Positions 1 to 64,000 of a DNA stretch of 64,000 bases are shown here, piece by piece. Origin of the DNA: Isurus oxyrinchus (taxonomy: Eukaryota); NCBI GenBank assembly GCA_026770705.1, contig JANJGN010000036.1:1798001-1862000 (forward strand), read 5' to 3'. The notes under the pieces are model-generated. The model had not been told where the DNA came from, made no database searches, and saw only the letters and a list, made by a program, of their open reading frames with translations. How positions within the stretch are numbered: the first letter of the stretch is position 1; each line of letters begins with the position of its first letter. A program made the translations under genes and the position numbers.

Positions 1-1929
1 GGGGAAGGATGACAAAGAGAGAGAGAGAAAAACATTTAAGGAAAGCAAAACAGATGGGAGGCGTGTTGGAGGTTTGTGTGGTAGGGGAAATAGAAACAAC
101 CTTTAATGGAATGACAGCTCCCGAGGCCCTGGAATTGATTTGCTAAATGTGAAGCTGTGGAAACACTTGTTAGAATCCCTGAATAGCTTCTGTGTTGTGG
201 ACAGAGTAACGAATTGGGCTTTGAAATTTAATGTGCTTTGAGGAGGGTGAGTAATTTGAATTCAGTTCATAATATTTTCTGAAAAGCCTCGTAAAAAGTC
301 TTCCAAAGGGAACAGAGGCTTCTTCCCAGTTGGAAAGCGGGAGGTTATTCCTTTCTGGGGTGACTGGGGTTGGGGGCCGGGGAAGGCGGGAAAAACTGCA
401 TATTATTACATTGCTGCAGTGGGATCTTGCTGTGTACATGTTGCCCACAACCTTCTCTGCAGTAAAACAGTGGCGACACGGCCCAAATCTAGTTTGGAGA
501 GTTGTAATTGTGGATTCTCAGTACAAAACATGATTACAGTGTCATGCATCAACAGTTAAAATGGTAAGACAGAAAATCACAGCAAGCATTTGAAGCAAAA
601 TTCATCCCAAGTTATTGGAAAAAGAACAGAGCCACGGATGGATTTATCGAGAGCAGGGGGAAGAGAAATTTGAGCAGAGTTGTAGGGCTAGAGAGAGATG
701 GGGAGAGAAACAGCGAGGCGGGACTCTGTGCAAGAAGTGTGAGATCCATTGTCTAACATCGAATATACAACAGCACGAATCCTGGATTGATCGGGCAGAG
801 TGCGGTGGGGGCGGGGATGGGGGCGTAGTGAATGAGCGAGGGATACAAGGGAATAATCAGTGTTTGCCTGTTATACAATGAGGCAGAAAATACATCTGGA
901 GGCATCAGATTCAACGCAGAGGTAGAGGTACAGACTTTCGTGTGTAGATGGGAATGGGTCTGGGATAGGGTTCCAGTGTTTGTTGATTGTCCAGACTCTG
1001 GAGAAAGCACCCGCCCCTCCCCACCCCCCACCTTCCAACACCCCCCGACCCTTCACCCCCACAACAACACCCACCCCCCCCCCCCCCCCACCTACTCCAC
1101 ACTCACCCTCCTCCATTCCAGGGTGTGTAATGTATTATTTTTTAATGGAATACTGGGACAGTCATTTGGCATTGGCACCTTCATTTCATTTGAAATCTGT
1201 TCCCATTGTCTGCTTTCAATATCAGCACATGCGCTTTACAATGGCGTCCCCTGAGATTGATGTCAGTGAGTGAGAGGAGTCCTGGGATCTTGCTCACTCT
1301 TTTCGTTTCCATAATATGTGCTTTTGTTTGATTAATTTCCATGTTCTCTCTCTCCCCCGAGCCAAATTTATTTGGAAACTGCACTTCCTGACGAGGCAAA
1401 GAGAGAATACTTTTCCGACCAGGAATCCTCGGACAAGAGCTGTAACGAGTGGAGGAACTCTTAATAAATGTATATGTCACGTTGTCATCCATTTCTCTAT
1501 ACAGAGAAAAGGCTTATCTTTAAGGTAGTTTTTGCAATTTTCACAGTAAGACTCAGGCTCTGCGGGATGCGGTGAACTCAGAGGTAAGACCTTTGAGACT
1601 CGCTGCTGTAGAGGGAGCCCGAAGTAATTCCATAGATTTCAATCCCTCCATTTCTTCCTGTAACACTGCATCATCTTTCACGTTCATAGCTGTTTCCCCA
1701 CATCTTCAAATTTCTCCGTCTCTCCACATCATTTATGTCCCTCACTCTCTAAGAAAATTTAGACAAATCATTTTCTTAACCACTTTGGATATTTGTCCTC
1801 TCTCCCTTTCTGAACCATGTTCAGTGTCTCTCCCCACGCCCACCGCAATCCCTTCACCATCGACCCCCACGACGAACGCTATTTGTCTCATTATTTACTT
1901 GTCCATGTATCATTTTGTATTATTGCCTT

Positions 1930-2235
1930 TTTTAAAAAATCATTCACGTGATGTGCGCGTCACTGGCTAATCTGGCATTTATTGCCCATCCCTCACTGCC
2001 CCTTGAGAAAGAGGTGGTGAGCTGCCTTCTTGAACCGCTCCAGTCCCTGTGGTATTGGTACACCCACAGTGCTGTTAGGGAGGGAGTTCCAGGATTTTGA
2101 ACCAGCTACAGTGTAAGAAGGAATATTTCCAAGTCAGTGTGGTGAGTGGTTTGGAGGGGTAGTTCCAGGTGCTGGTGCTCCCACTGATCTGTTGCCCTTG
2201 TCTTTCTATGTGGTATTGGTCTTGGGTTTGGAATG
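1930..2235 (-). mobile_element. HE1-like SINE-related element
   Basis: GCATTTATTGCCCATCCCT..GCTGCCTTCTTGAACC..GGGAGTTCCAGGATTTTGA; similar copy about 48150-48430. Confidence 0.7.
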
Positions 2236-2419
2236 AATATTTAGGGCGAGGAGGATATTTTTACTGAATGTTTAAAATGATGATTTTCCAACAGAGACTG
2301 AATAATGATGCGAATATCATTTTACACAGAAGATCAGAGATAGGCTGACAGCGGTGGGGTTGGAGAGGAGGACAGAATGATTAACACTTTCAGGTCAAAA
2401 GGAGAGGAGATCATTCAAA

Positions 2420-2830
2420 TTTGGATCTGTTCACATGAAAGGGGCGAATCAGGCAGTGTTCTATTGAGGGAGCGGGGGAATCAGACAGGGATCTACTCAC
2501 GGGGTGGTGGGGTGGTGGGGAGGGATTGATGCATGATCTGTTCACAGGTATGAAGTGAATCAGGTAGTGATCAATTCACAGCGTGAGGAATGAAGGCAGG
2601 GATTTGTTCACAGAATGGTGGCAAATCATACAGTGGCCTATACACAAGATGTGACAATCATACAGAGACCTGTTCACCTGGGGCGGGGGTGAATCAGACA
2701 AGGACCTGTTCACGGGGGCGGAGATCAAGACAGGGGTTCAGCTCACAGGGAGCATGATATCAAATAGGGATCGGTTCACAGGGTGGTGGGAAATCAGGTA
2801 GTTTTCTGTTCATATGGATGGGGAATTATC
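2420..2830 (+). repeat. Degenerate roughly 35-45-bp minisatellite
   Basis: Recurring GAATCAGrCAGGGATCTGTTCAC-like units. Confidence 0.7.
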
Positions 2831-2944
2831 CGCGAGAAACTTCGGCGGGAAGATCATCCAGGGGATGTTTTAGGTGGGGGTTAATTATCTAGGGTGCAGT
2901 TATGGCGGGGGTAATGTAGAAATATCCAGGGGACAGATTGCTTG

Positions 2945-3625
2945 GTATGGAGGCAGACACAAGGTATGTAAGCAGTACGTCTCAAAAAGTGCTGGATGAT
3001 ATCAGATTGAAAGTCCCTTCTGCAGTTCACAGCGGGCAAGGTACAAATCAGACACAACCAGCCCGCTCTTTCGAAATTCAAAACACAGTGCCCAAAGTTT
3101 GACGTGACCCTGCGATTGGACAATGTTTGCTAAATAATCCTCAGCGTGCAAAATATTACACTGATAACCAATTTAAGATTAGCAGTCCTGCTCGTAATGA
3201 GGCACGTGTTTGTGTACTGGAAGCTGCATACATTTATACACAGGAACCCTTGCAGACAGAAAGAACAAACACCCACATTACGCCTGTTTCAGCTGAACAA
3301 AATAAGTGTTTTATTCGCTGTTTTATTCCTCAGTGCAGTACCTTGACCAATCAGAGTCAAGCTGCCTGTTTTAAATTTAGAACTATGTTTGACAGTTAAC
3401 TTTCAGTCACCATCACTTGTGCATCCCCCATGGCAACGCCCCTACCGACCAGAGCCCACTCGCTGACCAATCAGCACTCTTTTCTCATTATGCACAGAGT
3501 TGTTGCTTCCCCTGACATTGGTATTCTTGCGATTGTCCTGATGAGTGCAAGACTTCTACAAGAGTGGAAAACTTGAAGAAAATCTCTTTTTCCAGAGATA
3601 CTCAAATTCTGTGCTAGCAAACTAC
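2945..3625 (+). mobile_element. Penelope-like element 3' end (second family)
   Basis: LLNNPQRAKYYTDNQFKI..ARN..VLEAAYI resembles the GIY-YIG C-terminal region; CTGATGAG..GAAA motif in the tail. Confidence 0.7.
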
Positions 3626-5570
3626 TATTCACTCTCTTTCAGTACAGCATGTGGTGCTCTACGGTACTTCAATAAACTGGCAGCTTGATTAGGTTTACAG
3701 TTCTCATTTCATATCAAACATTTTCTGCTGCTTTGTGTGACAGAGGTCAGATTGACAGCGCAGAACATTATCAGGAGGGCACCTGGATAGGTCGCCAGGT
3801 AATAAACAAGTGTCAGATCTACTCAGCTTGCACCTTTGAAGAAAATGGTTTTTGACTTTTAGTTTTGCATTTATTTTCTCACCTCCCTAATTCCCACTGA
3901 AACCATGATGTCTGCTCACAGCTAAGATATGTAAGGACGATCTTTGTATCGCACTAACTCACCTGTCTTCTATTGATTCACTGGGGTATTCAAATTAAAC
4001 ATGAACTGCAAACATAACAGGTCACTTCAAAATGCAGAACAAGCTTTCGAAGGATGACAACGGCAATTCATCTTATGCTGCTTCCATTACCAAGAGCAAT
4101 TCACACCCAGGTGGGTCACGGTGGTCGGATGGACTATACAAATCACAATTTCTTGGACCCTAGGCACCCGGCTTAAATATGCAGAACCAGCAAAGAACTG
4201 GAGGACAGACACTTACTTTAAATGTATTTATTCTTTCACAGGATGTGGGCATCGCTGGCTGGGTCAGCACTTATTTCCCATCCCTAATTCATTCTGCTGG
4301 GTTCTGTCATAATCACAGACTCAAACATACAGACACAGACACACACTCACACTCTTTCACTCTCACACGCATGCAAACAGACGACCATGCTCTCAGAAAT
4401 ACACACTCTCTCACAAACATACACGCTTACACAGTCACGCTCTCTCTCTCTCTCACACATATGTTCTCTCACACACACTTCCTGTCAAAAACTCGATTAC
4501 ACCCATACACTCTCTAACACACACTCTCTCACACACACAAACACATGCACTCTCTGACACACAAGTTCTCTCACGCACACGTCCTGTCACAAATTACACA
4601 CATACCTCTCTCTCTCACACACACACTCTCACACACACACACATCCGCCCTCTCATGCACATGCACTCCCACACGTTCTCACAGGGAAACATTCTCACAC
4701 AGACACTTGTACAACATCTAGGGTCACAGTGATAGTGGCCATTATTCTGCTTTTTATCCTCCTCTCCAGCCTCTTTCTATTTCCATTCAACTCATTGGAA
4801 TTGTATCGAACAGTAGGAACCCGTAAGCATTTGAAAAATGTTTTCAGATGACTCAGCCATTCTGACAATTGGAATCCTTCTTTAATCTGTCCAGTCGAGA
4901 TTTTGGTTCACAGACTTTCGCCAGCGAAGATCAAGTTGTGTTTCCTCCTTGATCTGAAATGGTGCATCTTATGAATTCACAACCTAGATAATCAAGCTCA
5001 CAAACAATCGATAATACTTTACTGACTTTATTAACTGCGATAATACAGACTAAACCAAATAGCAAATATTGAATGAATTCATCAAAGACCTTTTAGATAT
5101 AAAGTTGGGGATAATTGGTAAAGTATGTAATAGGAGCAGTGGCTTCCATAGTTTAAGTTTCTCAAAGCATTTCTAACAACAATCAAGTTAGCAAGACCAT
5201 TGCAATGAAAGGAAGGGCTGGTGCTAATTTCCAGGGGAATTGAACTGAAAAGCAGGAGAACCTGATGAAACGTAAATGTAACCTTGCTTATGGCACACAC
5301 AGCCTACTGTTGGCAACATGTAATTATGGCATTTAAGGAAAGGAATAGGAAGGTTTACAATCAACTTTGGGAGATTCGGAGGCGCAGAGGTCAGAGTTAA
5401 AGTATTAAAAGAAGCTGAGAGGAAAAGGGAGGGAAATTTCAAATGCATAGTGCAGTTTCGTGCACTATCCCCGAAGCAACCTTCAAAATAAATATCCCGC
5501 AGAGGACGTCTTGCATCATATACCAAAAATGAAGTTTTTGTATATTATTCCAACAGCTGAATAAATTCAG

Positions 5571-7423
5571 CTCTTTTGTATCCTGTCGGATCGTCTCGCC
5601 TCTGTTAGATTGGGGCCAACTGTGTATTAATGGTTTAGGTATAAACTGAAACTTTATGCCAGTCTGGATAATCTATAATCAATTACAGAAACACTGCATG
5701 ATAAATATTCAAATGTTCCCCAATAAGTCAATGTTCCACCAACATTGCACTGTTTCCACAACATGAAGATGGATGGGCATGGACAATGTGCACGATACGA
5801 CCGCCTTCCTTCTCCCACCCCTGCAATGGCCATTTCTATTTGTTCACCTGATATAATTTTGCCAATGTTAGACTCATTGGGCGGTTACAGCACAGAAGAG
5901 CCAATTCAGCCTTTTGTGTCCATGTTGGGTCTCTGAAGGAGGAAATCACTTGGTCCACCCCCTCCCCATCCCCGCCATTTCCCCATAGCCCTGGAAATTA
6001 TTTTTCTTTCTATTTTCTCATAATTATCCAGTTTCCTCATTCAGGACCCTTCCACCAATGGCAACAGTTTATCCCTATCCACTGCCTTCAGACACTTCTT
6101 GATTTTTAATATCCCTATCAAATCTCCTCTCAACCTTCTCTCCTCCCAGGGAAAAAAGGTGCCAATTTCCCCACACTAACTTTGGAACTGAATTTCCGTA
6201 TCCTTGGAAACATTCTCGAAAATCTTGTCTGCAGCCTCTCGACAGCCGTCACTCCTTTCCCAACGTGTGGCGCCTAGAACTGGGCACACTACTCCGGCCG
6301 AGGCCGAAATCAATCTTTGTATGCAGCTTTCGTATAAATTTGTGCTTTTGTACTTTGTGCCCGTGTTAATAAAATCCAGAATCCCCTGCGCTTTATCTAC
6401 TGCTCCATCAACCTATTCCGTCATATTAAATGATTTGAACACGTGTACAACCAGATGACCCTGTTCCTGAACCGCTTTTAGAATCGCAAGCTTTATTTAA
6501 TATTGCCTCACCTCTTTTTTCCTAAAAAAAACGGATCACTTCACACTTCTGTGTATTAAGTTTAATCTGCCGCCTGTCAGCCCATTCCACCATCCTGTCT
6601 GTGTTCACTTGAAGTCGATCACTTCCACGTTTTGTATCAATCGCTAATTTTGAATCTGTACCCTGTACACCATTGTCTAGGACAATAATATATATTAAGA
6701 AAAGCGCGGGCCCTCAAAACCAAGTCGTGGGGAACCCCAATCCATATTTCCCTGCAGTCTCCATTAATAACCAATAATTGACCGTTTTATGGGGCTAACA
6801 GACCGGAGAGTGGTTTCACAAAATATTGATGGCGGGAAATGCACTTCTTAATCTCATGAATTTCCTGAATTTGATTTTTAATTGGCACAAAAATGTCTAT
6901 CAATCTGACCTGTTTGACTCTCAATCCGCACTGCACTTGACCCTCTCTCTCTCTCTCTCGAACTGGATTCGAACAAAAATATCAATGAAGTATTTGGTCT
7001 TCTAATACCTGGCTGATGTGACAGAAAAAATCTGATGCAGAAAATCGTCGATCCGTCTTAGATTCAAACTTGAGAGATCATAGAGCATGTCAGCGTATTT
7101 CATTGGAGTTAATGTTGGGGTTGGACTGGGTTACACCAAGTATTAAATATAGAGAGGGTGTTCGGTTTAAACATTTCAAATGGCCCAGTTACTCACTTTT
7201 CATTGTGGGATATTTGCCTCGTTCTCCTGAGAGTAGAATCTGTAAGTAGCAAGTTGAAACAGCGAGAAGGGACATTGGACAACCAGTTGTGAAAATGCCC
7301 CTGGTAAACATCCATCCTGACCTGATCTGCCGGTTCTTCGTGTCCCAATTAAAATGAGATTCAAGAGCAGAACTGGGATCGCCGCCACCATTCTCACAAC
7401 ATTACGATTTGGAATTCACCATC
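5571..7423 (-). pseudogene. D' : 3' remnant of a second subfamily-2 gene (TM and cytoplasmic exons)
   Basis: 102-nt TM exon 7423-7322 (GW*IPN..VAAIPVLLLNLILIGTRRTGRS) matches the D TM exon in length and flanks; 7239-7193 matches 45741-45694; 5619-5571 matches 44983-44934. Confidence 0.75.
5870..6760 (-). mobile_element. CR1-type LINE fragment
   Basis: Reverse-strand CR1 RT C-terminal and 3' UTR-like sequence. Confidence 0.65.
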
Positions 7424-7445
7424 CTGCAGAGACAAAACAATTAGC

Positions 7446-7675
7446 AACTGCGCCAAAACCTGGAAAAGCTCAGCACGCCTGACAGCATCTGCGGAGAGCG
7501 ATACAGTTGACGTTTCGGGACAGTATGAACCTTTATCACAACTAAAACATACAGAAATGAGATGAAATATAAGCTGGTAGAAGGGGGTGGGATAGGAGAG
7601 CTCGACAGGGGGCCAGTGATAGGCGGAGGCCCAGAAGGGACTGCCAAACATGTCAAAGGCAAAAGGACAAAGGGC
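7446..7675 (-). mobile_element. Penelope terminal fragment at a deletion junction
   Basis: CCTGGAAAAGCTCAGC..GTTGACGTTTCG, homologous to 8410-8640. Confidence 0.8.
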
Positions 7676-8396
7676 TGTTCTCCCTATTTCTAACCTAGTT
7701 AAATGGTGACTTTTGGGACATTCATCTATCTTCCTATCTCTGGACCTCTCTCTGTCCCTTCCTTATTCTCTCTTTCTCACTCAGTCTCTAACGAACGCTA
7801 TCTCTATCCTTTTCGATCCAGTTAAACACTTCTGTATAAGTCTTATTCTCTTTCTATCACAGTCCCTTCATCTCCCTATCTCTATCTGTATATCGATCTA
7901 ACCATCTCTCCATCCATCTCCCCATCCATCTCTATGATCCGCTTCTCCCACTCTCCTAAATCTCCCGCTCTCGCTCTCCCCTCTCTCCCCATCTCTCCCT
8001 CTTCCCCACTCTCTCCTTCTCTCCCCCTGTCCCTCTCTCCCCATTTCTCCCTCTCCCTCTCACGTACTTACCCTCTCTCCTCTATCTCCATCTCTCTCTC
8101 TCCCCTGCTCCCTCCCCATCTCTCTCTCTCTCTGTCGTTCCCTCCTTCCCCATCTCTCCGTCTCCTCCCCTCTCTGACTCTCCCTCTCTTCGCATCTCTC
8201 CTATCTCCCTCTTTGACCGTCTTTCCTCTGCTTCCCCTCCCGCCCACTCTCACCTCTCTCCCCCTCTTCAACTGTTTCTCACTGTATTTCTATCATGGTT
8301 AAACAGTTTTCTCTAAGTGATCTGCTCTGTCGATCACTCTCTATCCATCTATCTCTGTCTGAAGATTTATTTGCTGGTAAAACAGTGTTCTATATA

Positions 8397-10730
8397 CCTC
8401 TAAAAAACAGAATTACGTGGAAATACTCAGTAGGTCTGGCAGCATCGGCAGAGAAGGAAAGAGTTGACGTTTCGAGTCCTCATGAACCTTTAACAGAACT
8501 GAATGTATATTAGGAGAGGGGTGAAATATCAGCTGTTTTAAGGTGGGGTGGGGGTCTGGGGAGAGAAGTGGGAGGGGTGGTGTGGTTCTGGGGACAAGCA
8601 AGCAGTGATAGGTGCAGTTAATCACAAGATGTCACAGAAAAAACAACAAAGAAGTGTTGAAGGTGGTGATATTATCTAAATGAATGTGCTAATTAAGAAT
8701 GGATGCTAGGGCACTCAACGTACAGCTCAACTGGCGGTGGGGTGGAAAGACTAGCAGGGCATAAAAGATATAAAAATAATGGAAAAAGCGGGAAAAGAAA
8801 AATCTATATAAATTATTGGAAAAAGCAAAAGGAACGGGGAAGAAACGGAAAGGGGGTGGGGATGGAGGAGCGAGTTCAAGACCTAACGTCGTTGAAATCA
8901 ATATTTAGTCCAGAAGGCTGCAAAGTGGCTAGTCAGAAAATGAGGTGCTGTTCCTCCAGTTTGCGCTGGGCTTCACTGGAACAATGCAGCAGGCCAAGGA
9001 TGGACATGTGGGCAAGAGAGCAGGATGGAGTGCTAAAATGGCAAGCGACATGGAGGTTTGGGTCTTTCTCGCAGACAGACCACAGGTGTTCTGCAAAGCG
9101 GTCGCCCTGTTTACGTTTGGTGTCTCCAATGTAGAGGAGACCCCATTGGGAGCAACGAAAGCAGGAGACTAAGTTGGGGAAAATGCAAGTGAAATGCTGC
9201 TTCACTTGAAAGGAGTGTTTGGACTCTTGGACGGTGAGGAGAGAGGAAGTGAAGGGGCAGGTGTTGCATCTTTTGCGTGGGCATGGGCAGGTGCCATAGG
9301 TGGGGGTTGAGGAGTAGGGGGTGATGGAGGAGTGGACCAGGGTGTCCCAGAGGGAACAATCCTTACAGAATGCTGCCGGGGAGGTGAAGGGGAGCTATGT
9401 TTGGTGGTGCCATCATGCTGGAGTTGGTGGAAATGGGAGAGGATGATCCTTTGAATGCAGAGACTGGTGGGGTGATAAGTGAGGACAAGTGGGACCCTAT
9501 CATGTTTCTTGGAGGGAGGAGAAAGCATAAGGGTGGATGTGCGGGAGATGGTCTGGACACGGTTGACGGCTCTGCCAACAACCGTGGATGGAAAACCTCG
9601 GTTAGGGAAGAAGGAGGACATGTCAGAGGAACTGTTTTTGAAGGTAGCCTCATCAGAACAGATGTGACGGAGGTGAAGGAACTGAGAGAATGGGATGGAG
9701 TCCTTACAGGAAGCTGGGTGCGAGGAGCTGTAGTCGAGGTAGCTGTGGGGGTCGGTAGTCTTGTAATGGATATTGGTGGACAGTCTATCACCAGAAATTG
9801 AGACAGAGAGGTCAAGGAAGGGAAGGGAAGTGTCAGAGATGGACCACGTGAAAATGATAGAGGGATGGAGATTGGAAGCAAAATTTAAAAAGTAACCATC
9901 GATGTACCAGAGAAAGAGTTGTGGGAGGGGGCCGGAGTCGGACTGGAACAAGGAATGTTCCATATACCCCATAAAGAGAGAGGCATAGCTGGTGCTCATG
10001 CGGGTACCCATAGCCACACCTTTTATTTGGAGGAAGTGAGAGGAGTTGAAGGAGAAATTGTTCAGTGTGAGAACAAGTTCAGCCAGGTGGAGGAGAGTAG
10101 TGGTGGATGGGGATTGTTTGGGCCTCTGTTCGAGGAAGAAGTTAAGGGCCCTCAGATCATCCTGGTGGGGGATGGGGGTGTAAAGGAATTGGAAGTCATT
10201 GGTGAAGAGGAAGCGGTTGGGGCCAGGGAACTGGAAATTGTTGATGCGACGTAAGGTGTCAGAGGATTCACAGATATAGGTGGGAAGGGACTGGGCAAGG
10301 GGAGAGAAATGGGATTCAAGATAACAAGAAATGAGTTCCGTGGAACAGGAACAGTCTACCAGGACAGTCCTGTTTGTGGATTTTGGGTAGGAGGTAGAAG
10401 CAGGCCGTCCTAGGTTGTGCGGCTATCAGGTTGGAAGCTCTGGGAGGACGATCTCCAGAGGAGGTGAGGTCAGTGACAGTCCTGGAAACAATGGCTTGAT
10501 GTTCGGTGGTGGGGTCATGGTCCAGGGAGAGGTAGGAGGAAGTGTCTGTGAGTTGACGCTCAGCCTCCACGAGGTAGAGGTCAGTGCGCCAGACAACAGC
10601 AGCATCACCCTTGTCAGCGGGATGGTGACAATGCTGGAGTTGGAGCTGAGAGAACGGAGTGCAGTAAGTTCAGAGAGAGAGAGATTAGTATGGCTGAGAG
10701 GAGCAGAGAAATTGAGATGACTCATGTCAT
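8397..10730 (-). mobile_element. Degraded Penelope-like retroelement (RT plus GIY-YIG endonuclease)
   Basis: Fragments EAERQL.D..YLSLDHDPT..FYLLPKIHK, AMGTRMS.SYA.LFMGY, CSQ.GLLYIGDTKR..DRFAEHL; frameshifted. Confidence 0.9.
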
Positions 10731-11014
10731 GACGAGCCGTAAAATTAAAGCTATGTCGATCAGGAGTGATGTCAGGAAGCAATTCGTCACACAAAGGCGA
10801 CTGTAAATTTGGAGCTCTCTCCCTTCAAAAGCTGTTGAGGCTGCGGGATCAATTGGAAATATTGAAACTGAGATTGATGAAGTTTTATTGGGTATGGAGA
10901 TTAAGGATTATAAAACCAAGGTGGGCAGATGGAAGTTATTATACAGGCCCGCCGTGATCTGATTGAATAGACTGGAGGGTATAAATGGCCTCCTCCTATC
11001 CCTATGATGATGTT

Positions 11015-12050
11015 AAAAGCAAAATGCTGTGGATGCAGGAAATCTGAAACAAAAACATAAATAGCTGGAAAAACCGAGCAATTCTGACAGCATTGGGGGA
11101 GAAGAACACAGAGTTAACATTTCGAGTCTGAATGACTCTCCATCGGAACCTAGCAATATCGAAATGTGGTAAAATATAAGCCGGTTGTGGGGGTGGGTGT
11201 GGGACAGGTAGAGCTGGATAGAGGGCCAGTGATAGGTCGAGGCAAAGAAGAGGTTGCCAAATATGTCATAGACAAAATGGAAAGGCGGAGTTGACGGTGA
11301 TGATATTATCCAAGGGATGTGCTAATGGTAACATTAAGAGTAGAAAGCAGGACAAAAAATGGCAGATGGACCTAGTGAGGGTGAGGTGCGGGAAAGGCAT
11401 CGGAATGGGTTAAAAGGTGGAGATAAAGTGGTAGATCGCCATAAATTTAATAATAGGCGGAAAAAGGAAAATATATTTTAAAAAATAAATTTGGAAAAGG
11501 GGGTCAGAAAGGGGGTAGGGATGGAGGAGAGAGTTCATGATATGCTGATGTTGACGTAAATGTTAAGTCTGGGTGGCTGTAGAGTGCATAGTCAGAAGAT
11601 GAGATGTTGTTCCTCCAGTTAGCGTTGAGCTTCACTGGAACATTGCAGCAGGCCAAAGACGGGCATGTGGGCTTGAGAGCAGGGTGGTGTGTTGAAATGG
11701 CAAGCGACAGGGAGGTCTGGATCATGCTTTTGAGCAGACCGAAGGTATTCTGCAAAGCGGTCAGCCAGTCTGCTTTTGGTCTCTCCATTGTAGAGGAGAC
11801 CACACTGGGAGCAGAGAATGCAGTAGAATAAATTGAGACAAGCGCTTCACTTGTAGGGAGTGTGTGGGCCCTTGGACGGTGAGGAGGGGGCAAGTAAAGG
11901 GGTAGGTGGAACACCTTCTGCGGTTGCATGGGAAGGTACCGCGGGAGGGGGTTGAGGTAAAGCTGGTGATAGAAGAGTGGACCAGGGTGTCCGGGAGGGA
12001 ACAATCCCTGCAGAATACGGCCATGGTGGGGTGAAGTGAAGATGCATTTC
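11015..12050 (-). mobile_element. Penelope-like element, 3' part (GIY-YIG and terminal region)
   Basis: Colinear with 8397-9400. Confidence 0.85.
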
Positions 12051-12158
12051 AAATGGGTTCTATGAAACTTGAAGAGAAGGTAGAGCAATCTCAAGTGTGG
12101 GACATATGGCGATGTTGCCTAGCAATCAGGGTCCAGGAAGGAAGGCTCACGCACACAT

Positions 12159-12164
<6 letters not shown>

Positions 12165-12213
<49 letters not shown>
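12165..12213 (+). repeat. (CA)n microsatellite
   Basis: Direct reading. Confidence 0.95.
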
Positions 12214-12218
<5 letters not shown>

Positions 12219-12964
12219 AAAAAGAGTCAGTTTGTGCTCACTGGAAAGCAACTGCCAGAGAGAGGCTGGAAAGAGCAGGGCTACCAATACCAAGTCCCAA
12301 ACTGAAGTCGAAGCCAAGACTCCAGATAAGGAGTCAACTGGGTGAAGGGACTGCAGAGAGCAAAGTAAATGAAAGTTCTCAAAGCCAAGGAGTGAGACCG
12401 AAACGGTACAAAGTCCCAAGAATGCTTTCCAGGCAAATGAACGACGGGAACCTGGTGTGGAATCGATTGGATATGTAGATATGCTCATTTTGCCATGCAA
12501 TCTACCTGGGGAGTCACAGGAAGAAAGTTCTGTTCACGCTGCATCTAAACCTCAGCTCCTCACGGACAAAAAGGGCAGCTGCCAGTGAGGGAGAAACACC
12601 ATCAGACACCCACTGTGCTGCCACCGGAGAAGGTGGTTAATGAACTGAATGACCCAATTCACATCCAAGTTTGATTATTCTTAAAATGAATCATTAATCT
12701 GCTCGGAGACTAGTTGAGAGGAAATGGTCCATGAGCCCTTCAGAGACAAAATTAAAATGGTTTGAAATTTATAATGACGAATTCAAATACTTTAAAGATG
12801 GATTTGTAGACGTTTGCTGATTATCAAACTCTGACACTGTTCACTGGTAGGATTTATTCTTCAGGATAAATCAGACAGAAGATTTTATAAAGATGTTGCC
12901 CAAAATATTGTCTTCAATTTTAGTCGTGGATTATTCGATGAATGCACTTGTTTTACCGACATTC

Positions 12965-14260
12965 CGCAGTCTAACCTCAGCAGTGGGGAAACTATTGGAA
13001 GCAAACCTGAGGGACAGAATTGATCTACACTTGGAGAGGCAGGGGTTAATCAAGCACAGGCAGCATGGTTGTATGAAGGGGAGGTCATGTCTGACCAATT
13101 TGATTGAAGTTTTCGAGGAGGTGACCAGGTTTGTAGATGCGGGAAATCTATCTGATGTAGTCTACTTGGACTTCAGCAATGCTTTTGATAAATTGGATCC
13201 ACAATTGACTGAGTGGCAGGAAGCAGTGTGTGATGGTCGAATGGTTTTTTAGTGACTGGATGCCTGTGTCAAGTGGGATTCCAAAGGGATCGGTATTGGG
13301 TTCTTTGCTATTTGTAAACGGTTCAGACTTGAATGTAGGTGGGTTGATCAGTAAGTTCGCGGATGGCACGAAAATTGGTCAGGTGGTAAACAGTGAGGAG
13401 GATAGCCACAGGTTGCAGGAGGATACAGACGGGCTGGTCAGATGGGCTGATCAGTGGAAAATGGCATTTAATCCAAATAAGTGTGACGTGATGCATTGGG
13501 GCTGGACAAGCAAGACAAGGGACTACACGATGAATGGTAGGGCCCCGGGAATAAGGAGGAGCAGAGGTGCCTTGGTGTGCATGTTCTCCTGTCCATTAAT
13601 GAATCGTATCATGTAGGTAAGGTGGTTATGAAGGCATATTGGATATTTGCCTTTGTTATCCGAGGCATAGTATATAATGGCAGGGAGTTTATGCTGGAAC
13701 AGAATAGATTGCTCGTTAAGCCACAGCTAGAGTATTGCATGCAGTTCTGGAATCCACATTAGTGCAATTGCTCTAGAGAGAGTGCTGAGGAGATATATCT
13801 GGATGTTACCTGGGCTGGAGAGTTTTAGTTATGAGGAGAGATTGGATAGACTGGGGTTATTAACTTTGGAGCAGAGATGATTGAGGGGGACATGATCGAG
13901 GTGTATAAAATTATGAGTGTCATAGAGAGAGCTGACAGGAAGGGACTTTCTCCTTTGGTGGAGGAATCAATAACTTGGGGGCATGGATATAAGCGAAGGA
14001 GCAGAAGATATAGAGGGAATGAAAGGAAGATTTTTTCACCTAGAAGGCGGTGGGGAGTTGGAACTCATTGCCTGAAAAGGGATTAGAGGCAGAAACCCTG
14101 GCATCATTTAAGAAGATTTTGGATGTGCACTTGCGATGCCTTGGTATAGAAGGCAATGGTTTAGTTCTGGAAAATGGGATTAGAATATTTTGCTACTTGT
14201 ATGAAGGGCGTATACCCGACGGGGCCAAGGGCCTTTTTCGGTGCCGTCGACCCCTATGAT
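12965..14260 (+). mobile_element. CR1/HER1-type LINE, 3' RT portion, degraded
   Basis: SLTSAVGKLLE, QHG..KGRSCLTNL, DVVYLDFS.AFDK, SGIPKGSVLG, SKFAD.TK, PQLEYC.QFW.P. Confidence 0.92.
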
Positions 14261-14989
14261 ACTATGGCTCTATGACTGCACCCATGTTGGATACCTTTCT
14301 GATTCTGAATACGACAAAATTCGGGTCAATGGGCTACAAGTTAAATGGTTTGCGTCGGGTCACGAAATTGTTGGTCCCAGCTTCGAGGTGAAACTATTAG
14401 GAAAGATTGAACAGGCCGAGGCTCTTTCCTCTAGAAAAGTGGAGGCAGAGGGGGTGACCTGATAGAGGCCTTTAAAGTTATGAACATATTCGATACGCTA
14501 GAAATAATGGCAGTGGGACCAGAACTCGGGACCATCAATATAAGATAGTCACCAATAAATCCAACCAGGAATGCAGCAGAAATAACTTTACTTGAACAGT
14601 GTGGAGAACGTGAAACTCGCTCCCAAAGGTCGCGGTGAATCGCCGAGATGCACTGAAAGGGGGAATCAGGATAAACACACGAGTTGTAAGGGATAGAGGA
14701 TATTTTGATGGTGTGGGATTACAGGAGGTAGGAGGAAGTTCTGTGAAGCGGAAACACCTGCACATGGCAGATGGCCCTTGATCCACAGGAATAATTCTGA
14801 CACAAAGAGACAGGCGGGAGACAGATTCCGGATGAAACAATCACTAAAATATTAGCGCCATATTCTTGTTTTTTTTTCAACTTGGCGTGTTTTTGTTGAA
14901 ATCAGAATAAATGAATGTGTTCAGGGTGAATTAAATAGAACACTCGGAACGAGGGGCATTTCCCCTTTCCCCTCGCAAATGTTCTAAGG

Positions 14990-15181
14990 AGTAATGTTGT
15001 TGAATTCAGCATCATTGCATTTTGGCTGCACTTTGAACCAGCCCGGACTGCGCACCGCCTGTGACGTGTGTTTACCACGATCTGCAGCGTGTTGTCCTTT
15101 GCAGGCAGAGCCGTGTGTGGTCTCCTAACCTACAAACAGGCAACCCTCTGCTAAAACTTACACCATGCTGAATTTTCCAGT
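14990..15181 (+). promoter_or_regulatory. Conserved upstream block of subfamily-1 genes (copies about 57205-57391 + and 35560-35745 -)
   Basis: CGTGTTGnCCTTTGCAGGCAGAGCnGTG and flanks are shared upstream of A, F and C in gene orientation. Confidence 0.5.
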
Positions 15182-16819
15182 GCGCTATTTTAAAAGTTTC
15201 CCCCGTGTCCCTGGGGCCAATAATTTTCCACGAAAAATATCATTAAAAGCACGATCTGAGTCATAATCACTTTGATTATTTGTGGGTCTTGCTGGGCGCA
15301 ATTACGGCTGCCGCATTTCCTTCATAACAACAGAGACTACACTTTAAATAAAAAGTCTTCCATTGTCCCTGAAGCGCCTCCTTTACCTCTTGCTCCTGTT
15401 ATTGTTTCAAATTTAACCTTCAACGTTTGACCCCATTAGCCTATATTTATGGATGGTCTATTATATATTTTACGGTTGTCGCCGATTCCTAATAGCAAGT
15501 ATTTTCTCTCTCCCTGCCAAAGCAGGACCCATAATGTTGATTTTGTACCTCTCAGTTATTGTATCTCAATCAAATTTGTCCCAGACTTCGGAGGTTCAGA
15601 GTCTCTGGCTTGGAAGTAAAACAAGGTGCATTGTGACACTGCTTAGTTGGCGGTGGTGGGGACAGGGCGGTAGATTGGTATAAACCGAACCAGCGGACGC
15701 ATGTGCGACTGGTTTACACGGTAACAGAATACAAAACTACAAGAGGGAGATATTCGGGAGAAGTTCACCTGAATCGACGCTCTATTCTCTGACCATTGCA
15801 GGTGTCCGAGCCAGTGATGCGGACATGTATTATTGTGTAGCTACGAAGATCAGTTGGATGTCCTTTACGTTTGGAAATCATTCAAAATGGTTTATCACAG
15901 GTACAAATTACGATTAATTTACATTTTGTATCATCAATATTCAGGAAGTTAAGGCCAATAGTGATCGAATCTCAGCGCCCGATCCCACCACGTTCCCCAA
16001 TAATCGGCATTTTAACTCCGCCTCCACATGAAATTCTCTCTGTCGGCGGGGACCTATTGGTGAGTTTGGTGAAGTATCTGGGTCCCGATTATTTTGCCGT
16101 CCGCTGGAATGTTTCCGGACGGGATGCCCAGGGACAGAAGGAACCCAGGACAATCGAGTTGGACCGAACCGGCACCATCAGAAGTTAAATACTTCTCTGG
16201 GCGGAAAATTGAAGCAGCGGCGCTCTCTATACTTAAGCCGTTCAAATCAACTCCAGTGAAAATCTTCCAATTGATATTGTCTCATCTCAGAGACGGAGTT
16301 GTTAACAGGTACTTCGTGCTTTTAATGTGCGACCTATTTATTCGTAACAACTCTTTGCACATTTGAACTCCTCCCTTCAATGTGTTTACGTGTCACTTTC
16401 CGACCCCTTATCCCGCTATCACGTATCTCATCATTTCAGTATTCATCTATCTGCATTCTTAAGCCACCTTTCTAGCTGGAATAATAGCGTATGGAGAGAG
16501 AAAATCTATTTTGGCCTGTCAATAATTAAGTAAAATCCCAATTTTCTGTTTACCGCTTCTTTCTCTCTCGATTCCTGTATTTTATTCTGTGTATTCCGTA
16601 GAGCTTCCAGCAACGACGCAGTGCTTTCTGCCCTTTGGCTAAGTGCTAGTGTTTCTGCTCCAAAGGAACCTCCTCCCACCCCTCTTCATCTCACCCCAGC
16701 AACTTATCCTTCCACTCCTTTCTCCTTCATGTGCTTATACAGCGTCACCCATCAATGCATCTCTGTAATTCACCTCAGCCACTCCCAGTGGTAACGTGCT
16801 CCACATTCTCCCCGCTCCC

Positions 16820-17447
16820 TGTTAGTTGGAAATTAGAAATGTTGTCAGATCACACTAAAAATTTACCGAAAAAACACTAAAATCTCCAGGCAGACTAGGC
16901 CACTAAATATAGTAAGAGTTGAAGATTACCTGATGAGCATTGCATAACCTTGAGACCCTGACTGGGGAGACAATCAGGATATAAATCCGATTAAGTGTAC
17001 TCTCCTGTCACATAGGGAAGGGGCAGATGGTTTTAGCTTAGATATGGGAGGACATACAATAGACAAAGAGGGGACTTTGATGAAACGCAAGCTGTCTTGA
17101 GCTGTGGGAACCAGTGTTTTTGAGTATGTGTTTTAATTTTGGATAATCTAATTAAGTATACCTGCTTTAGAATAATTGGTTAGCAAAATCACATGTTTAT
17201 GTACTCAATAGGATAGTTAACATTAGAAGGATGTGTCGGTGACCGATTGGATGTATTCAAATGTACTCAAATGTATTATGTTAAGGAAAAGTACAAAAGT
17301 AATGAAACACAATAAACCTGGGAGCTGGGTCTTCATTTTTAGGAATGATTGCAGCTACCATGCACATGCTTGAATAAAATCGTTCACAGGAATCCTGAGT
17401 CTCTGTGGTCGTTGTGTAATCGGGGATAATAACTTCCCCTCTTCAAC
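16820..17447 (+). mobile_element. LTR-like insertion
   Basis: Starts TGTTAG, AATAAA near the 3' end, ends CAAC followed by TGG; absent from the paralogous site near 58497. Confidence 0.4.
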
Positions 17448-18149
17448 TGGCCGATGTGGTAGTTCCAGCATTGGAGGGAGTACCTTCTTCACTGGTTACC
17501 CCACAGACTCCTCTCTGCTCGAAAAAAAGAAGCCAGCCTATCCAAACTTCCCTGATTGTCATAACTTCTCAGTTTTGGCATAATTCCAGCAAACCTTTTC
17601 TTTTTCGCAATTGCCCCTGTGCCTGCATATTCCTTGTATGATATGCAGACCAGAATAATTCACAGGACTCTATGTATGGTCTAGCTAAGTTTTGATATAG
17701 CTTTAATGCCGCCTTTCTTCTTTTCATTGCTGGGCCTGGTTTTTATCACCTTATTTACCTCTTTCACTAATTTCAGTCATGTTTGTCTTGTGCCTCAGAG
17801 CCCTTTGCTCTTCTTTCCAATTTAATCGCTTGTTTTCCAGTGAGTATTTTGCCCAAACCCTATCACTATATCTAACCCAAACCCCAATCATACTCCTTCC
17901 TAGTAAAACGGTCCCTATATATCATTTCATCCAAGACAAAGGAAAGGAATCCGCTGGTTGGCTATAAGGCACTTAGAATTTCATGCCTGGCAGACAAACC
18001 CTTAACATCAATTACTATTTTCAATTACTATTTCAAGCTTAACACATTTAGATAGAACCTGTATGGAGTTCCATAAGGGCTTCATGTGTTTGTGTTTTAT
18101 AAATGTATCTATGTATCCCTCACTCGCACATGATCTTTTTTCTAACTCT

Positions 18150-18320
18150 GTATCCATCCATCTATCTATCTATCTATCTACCTGATTATCCATCCATCTA
18201 CCTACCTATCTTTCTTTCTATCTATCTAACGATCTATCTATCTATCTATCTATCTATCCATCTATCTATCTAACAATCTATCTATCTATGTATGCATGTA
18301 TCTATCCATCTATCTACCGC
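18150..18320 (+). repeat. (TCTA)n-type low complexity; paralogous tracts about 59670-59975 and 32040-32150
   Basis: Direct reading. Confidence 0.85.
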
Positions 18321-19787
18321 CTCTCTGTCTCTCTCTTTCTTTCTCTCTCTCTCTATAATTCTCTCACACGCCGTCGACGTGACTGTCTCTCTCTATCTAG
18401 CCATCCACCTACCTTCAAATTTGTAAATTTGTTTCGCTTGCCTAATAAATGTCGAATTTTCATTTTTATGTGCTTGGTGATGATGGTGACATTCACAGGG
18501 CTGACTTCGTTTCGGCATCCCGAGCACCACTTTGTATGTGGTGCTGGATCTCCTTGAACCTTGTGCAAGAGCCAAAAAGCTCGGGTTGTGGGATTTTTTC
18601 TGAATCCAATGAGATTTTTTCAATTTACGTTCCCTGCCACTTGCAGTTCCCACTTTCAGGGAGTTCGTCCGCGGCGAACCTTTCCTTCAGGGGATATTTC
18701 TTGTGGCCGGGAGAAGGACTTCCAGGAACCGGCAGTCAGGGATAGATTACAGAGACAATCTATAACTCTGAGGCGCTCTCAATTCATCCATTAATCACTG
18801 GGTTTGTGGCACTTTCAGCTATTTGAATGTGAACTGAGGTCATTTTAACTAAGTATCAATTTCATTTTCTAACAGGCATCATGAACAGTGATGCGGAACT
18901 TACACATTCCAGAGCAAGGACAGAAAAAAATGCGGTAACTATGGATTTGTTTCCTACAGATTCATTTCACTGAATTTTAACCTAAGGTTTAAAATTCATA
19001 GTTCATGTTTTATTAGTCTAAGAGATTTTGCATAGTTCACATTGCAAAATAACACTGTTTACATGTCATATAACATTGCGACAACAGATCAAAAATATAG
19101 ACAAGTGTTCAGTTGAATATGTCAAAATTTTTACGTTTTTGTTGGGTAAAGGGCATTAACTTTTAACGAACGAAGGAGAGGAGATTGTGTCCTCTTCACA
19201 ATTGCAGCCATGAGATGTGGGACATTTCGATTTATCTGGAATTCTCACCTTTAGACCATTCAGTCCCTCGGCAGAGGAGGAATATTCCAGAAAGCGGCGG
19301 CGTCGCCTCCTCGCCCTCCTGACTTTCCTCAGTGAGATTCCCCTGGGGTCCCCCCGCGCATCAGGCCTGACTGCGCCCGGGACCGAGACTTATCCCTTCA
19401 CCCAACAGACTGTCTGATTATTACCACTGTGCTATTTGTGGGATCTTGCTGTGCGCTTACTGTTCGCCGCATTTCCGAGAATGCAAGAGTGACCGCCCTT
19501 GAAAAAGTAATTCATGTGAAGCGCCTTTACCTCCTTCCTATACCTTTCTTTTTCTCTCTCTCTTTCTCTCTTTCTTTCTTTGTTTCTTTGTTCCTTCCTC
19601 TCCTTCCAGGTCTGATCTCAAATTTAACCCTCAGCGCTTTATCCCCGCTACAGGTCAGGAACTGGCGATCCTTCCTGACAGAATGTCCCTGTCACCAGGT
19701 GACAGGCGGAATGTCTCATTGGTATAAAACAGGTTTTATGTTTCCCTGACATAACAGGATGTCTTGTGATGTGTTCTGTCCCCTCAG

Positions 19788-20126
19788 TGACCGTCTCTCA
19801 GGCCGTGTTCCCGCAATCTCCGGCCGCTCAGACCGTCTCGGTGGGCAGTAGCTTCAAGGTGCATTGCCACACAGGCTGGTTATCAAGTGGAGCTGTTTAC
19901 TGGTATAAACAGCGGCACCGAGAGCACCTGCAGTTCGTTCACAAGGTGAGAAAGCACATCCCTGCAGAGGGAAGGTTTTCAGGAGAAATCAACGACAAAT
20001 CTACCATTTTCTCCCTGGTGATCGAGGAGGTCCAGAGAAATGACACGGGTGCTTATTACTGCGCAGCCCGGAAAACCCCTGGAAAGTCCCTGGTCTTCGG
20101 GACCGGCTCCAAATTATTCACCACAG
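19788..20126 (+). CDS. Gene B V-J exon (open)
   Basis: VFPQSP..VHC..WYKQ..GRFSG..FSLVI..DTGAYYC..FGTGSKLFTT, 339 nt. Confidence 0.93.
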
Positions 20127-20174
20127 GTAAAAAAAAAAAGAGAAATGAGATTGTTTACTCGCTTTATCACTGTT

Positions 20175-20505
20175 TTTTCCTTCGCTCACGGGATGTGGGT
20201 GTTCTGGCTCGGCAAAGCATTTATTACCCATCCCTAATTACCCTTGTTCAGGAGGCATTTAAGAGAAGGTGTGGATCTGGAGTCAGATGTAGGGTCAGAC
20301 CGGGTAAGGGCGGCAGATTTCCTTCCCTAAAGGGCATTCGTGAACCAGATAGGGGTTATTTTCTTAATCGATTCCTTGTCATCATTAGACTTTTAATTCC
20401 AGATTCTTATTCCGTTCCAATTCCTCCCTCTGCCGATTCGAAGCCGGGTCCCCAGAGCATTACTCACTCTCTTGATTACCCCAGCCCAGTGAAAATACCA
20501 CTCCG
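20175..20505 (-). mobile_element. HE1-like SINE in gene B V-C1 intron
   Basis: GGATGTGGG..GCATTTATTACCCATCCCTAATT..GGCAGATTTCCTTCCCTAAAGG. Confidence 0.75.
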
Positions 20506-20582
20506 CACCGTGTCCCCCAAACTACCAATAACCAGAAATTCATGGTGAATAATAATTACATCTTACCTCCCAAACTCGCCAG

Positions 20583-20884
20583 GTACGCCGACAATATTCC
20601 TTTTAGCTCCACCGGTGGAGAAGCTGTTGAGATGGAGACTGTCCCATTGATGTGTTTGGTGACCAACGCGGCCTCTGTTACCCTTTCCGTTCGCTGGAAT
20701 TTTTCCACGTGGGAGACAGAGGGATGGACGGATTCTGGAACAATCGACTCCGAAGGGGTGTACAATATAAGAAGCCTCATCAGGGTCCCACCAGGAACGT
20801 GCAGCGGGGGCGGGTTCTGCACTTGCTCTGTTCAAATCTCCTCCACTCAAAGTCTCATCAGTGAAAGGTTCTCATATCAGAGAG
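20583..20884 (+). CDS. Gene B C1 exon (1-nt frameshift near start)
   Basis: GTPTIFLLAPPV / EAVEMETVPLMCLV..VRWNFS..EGVYNIRS..CTCSVQ. Confidence 0.88.
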
Positions 20885-21004
20885 GTAACTATTGACATTG
20901 TCCCTTTACTGGTATAGTTAATTATTGATGTGAGACTGAATGGTTCGCGACACCACATATGTTATCTTAATAGTTGTTCCCTTTCCATGTATATGGACAC
21001 AGGC

Positions 21005-21610
21005 ACAGATTCGTAGAAAGTCTACAGCACAGGAAGAGGCCATGGTGCCTGCCTCGTACAAAAACGAGCTACCCAATCCTACTTTCCAACATTTAGTCCG
21101 TATTCCTGCATCTTACAGCGCTACAGAAACACATCCGGTTGCCTTTTAAATGAATTGAGGGTTTCTGCCTCTCCTGCCCTTTCAGCCAGTGAGTCTCAGA
21201 CCCCTACAACACTCTGGGTGAGAAAAATCTTCCCTCGTCTCCCCTCTATTTTTTCTACAAATCACTATAAACCTGGACAATGACATCTCTGCTAAAGTAA
21301 AAAAAAACATTCACATCCCCTCTATCCAGACTCCACACAATTTTGTACACATCAACCCCATCTCCCATCAGCCTCCTCTGCTCCAAGGAGAATAGTCCCA
21401 GCCTATCCAATGTTTCTTCATAGCTGAAATTTTCCAGTCGTGGTAACATCCTTGTCAATTTGTTTTGTATTCTCTCTAATGCAATCAAGCCCTTTCTGTA
21501 ATGAGATGACCAGAACTGCATACACAACTCACGCTGCAGCCTAACTCATGTTTAATACAGTTCCAGCATAGCCTCACTGCTCTTGCATCCTAAACCTCGT
21601 CAAATAAATG
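21005..21610 (-). mobile_element. CR1-type LINE 3' fragment
   Basis: CMQFWSSHYRK..ALERIQ..TRMLP.L..SYEE.L.RLGLFSLEQRRL. Confidence 0.85.
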
Positions 21611-21949
21611 AAAGGACCTCGGGCTAATTACCCGGTCAATTACCTCTTCCGTATCTCTCAATGTTTCAGTGTTTAGCTCCCTAAAATTTGAAGCTCATCT
21701 GTTTAACTATGCCAGAGATACATGGTGGGAGATAAGGAATCAGGCTGAAATTTTGCAGTTTAAAATAGGAAAATTGAAATTCAATTTCCAGTTTGAAACT
21801 TGAGCAGTATTTTGCTTCTATCTTCCCAAACGCATCCATTACAATACCATCAACATGTGCTCTTACCCTCATATAGCTTTTTCCGCCGTGTGTTTAGGAG
21901 TTTCTCTGCAATGAGACTTTCCGTTGTAGACATTTCCACATTATAACGA

Positions 21950-22110
21950 TAAAAGAAGCAAAATACGGCGGATGCTGGAAATCTGAAGCAAAAACAGAAA
22001 AAAAAAGGCCTGGAGAAGGGTCACGCAGACTCGAAATGTTAACTCCGTTTCTCTCTCCACAGATGCTGTCAGGCCCGCTGAGTTTTTCCAGTATTTTCTA
22101 TTTTTGTTCC
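21950..22110. mobile_element. Internally inverted Penelope terminal fragment in gene B intron
   Basis: CGGATGCTGGAAATCTGAA followed by the opposite-orientation GACTCGAAATGTTAAC..GAGTTTTTCCAG. Confidence 0.7.
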
Positions 22111-22777
22111 TCATTCTAACCACCCTGAACAAAAAAAAAAAAACACGGTTTCGCCTGAAACGCCAGTTGGGGTTCATAATTGGCAGAAGAGCTGAAAGCT
22201 CGACATTCCAGGAGTCAAAGCGGACTTTGCATTAAATTCAGATTGATACAAGAGTATGGGGAGTAGGTCCAAGTAGTGGAGCCGAATTTTGATTCCTTTG
22301 GCGAAGAAGAATGTTCTACAATAGACACTAAACCACAAGACAGCAATAACACTATCAGAGACATAGTAAGCCACTTGATTGGCACCTTATAAATGCTCAC
22401 CCTCTGCATGGGCCCAGTGGCAGTAATATCTACCATCTACAAGATGTCCTGCAGAATCTCGCCATGGTCACGTTGTTCTCTAATCTTATTGTGTTTTCTT
22501 GCATGTACCTCTTAGTCCTTGTCTCTTCCAGTCTCGCTCTCTCTCGCCACCAATCTGTCTATCCCTTTTTATTTTCATATTTTTATTTCACTCGGGTTGT
22601 TGATTATACTGGTAAAACTAATTTTGAGTCCCCATCCCTATTTTGCGTGGGCGTTCGTGTGTATCCTTGAAATTTTGGCAAGGGACAATCCCGTGTAAGG
22701 GATTCTTCAATATTGTTTCTCCCCCCACCCCACCCCACCCCCTCACCCCCGCTACCCCTACCCCGCCCCTTGCTCAG

Positions 22778-22891
22778 AGCCGCGAATATCTACTTGTCTC
22801 CTGTTGTTTTACAGAAGTTCGTTGGTGATCTTTCTCCTTCTATTGACCTTGACTGTCGTCGCCGGATGGAGCTACATAAAGCGACATTCAG
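22778..22891 (+). CDS. Gene B TM exon
   Basis: EPRISTCLLLFYRSSLVIFLLLLTLTVVAGWSYIKRHS; CTCAG acceptor, G|GTAGGA donor. Confidence 0.8.
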
Positions 22892-23026
22892 GTAGGAAGG
22901 GCTGTATATTTTGGGGGCTCTACACACCTGAATGAGAGTCGATGCAACCTTTGCCTCTTTTTGACACGTTAATTAAACCTATCAGGGTACAAATTACAGA
23001 CATTTATGCCCTTTTTTATATATCAG

Positions 23027-23085
23027 GCAACGGGAACTCGGATAAGACATTCACGGATTCTGGGTCACGTGAACGGAACCAAGAG
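23027..23085 (+). CDS. Gene B cytoplasmic exon 1
   Basis: 59 nt, GNGNSDKTFTDSGSRERNQE, phase 1-0. Confidence 0.8.
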
Positions 23086-23396
23086 GTAAATACATGGAGA
23101 CTTTTTTTGCAGTTTCCTGACGCTGATTTTATACAACAACCTTTATGCGGGATAGTTATGGTCCCGAAAGTCCACTAAGCTTCTGATAGTCAAAATGGCA
23201 CCATTTACCATTTTGCTAGAACTGGAAACAGCTGGAAATATACATCTGGAGATTTAATAGCAGTACTGATATTTAATGATGTTTCAATCAGTGTTAAATG
23301 GTTGAATTATGAGAACAGGTAGCACATATTTGGTGTTTATACTGAAGAACAAGTCATGTTCCAATTGTAATGATTAAGCTACTTAAATTATCTATG

Positions 23397-23885
23397 GGTG
23401 ATGTGGTGGCAGAGTGCTATTGTCACTGGGCTACAATTCCAGTGTAATTACCTGGGTACCCGGGTTCCAATTCCAGCGCAGCAGATGCTTCAATTTGAAT
23501 TCAATCATAATTTGGAATTCAAAAATCTCGAAACCATGGCTTATTGTCATAAAACCCTCTGAAGGAGGTCCATATGGACTCGAAATGTTAATTCCGTTTT
23601 TTTCTCTCCACAGATGCTTCTAGACCTGTTGAGTTTTTCAAGCATTTTCTGTTTTTGTTTCAGATTTCCAGCATCCGCAGTATTTTGCTTTTATTATATT
23701 GTCGTAAAAATCCATATGGTTCACTAATGCCCCAAAGGGGAGGAAATCTGCCGCCCTCACCTGGTCTGCCTGACACGTGACTCAAGACCCACAGCGATGT
23801 GGTTGACCCTTAACTACAATTAGGAATGGGCACTCAGTGCTCTCCTAGCCAGCGATGCCCACATCCCATGAACGAATAAATAAAT
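23397..23885 (+). mobile_element. HE1-like tRNA-derived SINE interrupted by a Penelope end (about 23556-23698)
   Basis: GTGGCAGAGTG A-box, GGTTCCAATTCC B-box, GGAAATCTGCCG core, CACATCCCATGAACGAATAAA tail. Confidence 0.75.
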
Positions 23886-24176
23886 GATTGGATAAGACGA
23901 GAGAATCTGTTGCAGCCGTGAATGCTAGTGAAACAAACCTTAACATTTGGAGCAGCCGTTCAGAAGTGACCTCGGGGAGTACCAGAACACAAATAGGGGA
24001 GGTGGGGATACCAACTAGAATTTGATATTTACATTCAATCCTAAAGCATTGCGAAGTATTTGGAGATAGAGACCAACCATGATATAATTGAATGGGGTGT
24101 CAAGGTCCTGGGCCGAATGTCCTAACGCCGCTCCTGATGTTTATATGATGATAATAGTTTCTATTTTCCCCCATAG

Positions 24177-24221
24177 ACTCTTTATGCTCGCCTGGCGTTT
24201 ACTGCAGATCCGACGTCCTAA
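24177..24221 (+). CDS. Gene B terminal exon
   Basis: CCATAG acceptor; TLYARLAFTADPTS*. Confidence 0.82.
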   Translation, partial: TLYARLAFTADPTS

Positions 24222-24540
24222 TGGTGAAGAACAGTCACTGGATGAAGCAGGAGATGACGCGTTAAAGAACATTTCCACCATGGAATTCAATAAGAAGCAT
24301 TGTCCAGTGGTAATTCCAACATTTACCTCGATCTTGTGCCGTGCTCGTGAGTTTTGACCCTCAGTGTCATAGGTGTGGAAATGTAATCTAGAAGGTGTCA
24401 GTACTTCGCCTAGACGGTGTTTCACTCTTATGTTAATGATGTAACATCCACCTGTCACCAACGAGTGACCCCTCAGATGTATTTCCCAATATAGAAACGA
24501 TTTAGCACCTATTGTGGATTTGTCATTTTTATTGTTCTCA

Positions 24541-24560
24541 TTATTTTTATTATTATTATA

Positions 24561-24601
<41 letters not shown>
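24541..24601 (+). repeat. (TTA)n microsatellite
   Basis: Direct reading. Confidence 0.95.
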
Positions 24602-24974
24602 CCGTCACGTATATGGCCATCGATGTTATCTTAACATGAACACGGACATATACAGAGATATAACTGCATACCTAAACATTGTATAACACTGCAAAATGTG
24701 GTTTCCTCAAACAAAGAGAAACGGCAGAGATAACACTGTAGATCAGTGCCTGTCGAAGGAACTGCTCCTTAATACTTAACTGAGCCTTCTATTATTAGTT
24801 CTCAGTGCGGTTTCCAGTTAGATCGATAATGGGGACTGGATTCGAATTAGGGTGATGAATACAGACTCCTAATGACCTCTGTTAGCAGAGAGACATATCC
24901 CTTCCAATCTGAAGCTAAATGCAGAGAAAAATATCAAACAAGCATTGCTGGTTTTAAATCTAAGAATGAGACAT

Positions 24975-25345
24975 AACCTTACTGAAACTTATAAGATTCT
25001 GAGGGAGCTTTGACAGGGTAGATGTTGAGAGGTTATTTGCCGTCGTGGGGAATCTGGAACTAGTGTTCATAGCTTCAGAATGAGGGTTTCCCATTTACGA
25101 CTGAGACGATGTGATGTTTCTTCTCTCAGATTGATTTTTGAATTGTCCTGCCCAGAGAGCAGTTGATGCTGGGTCAGGGAACATGCTGAAGTCTGAGGTA
25201 GACAGATTTTTGATTAGCAAGGTAGCTAAAGATTATGGGAAGCAGACATGAAAGTGAAGCCAAGGCCGCAATCAGTTCAACCATATTCTTATTGAATGAT
25301 GGCACAGGCTCGGGGGCACAAATATTCTATTCCTGCTCCTATTTC
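24975..25345 (+). mobile_element. CR1-type LINE 3' end
   Basis: GAAACTTATAAGATTCTGAGGG..GACAGGGTAGATG..ATTCCTGCTCCTATTTCT. Confidence 0.7.
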
Positions 25346-25795
25346 TGAGGATAGTTTAATATTTGGACAATTGAAATAAATGTTCGGATGGGAATTGTTG
25401 ACTGGTCTAAGATCAATCTTAAAAGAAACAGGAAAATGTTTTAAAAATCTACACCAAACGACTGGGTGTTAGGTTGAACTGGTTTTGACATCGTGTTAAA
25501 AACAGGGAGACTGTTAAGAAATTTACAAAATGGTTCCATTGTGCCCTTGCTTCGTGGGAACTTTTCATTCCGATTCCTGAAACAAGGAGCTGCAATGGGT
25601 ATTTAAAATTGACGCGCATTAAACAAACGCTCATTAAAATTGCCTTGTTAAATTTTAATATCGATCCCAGCAGCCGGATTAATGAACCCGTTTCCCAATT
25701 AAGATGAAGATGAGAACCCGGATTATCGCGATGCTCATCGCAAAGGGTCAAATTGCTGCATCAAAATAGAGACCAAACATTTAGAAACTTCTGCT

Positions 25796-25905
25796 AAAAA
25801 CAAAAAAACTGCGGATGCTGGAAATCCAAAACAAAAACAGAATTAGCTCTTCTCCGCCGATGCTGCCAGACCTGCTGAGTTTTTCCAGGTAATTCTGTTT
25901 TTGTT
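25796..25905. mobile_element. Internally inverted Penelope-end insertion with 15-bp target-site duplication
   Basis: TTAGAAACTTCTGCT at 25781-25795 and 25906-25920. Confidence 0.85.
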
Positions 25906-27419
25906 TTAGAAACTTCTGCTGGCTGACATCATTCTTTTATGGGACTCCCTCATGGGAAACTTGAGCCAATTGTTAAGTTAAAGCAGCAAATCCGTGCTGC
26001 AAGTTCTCCGCAAGGCTCCACAGGAACCCATGTCAAGGAATCTTCAGGAGAATTCTGAGCGACGGAAGCTGGGTGAGAAGAGGGAGATACATTCATCTTA
26101 ATGTGACTAACGTGATAGAATGAAATACTTTCAGAATTGGTTCTGAAATGAGCAGACAGTGTTGTTCCTCACTGGGTGCCTGAACTGTTTTGCAGAAATT
26201 CTTGACCTTGAAAAACAAAGAAGTGAGTCAGTGACCCTTGCAGCAGAGAGCGGGGCCGGGCAGCAAAGAGGCTGTGACAGCGAGCTTCAGAAAGACGCCT
26301 CGATCACAGCCCATTCCGAGAGTGTGAAAAGCACATCGAGGGCGGAAATCGTTGATCCAGATTCTGACCATTTTACACATGAGATGTAAAGTTGTCCGAG
26401 CCAGAAGCTCTTAGTGGGTTTCCTGTTATTTTACCTTATGTTATGCAAGCTTCACGTACCGAAATGCCTTCAGATTTGAAAGGCTGGATATCAATGTTAA
26501 GCTGCAGAGAGAAGGCGGCTTGCTCCAAAGGTAGATTCAACCGAACAGAGAAGAAGTTGGTTTACAATGAACCTCATTTACAGCGCCCTTATCGACGTGG
26601 CATCTGGTCACTGTTTATCTTCAATCCCGGTTTAGAATAAAATTTACAGGTTCCCAATAGTATTCACAAATGATGCCTTCACTTCACCTGCGGCTCACCG
26701 CGAATACAGTGTCTATTACCCATACACAGGGAACAGTGCAACAGCTCACTCAGGCTTTTAATGTAGTTTTCAATACAATCCACACACAATTCACTCAATA
26801 TGTTGAAGTCTAGGTATTGAGGAGAATGTATCTAGAATATCAAGGTGCAATTCAGGTGAGGTTGTTGAAACATATATTACTTTGCATGAGACTTTATTTT
26901 TGGGGTACATTTCATGCGGTCCTATTACAGAATGTTTCACGTAGTTAACAGAGAGCTTGTGAAGTCTGCAGCATCTGATTTTATGTCAAATCCCACTCGT
27001 CCATTTAATTGGAGTTGGGCAAAGTCCTCATCCTTCTCCTGATCTGATAATATTAACGATAAGCTAATGTCCATGATAGAATTTACCTGTCAGACTTTAC
27101 TGCGAATTTCCTGCTTTTTCCCTTCCAACGTTCTCCTTCTATTTAGTTTATCTCTACAATGAGGACATTCCGCCCTCCCCTGCCTCTCCCCTTCCTCTCA
27201 CGCCCACCCAACCGTTTTGCTTTCATATATTAGCCAATGGAATTGCAGATAAGGCCAATCCCAACACAATGTCATTTTAGAGTAATGTCAAAATATGTTC
27301 ATTTGTGAGAGACAAATATGGAATCATATTGGGCAGCATATGCCTTTGTGTGTGCGTGTTTCTATGTGTATGTGTGTGTTTGTGTCTGTGCGTTTGTGCT
27401 TTTGTGTGTCTGTGTTTAA

Positions 27420-27593
27420 NNNNNNNNNNNNNNNNNNNNNNNNNNNNNNNNNNNNNNNNNNNNNNNNNNNNNNNNNNNNNNNNNNNNNNNNNNNNNNNNN
27501 NNNNNNNNNNNNNNNNNNNNNNNNNNNNNNNNNNNNNNNNNNNNNNNNNNNNNNNNNNNNNNNNNNNNNNNNNNNNNNNNNNNNNNNNNNNNN
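27420..27593. other. N gap within TG-rich repeat
   Basis: Run of N. Confidence 0.99.
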
Positions 27594-27649
27594 AGGTTTA
27601 TGTGTGTGTGTTTATGTGCGTGTGTGTTTGAATGTGATTGTCCGTACCT

Positions 27650-28125
27650 CAGTGGGTCGATGTTCACCTCTGTCACAACCCACCTCCCTCACCCACCTAA
27701 ACACCCCACAGAGTCAGAAGTGGAGGGTTCGAGTCATCATGCTGGAGATTTGAGCAATAAGTGTAGACTAGCTCTTCACTGCAGACCCTAGGGAGCGCTG
27801 CACTGACTAAGGTGCTGCTTTCAGATTCTGTGTTAAACCTTGGCCCTTTCTGCCAATCAGGCGGTGTGAAAGGTGCACCGTCGCTTTTCCGTGAAGAGGT
27901 GGGGATTTGGTTGTCTCTCGTGACATGAGCGATATTAAAATCTCTCGACCGACATCTAAAAACACATTTTCTAGGTCATAATCTCATTGTTTCTTTCCTG
28001 GGATCTTACTCTGCGCAATATAGCTGCCCCGTTACCAATATTACAATGAGTGAGTGCACTACAAGAAGTGTCTGAAAAAATAAATGGGGTTGCTGAAACC
28101 TTGAAAAGCGTGATATTAACACAAG
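27650..28125 (+). mobile_element. DeuSINE/SacSINE-like element
   Basis: CTCAGTGGG..GAGTCAGAAG..GGTTCGAGTC head; GGGAGCGCTGCACTG; GGGATCTTACTCTGCGCAA core. Confidence 0.6.
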
Positions 28126-31100
28126 CCTTTTAATTGTGTCTGTGTTATTCTATCTGGATACGATTAATTCTGTGGGACCTCTCCAACGGCAGAGATGGCT
28201 TAGAGCAAAACATGGTAATCTGATTGGCGAGTTAACATCAATGCAATCCAATAAAATTGAGATTCATCACCCCAATTTTCTGATTACACCTTGGTGATTT
28301 TTGTATTAAGTTGCTTTCCGAATTCTGCTTCTCTATTCCAATGCATTCATTCAGGCAATTCTTGCAACGGCACATTTAGCAAAACATTATAAAACTAAAT
28401 AGGGAACAATGAAAGCAGAGATAATGATACATTTCAAAAGGCAGCATATTTGTGGCAGAAAAAATGCAAAGATATGGGGAAGGACTTGGACGAATTGGGT
28501 TGCTTTTTCAAAGAGTTGGCACAGGCACCATGGCCCGAATGGTTTCCTTCTGTGCTGTATCATTCTATGATTCGATCAAGCACTATTACACAGATAACCT
28601 GAATTCACCTTTAACTACTTTTGAAAGTGAATACATATGCCAGTCTCAGGGTAGCCCTCCCTAAACACTTCCTGGAGTTTGCTGCATTGAAAAATAAATT
28701 ACAATGAAGACGGGATGCAGATAAGAATCTGCACATTTTCTCTCTGATGAATTATGGAGGAAGCAGGATTTTCCAAATAACCCACAGCCTCGTGGACACA
28801 AAACGGAGCCATGGAGACCCCCATAATTTAAGTAAACTACTCCCGCCAGAATTTACAAAACACTGTGTCCTTTTGTGAAATATGAAATAAGTTGTTTTCA
28901 GGATTGTTGAGTGTATTCCACTTTCTTCGTGTAATTCAAATGTGAAAGAAACACTGAACAAATCTTAGGGACATTCTTCAGTTTCTCTGGACCTTTTCTG
29001 CTGAACCTGAAATTCCAGTTAATGACAGGATTTCTATTGCGTTGCAAACGTCGTATGGAAATAAATAAAATAAATTATTTTTCCATTATAACGATTCATC
29101 AGAGGTTTGCATCGATCAATAATTAGCTTATAATTCAAAGTTAAACGGATGAAACTGCAAATCATGTTGAACTGACAATATCCACACTGGATTGAGATGG
29201 TTTGGTGCTGGTGTTCTCTGCGCGAGGTGTGATGTGTTTAATCATTTACATCATTAGATCACAGCAGGAGATGGGGACGGGCCCTCATGCAGGAACCTTG
29301 TGATGGCTCCATTTTACTTTTACACAGTGTGTTCTTCTTTGAGATTAGTATTAAATACATATGGCAGAGCCTTTGGTTCAGTGCAGTGTGTTTTGGAAGA
29401 AGGGGTGATTTTGCAGCTATGTTTCCCCAAGCCGATCACCACTGGGGCATTCAATCCTCATGCCTGGAATGTTGTAGACAAATTAATAGGGATTTATTGC
29501 CATAGCAACCTATTATCATCGTACCACTGAACTGCCAGGTTGGTAGGGTGCAACCTAGATTGATTGTTTTTTTTTCCATTTGCCTGTTTTTATTTCCCTA
29601 TTTTTCTGATCCCAGGTTTGCAAAATTTTGCAACGAAGTTTTCTTTCAGAGAGATAGAGGATTACCCCACAGCCGGGCAAACTTCATTGTCGATCAGGGT
29701 CATATCAGTCTAAATATTCCCATTGTCTTTACTCTGGAATCAAAATGCAAAGCCGGATGAGACGGACGAGCAACAAAAACAGCTCCTGCTAAAGTCATTT
29801 TCAAGATCCATCTCCCAGAAACTTTCCAATAAACTTGTCGAGGATTTAACTGAGCTCCTGACTGTGCTGACCTTGTTAATGTGAATTTAGGTTGTATTGT
29901 AGTGTAACTTACAACAGATATATGTTTACCAGGACTCGGCTTAAGAAGGTTAAACTACAAGAAAAGGTGGCTCAGTCTAGGCTTGCATTCCCTCCGTGAT
30001 GATGTTTCACGACCTCACGAGCCTCCTCCCACACCCTCTGCATCCCGCGCCATCAACACATCATTCCATTCATTTTTCTCCCATGTGATTATTCAAGTTC
30101 CACTGAAAAGCACGTCTGATTGTCACCTCAACTTATCCCCCTGGGATCGAGTTCCGCATTACACCCACACCCTGGGTTAACAAGAGTGTCATGAATTCCC
30201 CACTGGATGTATTAGTGAATATCTAAAACTGATGGCCTATCGTTCTGGTCACCCCCTCAAGTATCCAGTCATTACATAATTTTGAAGACCTTTATCGAGT
30301 CACCCCTTCAGTCTTTCCTTTTCTCGAGAAAAGAATGCCAGCCTGTTCAATCCTATCTGAAATCATGAACTCTCATTCCGGATATCATTCTACTAGAATT
30401 GTTCCCAAATTTTAAACCGCACACATCTCTTATATAAAGATATCCTGAATTGCAGATTCAATGAGCGCATTTGGACTGAGCGACCAAACAACTTCAAAAG
30501 ACAAACGCAGTGCTTGGATTTCAAAACCTGCTTTAATGGGTTGGTAAATTGGACATTGATGCTCTCTTTCATGTTCATACTGAAACAAAGATCCGCAATT
30601 AACTTTAAAAAACTCTAACACAACAAAGTAACACATGTAAAAACTGAGCAGAAAGGTAAAATGTCCTAATGTCCACATTCTTTTGAAATGGAGCCGGTTC
30701 TATTAGGCATGCAGTCATTCCAGTAGGTGATACATTGCCTCATTATTACTGATAAATCTGCGTTCAGAATTTGCGATGACAATGTATTAGGAAGGTTCAC
30801 ACATCCAGGCTTTCCGCCAATGAGGACGAAAAAACTGGAAACTTTCCAGAGCACGTCATATCCCGGATGCAGCATATGAGCTGTCAATTTCCATTGCTAT
30901 CAGAGTGTGGGGTCCGCAAAAACCGCCAGCCGAGCATAAAGAGTCTGCAACAGAATGCACAGACAGTGATCATGAGAAACAGCATCATCAGGGGGCAGAG
31001 AGAGGACATTCAGTCTTTCGAGCCTTTCCCGCTAGACAGTTAAATCATTTTGGATCCGCATCTCAATCCTATTTACCCTCGTTGCTACCATAACACTTAA

Positions 31101-31459
31101 TCCAACGAAAATCTATCATACTGTGTTTCAGCATTTTCAGCTGACCCCTCATTTAATTTTGTTTACATATATTGTCAACGTGCTATTGAAAAGGTAAACT
31201 CTGTTATCTTAAAGCATGCGCCATGCAAAGTCTCATAAACACATATGACTGTAACCAGAAACCTTCAATCTTGAATTTAAAATCTGCCACCCCTATTTAC
31301 AGTCGCAAAGAACGATTTCTATTCATAGATACCGCCTTTTCTTCTGTACGTGCTCTGGAATATTTCAGTTCCTTATCAATGTTCACGTTGCTTGTTAGGA
31401 AGAGAATTTTAAAATGAGTGTAACTGTCCACATTTCACACTGAACCGGCTGAAAGTGTT

Positions 31460-31594
31460 AAAAACAAAGAAAACTGCGGATGCTGGAAATCCAAAACAAA
31501 AACAGAATTACCTGGAAAAACTCAGCAGGTCTGGCAGCATCGGCGGAGAAGAAAAGAGTTGACGTTTCGAGTCCTCATGACCCTTCGACAGAAC
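31460..31594 (-). mobile_element. Short Penelope terminal fragment in gene C intron
   Basis: Near-identical to parts of 25796-25905 and 8400-8500. Confidence 0.8.
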
Positions 31595-32697
31595 ACAGCT
31601 CTGCGACAAGTAGATAGATTAAGAGCGCTCCTGAGTTACAACATCTCCCTACAATCTCTTCCTGTCTGCTGGTTCTTGCAGATCCTTCTCCCGGCGAGCA
31701 AGACTAACGCCAGAAGGAATACCGCCGCCAACAAACTCCTGGAATGCGAGAAACTGCAGGGGGCAGGTAGCGGTGAATCTGGAGAGCAAATAAAAAAGCA
31801 TTGTATTTGAAAATAAATCCGGTAACTGAAGCCTTTTGACTCTGACAGAACGTTCAAGTAGACTCTAGCACACCGGAGCTAGAGATGGGCAAATAATGTC
31901 AGTCTTGTTAATATCATCATCTCCGGGTCATGAAAAAAAACGCTGAAACACATTAGAAAAGCAAAGCGAATTTGAAAAGCTGAAATCAGATGGATGGATA
32001 TGGAGAGTTAAATAGAGTTAGAGGGACAATTATAGAGGTAGATAGATGGATGGATCGATAGAAGGATAATTGGATAGATAGAAAGGCAGACGGACAGGTA
32101 AGCAGAGAGGCAGGTAGGTAGATAGATAGATACACACATATATACTCACGTACACAGATAAATGCATACATACATAAATATATGTAAGGACAATAATATG
32201 ACAGCACTACACAAGAATGACCAGAGTGGTGTGGGACACAGGATGAAGCAATGGGGCCTCCAAGTTTCTGCTGACCCTTCAAAGTCCACATTGCAATTCA
32301 GCACTTCCAAACCCCATCAAACTCATCCATCCCCTGCATTCATCTAACTTTCTATCCATCTTCCCACATCTACTACAAGCTGCACGCTTTATAATTTCCC
32401 AATAGCCATCTTGTGAGGCACATGAAGTCCTGTGGAAATCCATTCACGTAATATCCAACGTATTCTCTTTAAATATCCATTCAGACATTTCTTCAGCATA
32501 AAAGCTCTATTCAACTCTTTAAACATAACCACACTTTCACAAACCGGTGCGGGCTGACCTTAACTACCCCATCTACTGAGAAATGCTCACCTATTTCATT
32601 TAGAATAATGGATGGTAAAAGTTTGACCGCCAGTCATGTTAGACTGAGTTGCTTATAGTTCCCAAACTGACTTCTATGCTCTGCTTTTGATTCAACA

Positions 32698-32880
32698 TTA
32701 GGATTAGAAGGTTTTTGCTAGGAATGATGACGATTAGGGTTAAGGTTCTGCTTAGGTTTGGGTAAGGGTTAGGACTAGCATAAGGGTGAGGATTAAGGCT
32801 GGGATTTTGGTTCGGGTTCGGAGCAGGTTTCACGTCAGGGTTAGGATTAGGGTTAGGATTAGTGTTAGCGCTAGGGTTAT
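32698..32880 (+). repeat. Degenerate interstitial (TTAGGG)n-like tract
   Basis: Hexamer periodicity with TTAGGG/TTAGGA/TAAGGG variants. Confidence 0.75.
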
Positions 32881-32959
32881 ACACTCACTGGAAATGAGTC
32901 TAAATCGGATATAGGAGCAGAGTGAAATTGGTTACAGACACAAACACACATGGCATCAG

Positions 32960-33620
32960 AAACAGAGTTTAATAAGGCCACAAAAAGCAACACACCCAGC
33001 ACTGGGAGTAATGCCTAAATAAATTGAAATGAAAAATAGAAAAACCTTTGTTGAAGTTATCATTAGATTAGTTGGACAACACTTGTAGTCATGTGAACAA
33101 TAATATAGAGCATTGGAAAGGGGGTAACAAAAATCCTTTACCTGGATGACATCAACGCTGAGAGGTTATAATTATCAGAAAGCTTGAAAAGACTGGGGTA
33201 CTTTTCTCTACAAAAGAACAGACGAAAGGTTGACCTGATGGAGATCTTTAGGCTTTTGAAGTGGTTTGTGAGGATAGAAGTAGAAACATTTTTTCGACAT
33301 TGTAGGGTAGAGAACTGGTCTCTGGGCCATCAATAAATAACAGTCCCTAATATCTCCAATCAGGGATTGAGGAGAAATTTATATACCCAAAGAATAGGGA
33401 GAATGTGGAACTCGTTACTACAAGGAGTGGTTCAGGTGGATAGCACAGATGCATTTAGGGCAAAGCTGGATAAACACATGAGGTCGGAAGTAAAAGAAGG
33501 ATATGTTGATTCTGTGATTTAAAGTGGGAATGGAGAGGGCTTGTGTGGAGCATAAATAGCAGCACGGAGCAGAGGAGCCGAATGGCCTGTCTCTGTCCTG
33601 GAAACTCTGTGGAATATCGA
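32960..33620 (+). mobile_element. CR1-type LINE 3' fragment
   Basis: CR1-like tail including GAATGTGGAACTCGTTAC and GCCGAATGGCCTGT; homologous pieces follow genes A and F. Confidence 0.65.
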
Positions 33621-36600
33621 TAAAAACAGAAAGGAATCAGCGGAGAAAGTAGTAAACGGAAAACTGGGGTGTTATTTTATCATTGACATTCTAGAATGTC
33701 CTTTTTCCCGCCATACACATTAATCCCAATGAGACAGATAGATGAATATTTCATAATGCTTTACACTGGGAAAATGAGATGTTTTAGAGAGGGGTTTCAT
33801 TGGCACATGGGAAGGGGGAATATTTAACGTTCAAAGAGATATTGCCAAAAATAAGCGACATATAAACTGAAGCAGGAAACTATTAATAGCTACCTCTCTC
33901 AGACAAGGAACTTTCACTGAGAAGAGCTTCACTGGAGTTGATTTTAGCGGCTGAAGTAAAGCGAGAGCCACTGCTCCAATTCCCGCCCGAAGAATTATAT
34001 GGCTCCTGACGGCACAAGTTCCGTCCGTCTCGATGATCCCAAAGTCGCTCTGCCGCTCAGTATCGCTTCCGCAAACATTCCAGCGGACAGCAAACGAATC
34101 GGTGTCCACACCCTTCACCAAACACACCAAAGGGACGCTTTCCATTGAGGCAATTTCAGCTGGTGGCGGAATTAAGAGGTAGAGTATTGGAGATCCTGGC
34201 GGGATGGAGAGATAGGATTCAATCGCTATTGGGTATAAGCTGCTGATTAGTTATGGTGCAAAGTGTAAAATAATCGTAATGTTTACCTGTAATGAGCAAT
34301 TTGGAACTTCCAACCATCAAGGGCATTCCGCTGAGCTCATTAGCTGAACAGTAATACACACCCGAATTATTGCATGTCCGTAATGACCAGAGAATAGAGA
34401 GTGTATGTCTGGTTAACGTCTCCCGAAAATCTCCTGGTTGGAGAGTTGTATTTTGTCACAGCGTAAACAAGTTGTCGATTCTCCTGGTGCTGATATTGAT
34501 ACCACTGGACTGCTCCCCCTGCCAACCAGCCGGTGTGACAATGCACCTTGTAGGTACTTCCAAACGAGAGACTATGGGCCGCCGGAGTCTGGGATAAAAC
34601 TGCCTGAGATACAATATCTGAGAGGGACAAAAATCAACACTAGAGGTTCTGTTGTGGCAGCAAAAGAGAACATGTTTCCCCTTAAGAATTGGCTACAGCA
34701 GTAAACTATAAAACAGACCAGCCCCTCATTCATAGATCCGGTGGACTCAAGTGCTGAAGGTTGTATTTGAAACAATTGCAGGCGCCAAGTTGAAAGAGAA
34801 ACGGGTTTGCAGCCAGTGAAGGTTTTTTTCAAGTGCAGCCGCTGTTGTAAAACAGGGAATTCGGAGAATTTGCGCACAGCAAGATTCCAGACACAGCAAT
34901 GTGATATTCACCCAGATTGTTTTTTCTGACGTTGTTTGAGGGATAAAATCTGTCCCGGGGTGGCCAAGGAAAACAACCAGCCCCCGGATCATCAACCGAC
35001 CCTCCCACCACCCACCAACCCCACGTCCACCCAAAGTCGCCCGAAACACCGCCAATCCCCCCCGCATACCCCAACCCCAAACCCACTCCACCCCCCCCTC
35101 CCCCCCACCACACCCAGCATATTTTGTTCGCTGGGGAAATGGAGCGCTTTTCACTCCAAAGGGGCAGACAGGGGATCTCTGTTCACCAGGTAGTCCGATC
35201 GTTTGGAGAATGGTGACATGTGATCGATTATGATCAGGTGGGATCACGTTTTTCTTCAACATGAAGCTAATATGATAGGATGTAGGTTTGGAATAATTTT
35301 ACACCTGACTGACTACCTCAGTGGCCTCAGAATTGCAATAAGACATTTCTGAATGAAGAGTGAAGAAGACACAAACCTGGAAACAGATGCAGCAACGCGC
35401 AGGACGTTAACAATCTCATGTTCGGCACTCCCGGACAGGTTGCTCTGCAATTTACACAATCTCTTCTCTCTGATGTCCCTGTGCTCGGCCTCGGGGTCCG
35501 GAAGACATGGAGAAAATGCATATTTTGCAGAGATTAGGTGCACCGTTCAACATTAGCATACTGGAAAAATCAGCCCCTGTAACTGTTGGCTGAGAGTTTC
35601 CTCTTTACAGGTTCGGAGTCCACGCACAGCTCTGCCTGCAAAGGGCAACACGTTACAGCTCGTGTGAAAAGCCTGTGAAAGGTGGGACGCGGCCCAGAGT
35701 GGCTCAAACTGTAGGCAAAAGGCAATGGTGCTGAACCAACAATATTTATGCTTGTGACTTTTGCATGGGCGCAGCGTTAACACCCCCATTTCCGAGCGTT
35801 GTGTTTAATTCCTCCACAACACACTAATTTATTCTAGTCTCCACAAAAATAACATGCCAGCTTGAAGAAAGCAGGAATCAGATGTTAATACTTTAGTCAC
35901 TGTTTCACCCAATACATGTCTCCACGCCTGTCGCGTTGTGTCAGAATTACTCCTTCACTCGCACCCAAGCCCCTTGCACCAATTACCCTGGATCTGTAAT
36001 ATAGCCATTCTCTGAGAGGGATCCTGTACGGCCAGGAGGGCAGAGTTGCATAGAAAGCTACTGTGAGGTGGAAAGTGAATCTGGGTCGATTTAATTGCTG
36101 AAGTGTCCCATATCAAGCTGGAAACATTCCAGCCCTTGGCCATACAGCAGCCATACACTCACAAAACGTTTAGATATAGTCACCATTGATTGTTGGGGAA
36201 TCTTGGCCAGAGAGGAGCAAAATCCCTTTTAAGCGTGTGGAACAGGATATACGAAACAGAAGAGAATGTACCAAACCAAGCTTTACTGTAGAGAAAGTGT
36301 GGGCGCAGCGGTGCTCCGATGGATAGACAGGGGTTATGGAATGAAGGTGGCTAGACAGAGTTAAAGTATCGATCAATAGCCTGATTTAATTGCAGAACAA
36401 ACTCAATTGAGAGGATGTATGGCCTCCTCCTGCTGCATTGTTCCAGTAGGATTTGGAGGTCAAGCTAGTAAAAGACAAATTGAGTACTGATATCAGAAGG
36501 TCTATGACAATTAGACGGATTAACATTGGGAAATGTTCTCTGGGTAGGGCGAATGGTGTGGCGAGTTGGGGGTTGGGTATTGGCGTGGATGGTGAAAGCC

Positions 36601-37019
36601 ACTGAAATTATTTAGGAAACAGGTGTTATTCTGATGTTTGAGGGAGGCATAACGTTTCTGGATGGATGAACAGTGCATAGTGAACGAACTTTTCCATCTG
36701 CATCTTGTAAAAAGGCTCTCTAAATTATCTTTACAATATCTGTGCAAAATCTAATTTCACAGCAGAATAAACGATGATAATTTGAGAATATTTCTAACCA
36801 CTAGAACAGGACTGACAAAAGATTGTCAGATCCAATTATTCAGTCATCTTAACAACAACGGCATCCAGTTTTTTAAAGTTTTGAAATAAATTCTCAGGGA
36901 AACAAAATCTCAATTTTTAGTCATGCATTTCACTGATCTTCTGATGTGAGGAGTAAATTGTGTTAACGTTCCCAAATTATTAACATCACCAGCAATCCGC
37001 TTTCAGGTGTAAGTGTTTT

Positions 37020-37480
37020 GCATCACCTTCCTGTTCCTCTCCTGTTGTGTTCTCATCGTGTAAGTCATTAACACAGCTCCGCTCACACAGAAAAACCCAC
37101 AACTACCAGCATCTCAACCCAGGACTGATTTTGCCATCTCAGAACAAATTGCAGTTTCACCCAGGTGACATTTAAGTATAAGCTAAATATTGATCAAAAC
37201 AAACCTCTACTGTGTCGTTAAAATCAAAGAATAATTTATATTATTTACATACAGACATTTGCAAAGAAATAATAACCCTGTCGGTAACTGGAGTTACAGA
37301 GTTCGCATAAAAGATTGAGAAAAACTAAAGGAAGCCCCGAATCTTTGCTCAATGTTGCGTTCACACTTAAATTATACTAATGCAGTGTAATATCAGTCGC
37401 AATATTCAATGCAACTTACTTCATATTTTATTAAAATGAGCCAGTCTTTGTATGTGCTGACGATTTCACGGGGAAAGCTG
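37020..37480. repeat. Low-copy block, copy 1 of 3 (others about 38195-38645 and 42575-43030); putative 3' UTR of subfamily-2 genes
   Basis: Shared strings such as CAGCATCTCAAnnCAGGACTGAT, TAACTGGAGTTACAG and TTGCTCAATGTT in the same order. Confidence 0.8.
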
Positions 37481-38646
37481 TCCCTGTAATTTAAACCTTA
37501 TAGCTCCTATATCGTCCTGTTGAGCTTAGATCTGACTTGCATAACCCCACTGCATAATCAAAATTCAGATACACAAGAATGCTACTGTTAAGAGTTCATT
37601 CTTATCCACAGGAGATTTATTGGACAGTTCCTGGGATATGGATCTTGAAAGAGTTTTAACAGGGAGTTCTTTGTTCTCCCGGAATTTCTGATCCGTTTCC
37701 ATTATCTGATCCTGGAGTAATGAGAATGGGAATATGCAGACTGATGTGACTTTGATCGATATTGCAGTGTAACCCCCAGGTGTGGTGTCCTCCTCCCACT
37801 TCTCTCCCCCTTCTCTCCCTCTGTCTCCCTCTCTCTCTCTCTCTAACTGAATATCTTGTTGCTAATGTTTGCAAACCTAGGATTTGCAAAACAGTAATAT
37901 CTACACTGAAAAATACGAAATTCCATCAATATTGCATTCCATCATGCTGGCGGTTACATTATACAATGATAACTGGGTTTCCATGGCAATACATTTCTAT
38001 CAAACTGCCCACAATATCCCAGACATGAGAAGAGAATCACCCAGTGGTGGGGATTTTTGGGAATCATTATTCCTCAGTCACCTGTTTTTTTCCAAAACAA
38101 ACTGCACTCACCCCATTTCTCTAACTTGTAGGCTTAAACTTAAATACAAACAAAAAAAACAGTGTAAAAGTAAATTTGAACCCTCATAGGTCTCCTGCAT
38201 CTGCTTCCTGTTCCTCTACTGTTGTGTTTTAATCCTGTAAATCATAACTCTCAGATAGAGAAACCCACAACAACAGCATCTCAACCCAGGACTGATATTG
38301 CCATCTCAAAATTAATTGCAGTTTCAGCCAGGTGACATATAATTATAAGCTAAATATTGATCAAACCAAATTTCTACTGTGTCCTTAAAATCGAAGAATA
38401 ATTTATTTTATTTACATACAGGCATTTGCAAGGAAATAATAACCCTTTCTCTAACTGGAGTTACAGGGTGCGCATAAACGATTGAGAGAAACACAAAGAA
38501 GTCCCTAATTTTTGCTCAATGTTACTTTCACGCTTGAATTACACTAATACAGTAGACTTTCCTTCACAATATTCAAGGCAACCTATTTTATATGTTCTTA
38601 AAAATGAGCCTGTCTTTGTGAGCCCTGACGATTGCAGGGGTAAAGC

Positions 38647-38838
38647 TTAATTTTTTGATGGGGATCTCCATGGCTCAACTGTTATTTGTACAAGGCTGTG
38701 GGTTCTTCGGCAAATCCTCTCTCCTCCATAATTCATCGGACAGAAAAGGTCCGGATTCTCATCTGCGACCTGCCTTCTTTTTTGATCTCTTTTCCAATGC
38801 ACCATGTCCAAAGAGGCGTAGTGAGGTCCGCCCTGAGA
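38647..38838 (-). pseudogene. Orphan paralog of the D terminal exon (YxxL tail)
   Basis: CCCAG acceptor; SQGGPHYASLDMVHWKRDQKRRQVA..; colinear with 43221-43030 including flanks. Confidence 0.65.
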
Positions 38839-40310
38839 CTGGGAGACACATTCAACATTATTGTTCAAAAATAATTTAAGAAGACGCGTCAGATTATCTC
38901 GCCGGCAATCGCGTTTCATAGAATCATGGATTGATACATCCCAGGAGGAGGCCATTCGGTCCATTATTTCCCTTTCGGGCTTTTTGTAAACGCCATCCAA
39001 TTAGTCCCACTCTCCCCTTCTCTGACCCCTTAAGCCAACTATTTTCTCCCCTTCAAGTCTTCATTCTTGAATCTGTCATTGATTCTGCTTTCATTGCCGT
39101 CTGTACCGATTTGAGCTTGTTTTGTTTAATGTGTCTATGCAAGAATTACCTGAAGAAATGTTTTGTAACGGATAAGTGAAATCGGAAAGCAGTTAATACA
39201 AAAATCACCAAAGTTTAATCAGGAAACTGGAAAGTTAGTGATAAATCTCAACAGCGAGTTCTAAAAACCTGATTCTAAAATGTTTGTATTTGTGTGTGGC
39301 GATATTTCATTATTTCCATCCAAGTTTATAAAAACACACTGAGGTAGATCATTCGGAAGGATTAGAAATAAAACTCTGAGTCACTTCGAGCCCGGTTTCA
39401 TTCTCAATTACTCAATTATTGTTTCAGAGAAGAAAATCTATTGTGGAAAGCTTTCTTGGAAATTCACAAAATTGTGGTAGGAATAGACACGTGAGGCAAT
39501 GCGCATTCAGCCCTATTGACTGAGGGTACAATGACTACGGAATACACATTTACATGTTGGGCCAAGAGATGCAGGGGGATGTGAGGGATATCCTACTTCA
39601 GGCAATGAGTGATAATGGCCTGGAACTTACATACCAAGAGTGATGGAAGGGGAGAGAATGAATGATTACAAATGTACGTTTACTGAGGCAAATAATCTTA
39701 CCGGCTCAATGTCAAATATCGGAATTAGGGTTTTAATTGCGTTGATCCAAGATAACGGGTATGCCATCCATGGTCGAGTGACCTTCCTCTGTTTTGTAAT
39801 AATTCTATGGTTCTATGACTCCGGGAGACATCTGGACCTGTGTCAGCTACGCATATAATGAAATAACACTTCATCAGGGGGATAATCCAGAAACACAATG
39901 AATGCTCAGTTACAATGAATATCATGATTTGGGAGAGATTCCTGCTCTCGGCCTCCTAACACTCAGACCGTGTGAATATTATTATCAATCGCTCGAAGCA
40001 TATTCGTGAAGAAATGTATCAGGACTACTTTGTTGCTCAATATGAAACCGCATTATCCCCTGATGGTCAGGAATTTGTTCCCAGTGCATTCAGAGCCGAG
40101 GCTAATACAGTTGTATCATCAAAGTTGGGTTTGCAAAGACAATTTCAAATCTTATGGGGAGATTGAAAGAGCGAAAAAAAGAGATTGAATTCCTTTAATC
40201 TTGCACCAACTAAACAGAACAGAGAGCTGAGGTGAAAAATGAGGCGACTGAAATATTGCCACATGCATCAGAACAATTATACATCATTAACAGATGAAAT
40301 AAAAACTCAC

Positions 40311-40380
40311 CAGGAACTCCAACTGCTGCAAGAAAAGGATAGTAAATGTGATCTATCGGAAGAATGAATGCATGTACCAT
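40311..40380 (-). CDS. GPR139-like GPCR first coding exon (exon 2 not found; possible remnant)
   Basis: MVHAFILPIDHIYYPFLAAVGVP followed by phase-1 donor G|GTGAGT; YYP.LAA.GVP is the GPR139-type TM1 start. Confidence 0.7.
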
Positions 40381-40476
40381 TATTGAGAAACACTGAAGCC
40401 GGTTTTGTTGAATCCACAGCTCCATTCGGCGTGCCGAGATTCAGCATTTGAAGGAGCCGTGATTTAAAGGCATCTT

Positions 40477-40791
40477 GCCTAAATAGCCAAGTGGTTATGG
40501 TACTGGGTTTGTAACCCCAAGATCGAGAGTTCAAATCTCACAATGGCAAACTATGACACAATGTAACTTCATCTGAAACAGATGGAAACGGCTTTGTGCT
40601 CAAAAGAGTATCAAGAGTTCAAATCTCACACTGGCAAACTATGAAACATGTAACTTCATCTGAAACTGATGGAAACGGGTTTGTGCTCGAAAGAGTATCA
40701 AGAGTTCAAATCTCACAATTGCCAAACTATGAAACAATGTAACTTCATCTGATTAGGAACAGATGGAAACGTGTTTGTACTCGAAAGAGTT
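40477..40791 (+). mobile_element. tRNA-headed SINE-like element with three tandem 87-88-bp B-box units
   Basis: A-box TAGCCAAGTGG; GAGTTCAAATCTC at 40527, 40615 and 40702. Confidence 0.7.
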
Positions 40792-41289
40792 ACCTGCTCT
40801 GGTCGGGCTAATTACCAGATCATTGCTATCAGATACACTCACATGAACAAACAACTTGCTTCAGCAGCTTTGATTCCAATGCAAATAATATGTCGTACAA
40901 AACACAGACATCTCCAGCTGCAGGTTTTTATATTAAGACACCGCTTAGTTGGAATCACGCTAAGAATTAAACCTGCAGATTTGATCCAACAATAATTATT
41001 CAATCACATTGGGCTTTCATTCTGTGAAGCCCCTTTGCTCCTGCCGGCACATTGTTAAATGGTAATGATCACTTCGCAAATTGTACATTTTGCCAAGGGA
41101 TCTGTTCCACTGTTTCCAAGTCAAGACACAACGTCTCAGACTCTGACTCGAGGTACATTGAAGGCCTGGTCCATGACCGCAGCCTTTAGGAATTCCTGTG
41201 ATTGATACCAGGGGGAGGACAATAAGCACACACTTTTGGCATTCCTCTCTCCGCCTCATCCCTCTGCTTCCACATTAGCTCAAGTTTCC

Positions 41290-41885
41290 AGGAAGGTTAG
41301 GACTGTGATACCACATAACTGCATTCCTCGTGTTCACTCATTGTCGAACGCTTATCACCCTTCTCCTGCTCTCTTTGTGGCATCAGCAAATTTAGCTACT
41401 ATACCTTCAGTCCATTCATACAAGGTCATTTATATAAACTGGAAAATGTTGAGGCCCCGGTACTAATCAGTGTAACAAACTATTCATTGCAAACTGCCAA
41501 CCAGGAAATAAATACCCATTTACGGTAACCCACTGTTTCCTGTTAGCCTGATAATCTGCTAGCCATGCATATATGTCGCACCCTACACCATGAGCTTTTA
41601 ACTATCGCAATATCCTGTAATGTGGCAGTGTATAAAATGCGTTCTGCAAGTCCTAATTCAGTATATTCACCAGCTCCCCTTGAGCCACAGCACATGCAAC
41701 TCCTTCAAAGAATTCCATTAAATTGATTAGATTTCATTTCCCTTCACAAACCCATGTTACTGTATCAAATTGCAGTGATGTTTCCTCAGCGGCCTGCCAT
41801 CACATTTTCAATCATAGCTACCCACATTTTCCCAGTGGCAGAAGTTAAGTGGCCCGTAGTTTCAGCCTTTCTGTCTCCCTCCCAA
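41290..41885 (-). mobile_element. CR1-type LINE RT fragment
   Basis: Reverse-strand CR1 RT-like sequence. Confidence 0.55.
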
Positions 41886-42153
41886 TTCCCGATTTACAGT
41901 TATTTCTGGGATGTTACTTATCGTGAGAAGTGATGCAAAATTTGGACATGGACTCCTTCAGTACCTGAGCAGTCGTGAATGGAATGGTGTTGAGCATTGT
42001 GTAATCATCAGTGGACAAGTTAAAAAAAGGCATCGCATTTACTTGGAAGTCCAGCATCACCATAGCCTGTCATTATAAATGCAAGCATTCAGCACCTTTA
42101 CCTTTCATCTCTCAATTCCCAAAGACAAGCTCTCTTCACTAACTTTCCCCAGT

Positions 42154-42297
42154 NNNNNNNNNNNNNNNNNNNNNNNNNNNNNNNNNNNNNNNNNNNNNNN
42201 NNNNNNNNNNNNNNNNNNNNNNNNNNNNNNNNNNNNNNNNNNNNNNNNNNNNNNNNNNNNNNNNNNNNNNNNNNNNNNNNNNNNNNNNNNNNNNNNN
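42154..42297. other. N gap
   Basis: Run of N. Confidence 0.99.
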
Positions 42298-44165
42298 CCA
42301 AAACACATATAAAACCAATATCCATCTTCACACACTGAACTTCAGTCAATCACCTTGTTTGCATATCCGCCAATGCACTTGCACAACAAAATGAAATGGT
42401 CACCAGCTTCAGCACCTTTCTGGGGGAGGGACATTCAGATTTACACTCCACATTCCACAAAACTTGTTTGTCTAAAACGCAATGCAATGACAGTAAAACT
42501 CTGGCATGTAGGTTTAATGTTGAACACAAACCAAAAGTCAACGTGAGAAAATGATATGTAACCATGAGACATTTCCTGCATCACTGCCCGTGTCCCTCTC
42601 CTGCTGTGTTCTAATTGTGTAAATGATAGAACACATCACATCTCAGACAATGAAACCCAACGCCAACAGCATCTCAATACAGGACTGATATTGTCGGCTG
42701 AACAGAAATTGCAGTTTTATTCAAATGGCATTTAATTATAAAGTAATTAATAATCATTACAATCATCCGGTGCATCGTTATAATCGCAAAGTAATTTATT
42801 TTATTCAGATGCAAACATTAAGAAATCAACATCCTGTCAGTAACTGGAGTTACAGGATCAGCAGAAAATGCCCAGAAAAACGATGGAAGGTCCCTACTGC
42901 TTGCTCAATGTTTCCTTCACACTTGAGATGCACGATGACGGTGGAATATCCTTAACAATATCCAAAACAAATTCTACATTTAGCAAAATAAGCCAGTCTT
43001 TGTAGATCTGGGCAGTGAACGAGGAACGTTTATTTGTTTGAAAGGAGTCTCCTTTGCTCCATGTTGATTTCCACAAAGCTGTTGGTTCTTTGGCAATTCC
43101 TGTCTCCTCCATAATTCATCAGACAGAAACAGTCCCGAATCTCAGCTGCGACCTGCCTCTTTTTTGATCTTTTATCCAATGCAGCCAAGTCCAGACAGGC
43201 GTACAGAGGTCTGCCTTGGGTCTTGGAGACATACTTAAACATTAAAAATCGAAAGTAATAAAAGGACAAGTCAGATTATCCACTTCCCCAACCGCGTTTC
43301 ATAGAGTCATGGAATGAAGCAGCGCAGGAGGAGGACATTCGGCCCATTGCGTCTGTGCCAGCTCTTCGAAAGAACAATGCAATTAAAAACATTGTATCTT
43401 CTCTGTCCCCATATCGCTGCCAGTATTTACCCTTTGACTATGTTTTTGTAATTCCTTCTTGATAGTTATTATTGGACCTTCTTCCAATGCCCTTTATATC
43501 AGTTTGAGGATTTTTTTGCTTCATCTGTCTGAATTGAGACAGGGAAGCAGGACCCGGAAAGCAACCAGAAATCACCAAAGTTTCATCAGAAAACTGGGAT
43601 GATGAGTTTATCAATTTGATTGGATTGTATTGTTGTTAATTAGCCAATCCGATCCCCATGTTTCATGATCAGCCATCTACACGATTGAGTAGAGCCAACA
43701 GCACGAATCACATTCAGAGGAATCACACTCACACACACCCAAAAGTAAAAGACTTGCGTTCTCTTGGCCTGTCACGAACTAAAGAATCCTCAGAACATTT
43801 TACACTCACCTATTTCAGTTGTGGTCTCTATCCTTATTGCAACCGGACAGCCAGTCTGCGCACAGTAAGATCCCATAAACCACAATGTTGTAATGACCCT
43901 GATTTTGTAAAAGATGTTGGTTCAGAGACAACATAAGAAACGGGGCACCAGGAACAGCCGCTCCCCAACAGCCCAAGCACTGCTCTTCTCGCAATAGTGG
44001 CGGTGCCATCTTTTAATTGACCTGAGAGGGCAGACAAGGCCTCAGTTTAATGTTTCATGCGCAAACAGCACCTCAGACAGCGCAGCACCTGCTCTGGTGG
44101 TTCAGTATAGATTTTCTGCTCAAGTCTCTGGATACACACGCACACACACACTCACACACAGAAAT

Positions 44166-44308
44166 NNNNNNNNNNNNNNNNNNNNNNNNNNNNNNNNNNN
44201 NNNNNNNNNNNNNNNNNNNNNNNNNNNNNNNNNNNNNNNNNNNNNNNNNNNNNNNNNNNNNNNNNNNNNNNNNNNNNNNNNNNNNNNNNNNNNNNNNNNN
44301 NNNNNNNN
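44166..44308. other. N gap within CA-rich repeat
   Basis: Run of N. Confidence 0.99.
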
Positions 44309-46723
44309 CACACAAAATACACAAACAGAGACATGCAGACACATACGCACACACACACACACAGACATAAACACACAAAGTGCGCACACACATGCATGGA
44401 GATGCAGACACAGTCACAGACACACACAAACACAGACACATACACATTCACACACACACATACACACACACACTTTCTGCCCGAACTCGTTCCATCTTTG
44501 TCAATTTACAACGGAAATACATGTTGATTTATCTATAAAACTCCTTTGGGTTTTGCCTTAACTTAATCGTAATTCCATTGGCTAATGTACTTACTGAATT
44601 GGTTGGCGTGGGGAGTCAGAAAGGTGGGAAACGAGGGAGGGGGATTCGACTCACTGTAGGCGCAAATAAAAATAGCAGAAAGATAAAAAGTTTAGCTGCT
44701 GGAAATCCGCAGTGAAATTACTCTACCCTTTGTATGGACAGATGGGGAGAGGAACTTGGGGTTATGTTCTGATTCCACGAGGAGGGATGAGTGGCATTTA
44801 GTACAAATTTAGATGTTCCAGTCTGGGACCTGGTTTCTATTAACCATCTGAAATGTGCAGCATGGGATTCCTTGCAGCTTATCCCAGAAAAACACGTGTT
44901 TGTATATTATTACAACAGTGTAAAAAAACTCACCGTTATTGCATCCTGAAATGCCTGCTTAGCCTCTGTTTGACGGTGGTCGCCTGTGTTATTAATGGTT
45001 ATGATCAGAATTGAAATGTTTCCCAGCCTGGCTAATCCATAATTAATTACAGACACACCATGTGACAATGATCCGCAAATCTTCCAATTGCCCCAATATG
45101 TCAATGGGCCCCAGATGTCAATGGAGCCCCAATCCACCGAAGCTTCCCCAATACGTGAAAGGTCCCTCAATAATTCAGTGGAGCGGTATTCACCATTGGG
45201 TGGACAGGCACTATCTACTCTTGGTGCTAAGCATCTATTCTCCATCTGGTCTATTACTAACAGTATTTGTACCAGTAATTGCCACTTTTTATGGGGCCAA
45301 CAGGCAGCAGAGCGATTGTAAAACATTTTGATAACAGGGAATGGTCTTAAGCATTTTTCCAATTCCAGCCACTTGTCATTCAATCCGTGCTAACATTTGA
45401 ATGCAACTTACCCGTGTGCAGCTCATTCTGTCCCTCTCTTTGCCTTTTCCCTCTCAAGCTAAAACTGCCTTCAAACAAAAAGATCAAACATGTCTTAAGT
45501 CTTTTAAATCCTGGGCTCAAGTGCCAGAAAATGTTGAGAAGGAATTTGTCGAGTGGTCGTAGAATAAATCTTAAAAGATCATGGAAAATGTCAGCATATA
45601 TCATTGGAATCAGAGTTGGATTTCAAACGGGTGAGGCACATTGTCCAATATAGAGAAGGTGCTCGGGATGAATTTTGCAAATGGTTCAGTTACTCAATTT
45701 CCATTGTGGGATCTCTGGTATCGTTCTTCTAAAAGGAGAATCTGCAATTAGCATTTCAACACTACAAGAAGGGAACCAAGTGAGACAAACAATTATTAAA
45801 ATGTCCCTGATAAATATCAATTCTCACCTGATCTGCCGCTTTTAAGAATCCAAATGGAAATAAGGACCAAGAGTAGAACCAGTATCACCAGGACAGTTAT
45901 GAGAACAGGAGGGGCCAGACTGCACCATCCTACAGAGACAAAACACTTAGAACCTGCTGCTCGGTCAAATCATCCTTTTCTGGGATTATCTGATGGGAAA
46001 AGTGACCCAAATGGAAGCCCAGAAACAGTCCATTCGAACGATCGTGCCAGTGCAGGCCCTTTGAAAGAGGTATCTAATTAGTCCCATTCTCCCTGCTCTT
46101 CCCCGCCCATAGCCATGTAAATGTTTCCCCTCCAAGTATTGATCCGATTCCCCCTTTTGAAAGTTCCTATCGAATCTGCTTCCACCGCCGTTTCAGGCAG
46201 CGCCTTCCAGATCACAGCAACTCGCTGCGTTTTAATGAATTCTCCTTATCACCCTCTCTGGTTCTTTTCCCGATTCTCTTCAAGCTGTCTCCTTCTGGTT
46301 ACCGACCCCCCTGCCAGTAGAAACATTTTCTCCCAGTTTACTCCATCGAAACCCCTCATAATTTTAAACGCCTCGATTTAATGTCCCCTCAACTTTTACT
46401 GTTCTAAGGAGAACAACACGAGATTCTAGTTCCTCCACATTAACTGAAGTCCGCCATCGCTGATCCCATTCAATTAAATGCCCGCTATACCCTTTCTAAG
46501 GCATTCTTGCCTGTTTCCTGCTTCTAAAGTACATCCAGTGCAGAACGGACGTCAAATCCATTCCAAAGTGCACCGCCTGTGAAAAAAAGCAGTGGAAGTA
46601 GATTCAACAAAAATTTTCAGAAGGAAACCCCGTTATGACTCGGAGAGGGAAATGTGAAAGGGCTTTGGGGAAACTGATTTCAAAGTTGAATAAAAACCTT
46701 CATTGTTGAAATAACATTCTCAC

Positions 46724-47046
46724 CTGTCCCTACTACTTTGGGGAACGACACGCACTTTATCCAATATTTGACTGAAGACCCCAGTTGAACAATACAAATA
46801 CAAACAGCGGCGCTTCTCCGGGTTTCCCTCAGCACCACGACGTGACTTCTGATACTGTAGGTCCCATCCGCCTCCATTGTACCGGGATCTCTCAGTCCAT
46901 CAGTGGCCAGGCCGGAAATATTCCAGAAAATAACAATCTGGTTGGAAGAAACTCCACTGACCAGACACACTAAGGGGACCGTTTCCCACAAATGCAGCTC
47001 ACCTGCGGAGCAAACATCAGCACAGCCGCCTTGTTGGTGGAACTCT
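46724..47046 (-). pseudogene. Gene D C1 exon
   Basis: ESSTNKAAVLMFAP/GELHLWETVPLVCLVSG..IFWNISG..DGTYSIRSHV..CICIVQ. Confidence 0.88.
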
Positions 47047-49019
47047 CTGGACAGAGATTGGGGCACAGTTAGTGATTAATTTGCACGAAATGATAATGCT
47101 CTGCATGATCGGAATTCATTTCACTTGCTCTCTCACCTCCAACCAGTAGTGTTGGTGCATTCTGTATCGGTACATCGCTACCCCTACGAGCACAGTGATA
47201 GGAACCCGAGTCATTCACCTGGACATTGCGAATTTCCAGAATCATCAAATTTGTGCTGTTGCCTTTTTTTGGAAATAAATTTTCAACCGGTCTCCTGACA
47301 GGGCTGGCTGTCGATTAGTGTCGGGGCTTCACCCACAGGGTGGTTGTACCAGAAATAGTGAGACACCGATTCCACTTCGTAACCGCATGGATTCCACCGT
47401 TTCTCCGACTTTAGCTGTCGTGATGATGGGGCTCTGAGACAGACAGGGTTCGGATTCTGCAACTAGAGGGATTTTTGTTACATTATCACTGGTTAATGAG
47501 GGATAGGAAGCTGCTGCTTTGAAACATTTCACATTTAATTTAAGCAAAGTTACATCATTGGCTTTACATATTCTTGGTTAGATTAATTCTCCAATTAGAT
47601 TTTTTTCGCTTCATAAGAGGAACTAGTAAACATACTCACATGATTAGGTCAAACTCCTTCACCTGGCCTCTGGGTTACATTTTCAGTTTAGTAAACACTG
47701 ATTCTGGCTCATTCAAGTTTCAAATTCTCCCCTGCCTCTTACTCACCATATACCCGCAGCATTTGGAGAATAAGCATCAGAATTAACGATTCCAATGACA
47801 TCTTGACGCGCTGAGTATTTCCTGTTTTCGCTCTCACCAGTTTAGTGATTGCAGGCGGAGTGGCCGCAGACAGCCCTGAGCTCAGTCGCAGTCAACAGCT
47901 TCACTTTCAGATGCGTTGGAAACTATGACGAGTTATGCTATGGAAAGTATGACGCCATTTTGGGTGGGTGTCCTGGTGAATACCACATGCATTTTTCATA
48001 CTGTGGTCACCGTTTGTGCGTCACAGCGGCCAAGTTGCAGCATGTTTATAAATAAATTTACTGGGTTGTGGTTCATTGTGTCGAGGGTGCGGGTGTCAAA
48101 GAATACTAATTGGGTGTATGGATGCTGAATAGTGTAGTTAAAGTTTATTTCATTCTGGGGATATCATGGCCTCTGGCAAGGCCAGAATGCATTAACCATC
48201 ACCGAATGTCACTTGGGAAGGTGGTGGTGAGCTGCCTTCCTGAACCACTGAAAGTACACACACAGTGCTTTCAGGGTGGGAGTTCCAGGATTTTGAATCA
48301 ATGACAGTGAAGGAACTGTGATGAATTTCCAAGTCAGAGTGATGAGTGGCATGGAGGGGAATTTGCAGTGGGCGGTGTTCCCAAGTATTTGCTGAATTTG
48401 GATGTCAATGTTGCAGAGTACGCAGGTTTGGAAAAAAACGCCAAGAATTTAGTGTTACGTGATAATACTCACTATTAGCTATTCTGTAAACAGGTTGTAC
48501 AGGATTCGTAAGACATTCTGGTTAACACAGAGACTGGATATATTGGATGAAATGTATGTGGATTAATTTTAATTTTAATGACATGTATCTTATTCAATAT
48601 GCACAAATTACGCAGAGGCCTAGAGAGGAATTCTAATGCAACAAACACGATCACTCACTGCACTTATCGAGAATCTAAATGAACGAATCTCTTTCGAATT
48701 CAGTTCTGCCCCTTAAAATGTTCGTGCACCGTCCTCCTTTCTGCTAAGTCACATTGAGTAGGTTTTCGGACTGACTTATTCTATTATATAAAGCGCCAAG
48801 GGGGGTTACCGTGAATTCAGTTCATTGTTCAGTTCTGAGTTCATTGTTGAATTCTAATTACCAATGACTTGAGTGATAGGTCCCGTGAAGAGAGTTTCAA
48901 ACAATAATACATCTTTCACTTTGCATTGTTATCTAAGCGCGTTTACAGCAGTTCAATGGAAAATTCACTGCACAGTTATGAATTTGACGTTGTCGTTAAG
49001 CTGCTTTGATGTTGCAGTT

Positions 49020-50050
49020 TACAGAGTTACATAGAACGTACAGCACAGAAACAGGCCATTCCGACCCGAATACTCGTGCTTGTGTTTATGGTCTGCACGA
49101 GCCTTCTCCCACCCTCTCTTCATCTCAGCCCAACAACATTTCCTTTTATTCCTTTCTCCCGCATTTGTTTATCCAGCTTCCCACTGAAATGCATCTCTGA
49201 AATAGACTGAAGCATTCCCTTTGGGAGCGGGTTCCAGATGCTCCCCTGGGTAAAGATGTTTCCCCTGAATTTCAGACTGGCTTTATCTCATATTAATCAC
49301 CTCTCGTTACGAAGGGCGATAGGAACACAGGAGCAGGATTAAGCCATTGGGCCATTCGAGACTGCTCCACCATTCAATAAGATTATGGCCGATCTGGTTG
49401 TGGCCTCAACTCCACTATGCTGTCTGTCGCTCATACGCCTTGACTCCCGTGCCTAACAAAAACCTGTCCGTCACGGGGCCTTGAATAAATTCAAGGACCC
49501 ATCCGCGACTACTTTCTGGGGAAGAGAATACCACACATGAGTGACCCATTGGGTGAAAACAAATCTCGTCATCTCTGTCTTAAAAAGGAGACCTTGATTT
49601 TTGATCGATGTCCAGAGATTTGGCAACAACAGGAAGCACCTTCGGGGTATCCGCCCTATCAAGGCCCCTCAGGAACCTATATGTTTCAATACGATCACCT
49701 TTCATTCCTCTAAACCCCAAATGGAATTTTTGAATTCTTGAGTGATGACCAATATTTTTGAAATCCTGCAGAATTAGAGCCAGCTTCCCTACGGCTGCCT
49801 ATTTGGACCATTTCATAATTGTAAAGACCTCGATCTGGTCGTCCCTCAATCTCTCATCCCCACCCTCCAAAACACTTTTTAGAGAAACGAGCCTCAGCCT
49901 GTTCATTCCTTCCTGTTATTTATAAGCTCTCAGTTCCCGTATCATCCTTGTGAAATATTAACTGCACCTTTATCAATATCTCTGTATCTGAATATGGAGA
50001 ATATTTCTCGAATATGCAGGACTGTGTTCTGTACTCCAAGTGTAGTCTAA
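49020..50050 (-). mobile_element. Nested CR1-type 3' fragments between genes D and E
   Basis: CAGCACAGAAACAGGCCATT and AGGAACACAGGAGCAGGA..CCACCATTCAATAAGAT CR1 3' ends. Confidence 0.6.
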
Positions 50051-50120
50051 CTAATGTGAATACATACCTGGTGTATTTTGGAAATCAGATGATGCGTGCG
50101 CGACAGCACTTTGACCTGCG

Positions 50121-50140
50121 CTAAACAGGAAAACCACAGA
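50121..50140 (+). promoter_or_regulatory. Adjacent ETS (ACAGGAA) and RUNX (AACCACA) motifs about 170 bp upstream of gene E ATG
   Basis: CTAAACAGGAAAACCACAGA; related AAACAGGAAAC/AAAGAGGAAAC strings lie upstream of F and C (A has AAACAGGCAAC). Confidence 0.45.
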
Positions 50141-50307
50141 GAGCTGTCTACCTCGGCACTATTTTCCAACGCCCATCGTTTAATAATAAACATAGAACGC
50201 CATTCAGGCTGCTTATTTCACACCTCCTTCGCACCGAAAGAATGAGAGCGAGTTCTCAGTGAGATTCGGATCGGGGCTCAGAGTCTGACCGCCTGAAGTC
50301 AGGGACA

Positions 50308-50350
50308 ATGAGATACCTCGGTGTGTGTGCATTGTCCCATCTCTTCCAGG
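50308..50350 (+). CDS. Gene E leader exon
   Basis: ACAATGA start, MRYLGVCALSHLFQ, phase-1 donor CAGG|GTAAGA; joins in frame to VIVSHRLLSQSP. Confidence 0.7.
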
Positions 50351-53300
50351 GTAAGATATCCTAACATTTTCAGATAGAGTGAAGGAGGGTTGAGATAGAG
50401 TAAATAAGGAGAAAATCGTTCCACTGGAAAGAGGATCGGTAACCAGAGGGAGACAGATTGAGGAGAGGAGAGCGTTTCAGGTAAACCATTAGAGAAAGTT
50501 ATAATCTCTTGAACAAAATAAATTGCACAACGTCAGCGGAAAATAAGAAATAGCAAAGAGTGAATGAGAGAATAATTTTAAAAATTGGGAATTTTAAGTC
50601 ATTAACTTCAGTTCCCATGTGCGTACCCCAGTAAATAAAACAGAATTGCTGGTGAATGGACTCGTACAGTGCCTTTGGAAAGACCGGGGAAAACAAGGCA
50701 AACAATCGCTTAATCAGCCCGATTTTAATTGTGTGGGGGTGCAATTTTCCCATATGGACTATTTTTAAATAAACGATTCTGCTTCCTCCATATGGGGGTG
50801 CATTCGCCGGTGTGTGTCTTCGGGGGAGACGGGTTGGGGGTGCGGGGTGAGGGGCTGCACAATACCCTGAGATGACTTTTTTTTTCTCCCTTGCTCAGTT
50901 ATTGTGTCTCATCGTCTCTTGTCCCAGTCTCCGCCGGTCAAGACACTCACTGCAGGGAGTCGCGCCAAACTGAGTTGTCACACGGAAAGGTCCAAACCTG
51001 GGCTCATATTCTGGTACAGACAGCGGGAGCGAAACGACATGAAGCTGGTTTACACAGCGCACAAGCTCACCCCAGCAGATGGGAGGTTTTCCCGCGAGAT
51101 TTCTGACAAAACGGGTTATTATTCACTGGTCATTGCGGATACCCGGAGAAATGACTCTGGAATGTATTACTGTGCCATCCGCAATTACCAGAACAGGGCC
51201 TTAATATTCGGAAATGGATCCCAGTTAGTGATTACAGGTAAATTTCGTCATTATTCCGTCGCTTTTGGTACTTCTACAGCAATTAAAAGTCTCTGGTTTC
51301 AACTGTTAATGGTTTGTCTGTTTCGTTTGCCAAATTTAGAGGACTCCCCGACCATTTTCCTCCTCACCTCGCAAGAGGATGAGATTCCTTCGGTGGAAAG
51401 GGTCCTGTTGTGTTTGATCAGAGGCTTGTCTCCCGATTCCTTTTTCGTCCGCTGGAATATTTCCGGGCGAGATACAGAGGGAAAGACCGATTCTGGGTCA
51501 ATTGAGTCGGACGGCACCTACACCATCAGGAGTTACACCAGCCTCTCGGCGGAAACTTGGAGCAGCGGCGCTCTCTGTACTTGCGCCGTTCAAATCAACT
51601 CCAGTGAAAATCTTCTCAGTGCAAGTGTCTCATCTCAGAGAGGTAGCTGCTAACAGTGACCGTTTACATACCTATTTATTGCTGATGGGAGGCTTTGACA
51701 ATTTTGTAAATTAGAATCGTGCATATTTCCGTGTGAGTCCATGCCTCACCATTTTATCATTGACCTATCACAGATCTCTCAATGTTTCAGTGTTTAGCTT
51801 TCTGAAATTTTAACTCCATCTGTTCTCTCTACACCAGAGAGCTAGGGTCGCTCCGTCACTGAGATAGATAGTTGTACACTAAGGGAATATGGGATCCGGG
51901 CAGTGTGAGTAATGTGAAGTTGATGTACAATATTAACCATGGTCTTATTGAACGGCGGATACCCTTCTGGGACCGAAACATCTCCTGCTCCTATTTCTTA
52001 TGTTCTTGTGTTTGGCTCGGCATATTGACATGGTTGCATGCCAGTGGACGACTTGTCAATGTGTATAATTGTAAGGTTTGATTGCAGTCCCAGCGTACCT
52101 CTCTGTCTCACCATGCCTGTGTACAATTACCTATTCATCTCTCGATCTACTTAACATCACAATATGTATGTCTGTCTTAGTTAAACAATGAGGTATAAGG
52201 TATCTTCTCCATCTGTGTGTCTGTCTGTTTATCTGTCTTTCCATCTGTCTCACTCTCTATCAATCCATTTCTGTCCGACTGCAGTCTAAGATATCTGTTT
52301 TCCTATTTGTCTGCCTATATATCTGGCTGTCTCTGTGTCTGAACAGCTCTCTCTACAACTCCCACTCTCTCTCCGTGTCTCTCACAGTCCCTCTCGCTCT
52401 GTGTCTATTACTTTCTCCCTGTCTCGCACTCTGTCTATGCTTTGAAACATGTATTGAACTCTCTATCTATATCACTCTCCCTTTGTTTATGTTGTCTATT
52501 TCTATCCTGGTTAAATGGTGCGTTATAAGACATCTGGGACATTCATCTATCTTTCTATCCCTCGACCTGTCTCCATACCTCTGTTTGCCTCTGTCTGCAT
52601 CTTGCTCTCTGCCTCTCTCTCTCTCTCTTTGCCTCTTCCTCGCTCTCTCTATCATTTTCCATCCAGTTAAACCGCTCTGTGTTAATTTGCTGCTTTATCT
52701 ATCACACTCTCTTGATCTCTCCGACTCTATCATTCTATTTATCTCTCAATCCATCTTTCCACCCATTTCTCCGTCCATCTCTCTGCTCTTCTCTCCATCT
52801 CTCCACCATCACTCCTCCGACTCCCCCTCCTTATATCCCCCATCTCTCCTTCCTCTCTCTCCATCTCTCCCACCCCTCCTTTCTCACACTCTCCCTCCCT
52901 ATCTTTCTGCCTATCTCCAATCTCTCCATCTCTTGTCCACTCTCCCCATCCCTCCCTCTCTCCCCATTTCTCCCTCCCCGTCTCTCCTTAACTCTTCCTC
53001 TCTCCAAATCCCCCTCTCCCCTATCTACCACCTCTCCCTCTCTCTCACTCTCTCCCATCTACCCCTCTCTTCCTCTCTCCACAAATATCCTTTTCCTCAG
53101 CATCTCTCCCTCTCTCCCTGTATCTCCCTTTCTCTCAATCATTTTTCCCTTTCTACCCAACTTTCCTCTTTCGCTCTCTAATTCCTCTTATCCCCGTTAC
53201 CCCTCTCTCCACCTCTCCAACTATTTATCTCTTTTTTCAACCTAGTTGAGCAGTTTTGTATCAGTGACCTACTCTCTCGAACACTGTCCGTTTCTCTCCG

Positions 53301-54783
53301 GTTTAACATTTCTGTGCTATTAAAACAGATCTCCATCCATTTTTCTCTGTCATTCTCCCTCTATCTCTCTCTTGTTATCTCTCTATCTTTCAACGATTTA
53401 AATAGTGCTCCATAAGATCGTTTCTCTCTCTCTCTCTCTATTTCTGTCTCCGATAAACAGTGCTCTATCTATTTCTCTGCCTCTCAGTGTTCTATTCAAA
53501 CAGGGCTATATATGATTGTTGCTCTCACTTGCTATCAATTTGTCATTCTCTTCCGCTATCCCTTCTGCCTCTTTCTTTCTCTTCCAACTACTGTCCGGTC
53601 TCGCAGTTGTTCTATAAGATCTCTGCTCTATTTTCAGGATGATGAAATATGGAAAAATCTATTTCAGTTTTCGGGTGAAATCGCAAATTCAGGTTTGTCA
53701 TTTTTTCACTTGTTTGATTACTTCCACAAAATTTATTTTCAATGAAAGCTTTTTTGCAGATTCTCCGCTACCTGCCACCTGCAGTTTTCCGCTTTTATGG
53801 AGTTTGTCCGCGTCGGCGCTTCTCCTTCTGGGGATGATCCTTGTGGCCGGGAAAAGGAGCTGCAGGAACCAGCAGACAGGTAGCGATTGTTGGGGGGACG
53901 CTGTAATTCCGCGGTGCTCTCAATACGTCCGTTACTCAATGCGTTCTTGACACTTTCAGCCGGTTCAGTGGGAAACGGAGCCATTTATGTTCAGTGTGAA
54001 ATGTAGCCATTGATGCTCAGTTCAAACTTTACTTTCTAACAGGCAACATGAACAATGATCAGGAACTGACAGACTCCAGATCACACCGACAGAATGAAAA
54101 GGTAAAAGAATGGAACTGTTGTTGCCACTACACGTGAAGGCGTTTCACTGATTTGTTTTATCTAAGCTTTAAAATTCATCATTATTATTGTAAGAGTCAG
54201 GAAAACGTTGCGTCATTTGTAATTCTGGATGGCAGAAATTAGGCTTCAATCCGTCTCGTTCGGGGAGATTGAGGGACAATCTGAGCGGTTTAAGGTGATA
54301 AAAGGATACAACAGTGTCAATAGGGAGAAGCTATCTGCTCCGGTGGCGAGGAGGGGTGGGGGCAGATTGGTACAGGGAGTAGCGTGAGGTTGGGATGGGG
54401 TGGTGGGGGGAGGGGTGGCGGTGGTGGCTAGAGTCCAGGTCTCAGAACCTTAAAATTAGAGCCAGGTCGTTCACGGTTGATGTCAGGAAACCTGGAACTC
54501 ACTCCCTTCAAAAGCTGCTGTGGTGAGGTGCCAATTGGAAATGTCAAAATTGAGACTGACAGATTTTGTTGGGTACAGGGATTAAGGATTAAGGAACCAA
54601 GGTGGGTAGATAGGAGTTATGGTACAGATCCGCCATGATCAAACTGAATAGACTTGAGGGGCTGAATGTCCTCCTCCTATCCCTATGATGATGGTGTTTG
54701 TTATATTTATATATTCGGTTTTTATTGTTTCTCCACAGACACTTTATGCCCGCTTGGCTTTTAAGGAGAATCCCAAACTCTGA
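50308..54783 (+). CDS. Gene E: apparently intact non-rearranging VJ-C1-TM IgSF receptor (PRARP/VJC1-like), 6 coding exons, 302 aa
   Basis: Exons 50308-50350, 50899-51237, 51340-51642, 53760-53879, 54043-54101, 54739-54783. All have GT-AG sites and compatible phases (1,1,1,1,0); total 909 nt with no internal stop. Protein: MRYLGVCALSHLFQVIVS leader, V-J, C1, TM, tail ending TLYARLAFKENPKL*. Confidence 0.85.
50899..51237 (+). CDS. Gene E V-J exon (germline-joined V domain)
   Basis: LSQSP..LSC..WYRQ..GRFS..YSLVI..DSGMYYC..FGNGSQLVIT in one 339-nt exon, CTCAG acceptor and ACAG|GT donor. Confidence 0.95.
51340..51642 (+). CDS. Gene E C1-set exon
   Basis: SPTIFLL..LLCLIRG..VRWNISG..DGTYTIRS..ETWSSG..CTCAV; 303 nt, phase 1-1. 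Confidence 0.93.
52350..53480 (+). repeat. CT-rich low-complexity intron tract; paralog about 7680-8350
   Basis: Polypyrimidine tract; the 268-aa and 188-aa S/L/P ORFs here are compositional artefacts. Confidence 0.85.
53760..53879 (+). CDS. Gene E connecting peptide/TM exon
   Basis: TTGCAG acceptor; DSPLPATCSFPLLWSLSASALLLLGMILVAGKRSCRNQQT; ACAG|GTAGCG donor; homologous exons in A, B, C. Confidence 0.85.
54043..54101 (+). CDS. Gene E cytoplasmic exon 1
   Basis: 59 nt, phase 1-0, GNMNNDQELTDSRSHRQNEK; same length in A, B and C. Confidence 0.85.
54739..54783 (+). CDS. Gene E terminal exon with TxYxxL motif
   Basis: CCACAG acceptor; TLYARLAFKENPKL*; 45-nt coding part also in B and C. Confidence 0.85.
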   Translation, partial: TLYARLAFKENPKL

Positions 54784-55702
54784 TTGGAGAGGGAAGAGGG
54801 AGAGTGCTCACAGTCTGCTTCCCGAACATGACGTGTTCTGGAAAGTTTCCTCTGTTGAGCGGGACAGTCCGAAATTCCAACCGGCACCAATTCAGGCGCA
54901 TTCTCGGCACAATTTTGTGATTTCGCCCATAGGGGACCCGGAACTATCACTTAATGCCCGCTATTCTAACGATGAAATATCGCCTGCACTTCCACTCCAG
55001 CCTCTGCAGGTTTCTGATATTTTATTATTGAATTCTGCACCTTTTACAGTATGTGAGTAACATATTATTCAGACAGGTTTTGCGATGTATCTGTGCTCGA
55101 ATTGCCTACATATTAAAACAAATTTGAAAACCAATGACTGCTCTGTGATTGGAGTTTTTTTTTGATCATTCAGACCAGATGCACCCAGGGTATCTCTGAA
55201 GGCAATTAACAAAGTCATTTATAGAGCGAATGTAAGGGAGATAGAAGTAAGGGAAGGGATTTGGTCTGCTTTGATATGAAAGCTGCAGTGTTATTGGACA
55301 CTGGTTGTGTCCTAGGAGTGAACAGCGTTATATTTACTTTTGAAAGAAGAATATTGACAATCAATACGCCCTTTTGACAATACAGTTGAGTGGATTTTAC
55401 CGTCAAAAATCACTAGTCCGCAGACACTTAAAGCACTGCAAGAGGCCATTTGGCCCTTCACTCAGAGCCAGCTCTTTGAATGCGCACTTTCGTCCCATAC
55501 ACCAAATGTCTCCTCATGACCCTTAGAATTAGTCCTCTTCTAGTAAACCTACCAGTAAATGTTACATCTATCGCGCTTACAGTACAACTCATCCGCTGTG
55601 ACTGAAAGCAGCTTGCTGGCGATGTTAATAGTTCAGAAGCGTGAAATCAATTCTCACCTCACATTAGAAGATTAGTCAAACCCGTACGTAAGTTTGAGAT
55701 GG

Positions 55703-55868
55703 TGCGATGGTGCGATATATTTCCATGACAATCATAACTATTAAAAAGCTGGACTGGAAACACTTGATGTGCTGATTACCCTTGATGTACTGCGATGGTG
55801 TGATATATTTCCATGACAATCATAACTATTAAAAAGCTGGACTGGAAACCCTTGATGTGCTGATTACC
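55703..55868 (+). repeat. Near-perfect tandem duplication, period 88 bp
   Basis: TGCGATGGTGyGATATATTTCCATGACAATC..GCTGATTACC at 55703 and 55791. Confidence 0.9.
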
Positions 55869-57655
55869 GGATAATTTTGCTGGCGATTAAAATCTGATCC
55901 GCAGAACCCCTTGTGATTCCTGTTCCGAACGGATGGAAACATTCCCAAATCAGCACCGGCTTATTATAATATAAAGAGACATTCTGCACATATACTTCGA
56001 GTGTATTTGGGGACACTTATTACAGGAAGTAGATGGTAAAGGGCATTCTGCTAAGCAGAGTGCATACATCCAGCAAGGTTCTTTCCTCCTCAAACTGCAG
56101 GAAAATAACCGTTGCTTAAAAGAAAAAAAAATCAGGGGTTTGGCAACCACCTCCCTATTGTCCCCAAGCAGAGAACCAATCTTACTGCTGATCACTTTGT
56201 GTGTCATAGACCTCCAGGCATCAGTCCTCTCAATACCCCGAATGGCTAATCCGACAGGCGCTTTGGAGAAGGAGATGACAATTCATTTCCTCTCTTGGAT
56301 TGGACCTGGCATTCAATCGGATGATGGCTGAAGTTAGGAAACAGAGATAGTTTAAGTAAGTTACATGGGTATTTGGGTGTGTTAAGTCTATACGATTTAT
56401 GATTAAGTTTAATTTTAATTCATAAAGGTTTCTAATTGTGGATTGAAAGGTGCAACCTGGGATCTAGTTCCATTTTTGAATGTAGGCAGCAGATTTAAAG
56501 CTCTGTTTGTATATCTACATTTCTAATGGTTTTTATGACTCTTGAAGAGAAGGCAAATCAAACACAAGAGCAGAAAATGATTGTGCTATTGCCTTTCAAC
56601 TGAGATGTAGAGAGGGTGGCCCCACTCCCACAGCCATACACATACATACACACACATATATAGAGAGAGAAAAAAAGCAGCAGTCTGAGTTCACTTGAAA
56701 ACAGCAGCCAGTGAGAGGCTGGAGAGCAGAGGGACAGAGAGCAAGCCCAAAACCTCAGTCATTGTGTATGTTTAAGGTAAAGTTTGATATTTTTTCTGAA
56801 TAACAGTTAACTAAATGGAGATGGAGATTGTATGGGTAAAATGCATTGACATGTTCGATCAGCTATGATCATAGCGATTAGAGGAGGAGGCTCGACGGCC
56901 TGAATGGCCTTCTCCTGTTCCTATATTCCTATGGGAGGATGAGCATGTGGAGGTGAACGAACGGCACAGAGCATGAGGTCTTAGCTCCCTGATCCACAGG
57001 AGCAATTCTGACAGAACGAGAGAGGAGGGGAGAGCGATTCTGAGTAAAACTGTTACTGAAACATTACCATCTGATTCCCGGTTTCTTCATTCTGGTGTGC
57101 TTCTGTTGAGACCAGAAGAAATTAATCTGTTCGCGATGAATTAAACAGAACACTAGTAATTAGGGTTTTTTTTTCTCGCCTTCATGCGAATATCATAAAC
57201 AACAATGTTATTGAATTGAGCATCATTATCTTTTGGCCTCAGTTTGACCCAGTCTGGACTGCGCACCGCCTGTGACGCGTGTTTTCCACAATCTGTCGCG
57301 TGTTGTCCTTTGCAGGCAGAGCCGTGTGTGGTCTCCGAAGCTATAAACAGGAAACCCCCAGCTAAAATTACACCGCACTTCATTTTCCAGTGAGTGTATA
57401 TGTGTGTGTGGGCCAGGGGCGGAGGTGGAGGGAAGGGCTGGGGGGTGCGGGTTTAACCCCTGTGTCACTGGGGCCCATGTTTATCACGCGAGCAACATCA
57501 TTAAAGGCATGATCTGTGTAACAAACACATTCTTATTTGTGGGCCTTGCTCTGCGCAGTTACCGCTGCCGCACTGTTCTAGCCGCTTCTTCATGGGAAGA
57601 ATTTTCTCTCTCCCGGGGATAACAGAACCCAGGGTGTTGACTTTGTGCCTCTCGG

Positions 57656-58071
57656 TTAGTGTATCTCGGGCTGTTTTGTCCCAGGCTCCGGCGGTTCATA
57701 ATCTCTCGCTTGGAAGTACCAACAATGTGCATTATGAGACGGCTTAGTTGGCGGTGCTGTTGTGAGTCGGGGGTGGTGATGGGGAGGCGCCGGGGGCATG
57801 GGCGGTGCTGCGGAGGGTGCGGGGGTGGTTCTAAGGAGGGGGAGGGTGCGGGGGCGGTGCTGGGGGGAGAGAAGGGACGGGGGAAGTGCTGCGGAGGGTG
57901 CGGGGGCGGTGCTAAGGAGGGGGAGGGTGGGGGGGGGGCGGTGGGGGAGGGGACGGGTGCGATCCCCTGGTGTAAACCTGATCCATTTGCCACTGGTTTA
58001 TACCATGACAGAATAACAAGGTTATTTTCGGGGGATGTTTGCGGCACAGGCAGTCTCTATTCTCTGATCAT
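57656..58071 (+). pseudogene. Gene F: V-exon remnant with G-rich expansion; 3' V and C1 deleted
   Basis: VSRAVLSQAPAVHNLSLGS..; acceptor AG changed to GG; TAG at 57745; resumes WCKP..FSGDV..LYSLI, then jumps to sequence matching the post-C1 intron of E/B. Confidence 0.8.
57765..57958 (+). repeat. G-rich minisatellite inside the gene F V remnant
   Basis: Repeated GGGCGGTGCT / GGAGGGTGCGGGG / TAAGGAGGGGGAGGGTG units. Confidence 0.8.
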
Positions 58072-61000
58072 GTGCCTATGTCTACTTTCTGACTCCTTAC
58101 TCCAGTCTCATGTATCTCATTGTTTCAGTCTTTAGCTTTCTGAATTTTTAAGTCTAACCGTCTCTTTGGCGTAAAAGCGAATGGAGGGAGATATGTTGTT
58201 TTGACATTTCAATGATTAAATTAAAACGTAATATTCTGTTTACCAATTTTCCTCCCGATTCCTCTATATCATCACCTGTACTCCATTGAGCTTCCAGCAC
58301 GGAAACAGTGCATTCGGCCCTTTTACTTGATGCTGCTGTTGCTGCTCCACACGAACCTCCTCCCACCTCCTCTTCATCTCCCCCCATAAACATATTCTAC
58401 TACTCCATTCTCACTCAGCTTCACCCTTAAATCCATCTCTGCAAATGATCTAAACCACTCCCTGTGGGAGCGAGTTCCACATTCTCCCCGCTCTCTGGGT
58501 TAAAAGATTTCTCCTGAATTCGCGATTGCAATTCTTGGTGATTACCTGATTTGATGGCTTCGAGCCCTGGATTCCCCCAACAAGCGCAAACACCTTGTCT
58601 AAGCCTGTGTGAAAAATCATTTCATAATCTCAAATTTCTCAGGTCACTCCCCAGTCTTCTCTTTTCTTGAGAATTGAAGACAACCTGTTCAATTTTTCCT
58701 GATGGTTACAGCCTCTGAGTTTGGAATCATTACAGTAAACTTTTTTTTCACCTTCCCATGTTTCTCTGCATTCTTTTTTACATGATGTAAGGACTATCAT
58801 TGTTCACAGTGACATACGTGTGCTCAGGCAAAGTTTTAATATCCGTTTAAAATATATTTTTCTTCTTTTCATGCTTATTGATGTAGACATGTCCACACTC
58901 TGGACCTCTGATTTTTCTAACCTTATTAACCTATGGCACCAATTTCAATGATATTTGTATCTGCACTTCAGAACCCTCTGCTCCTCTATCCAAATTAACG
59001 CTGACATCATCCCAGACCTAAGCCCTTCCCAAACCCCAATCTTTATCCTTCCTGGCAAAGCGGTCTCCATATAACTTTTCATCCAAGTCAAAGAAAGAAA
59101 TTCGCCGGATAACTATAAACTACTTAGTCTTTCATGCGTGGCGGGAAAACGCTTAGCATTAATTATTATAAATGGGATTGGTGAGCTTTTCTGAATATAT
59201 GGGTTAGTTACGGAAAGGCAGTACCGATTTGTGAAAGTGTCATCATGCTGAACTGGACAGTTAAAGAGAAAGCAGCAGATAGAATGCGTATGGATTTCGA
59301 GCAGGTCTTCATGTGTTTAATTGAAATAATAACGCGTGCAGTATGAAGGAGTTGTAGGAAGATCGATATAATCATGAATACAGACAGGGAGAAATGAGTA
59401 TTCCTCATGGTGAGCGATGGTTGGAGGTGTTGCATTCCGGTTTGGTCTTTGGGACAAGTTTGGAACTGATGTAAGAATGTGGAGAGAGAGGTGGGTGAAG
59501 ATATAAAAACTTCGACTTAATTTACCAAATAGTCAGCAGAAACATGGAGGCCTTCATTGCCTCAGTCTGTGCACGATACTGTGCTGGACATTGTTGAATA
59601 TTTCCATCATTTTATTTTGTTTTAATAAACGTATCTATGCATCTATCGTGCACTACCTGGCTTCTTTATGCTTATCTATCTATCTATATATTTATCCTAC
59701 TATCTGTGGTACTGTCTATGTATGTATGCATGTATGTATGTATCTATCTATCTATCTATCTATGTGCCTGTCTGCCTGCCTTAATACCTTTCAGTCTACC
59801 TATCTAGCTTTCTACCTGTCTGCCTGTCCGCCTATCTATCTATCTTGTCTATCTCTCTCCGTCTATATCTCTCTATCTATCTATCTATATATATATATCT
59901 AACTATCCATCTATCTATCTATATATATATAGCTTTCTTTCTATCTATCCATCTATCTATCCAATCTATCTACCTGTCGACTAAAGAATCCTAATAATGT
60001 ACAAAAAGCGAAGTGAAACCCGACCGGAGTTTGGGAACAAAATGCAAAAAGAGCATGTAGAGGAGAAAGTGCATCGTACTGAAGGAAGAATATTTGCAAT
60101 GTGATCAGCTTCTATGCTTGCTAATGCCAATTTCAAGAGAATTTCTATTTCCCTTCGCCATGTTACGTTCATTCTGCTGGCAATCCAGTCCAACGCCCGA
60201 TCAGAGGGAGCTGCCACACGGCCTGTTCACTGTTTCCTCATTCAGTTTTTTAGTAGGATCCTTAGCCATGGAAATATCAACTGTGGGCTATGTTAGGAAT
60301 CCCCCGCCATTCCCCAACAATTACAGTGTCTGTGTATGGGGTGTGCACATGTGCTCCACCCATACCCTTAGGGGAGGCCAATGAATCTTTTCGGCTTGGG
60401 TCATGCCCTTTGTCCCCCTGATGATTCTTAAAACCCAGATCCCATCATTTCAGAGAACATACTAAAGCGAGTGACGAGCTTCAGCAAATTTACCAACCAC
60501 AAATTCTACCTTGTCCATTGACCAGAGGTTGTCCCCATGCTCACAAGTTGCATGTTCAACCACGAGGCTAAGTCAATATTTAAATGATATGAGCGCTAGT
60601 TAAAGTGAAACTGTGTATTTCAGTCCTGACACTCCAGGCTTGCTTCGGACAGCCTTTCCATTCCCATCACGGGTGAAGTTCCGACATGTCCTGCTCATCA
60701 CTGAACTCAGCGTCCTGCCCTTACCCCTAATCCATTCACTGGCGACTGACTGCGGCCTCAAAAATGTTGGCTGCTCTTGCCCCTGGATCCCAATTCCCTG
60801 ATCCAGAATACCCTACCTCGATGCTGAGTTTCAACAGCGCTCTTCCAACCAAGTGAACCACTTCCTTCTTCCTTAAGCACCATCCATCGCGAATGATAGC
60901 GCGTAAATTATTAACAGAACAAAGACTTCTGCCTTCTGCCTTCTGGACAAGTTCCATCGCTTTCCAGTATTCCTGTGAATCGATCCGAGAACTCTTGCCA

Positions 61001-62168
61001 GTCCCTGACAATCATGTTGTGCATGAACCGCTGACTATCACAGCGGCCTCCCACACATACCAAACCATTAGTGTGCATTCTCCACCCCTCTCAAGCAATG
61101 TGGTGCAACATGTCCCTGCAACATTCCATGCTCCATCCGCTGCACCAGAGCCCCTAACCATGCAAGGAGCCACGCCCAAACCGTCTGGGGAACTTCTGGA
61201 CCTCCATCAGCTCCCAATTCAAAATGCCCGCATGTCCCAAGTTAATGTCTTTGCCTCTCTTCAGGAGCACACCGTGCTAGTATTCTTCATTATTTCTCTT
61301 CCCAGGGTCAGACCTGAAGAATGGGATGTTTCACGGTCATTCTCCGAGAGCGTGCGTAAGGCGTCCTGTTCGCTGGGCGTTGTAGGGTAGGTGGATTAAA
61401 TGATCGATTAAGGCTACAGCAAGCCAATCAGCGTAATTTGAACAAAGAAGGATTTTGCCCAAATAAATTAAGATTTCCCGTTGTTCAAAGGGGGATTATA
61501 TTTTCAGCTGGTGTATTAGATTGAAGGATTGCATCAGTTCGAGTAGCTATTTGAGTATGAAGAAGAGTGTAATTTTGTGAGATTTCATTATCTTGAGGAG
61601 TTGTATCAGTTTGATAGCTAATTCAGATTAACCCTGTGGTTCAAAAACACGAATTGCACAATCCAACATTTGGGATTGACTTACTGAGTGGCTGCAGTGA
61701 AATAGGGCAGCCATTTCCCAGAGTACTTGACAATCAGACTTGACAGGGCAAACGTATGTTAGAAATTAAATTGTTGAATAATGATACAGAGTGAAGGGCA
61801 TCACTGAGACAGAATGAAATGTATCGTTTGGTCTGATGCTGTTGGACTGAATGCACCATGTCCTTGTGTCCATGGTATCTATTTTCTTTAGTTACTTAGG
61901 GATATCGGAATTGACAAGTTTTGGATTTTTTCCAAAGCAGACACTGTACAAAATATATTCTGTCAAAACAAGGACATGATTTGATGACGTATTAAGTTAG
62001 TAGAAATACAAAAAATACACAAACTATTTGAACAATGATGGTAAGTGAGTGTCCCAGTGGAGATACCGAAGGATCCAAATTAAAGACTTTGGGAATGTGT
62101 TGCTCTAGTGGTTAATTCAGAGACATTGCCGGCAGCGTGAAGGGACAGATCACTTCACACAACAGCAC

Positions 62169-62232
62169 ATGAACATATTTTACAATTTCAGGAAAACATA
62201 TAACATGATTCTCACCGTCATTGGTGTTTCTG
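62169..62232 (+). CDS. GPR139-like GPCR first coding exon (exon 2 probably beyond window)
   Basis: MNIFYNFRKTYNMILTVIGVS followed by phase-1 donor G|GTAAGT; resembles shark GPR139-like exon 1. Confidence 0.55.
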
Positions 62233-64000
62233 GTAAGTTACTGCAACCATTGCCGTTGTATGGTGTTTATGGATTTACTCTGTGACTGAAAAAGTTCCAC
62301 GCTCTTTTAGATTTGATGCTTATCCACACATGAGTCCACTGATATAATTTCAATAATTCAAAACTCCTTAATTATCCCCATGACTTGATTCCATTGCCTC
62401 ACTTGAAAATGAACCTTTGTTTGTAGCTCCCAGGATCTCTGAATAGTCCAGTTACTTGCTTCTTTTGAGAATTGCATAATGTTGTATCAACTTTCAGTGC
62501 AGCCCTGAGGGAAACTCGGCGTGGGAGTCTCAGTCAGTGTGTTTTCACACTGCGTGAGGCCCACTAAATAGAGTGAAGCAAACGACCCCAGTGACCAAGG
62601 GTTAATGGGAGTGTCTGTTACTGTAGAGCTGCACGAAGAAACATGGAATCATTGAAAGTCTACAGCACAGAAAGAGGCCACTCGGCCTATCTTGCCTGCG
62701 TAGGCCTCAAAACCTGGCACCCTGGGAGCCACCTTAGCCTGGGGATTAACTGGATGATTAGACCTGAATGCGGCATGTGTCACTAGAGGTATCTGTCAGT
62801 GTGGAGTTATGCAGAACCTGCGTGGAACATCTGGGCCCAGTGTATCATGTATCATTGGAAGTCTTTATCTGTGAAGAACTTTTTGAAATGTGGGTCTCTA
62901 ACTGGAGTGGGACACCTGATGCTGATGCCTGTCCATTATTGAGAGTAGAAATTCAGAATGTGCTGGAAATTCTCAACAGGTCAGGAAGCATTTGTAGAGA
63001 GAGAAACAGTTTTAATGACTAGAGTCAAATATTCAATTCAAAATCTCAAATCCGCTTCGCTCTCCGCAATTGCTTCCAGACCTGTTGAGTATTCTTTGCA
63101 CTGTATATTTTGTTTCAGATTTCCAGAATCCATAGTGATTTGTTTCCATTGTTGGGAGCATTCTTCCTTGTAGAGCTTAGCTCAGTTCTGTTCCCTAACG
63201 GGAGCCAAACCCCTGACTCCAGTGATCATTTATTACCGGGCGTGTTTGTGACTGTAGATTGAGAGGTAGGGCGTGTCAGGAAACTGAGCAGAAATCCTGA
63301 TCCGAAAGAGCATGTATTAGTGGGAGTACTGATCTTTGTGAAATTGTACTGAGGTAGGGTTGCTAACAGCACTGGAGGAAACTGACCCCTGTGATGATGT
63401 GGCACTGGGAATAATTGTCATTCTAGCATTGAACTAAGTGTGGGTCTCAACAGACGTGAAGCAAGTTAGTTACATGCTAAATCATTGTTTCAGGAAACTG
63501 AACGCCCTGGATATACTTTTGTATTTTGTTATTGATTAGAAAGGCGAATGTTTTCACTGTTGGTTGATATTTGGTAATAAGTTCATCAATTGTAATTTTG
63601 ATGCTGTTCTGTCCCCTAATCAAATGTGCTTTTACCTTTTGACTAACGGGTAAGCAGAAGAAGAACAATGCTACTTTATTTAGTCCCTCGTTAAAATTAT
63701 GTATAGTTCGTATAAGCAAAGTAATTCTAAAGACTGTTGTTGCTTTGGTGCTTATACATCAGGCCACTATCCCTGGCCCAGTGCAGAAAAGTGAGATAAT
63801 TTATGTTCAAGGGTGCTTAAGTATAGTTTCTTTCTACCACAGGGTTTAAACTGGGAACTGGTTCTTAATTATTTTAGGTTTGTGACTGATTAGGTTGTTC
63901 AAAACCAATTCGTGTATCTGTTTAAGAGTCTCCACACATGTAAACTGCTCATCATCCACTTATAGCTCAGTGAGGTGTGTCCCTCGGAGGAGACAATCCT

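What the first reader, a model, noticed from the sequence alone, without database searches (positions are those of the whole stretch)
43030..54783. Head-to-head pair of two divergent subfamilies (D and E): candidate two-chain receptor
Seen: D (-, ATG 47801) and E (+, ATG 50308) diverge from a 2.5-kb spacer. Their C1 domains are clearly related (LxCL, WNISG, DGTY.IRS, CxC), but V, TM and tail differ strongly. Both have a Cys just before the TM, and the same D-type/E-type adjacency is retained in the duplicate at 5.6-8.3 kb. Established: TCR chains pair through a connecting-peptide Cys. Inference: co-regulated chains of a non-rearranging heterodimer. D itself is disabled here, so any partner of E must lie elsewhere or E homodimerises.
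Basis: partly seen in the sequence, partly recalled or inferred. Interest (0 to 1): 0.78.

Follow-up and report, generated by a model that had tools for sequence, protein, structure and literature searches.

The report
Shark germline two-chain immune receptor cassette
This is one copy of a shark gene pair, repeated about fifty times head to head, for two ancient types of antibody-shaped surface chain that need no DNA rearrangement and likely pair like the two chains of a T-cell receptor, but the partner would usually come from another copy because both neighbours are intact in only 3 of 54 copies.

Summary
Observation mostly confirmed. E (50308-54783, +) is an intact six-exon VJ-C1-TM gene with a Tyr tail; D (47801-43030, -) is its frameshifted head-to-head neighbour. 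They sit in a 3.5-Mb shark cluster with at least 75 D-type and 54 close E-type C1 exons. 53 of 54 E genes face a D gene or remnant across a homologous spacer, so the orientation is one inherited cassette. Both are intact in only 3 of 54 (Fisher p=1), which argues against a co-regulated cis pair. Pairing itself is supported by sequence: D and E are separate lineages from sharks to turtles; the stalk Cys is almost invariant; D has the VL-type Pro and E the VH-type Met/Leu; and the Gln/Gln contact of shark chains has become Arg (73/74 D) against Glu (45/45 E) in a mostly turtle set. Best reading: disulfide-linked D-E heterodimers formed in trans, mainly inhibitory. Binding was not tested. The family is probably PRARP/VJC1 (papers not held, recalled). 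The '5.6-8.3 kb duplicate' is only a collapsed relic. This scan has noted the family before in other genomes and elsewhere in this one.

The parts
50308..50350 (+). E exon 1, leader (43 nt)
   Evidence: GT donor; joined to V in a relative's contig
50899..51237 (+). E exon 2, single-exon VJ domain with FGxG G strand, no recombination signal needed
   Evidence: (V-set 2.6e-13)
51340..51642 (+). E exon 3, C1-set domain with CxC in the F strand
   Evidence: (C1-set 5.2e-11)
53760..53879 (+). E exon 4, stalk Cys + uncharged TM
54043..54101 (+). E exon 5, cytoplasmic
54739..54783 (+). E exon 6, ITIM/ITSM-like T-x-Y-x-x-L motif and stop
47802..50307 (.). 2506-bp spacer; homologous across cassettes; D-side and E-side halves are retained independently
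47747..47801 (-). D exon 1, leader (55 nt, open)
47137..47456 (-). D exon 2, VJ domain, frameshifted (320 nt against 327)
46724..47046 (-). D exon 3, C1 domain, frameshifted (323 nt against 330)
45828..45929 (-). D exon 4, stalk Cys + uncharged TM (open)
45698..45728 (-). D tail exon 1 (31 nt), donor mutated
45412..45464 (-). D tail exon 2 (53 nt)
   Evidence: splicing seen in a relative's contigs
44934..44983 (-). D tail exon 3 (50 nt)
43030..43221 (-). D last exon with Tyr motif; reads through to 63 codons where intact copies stop at 26
7322..7423 (-). Relic TM exon of the TM-Arg D subtype, stop at the Cys codon; all that is coding in the '5.6-8.3 kb duplicate' besides a tail exon
7684..8401 (+). 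Relic of E intron 3, joined by deletion to the D relic
   Evidence: 75% to L087

Best explanation
E is an intact, non-rearranging VJ-C1 membrane chain and D its broken head-to-head neighbour in a cassette copied about fifty times; E likely works as a disulfide-linked, Fab-like heterodimer with a D-type chain made from another copy in the cluster, and likely signals inhibition through its tail tyrosine. Shown: gene structures, the repeated cassette, independent decay of D and E, two lineages older than the shark-tetrapod split (moderate support), conserved interface residues and stalk Cys, variation concentrated in CDR-like loops, spliced transcripts of both types in a relative. Inferred: V-V and C1-C1 pairing, the interchain disulfide, pairing in trans, phosphatase recruitment, and ligand recognition by the loops. 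Homodimers may form as well, since shark chains keep Gln on both sides.
For: Two lineages: V tree D clade 41 rows (SH-aLRT 92) and E clade 32 rows (93), each with elasmobranch and tetrapod members. Position Trp+3 aligns with VL Gln38, which hydrogen-bonds VH Gln39 and is used for engineered charge pairs (PMC5297516, passages): Gln in 12/12 shark D and 14/15 shark E; Arg in 73/74 D-lineage and Glu in 45/45 E-lineage proteins among 120 mostly turtle hits, 1 unplaced. Trp+9 is Pro in D (12/12; 70/74) and Met/Leu in E (Met 13/15; Leu 41/45), the VL and VH pattern (that pattern is my own knowledge). Stalk Cys in 20/21 intact D and 31/31 intact E at similar height above the membrane, and in 64/65 and 41/41 of the tetrapod set; it persists in homologues that lack the spare C1 Cys (14 of 21 by an undercounting flag). 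Both lineages share a contig in basking shark, white shark, Mustelus, a caecilian, several turtles and alligator (contig lengths). Loop dN 0.29-0.36 against 0.12 in framework. Run X11 holds spliced contigs of both types. Trans pairing: both intact 3, E only 28, D only 2, neither 21.
Against: No binding or co-expression in single cells was measured. The Arg/Glu change is probably one evolutionary event and the 120 proteins are mostly turtle paralogues, so they are not independent. It is absent in sharks, and five elasmobranch E-lineage proteins carry Arg or His at that site. Shark D has lost the first Gly and usually the Phe of the FGxG motif. [quoted passage not shown] The tail motifs have Thr or Pro two residues before the Tyr, not the canonical ITIM residue. 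Tree supports are SH-aLRT from quick searches on about 110 columns.
Confidence: 0.58

Rival explanations
1. D and E are two families of independent receptors that each form disulfide-linked homodimers; the head-to-head arrangement is only the duplication unit.
For: D and E decay independently and keep separate promoter halves. Each has its own Tyr tail and needs no partner to signal. Gln at Trp+3 in sharks is compatible with self-pairing. UrIg2 is a homodimer.
Against: Arg against Arg or Glu against Glu at the two-fold contact would be unfavourable in tetrapods; the Pro versus Met/Leu asymmetry is kept across sharks and tetrapods; both lineages stay linked in every species where both were found.
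Confidence: 0.24
2. One reading: each cassette is a co-regulated, dedicated chain pair driven from a shared spacer.
For: 53 of 54 E genes face a D gene or remnant; 31 of 32 measured spacers are 2308-2608 bp; L003 is intact in both genes with both Tyr tails. This may have been the ancestral state.
Against: Both intact in 3 of 54, two of them duplicates with broken tails, Fisher p=1; intact lone D genes keep the D-side 600 bp (11-15 of 15) but not the E side (3 or fewer of 15); a 2.5-kb gap with repeats is long for one bidirectional promoter.
Confidence: 0.1
3. The chains are monomers and the stalk Cys bonds within the chain to the spare Cys of the C1 CxC motif, or is palmitoylated.
For: Shark C1 domains have three Cys, so a spare one exists.
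Against: Lungfish and tetrapod D-lineage proteins lack the spare Cys yet keep the stalk Cys; V-V interface residues are conserved while loops vary.
Confidence: 0.06
4. These are germline-joined Ig light chains or TCR chains, as database names suggest.
For: RefSeq names such as 'immunoglobulin kappa light chain-like'; nearest solved V domains are TCR alpha and Ig light.
Against: C1 domains group apart from shark IgL, IgH and MHC C1 (SH-aLRT 94); TM without TCR-type charges and a multi-exon Tyr tail; true IgL genes in the same cluster are a different, rearranging gene.
Confidence: 0.02

Closest known systems
PRARP1/PRARP2 (Fu et al. 2019, J Immunol 202:1992) and Xenopus VJC1 genes (Ohta et al. 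2019, J Immunol 203:1882)
   Same: Titles seen only in the reference list of PMC10751288: two non-rearranging IgSF genes. Recalled, not read: a pair of VJ-joined genes with V-C1 structure outside birds, ITIM/ITSM tail, disulfide-linked homo- and heterodimers in vitro, synteny with the CD1 region. All of these fit D and E; C36 carries PSMB4 and PRCC.
   Different: No PRARP sequence was available, so orthology is untested. Here the pair is amplified to more than 100 genes, with a TM-Arg subtype and interspersed rearranging IgL genes; I do not recall these being described, and my searches did not find them.
T-cell receptor alpha/beta and gamma/delta chains; Ig Fab
   Same: Leader / VJ / C1 / stalk Cys / TM layout; Fab-type interface residues.
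   Different: No rearrangement, no Lys/Arg pair in the TM for CD3, long Tyr-bearing tails, diversity by gene copy number.
UrIg and UrIg2 (PMC12227049, parts 1-4 of 8 read)
   Same: Shark non-rearranging single-exon VJ plus C1 domains, disulfide-linked dimers.
   Different: UrIg/UrIg2 have three to eleven C domains, are homodimers, are described as one gene each, lie in the MHC and the IgH/TCR-alpha-delta complex and are expressed mainly in liver and gill; D/E have one C1, two chain types and a Tyr tail.
Paired receptor clusters (teleost NITR, mammalian KIR/LILR/SIRP; recalled)
   Same: Birth-and-death cluster, inhibitory tails, a minority subtype with TM Arg and no Tyr tail.
   Different: Those are single-chain receptors without a VJ-C1 Fab-like two-chain design.

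Membership tests
PRARP / VJC1 non-rearranging genes (features recalled) | V and J in one exon | tested here: met
   FGxG in 15/15 E, degenerate in D
PRARP / VJC1 non-rearranging genes (features recalled) | One C1 domain, TM, tail with ITIM/ITSM-like Tyr | tested here: met
PRARP / VJC1 non-rearranging genes (features recalled) | Two paralogous types found together across jawed vertebrates | tested here: met
PRARP / VJC1 non-rearranging genes (features recalled) | Synteny with the CD1 / human 1q21-23 region | tested here: inconclusive
   PSMB4 and a PRCC exon on C36; PEX19 not found, UFC1 on unplaced contigs; human positions from own knowledge
PRARP / VJC1 non-rearranging genes (features recalled) | Direct orthology with the chicken or Xenopus sequences | not testable with these tools
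   papers not held; no hit carried the name
PRARP / VJC1 non-rearranging genes (features recalled) | Disulfide-linked dimers | not testable with these tools
   stalk Cys conserved; no experiment; complex prediction unavailable
T-cell receptor chains | RSS-guided V(D)J rearrangement | tested here: not met
   VJ is one germline exon in every intact copy
T-cell receptor chains | Basic TM residues for CD3 and a very short tail | tested here: not met
   uncharged TM in E and most D; tails of about 35-75 residues with Tyr; a single TM Arg only in a D subtype
T-cell receptor chains | Connecting-peptide Cys | tested here: met
Ig light chains | C1 groups with IgL and there is no TM | tested here: not met
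   TM exon present
UrIg / UrIg2 | Three or more C1 domains | tested here: not met
   one C1 exon per gene against PMC12227049

The most novel reading that the evidence does not exclude
Sharks keep a germline-encoded, combinatorial two-chain receptor repertoire: about 20 intact D chains times 31 intact E chains, some 600 Fab-like binding sites without RAG, with inhibitory and TM-Arg activating D chains setting the sign, encoded among rearranging Ig light-chain genes. The Gln/Gln to Arg/Glu switch shows the heterodimer has been under selection for over 400 million years, making it a living model of the two-chain receptor that preceded rearrangement.
Probability: 0.28. Interest if true: 0.87.

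Novelty: new variant of a known kind. Interest (0 to 1): 0.6.

Why it matters
The origin of rearranging antigen receptors is an open question, and the best-characterised shark candidates (UrIg, UrIg2) are homodimers. A non-rearranging family with two complementary chain types, conserved from sharks to turtles, would show that Fab-like heterodimer pairing exists without rearrangement and would give a testable innate repertoire in animals whose NK-type receptors are poorly known. The charge-pair signal gives a sharp experiment (swap Arg and Glu in turtle chains), and L003 supplies a naturally intact shark pair, so no pseudogene needs repairing.

Tried and rejected
Single-chain AlphaFold models were poor (D pLDDT 34, E 56); the fold search with the E model returned Fab light chains at about 20 A rmsd and is not used. 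No RNA holder was listed for this species' stretch; runs of organism B are only guessed to be RNA. Orientation in other species could not be read: no other animal genome is held; adjacent RefSeq accession numbers (XP_078390141/142, XP_041037741/742) are only a weak proxy for neighbourhood. Fu 2019, Ohta 2019 and Flajnik 2023 were not held; literature searches and a search of one paper's supplement found no description of this shark cluster, but most subscription papers are outside the library. Promoter motif counts (Ets- and Runx-like) had no chance control and are not used as evidence. The careful C1 tree did not finish; the quick tree is cited. My automatic stalk-Cys flag undercounts. First-pass gene calls had splice-snapping errors; final counts are. 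L030 and L098 are one gene and were merged; L047 is counted intact but has a frameshift near the C1 end and was left out. A homologue search with the spliced E leader-plus-V protein was not run; homologues come from single exons of other copies and database proteins. Rejected: IgL/TCR identity, UrIg identity, MHC linkage (class I is on C21 and C16), the 5.6-8.3 kb relic as a second pair.

Full report
Observation. The window is G000:C36:1798001-1862000 in a 4.98-Gb genome; the closest named proteins are from basking and white sharks. E is a complete six-exon gene, 302 aa, with GT-AG introns: leader, one exon for V plus J, one C1 exon, stalk-plus-TM, and two tail exons ending in a T-x-Y-x-x-L motif (Pfam V-set and C1-set). 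D starts 2506 bp away on the other strand, has the same plan with four tail exons, and is a pseudogene: frameshifts in V and C1 against the intact copy L003 and a mutated donor. Copies L015 and L017 are 97.7% identical and have the same broken exon lengths. In intact pairs D and E are 36-37% identical in C1, 27-29% in V and 17% in the TM exon. The 'duplicate at 5.6-8.3 kb' is a relic: a stopped D-type TM exon joined by a deletion to E intron DNA, with no V, C1 or E coding exon.

The cluster. These are lower bounds. I fetched 10-kb stretches around every listed D-type exon and every close E-type exon outside the window (extended in 59); of the 48 more distant exons only a few were examined. Of 54 E genes (53 in loci plus the window), 53 face a D gene or a D leader, V, C1 or TM remnant head to head, and the last faces a D terminal exon. 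The spacer is homologous throughout (25-30 of 30 full pairs share each 100-bp bin but the last, 22) and 31 of 32 measured spacers are 2308-2608 bp. So the orientation is real and stereotyped, but it is one ancestral cassette copied many times.

Is the neighbour the partner? Scoring leader, V, C1 and TM as open with canonical Cys and Trp: both intact 3, E only 28, D only 2, neither 21 of 54; Fisher p=1.0. Two of the three (L012, L019) are duplicates with broken tails; only L003 is intact throughout. Of 44 D genes with no E beside them, 16 are intact (one doubtful). Intact lone D genes keep the 600 bp next to their own start (11-15 of 15) and rarely the E side (3 or fewer of 15); E genes with only a D remnant keep the E side. 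Segmental duplicates make the rows non-independent, but the result runs clearly against selection on cis pairs or a required shared promoter.

Two old lineages. D and E relatives occur in Cetorhinus, Carcharodon and Mustelus on shared contigs, with adjacent RefSeq accessions in the first two, and further in Heterodontus, Stegostoma, Scyliorhinus, rays, lungfish, paddlefish, a caecilian, a newt, a lizard, turtles and alligators. Family C1 domains group apart from shark IgL, IgH and MHC C1 (SH-aLRT 94, quick tree). In a V tree of 95 rows the D lineage (41 rows, 92) and the E lineage (32 rows, 93) each hold elasmobranch and tetrapod members; a third group of 16 rows includes lungfish and sturgeon proteins. 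D-lineage V domains mostly carry an extra Cys pair after the C strand.

Evidence for pairing. The residue three after the C-strand Trp aligns with VL Gln38. VL Gln38 and VH Gln39 form a conserved hydrogen bond, and Q38E is rescued by Q39K (PMC5297516, passages). Shark D has Gln in 12 of 12 and E in 14 of 15 non-redundant intact V exons of standard length. Among 120 hits of a tetrapod profile, mostly turtles, D-lineage proteins have Arg in 73 of 74 and E-lineage proteins Glu in 45 of 45, one unplaced; caecilian, newt, lizard and alligator proteins follow the same split. At Trp+9 D has Pro (12/12; 70/74) and E Met or Leu (Met 13/15; Leu 41/45), the VL and VH pattern from my own knowledge. The stalk Cys is present in 20 of 21 intact D and 31 of 31 intact E genes, 26-27 and 23-25 residues before the first cytoplasmic basic residue, and in 64/65 and 41/41 tetrapod proteins with a TM. 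It persists where the spare C1 Cys is absent (14 of 21, undercounted), which argues against an intrachain bond. Against: the charge pair is probably a single event, is absent in sharks, five elasmobranch E-lineage proteins have Arg or His there, shark D lacks part of the FGxG motif, and UrIg2 shows a shark VJ-C1 protein can be a homodimer with another V geometry (PMC12227049, parts 1-4 of 8 read). No binding was tested.

Function. Amino-acid change is concentrated in CDR-like loops (dN 0.29 and 0.36 against 0.12 in framework; omega 0.86-0.90 against 0.41-0.51; no significance test), as expected for ligand-binding receptors. Most intact E tails, and D tails where the last exon lay in the stretch, end in a Tyr motif; a D subtype has a TM Arg and no such motif (intact in L065 and L034; also Heterodontus P0014), suggesting an activating form. 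Contigs from runs of a related organism, guessed to be RNA, join E leader to V and V to C1 (X11, one contig each) and join D TM and tail exons (X7, X9, X10, X11). This confirms the exon models and puts both types in one sample, not in one cell.

Neighbourhood. Eleven Ig light-chain V exons and eleven matching C exons lie inside the cluster; all V hits above 80% identity to one of them were there. The one read in full has V, a 12-bp-spacer signal and a separate J. MHC class I is on C21 and C16. C36 carries PSMB4 and a PRCC exon, both human 1q21-23 genes near CD1 by my own knowledge; PEX19 gave no hit and UFC1 lay on unplaced contigs.

Comparison and verdict. PMC10751288 (passages and a supplement search) names PRARP, NKp30 and UrIg as non-rearranging VJ genes. 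The PRARP and VJC1 papers were not held; from recall, PRARP is a gene pair with this architecture that forms disulfide-linked homo- and heterodimers, so the two-chain idea is probably not new for the family. Searches found no account of the shark expansion, within a library that lacks most subscription papers. Earlier notes of this scan describe the same family in other genomes and elsewhere in this one; they were read after my reading was formed. New variant of a known kind; interest 0.6.

Noticed in passing
G000:C36:1.50-3.69 Mb (L123, L124, L128): Eleven rearranging Ig light-chain V-J-C units of one isotype are interspersed in the cluster; no close copy was found elsewhere in the genome. 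Isotype not determined; sigma-2 by recall.
   Followed up: partly
L065, L034, L066-L070; window 7322-7423: D subtype with an Arg early in the TM and no Tyr tail, a probable activating form; most copies broken; L065 lacks the stalk Cys.
   Followed up: partly
window 19781-22900 (+); L099, L116, L118: A third type (B) within the E lineage; V open and C1 frameshifted in the window, V and C1 open in other copies.
   Followed up: partly
window 15.5-18.9 kb (+), 31.3-34.9 kb (-), 57.5 kb (+): Further broken E-lineage genes and a V fragment.
   Followed up: no
window 28.7 kb (+), 37.0-37.5 kb, 38.65-38.9 kb (-): Orphan copies of the D last exon region.
   Followed up: no
L004, L031, L035, L043, L059, L060, L073: D genes with fully open frames and Tyr tails whose V domain has lost a canonical Cys, mostly the B-strand one; possibly still functional through the extra Cys pair.
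   Followed up: no
L041, L045, L050, L054, L057: Intact D genes whose tail stops early in the third tail exon region, without TM Arg or Tyr motif: possible non-signalling partner chains.
   Followed up: no
proteins P0051, P0068, P0082, P0084, P0097, P0100 and others: A third V lineage of the family including lungfish and sturgeon proteins, outside both D and E clades.
   Followed up: no
turtle contigs: Turtles have independently sized multigene sets of both lineages on one small chromosome.
   Followed up: partly
window 8.8-10.8 kb: Reverse-transcriptase-like LINE fragment inserted into the relic cassette.
   Followed up: no
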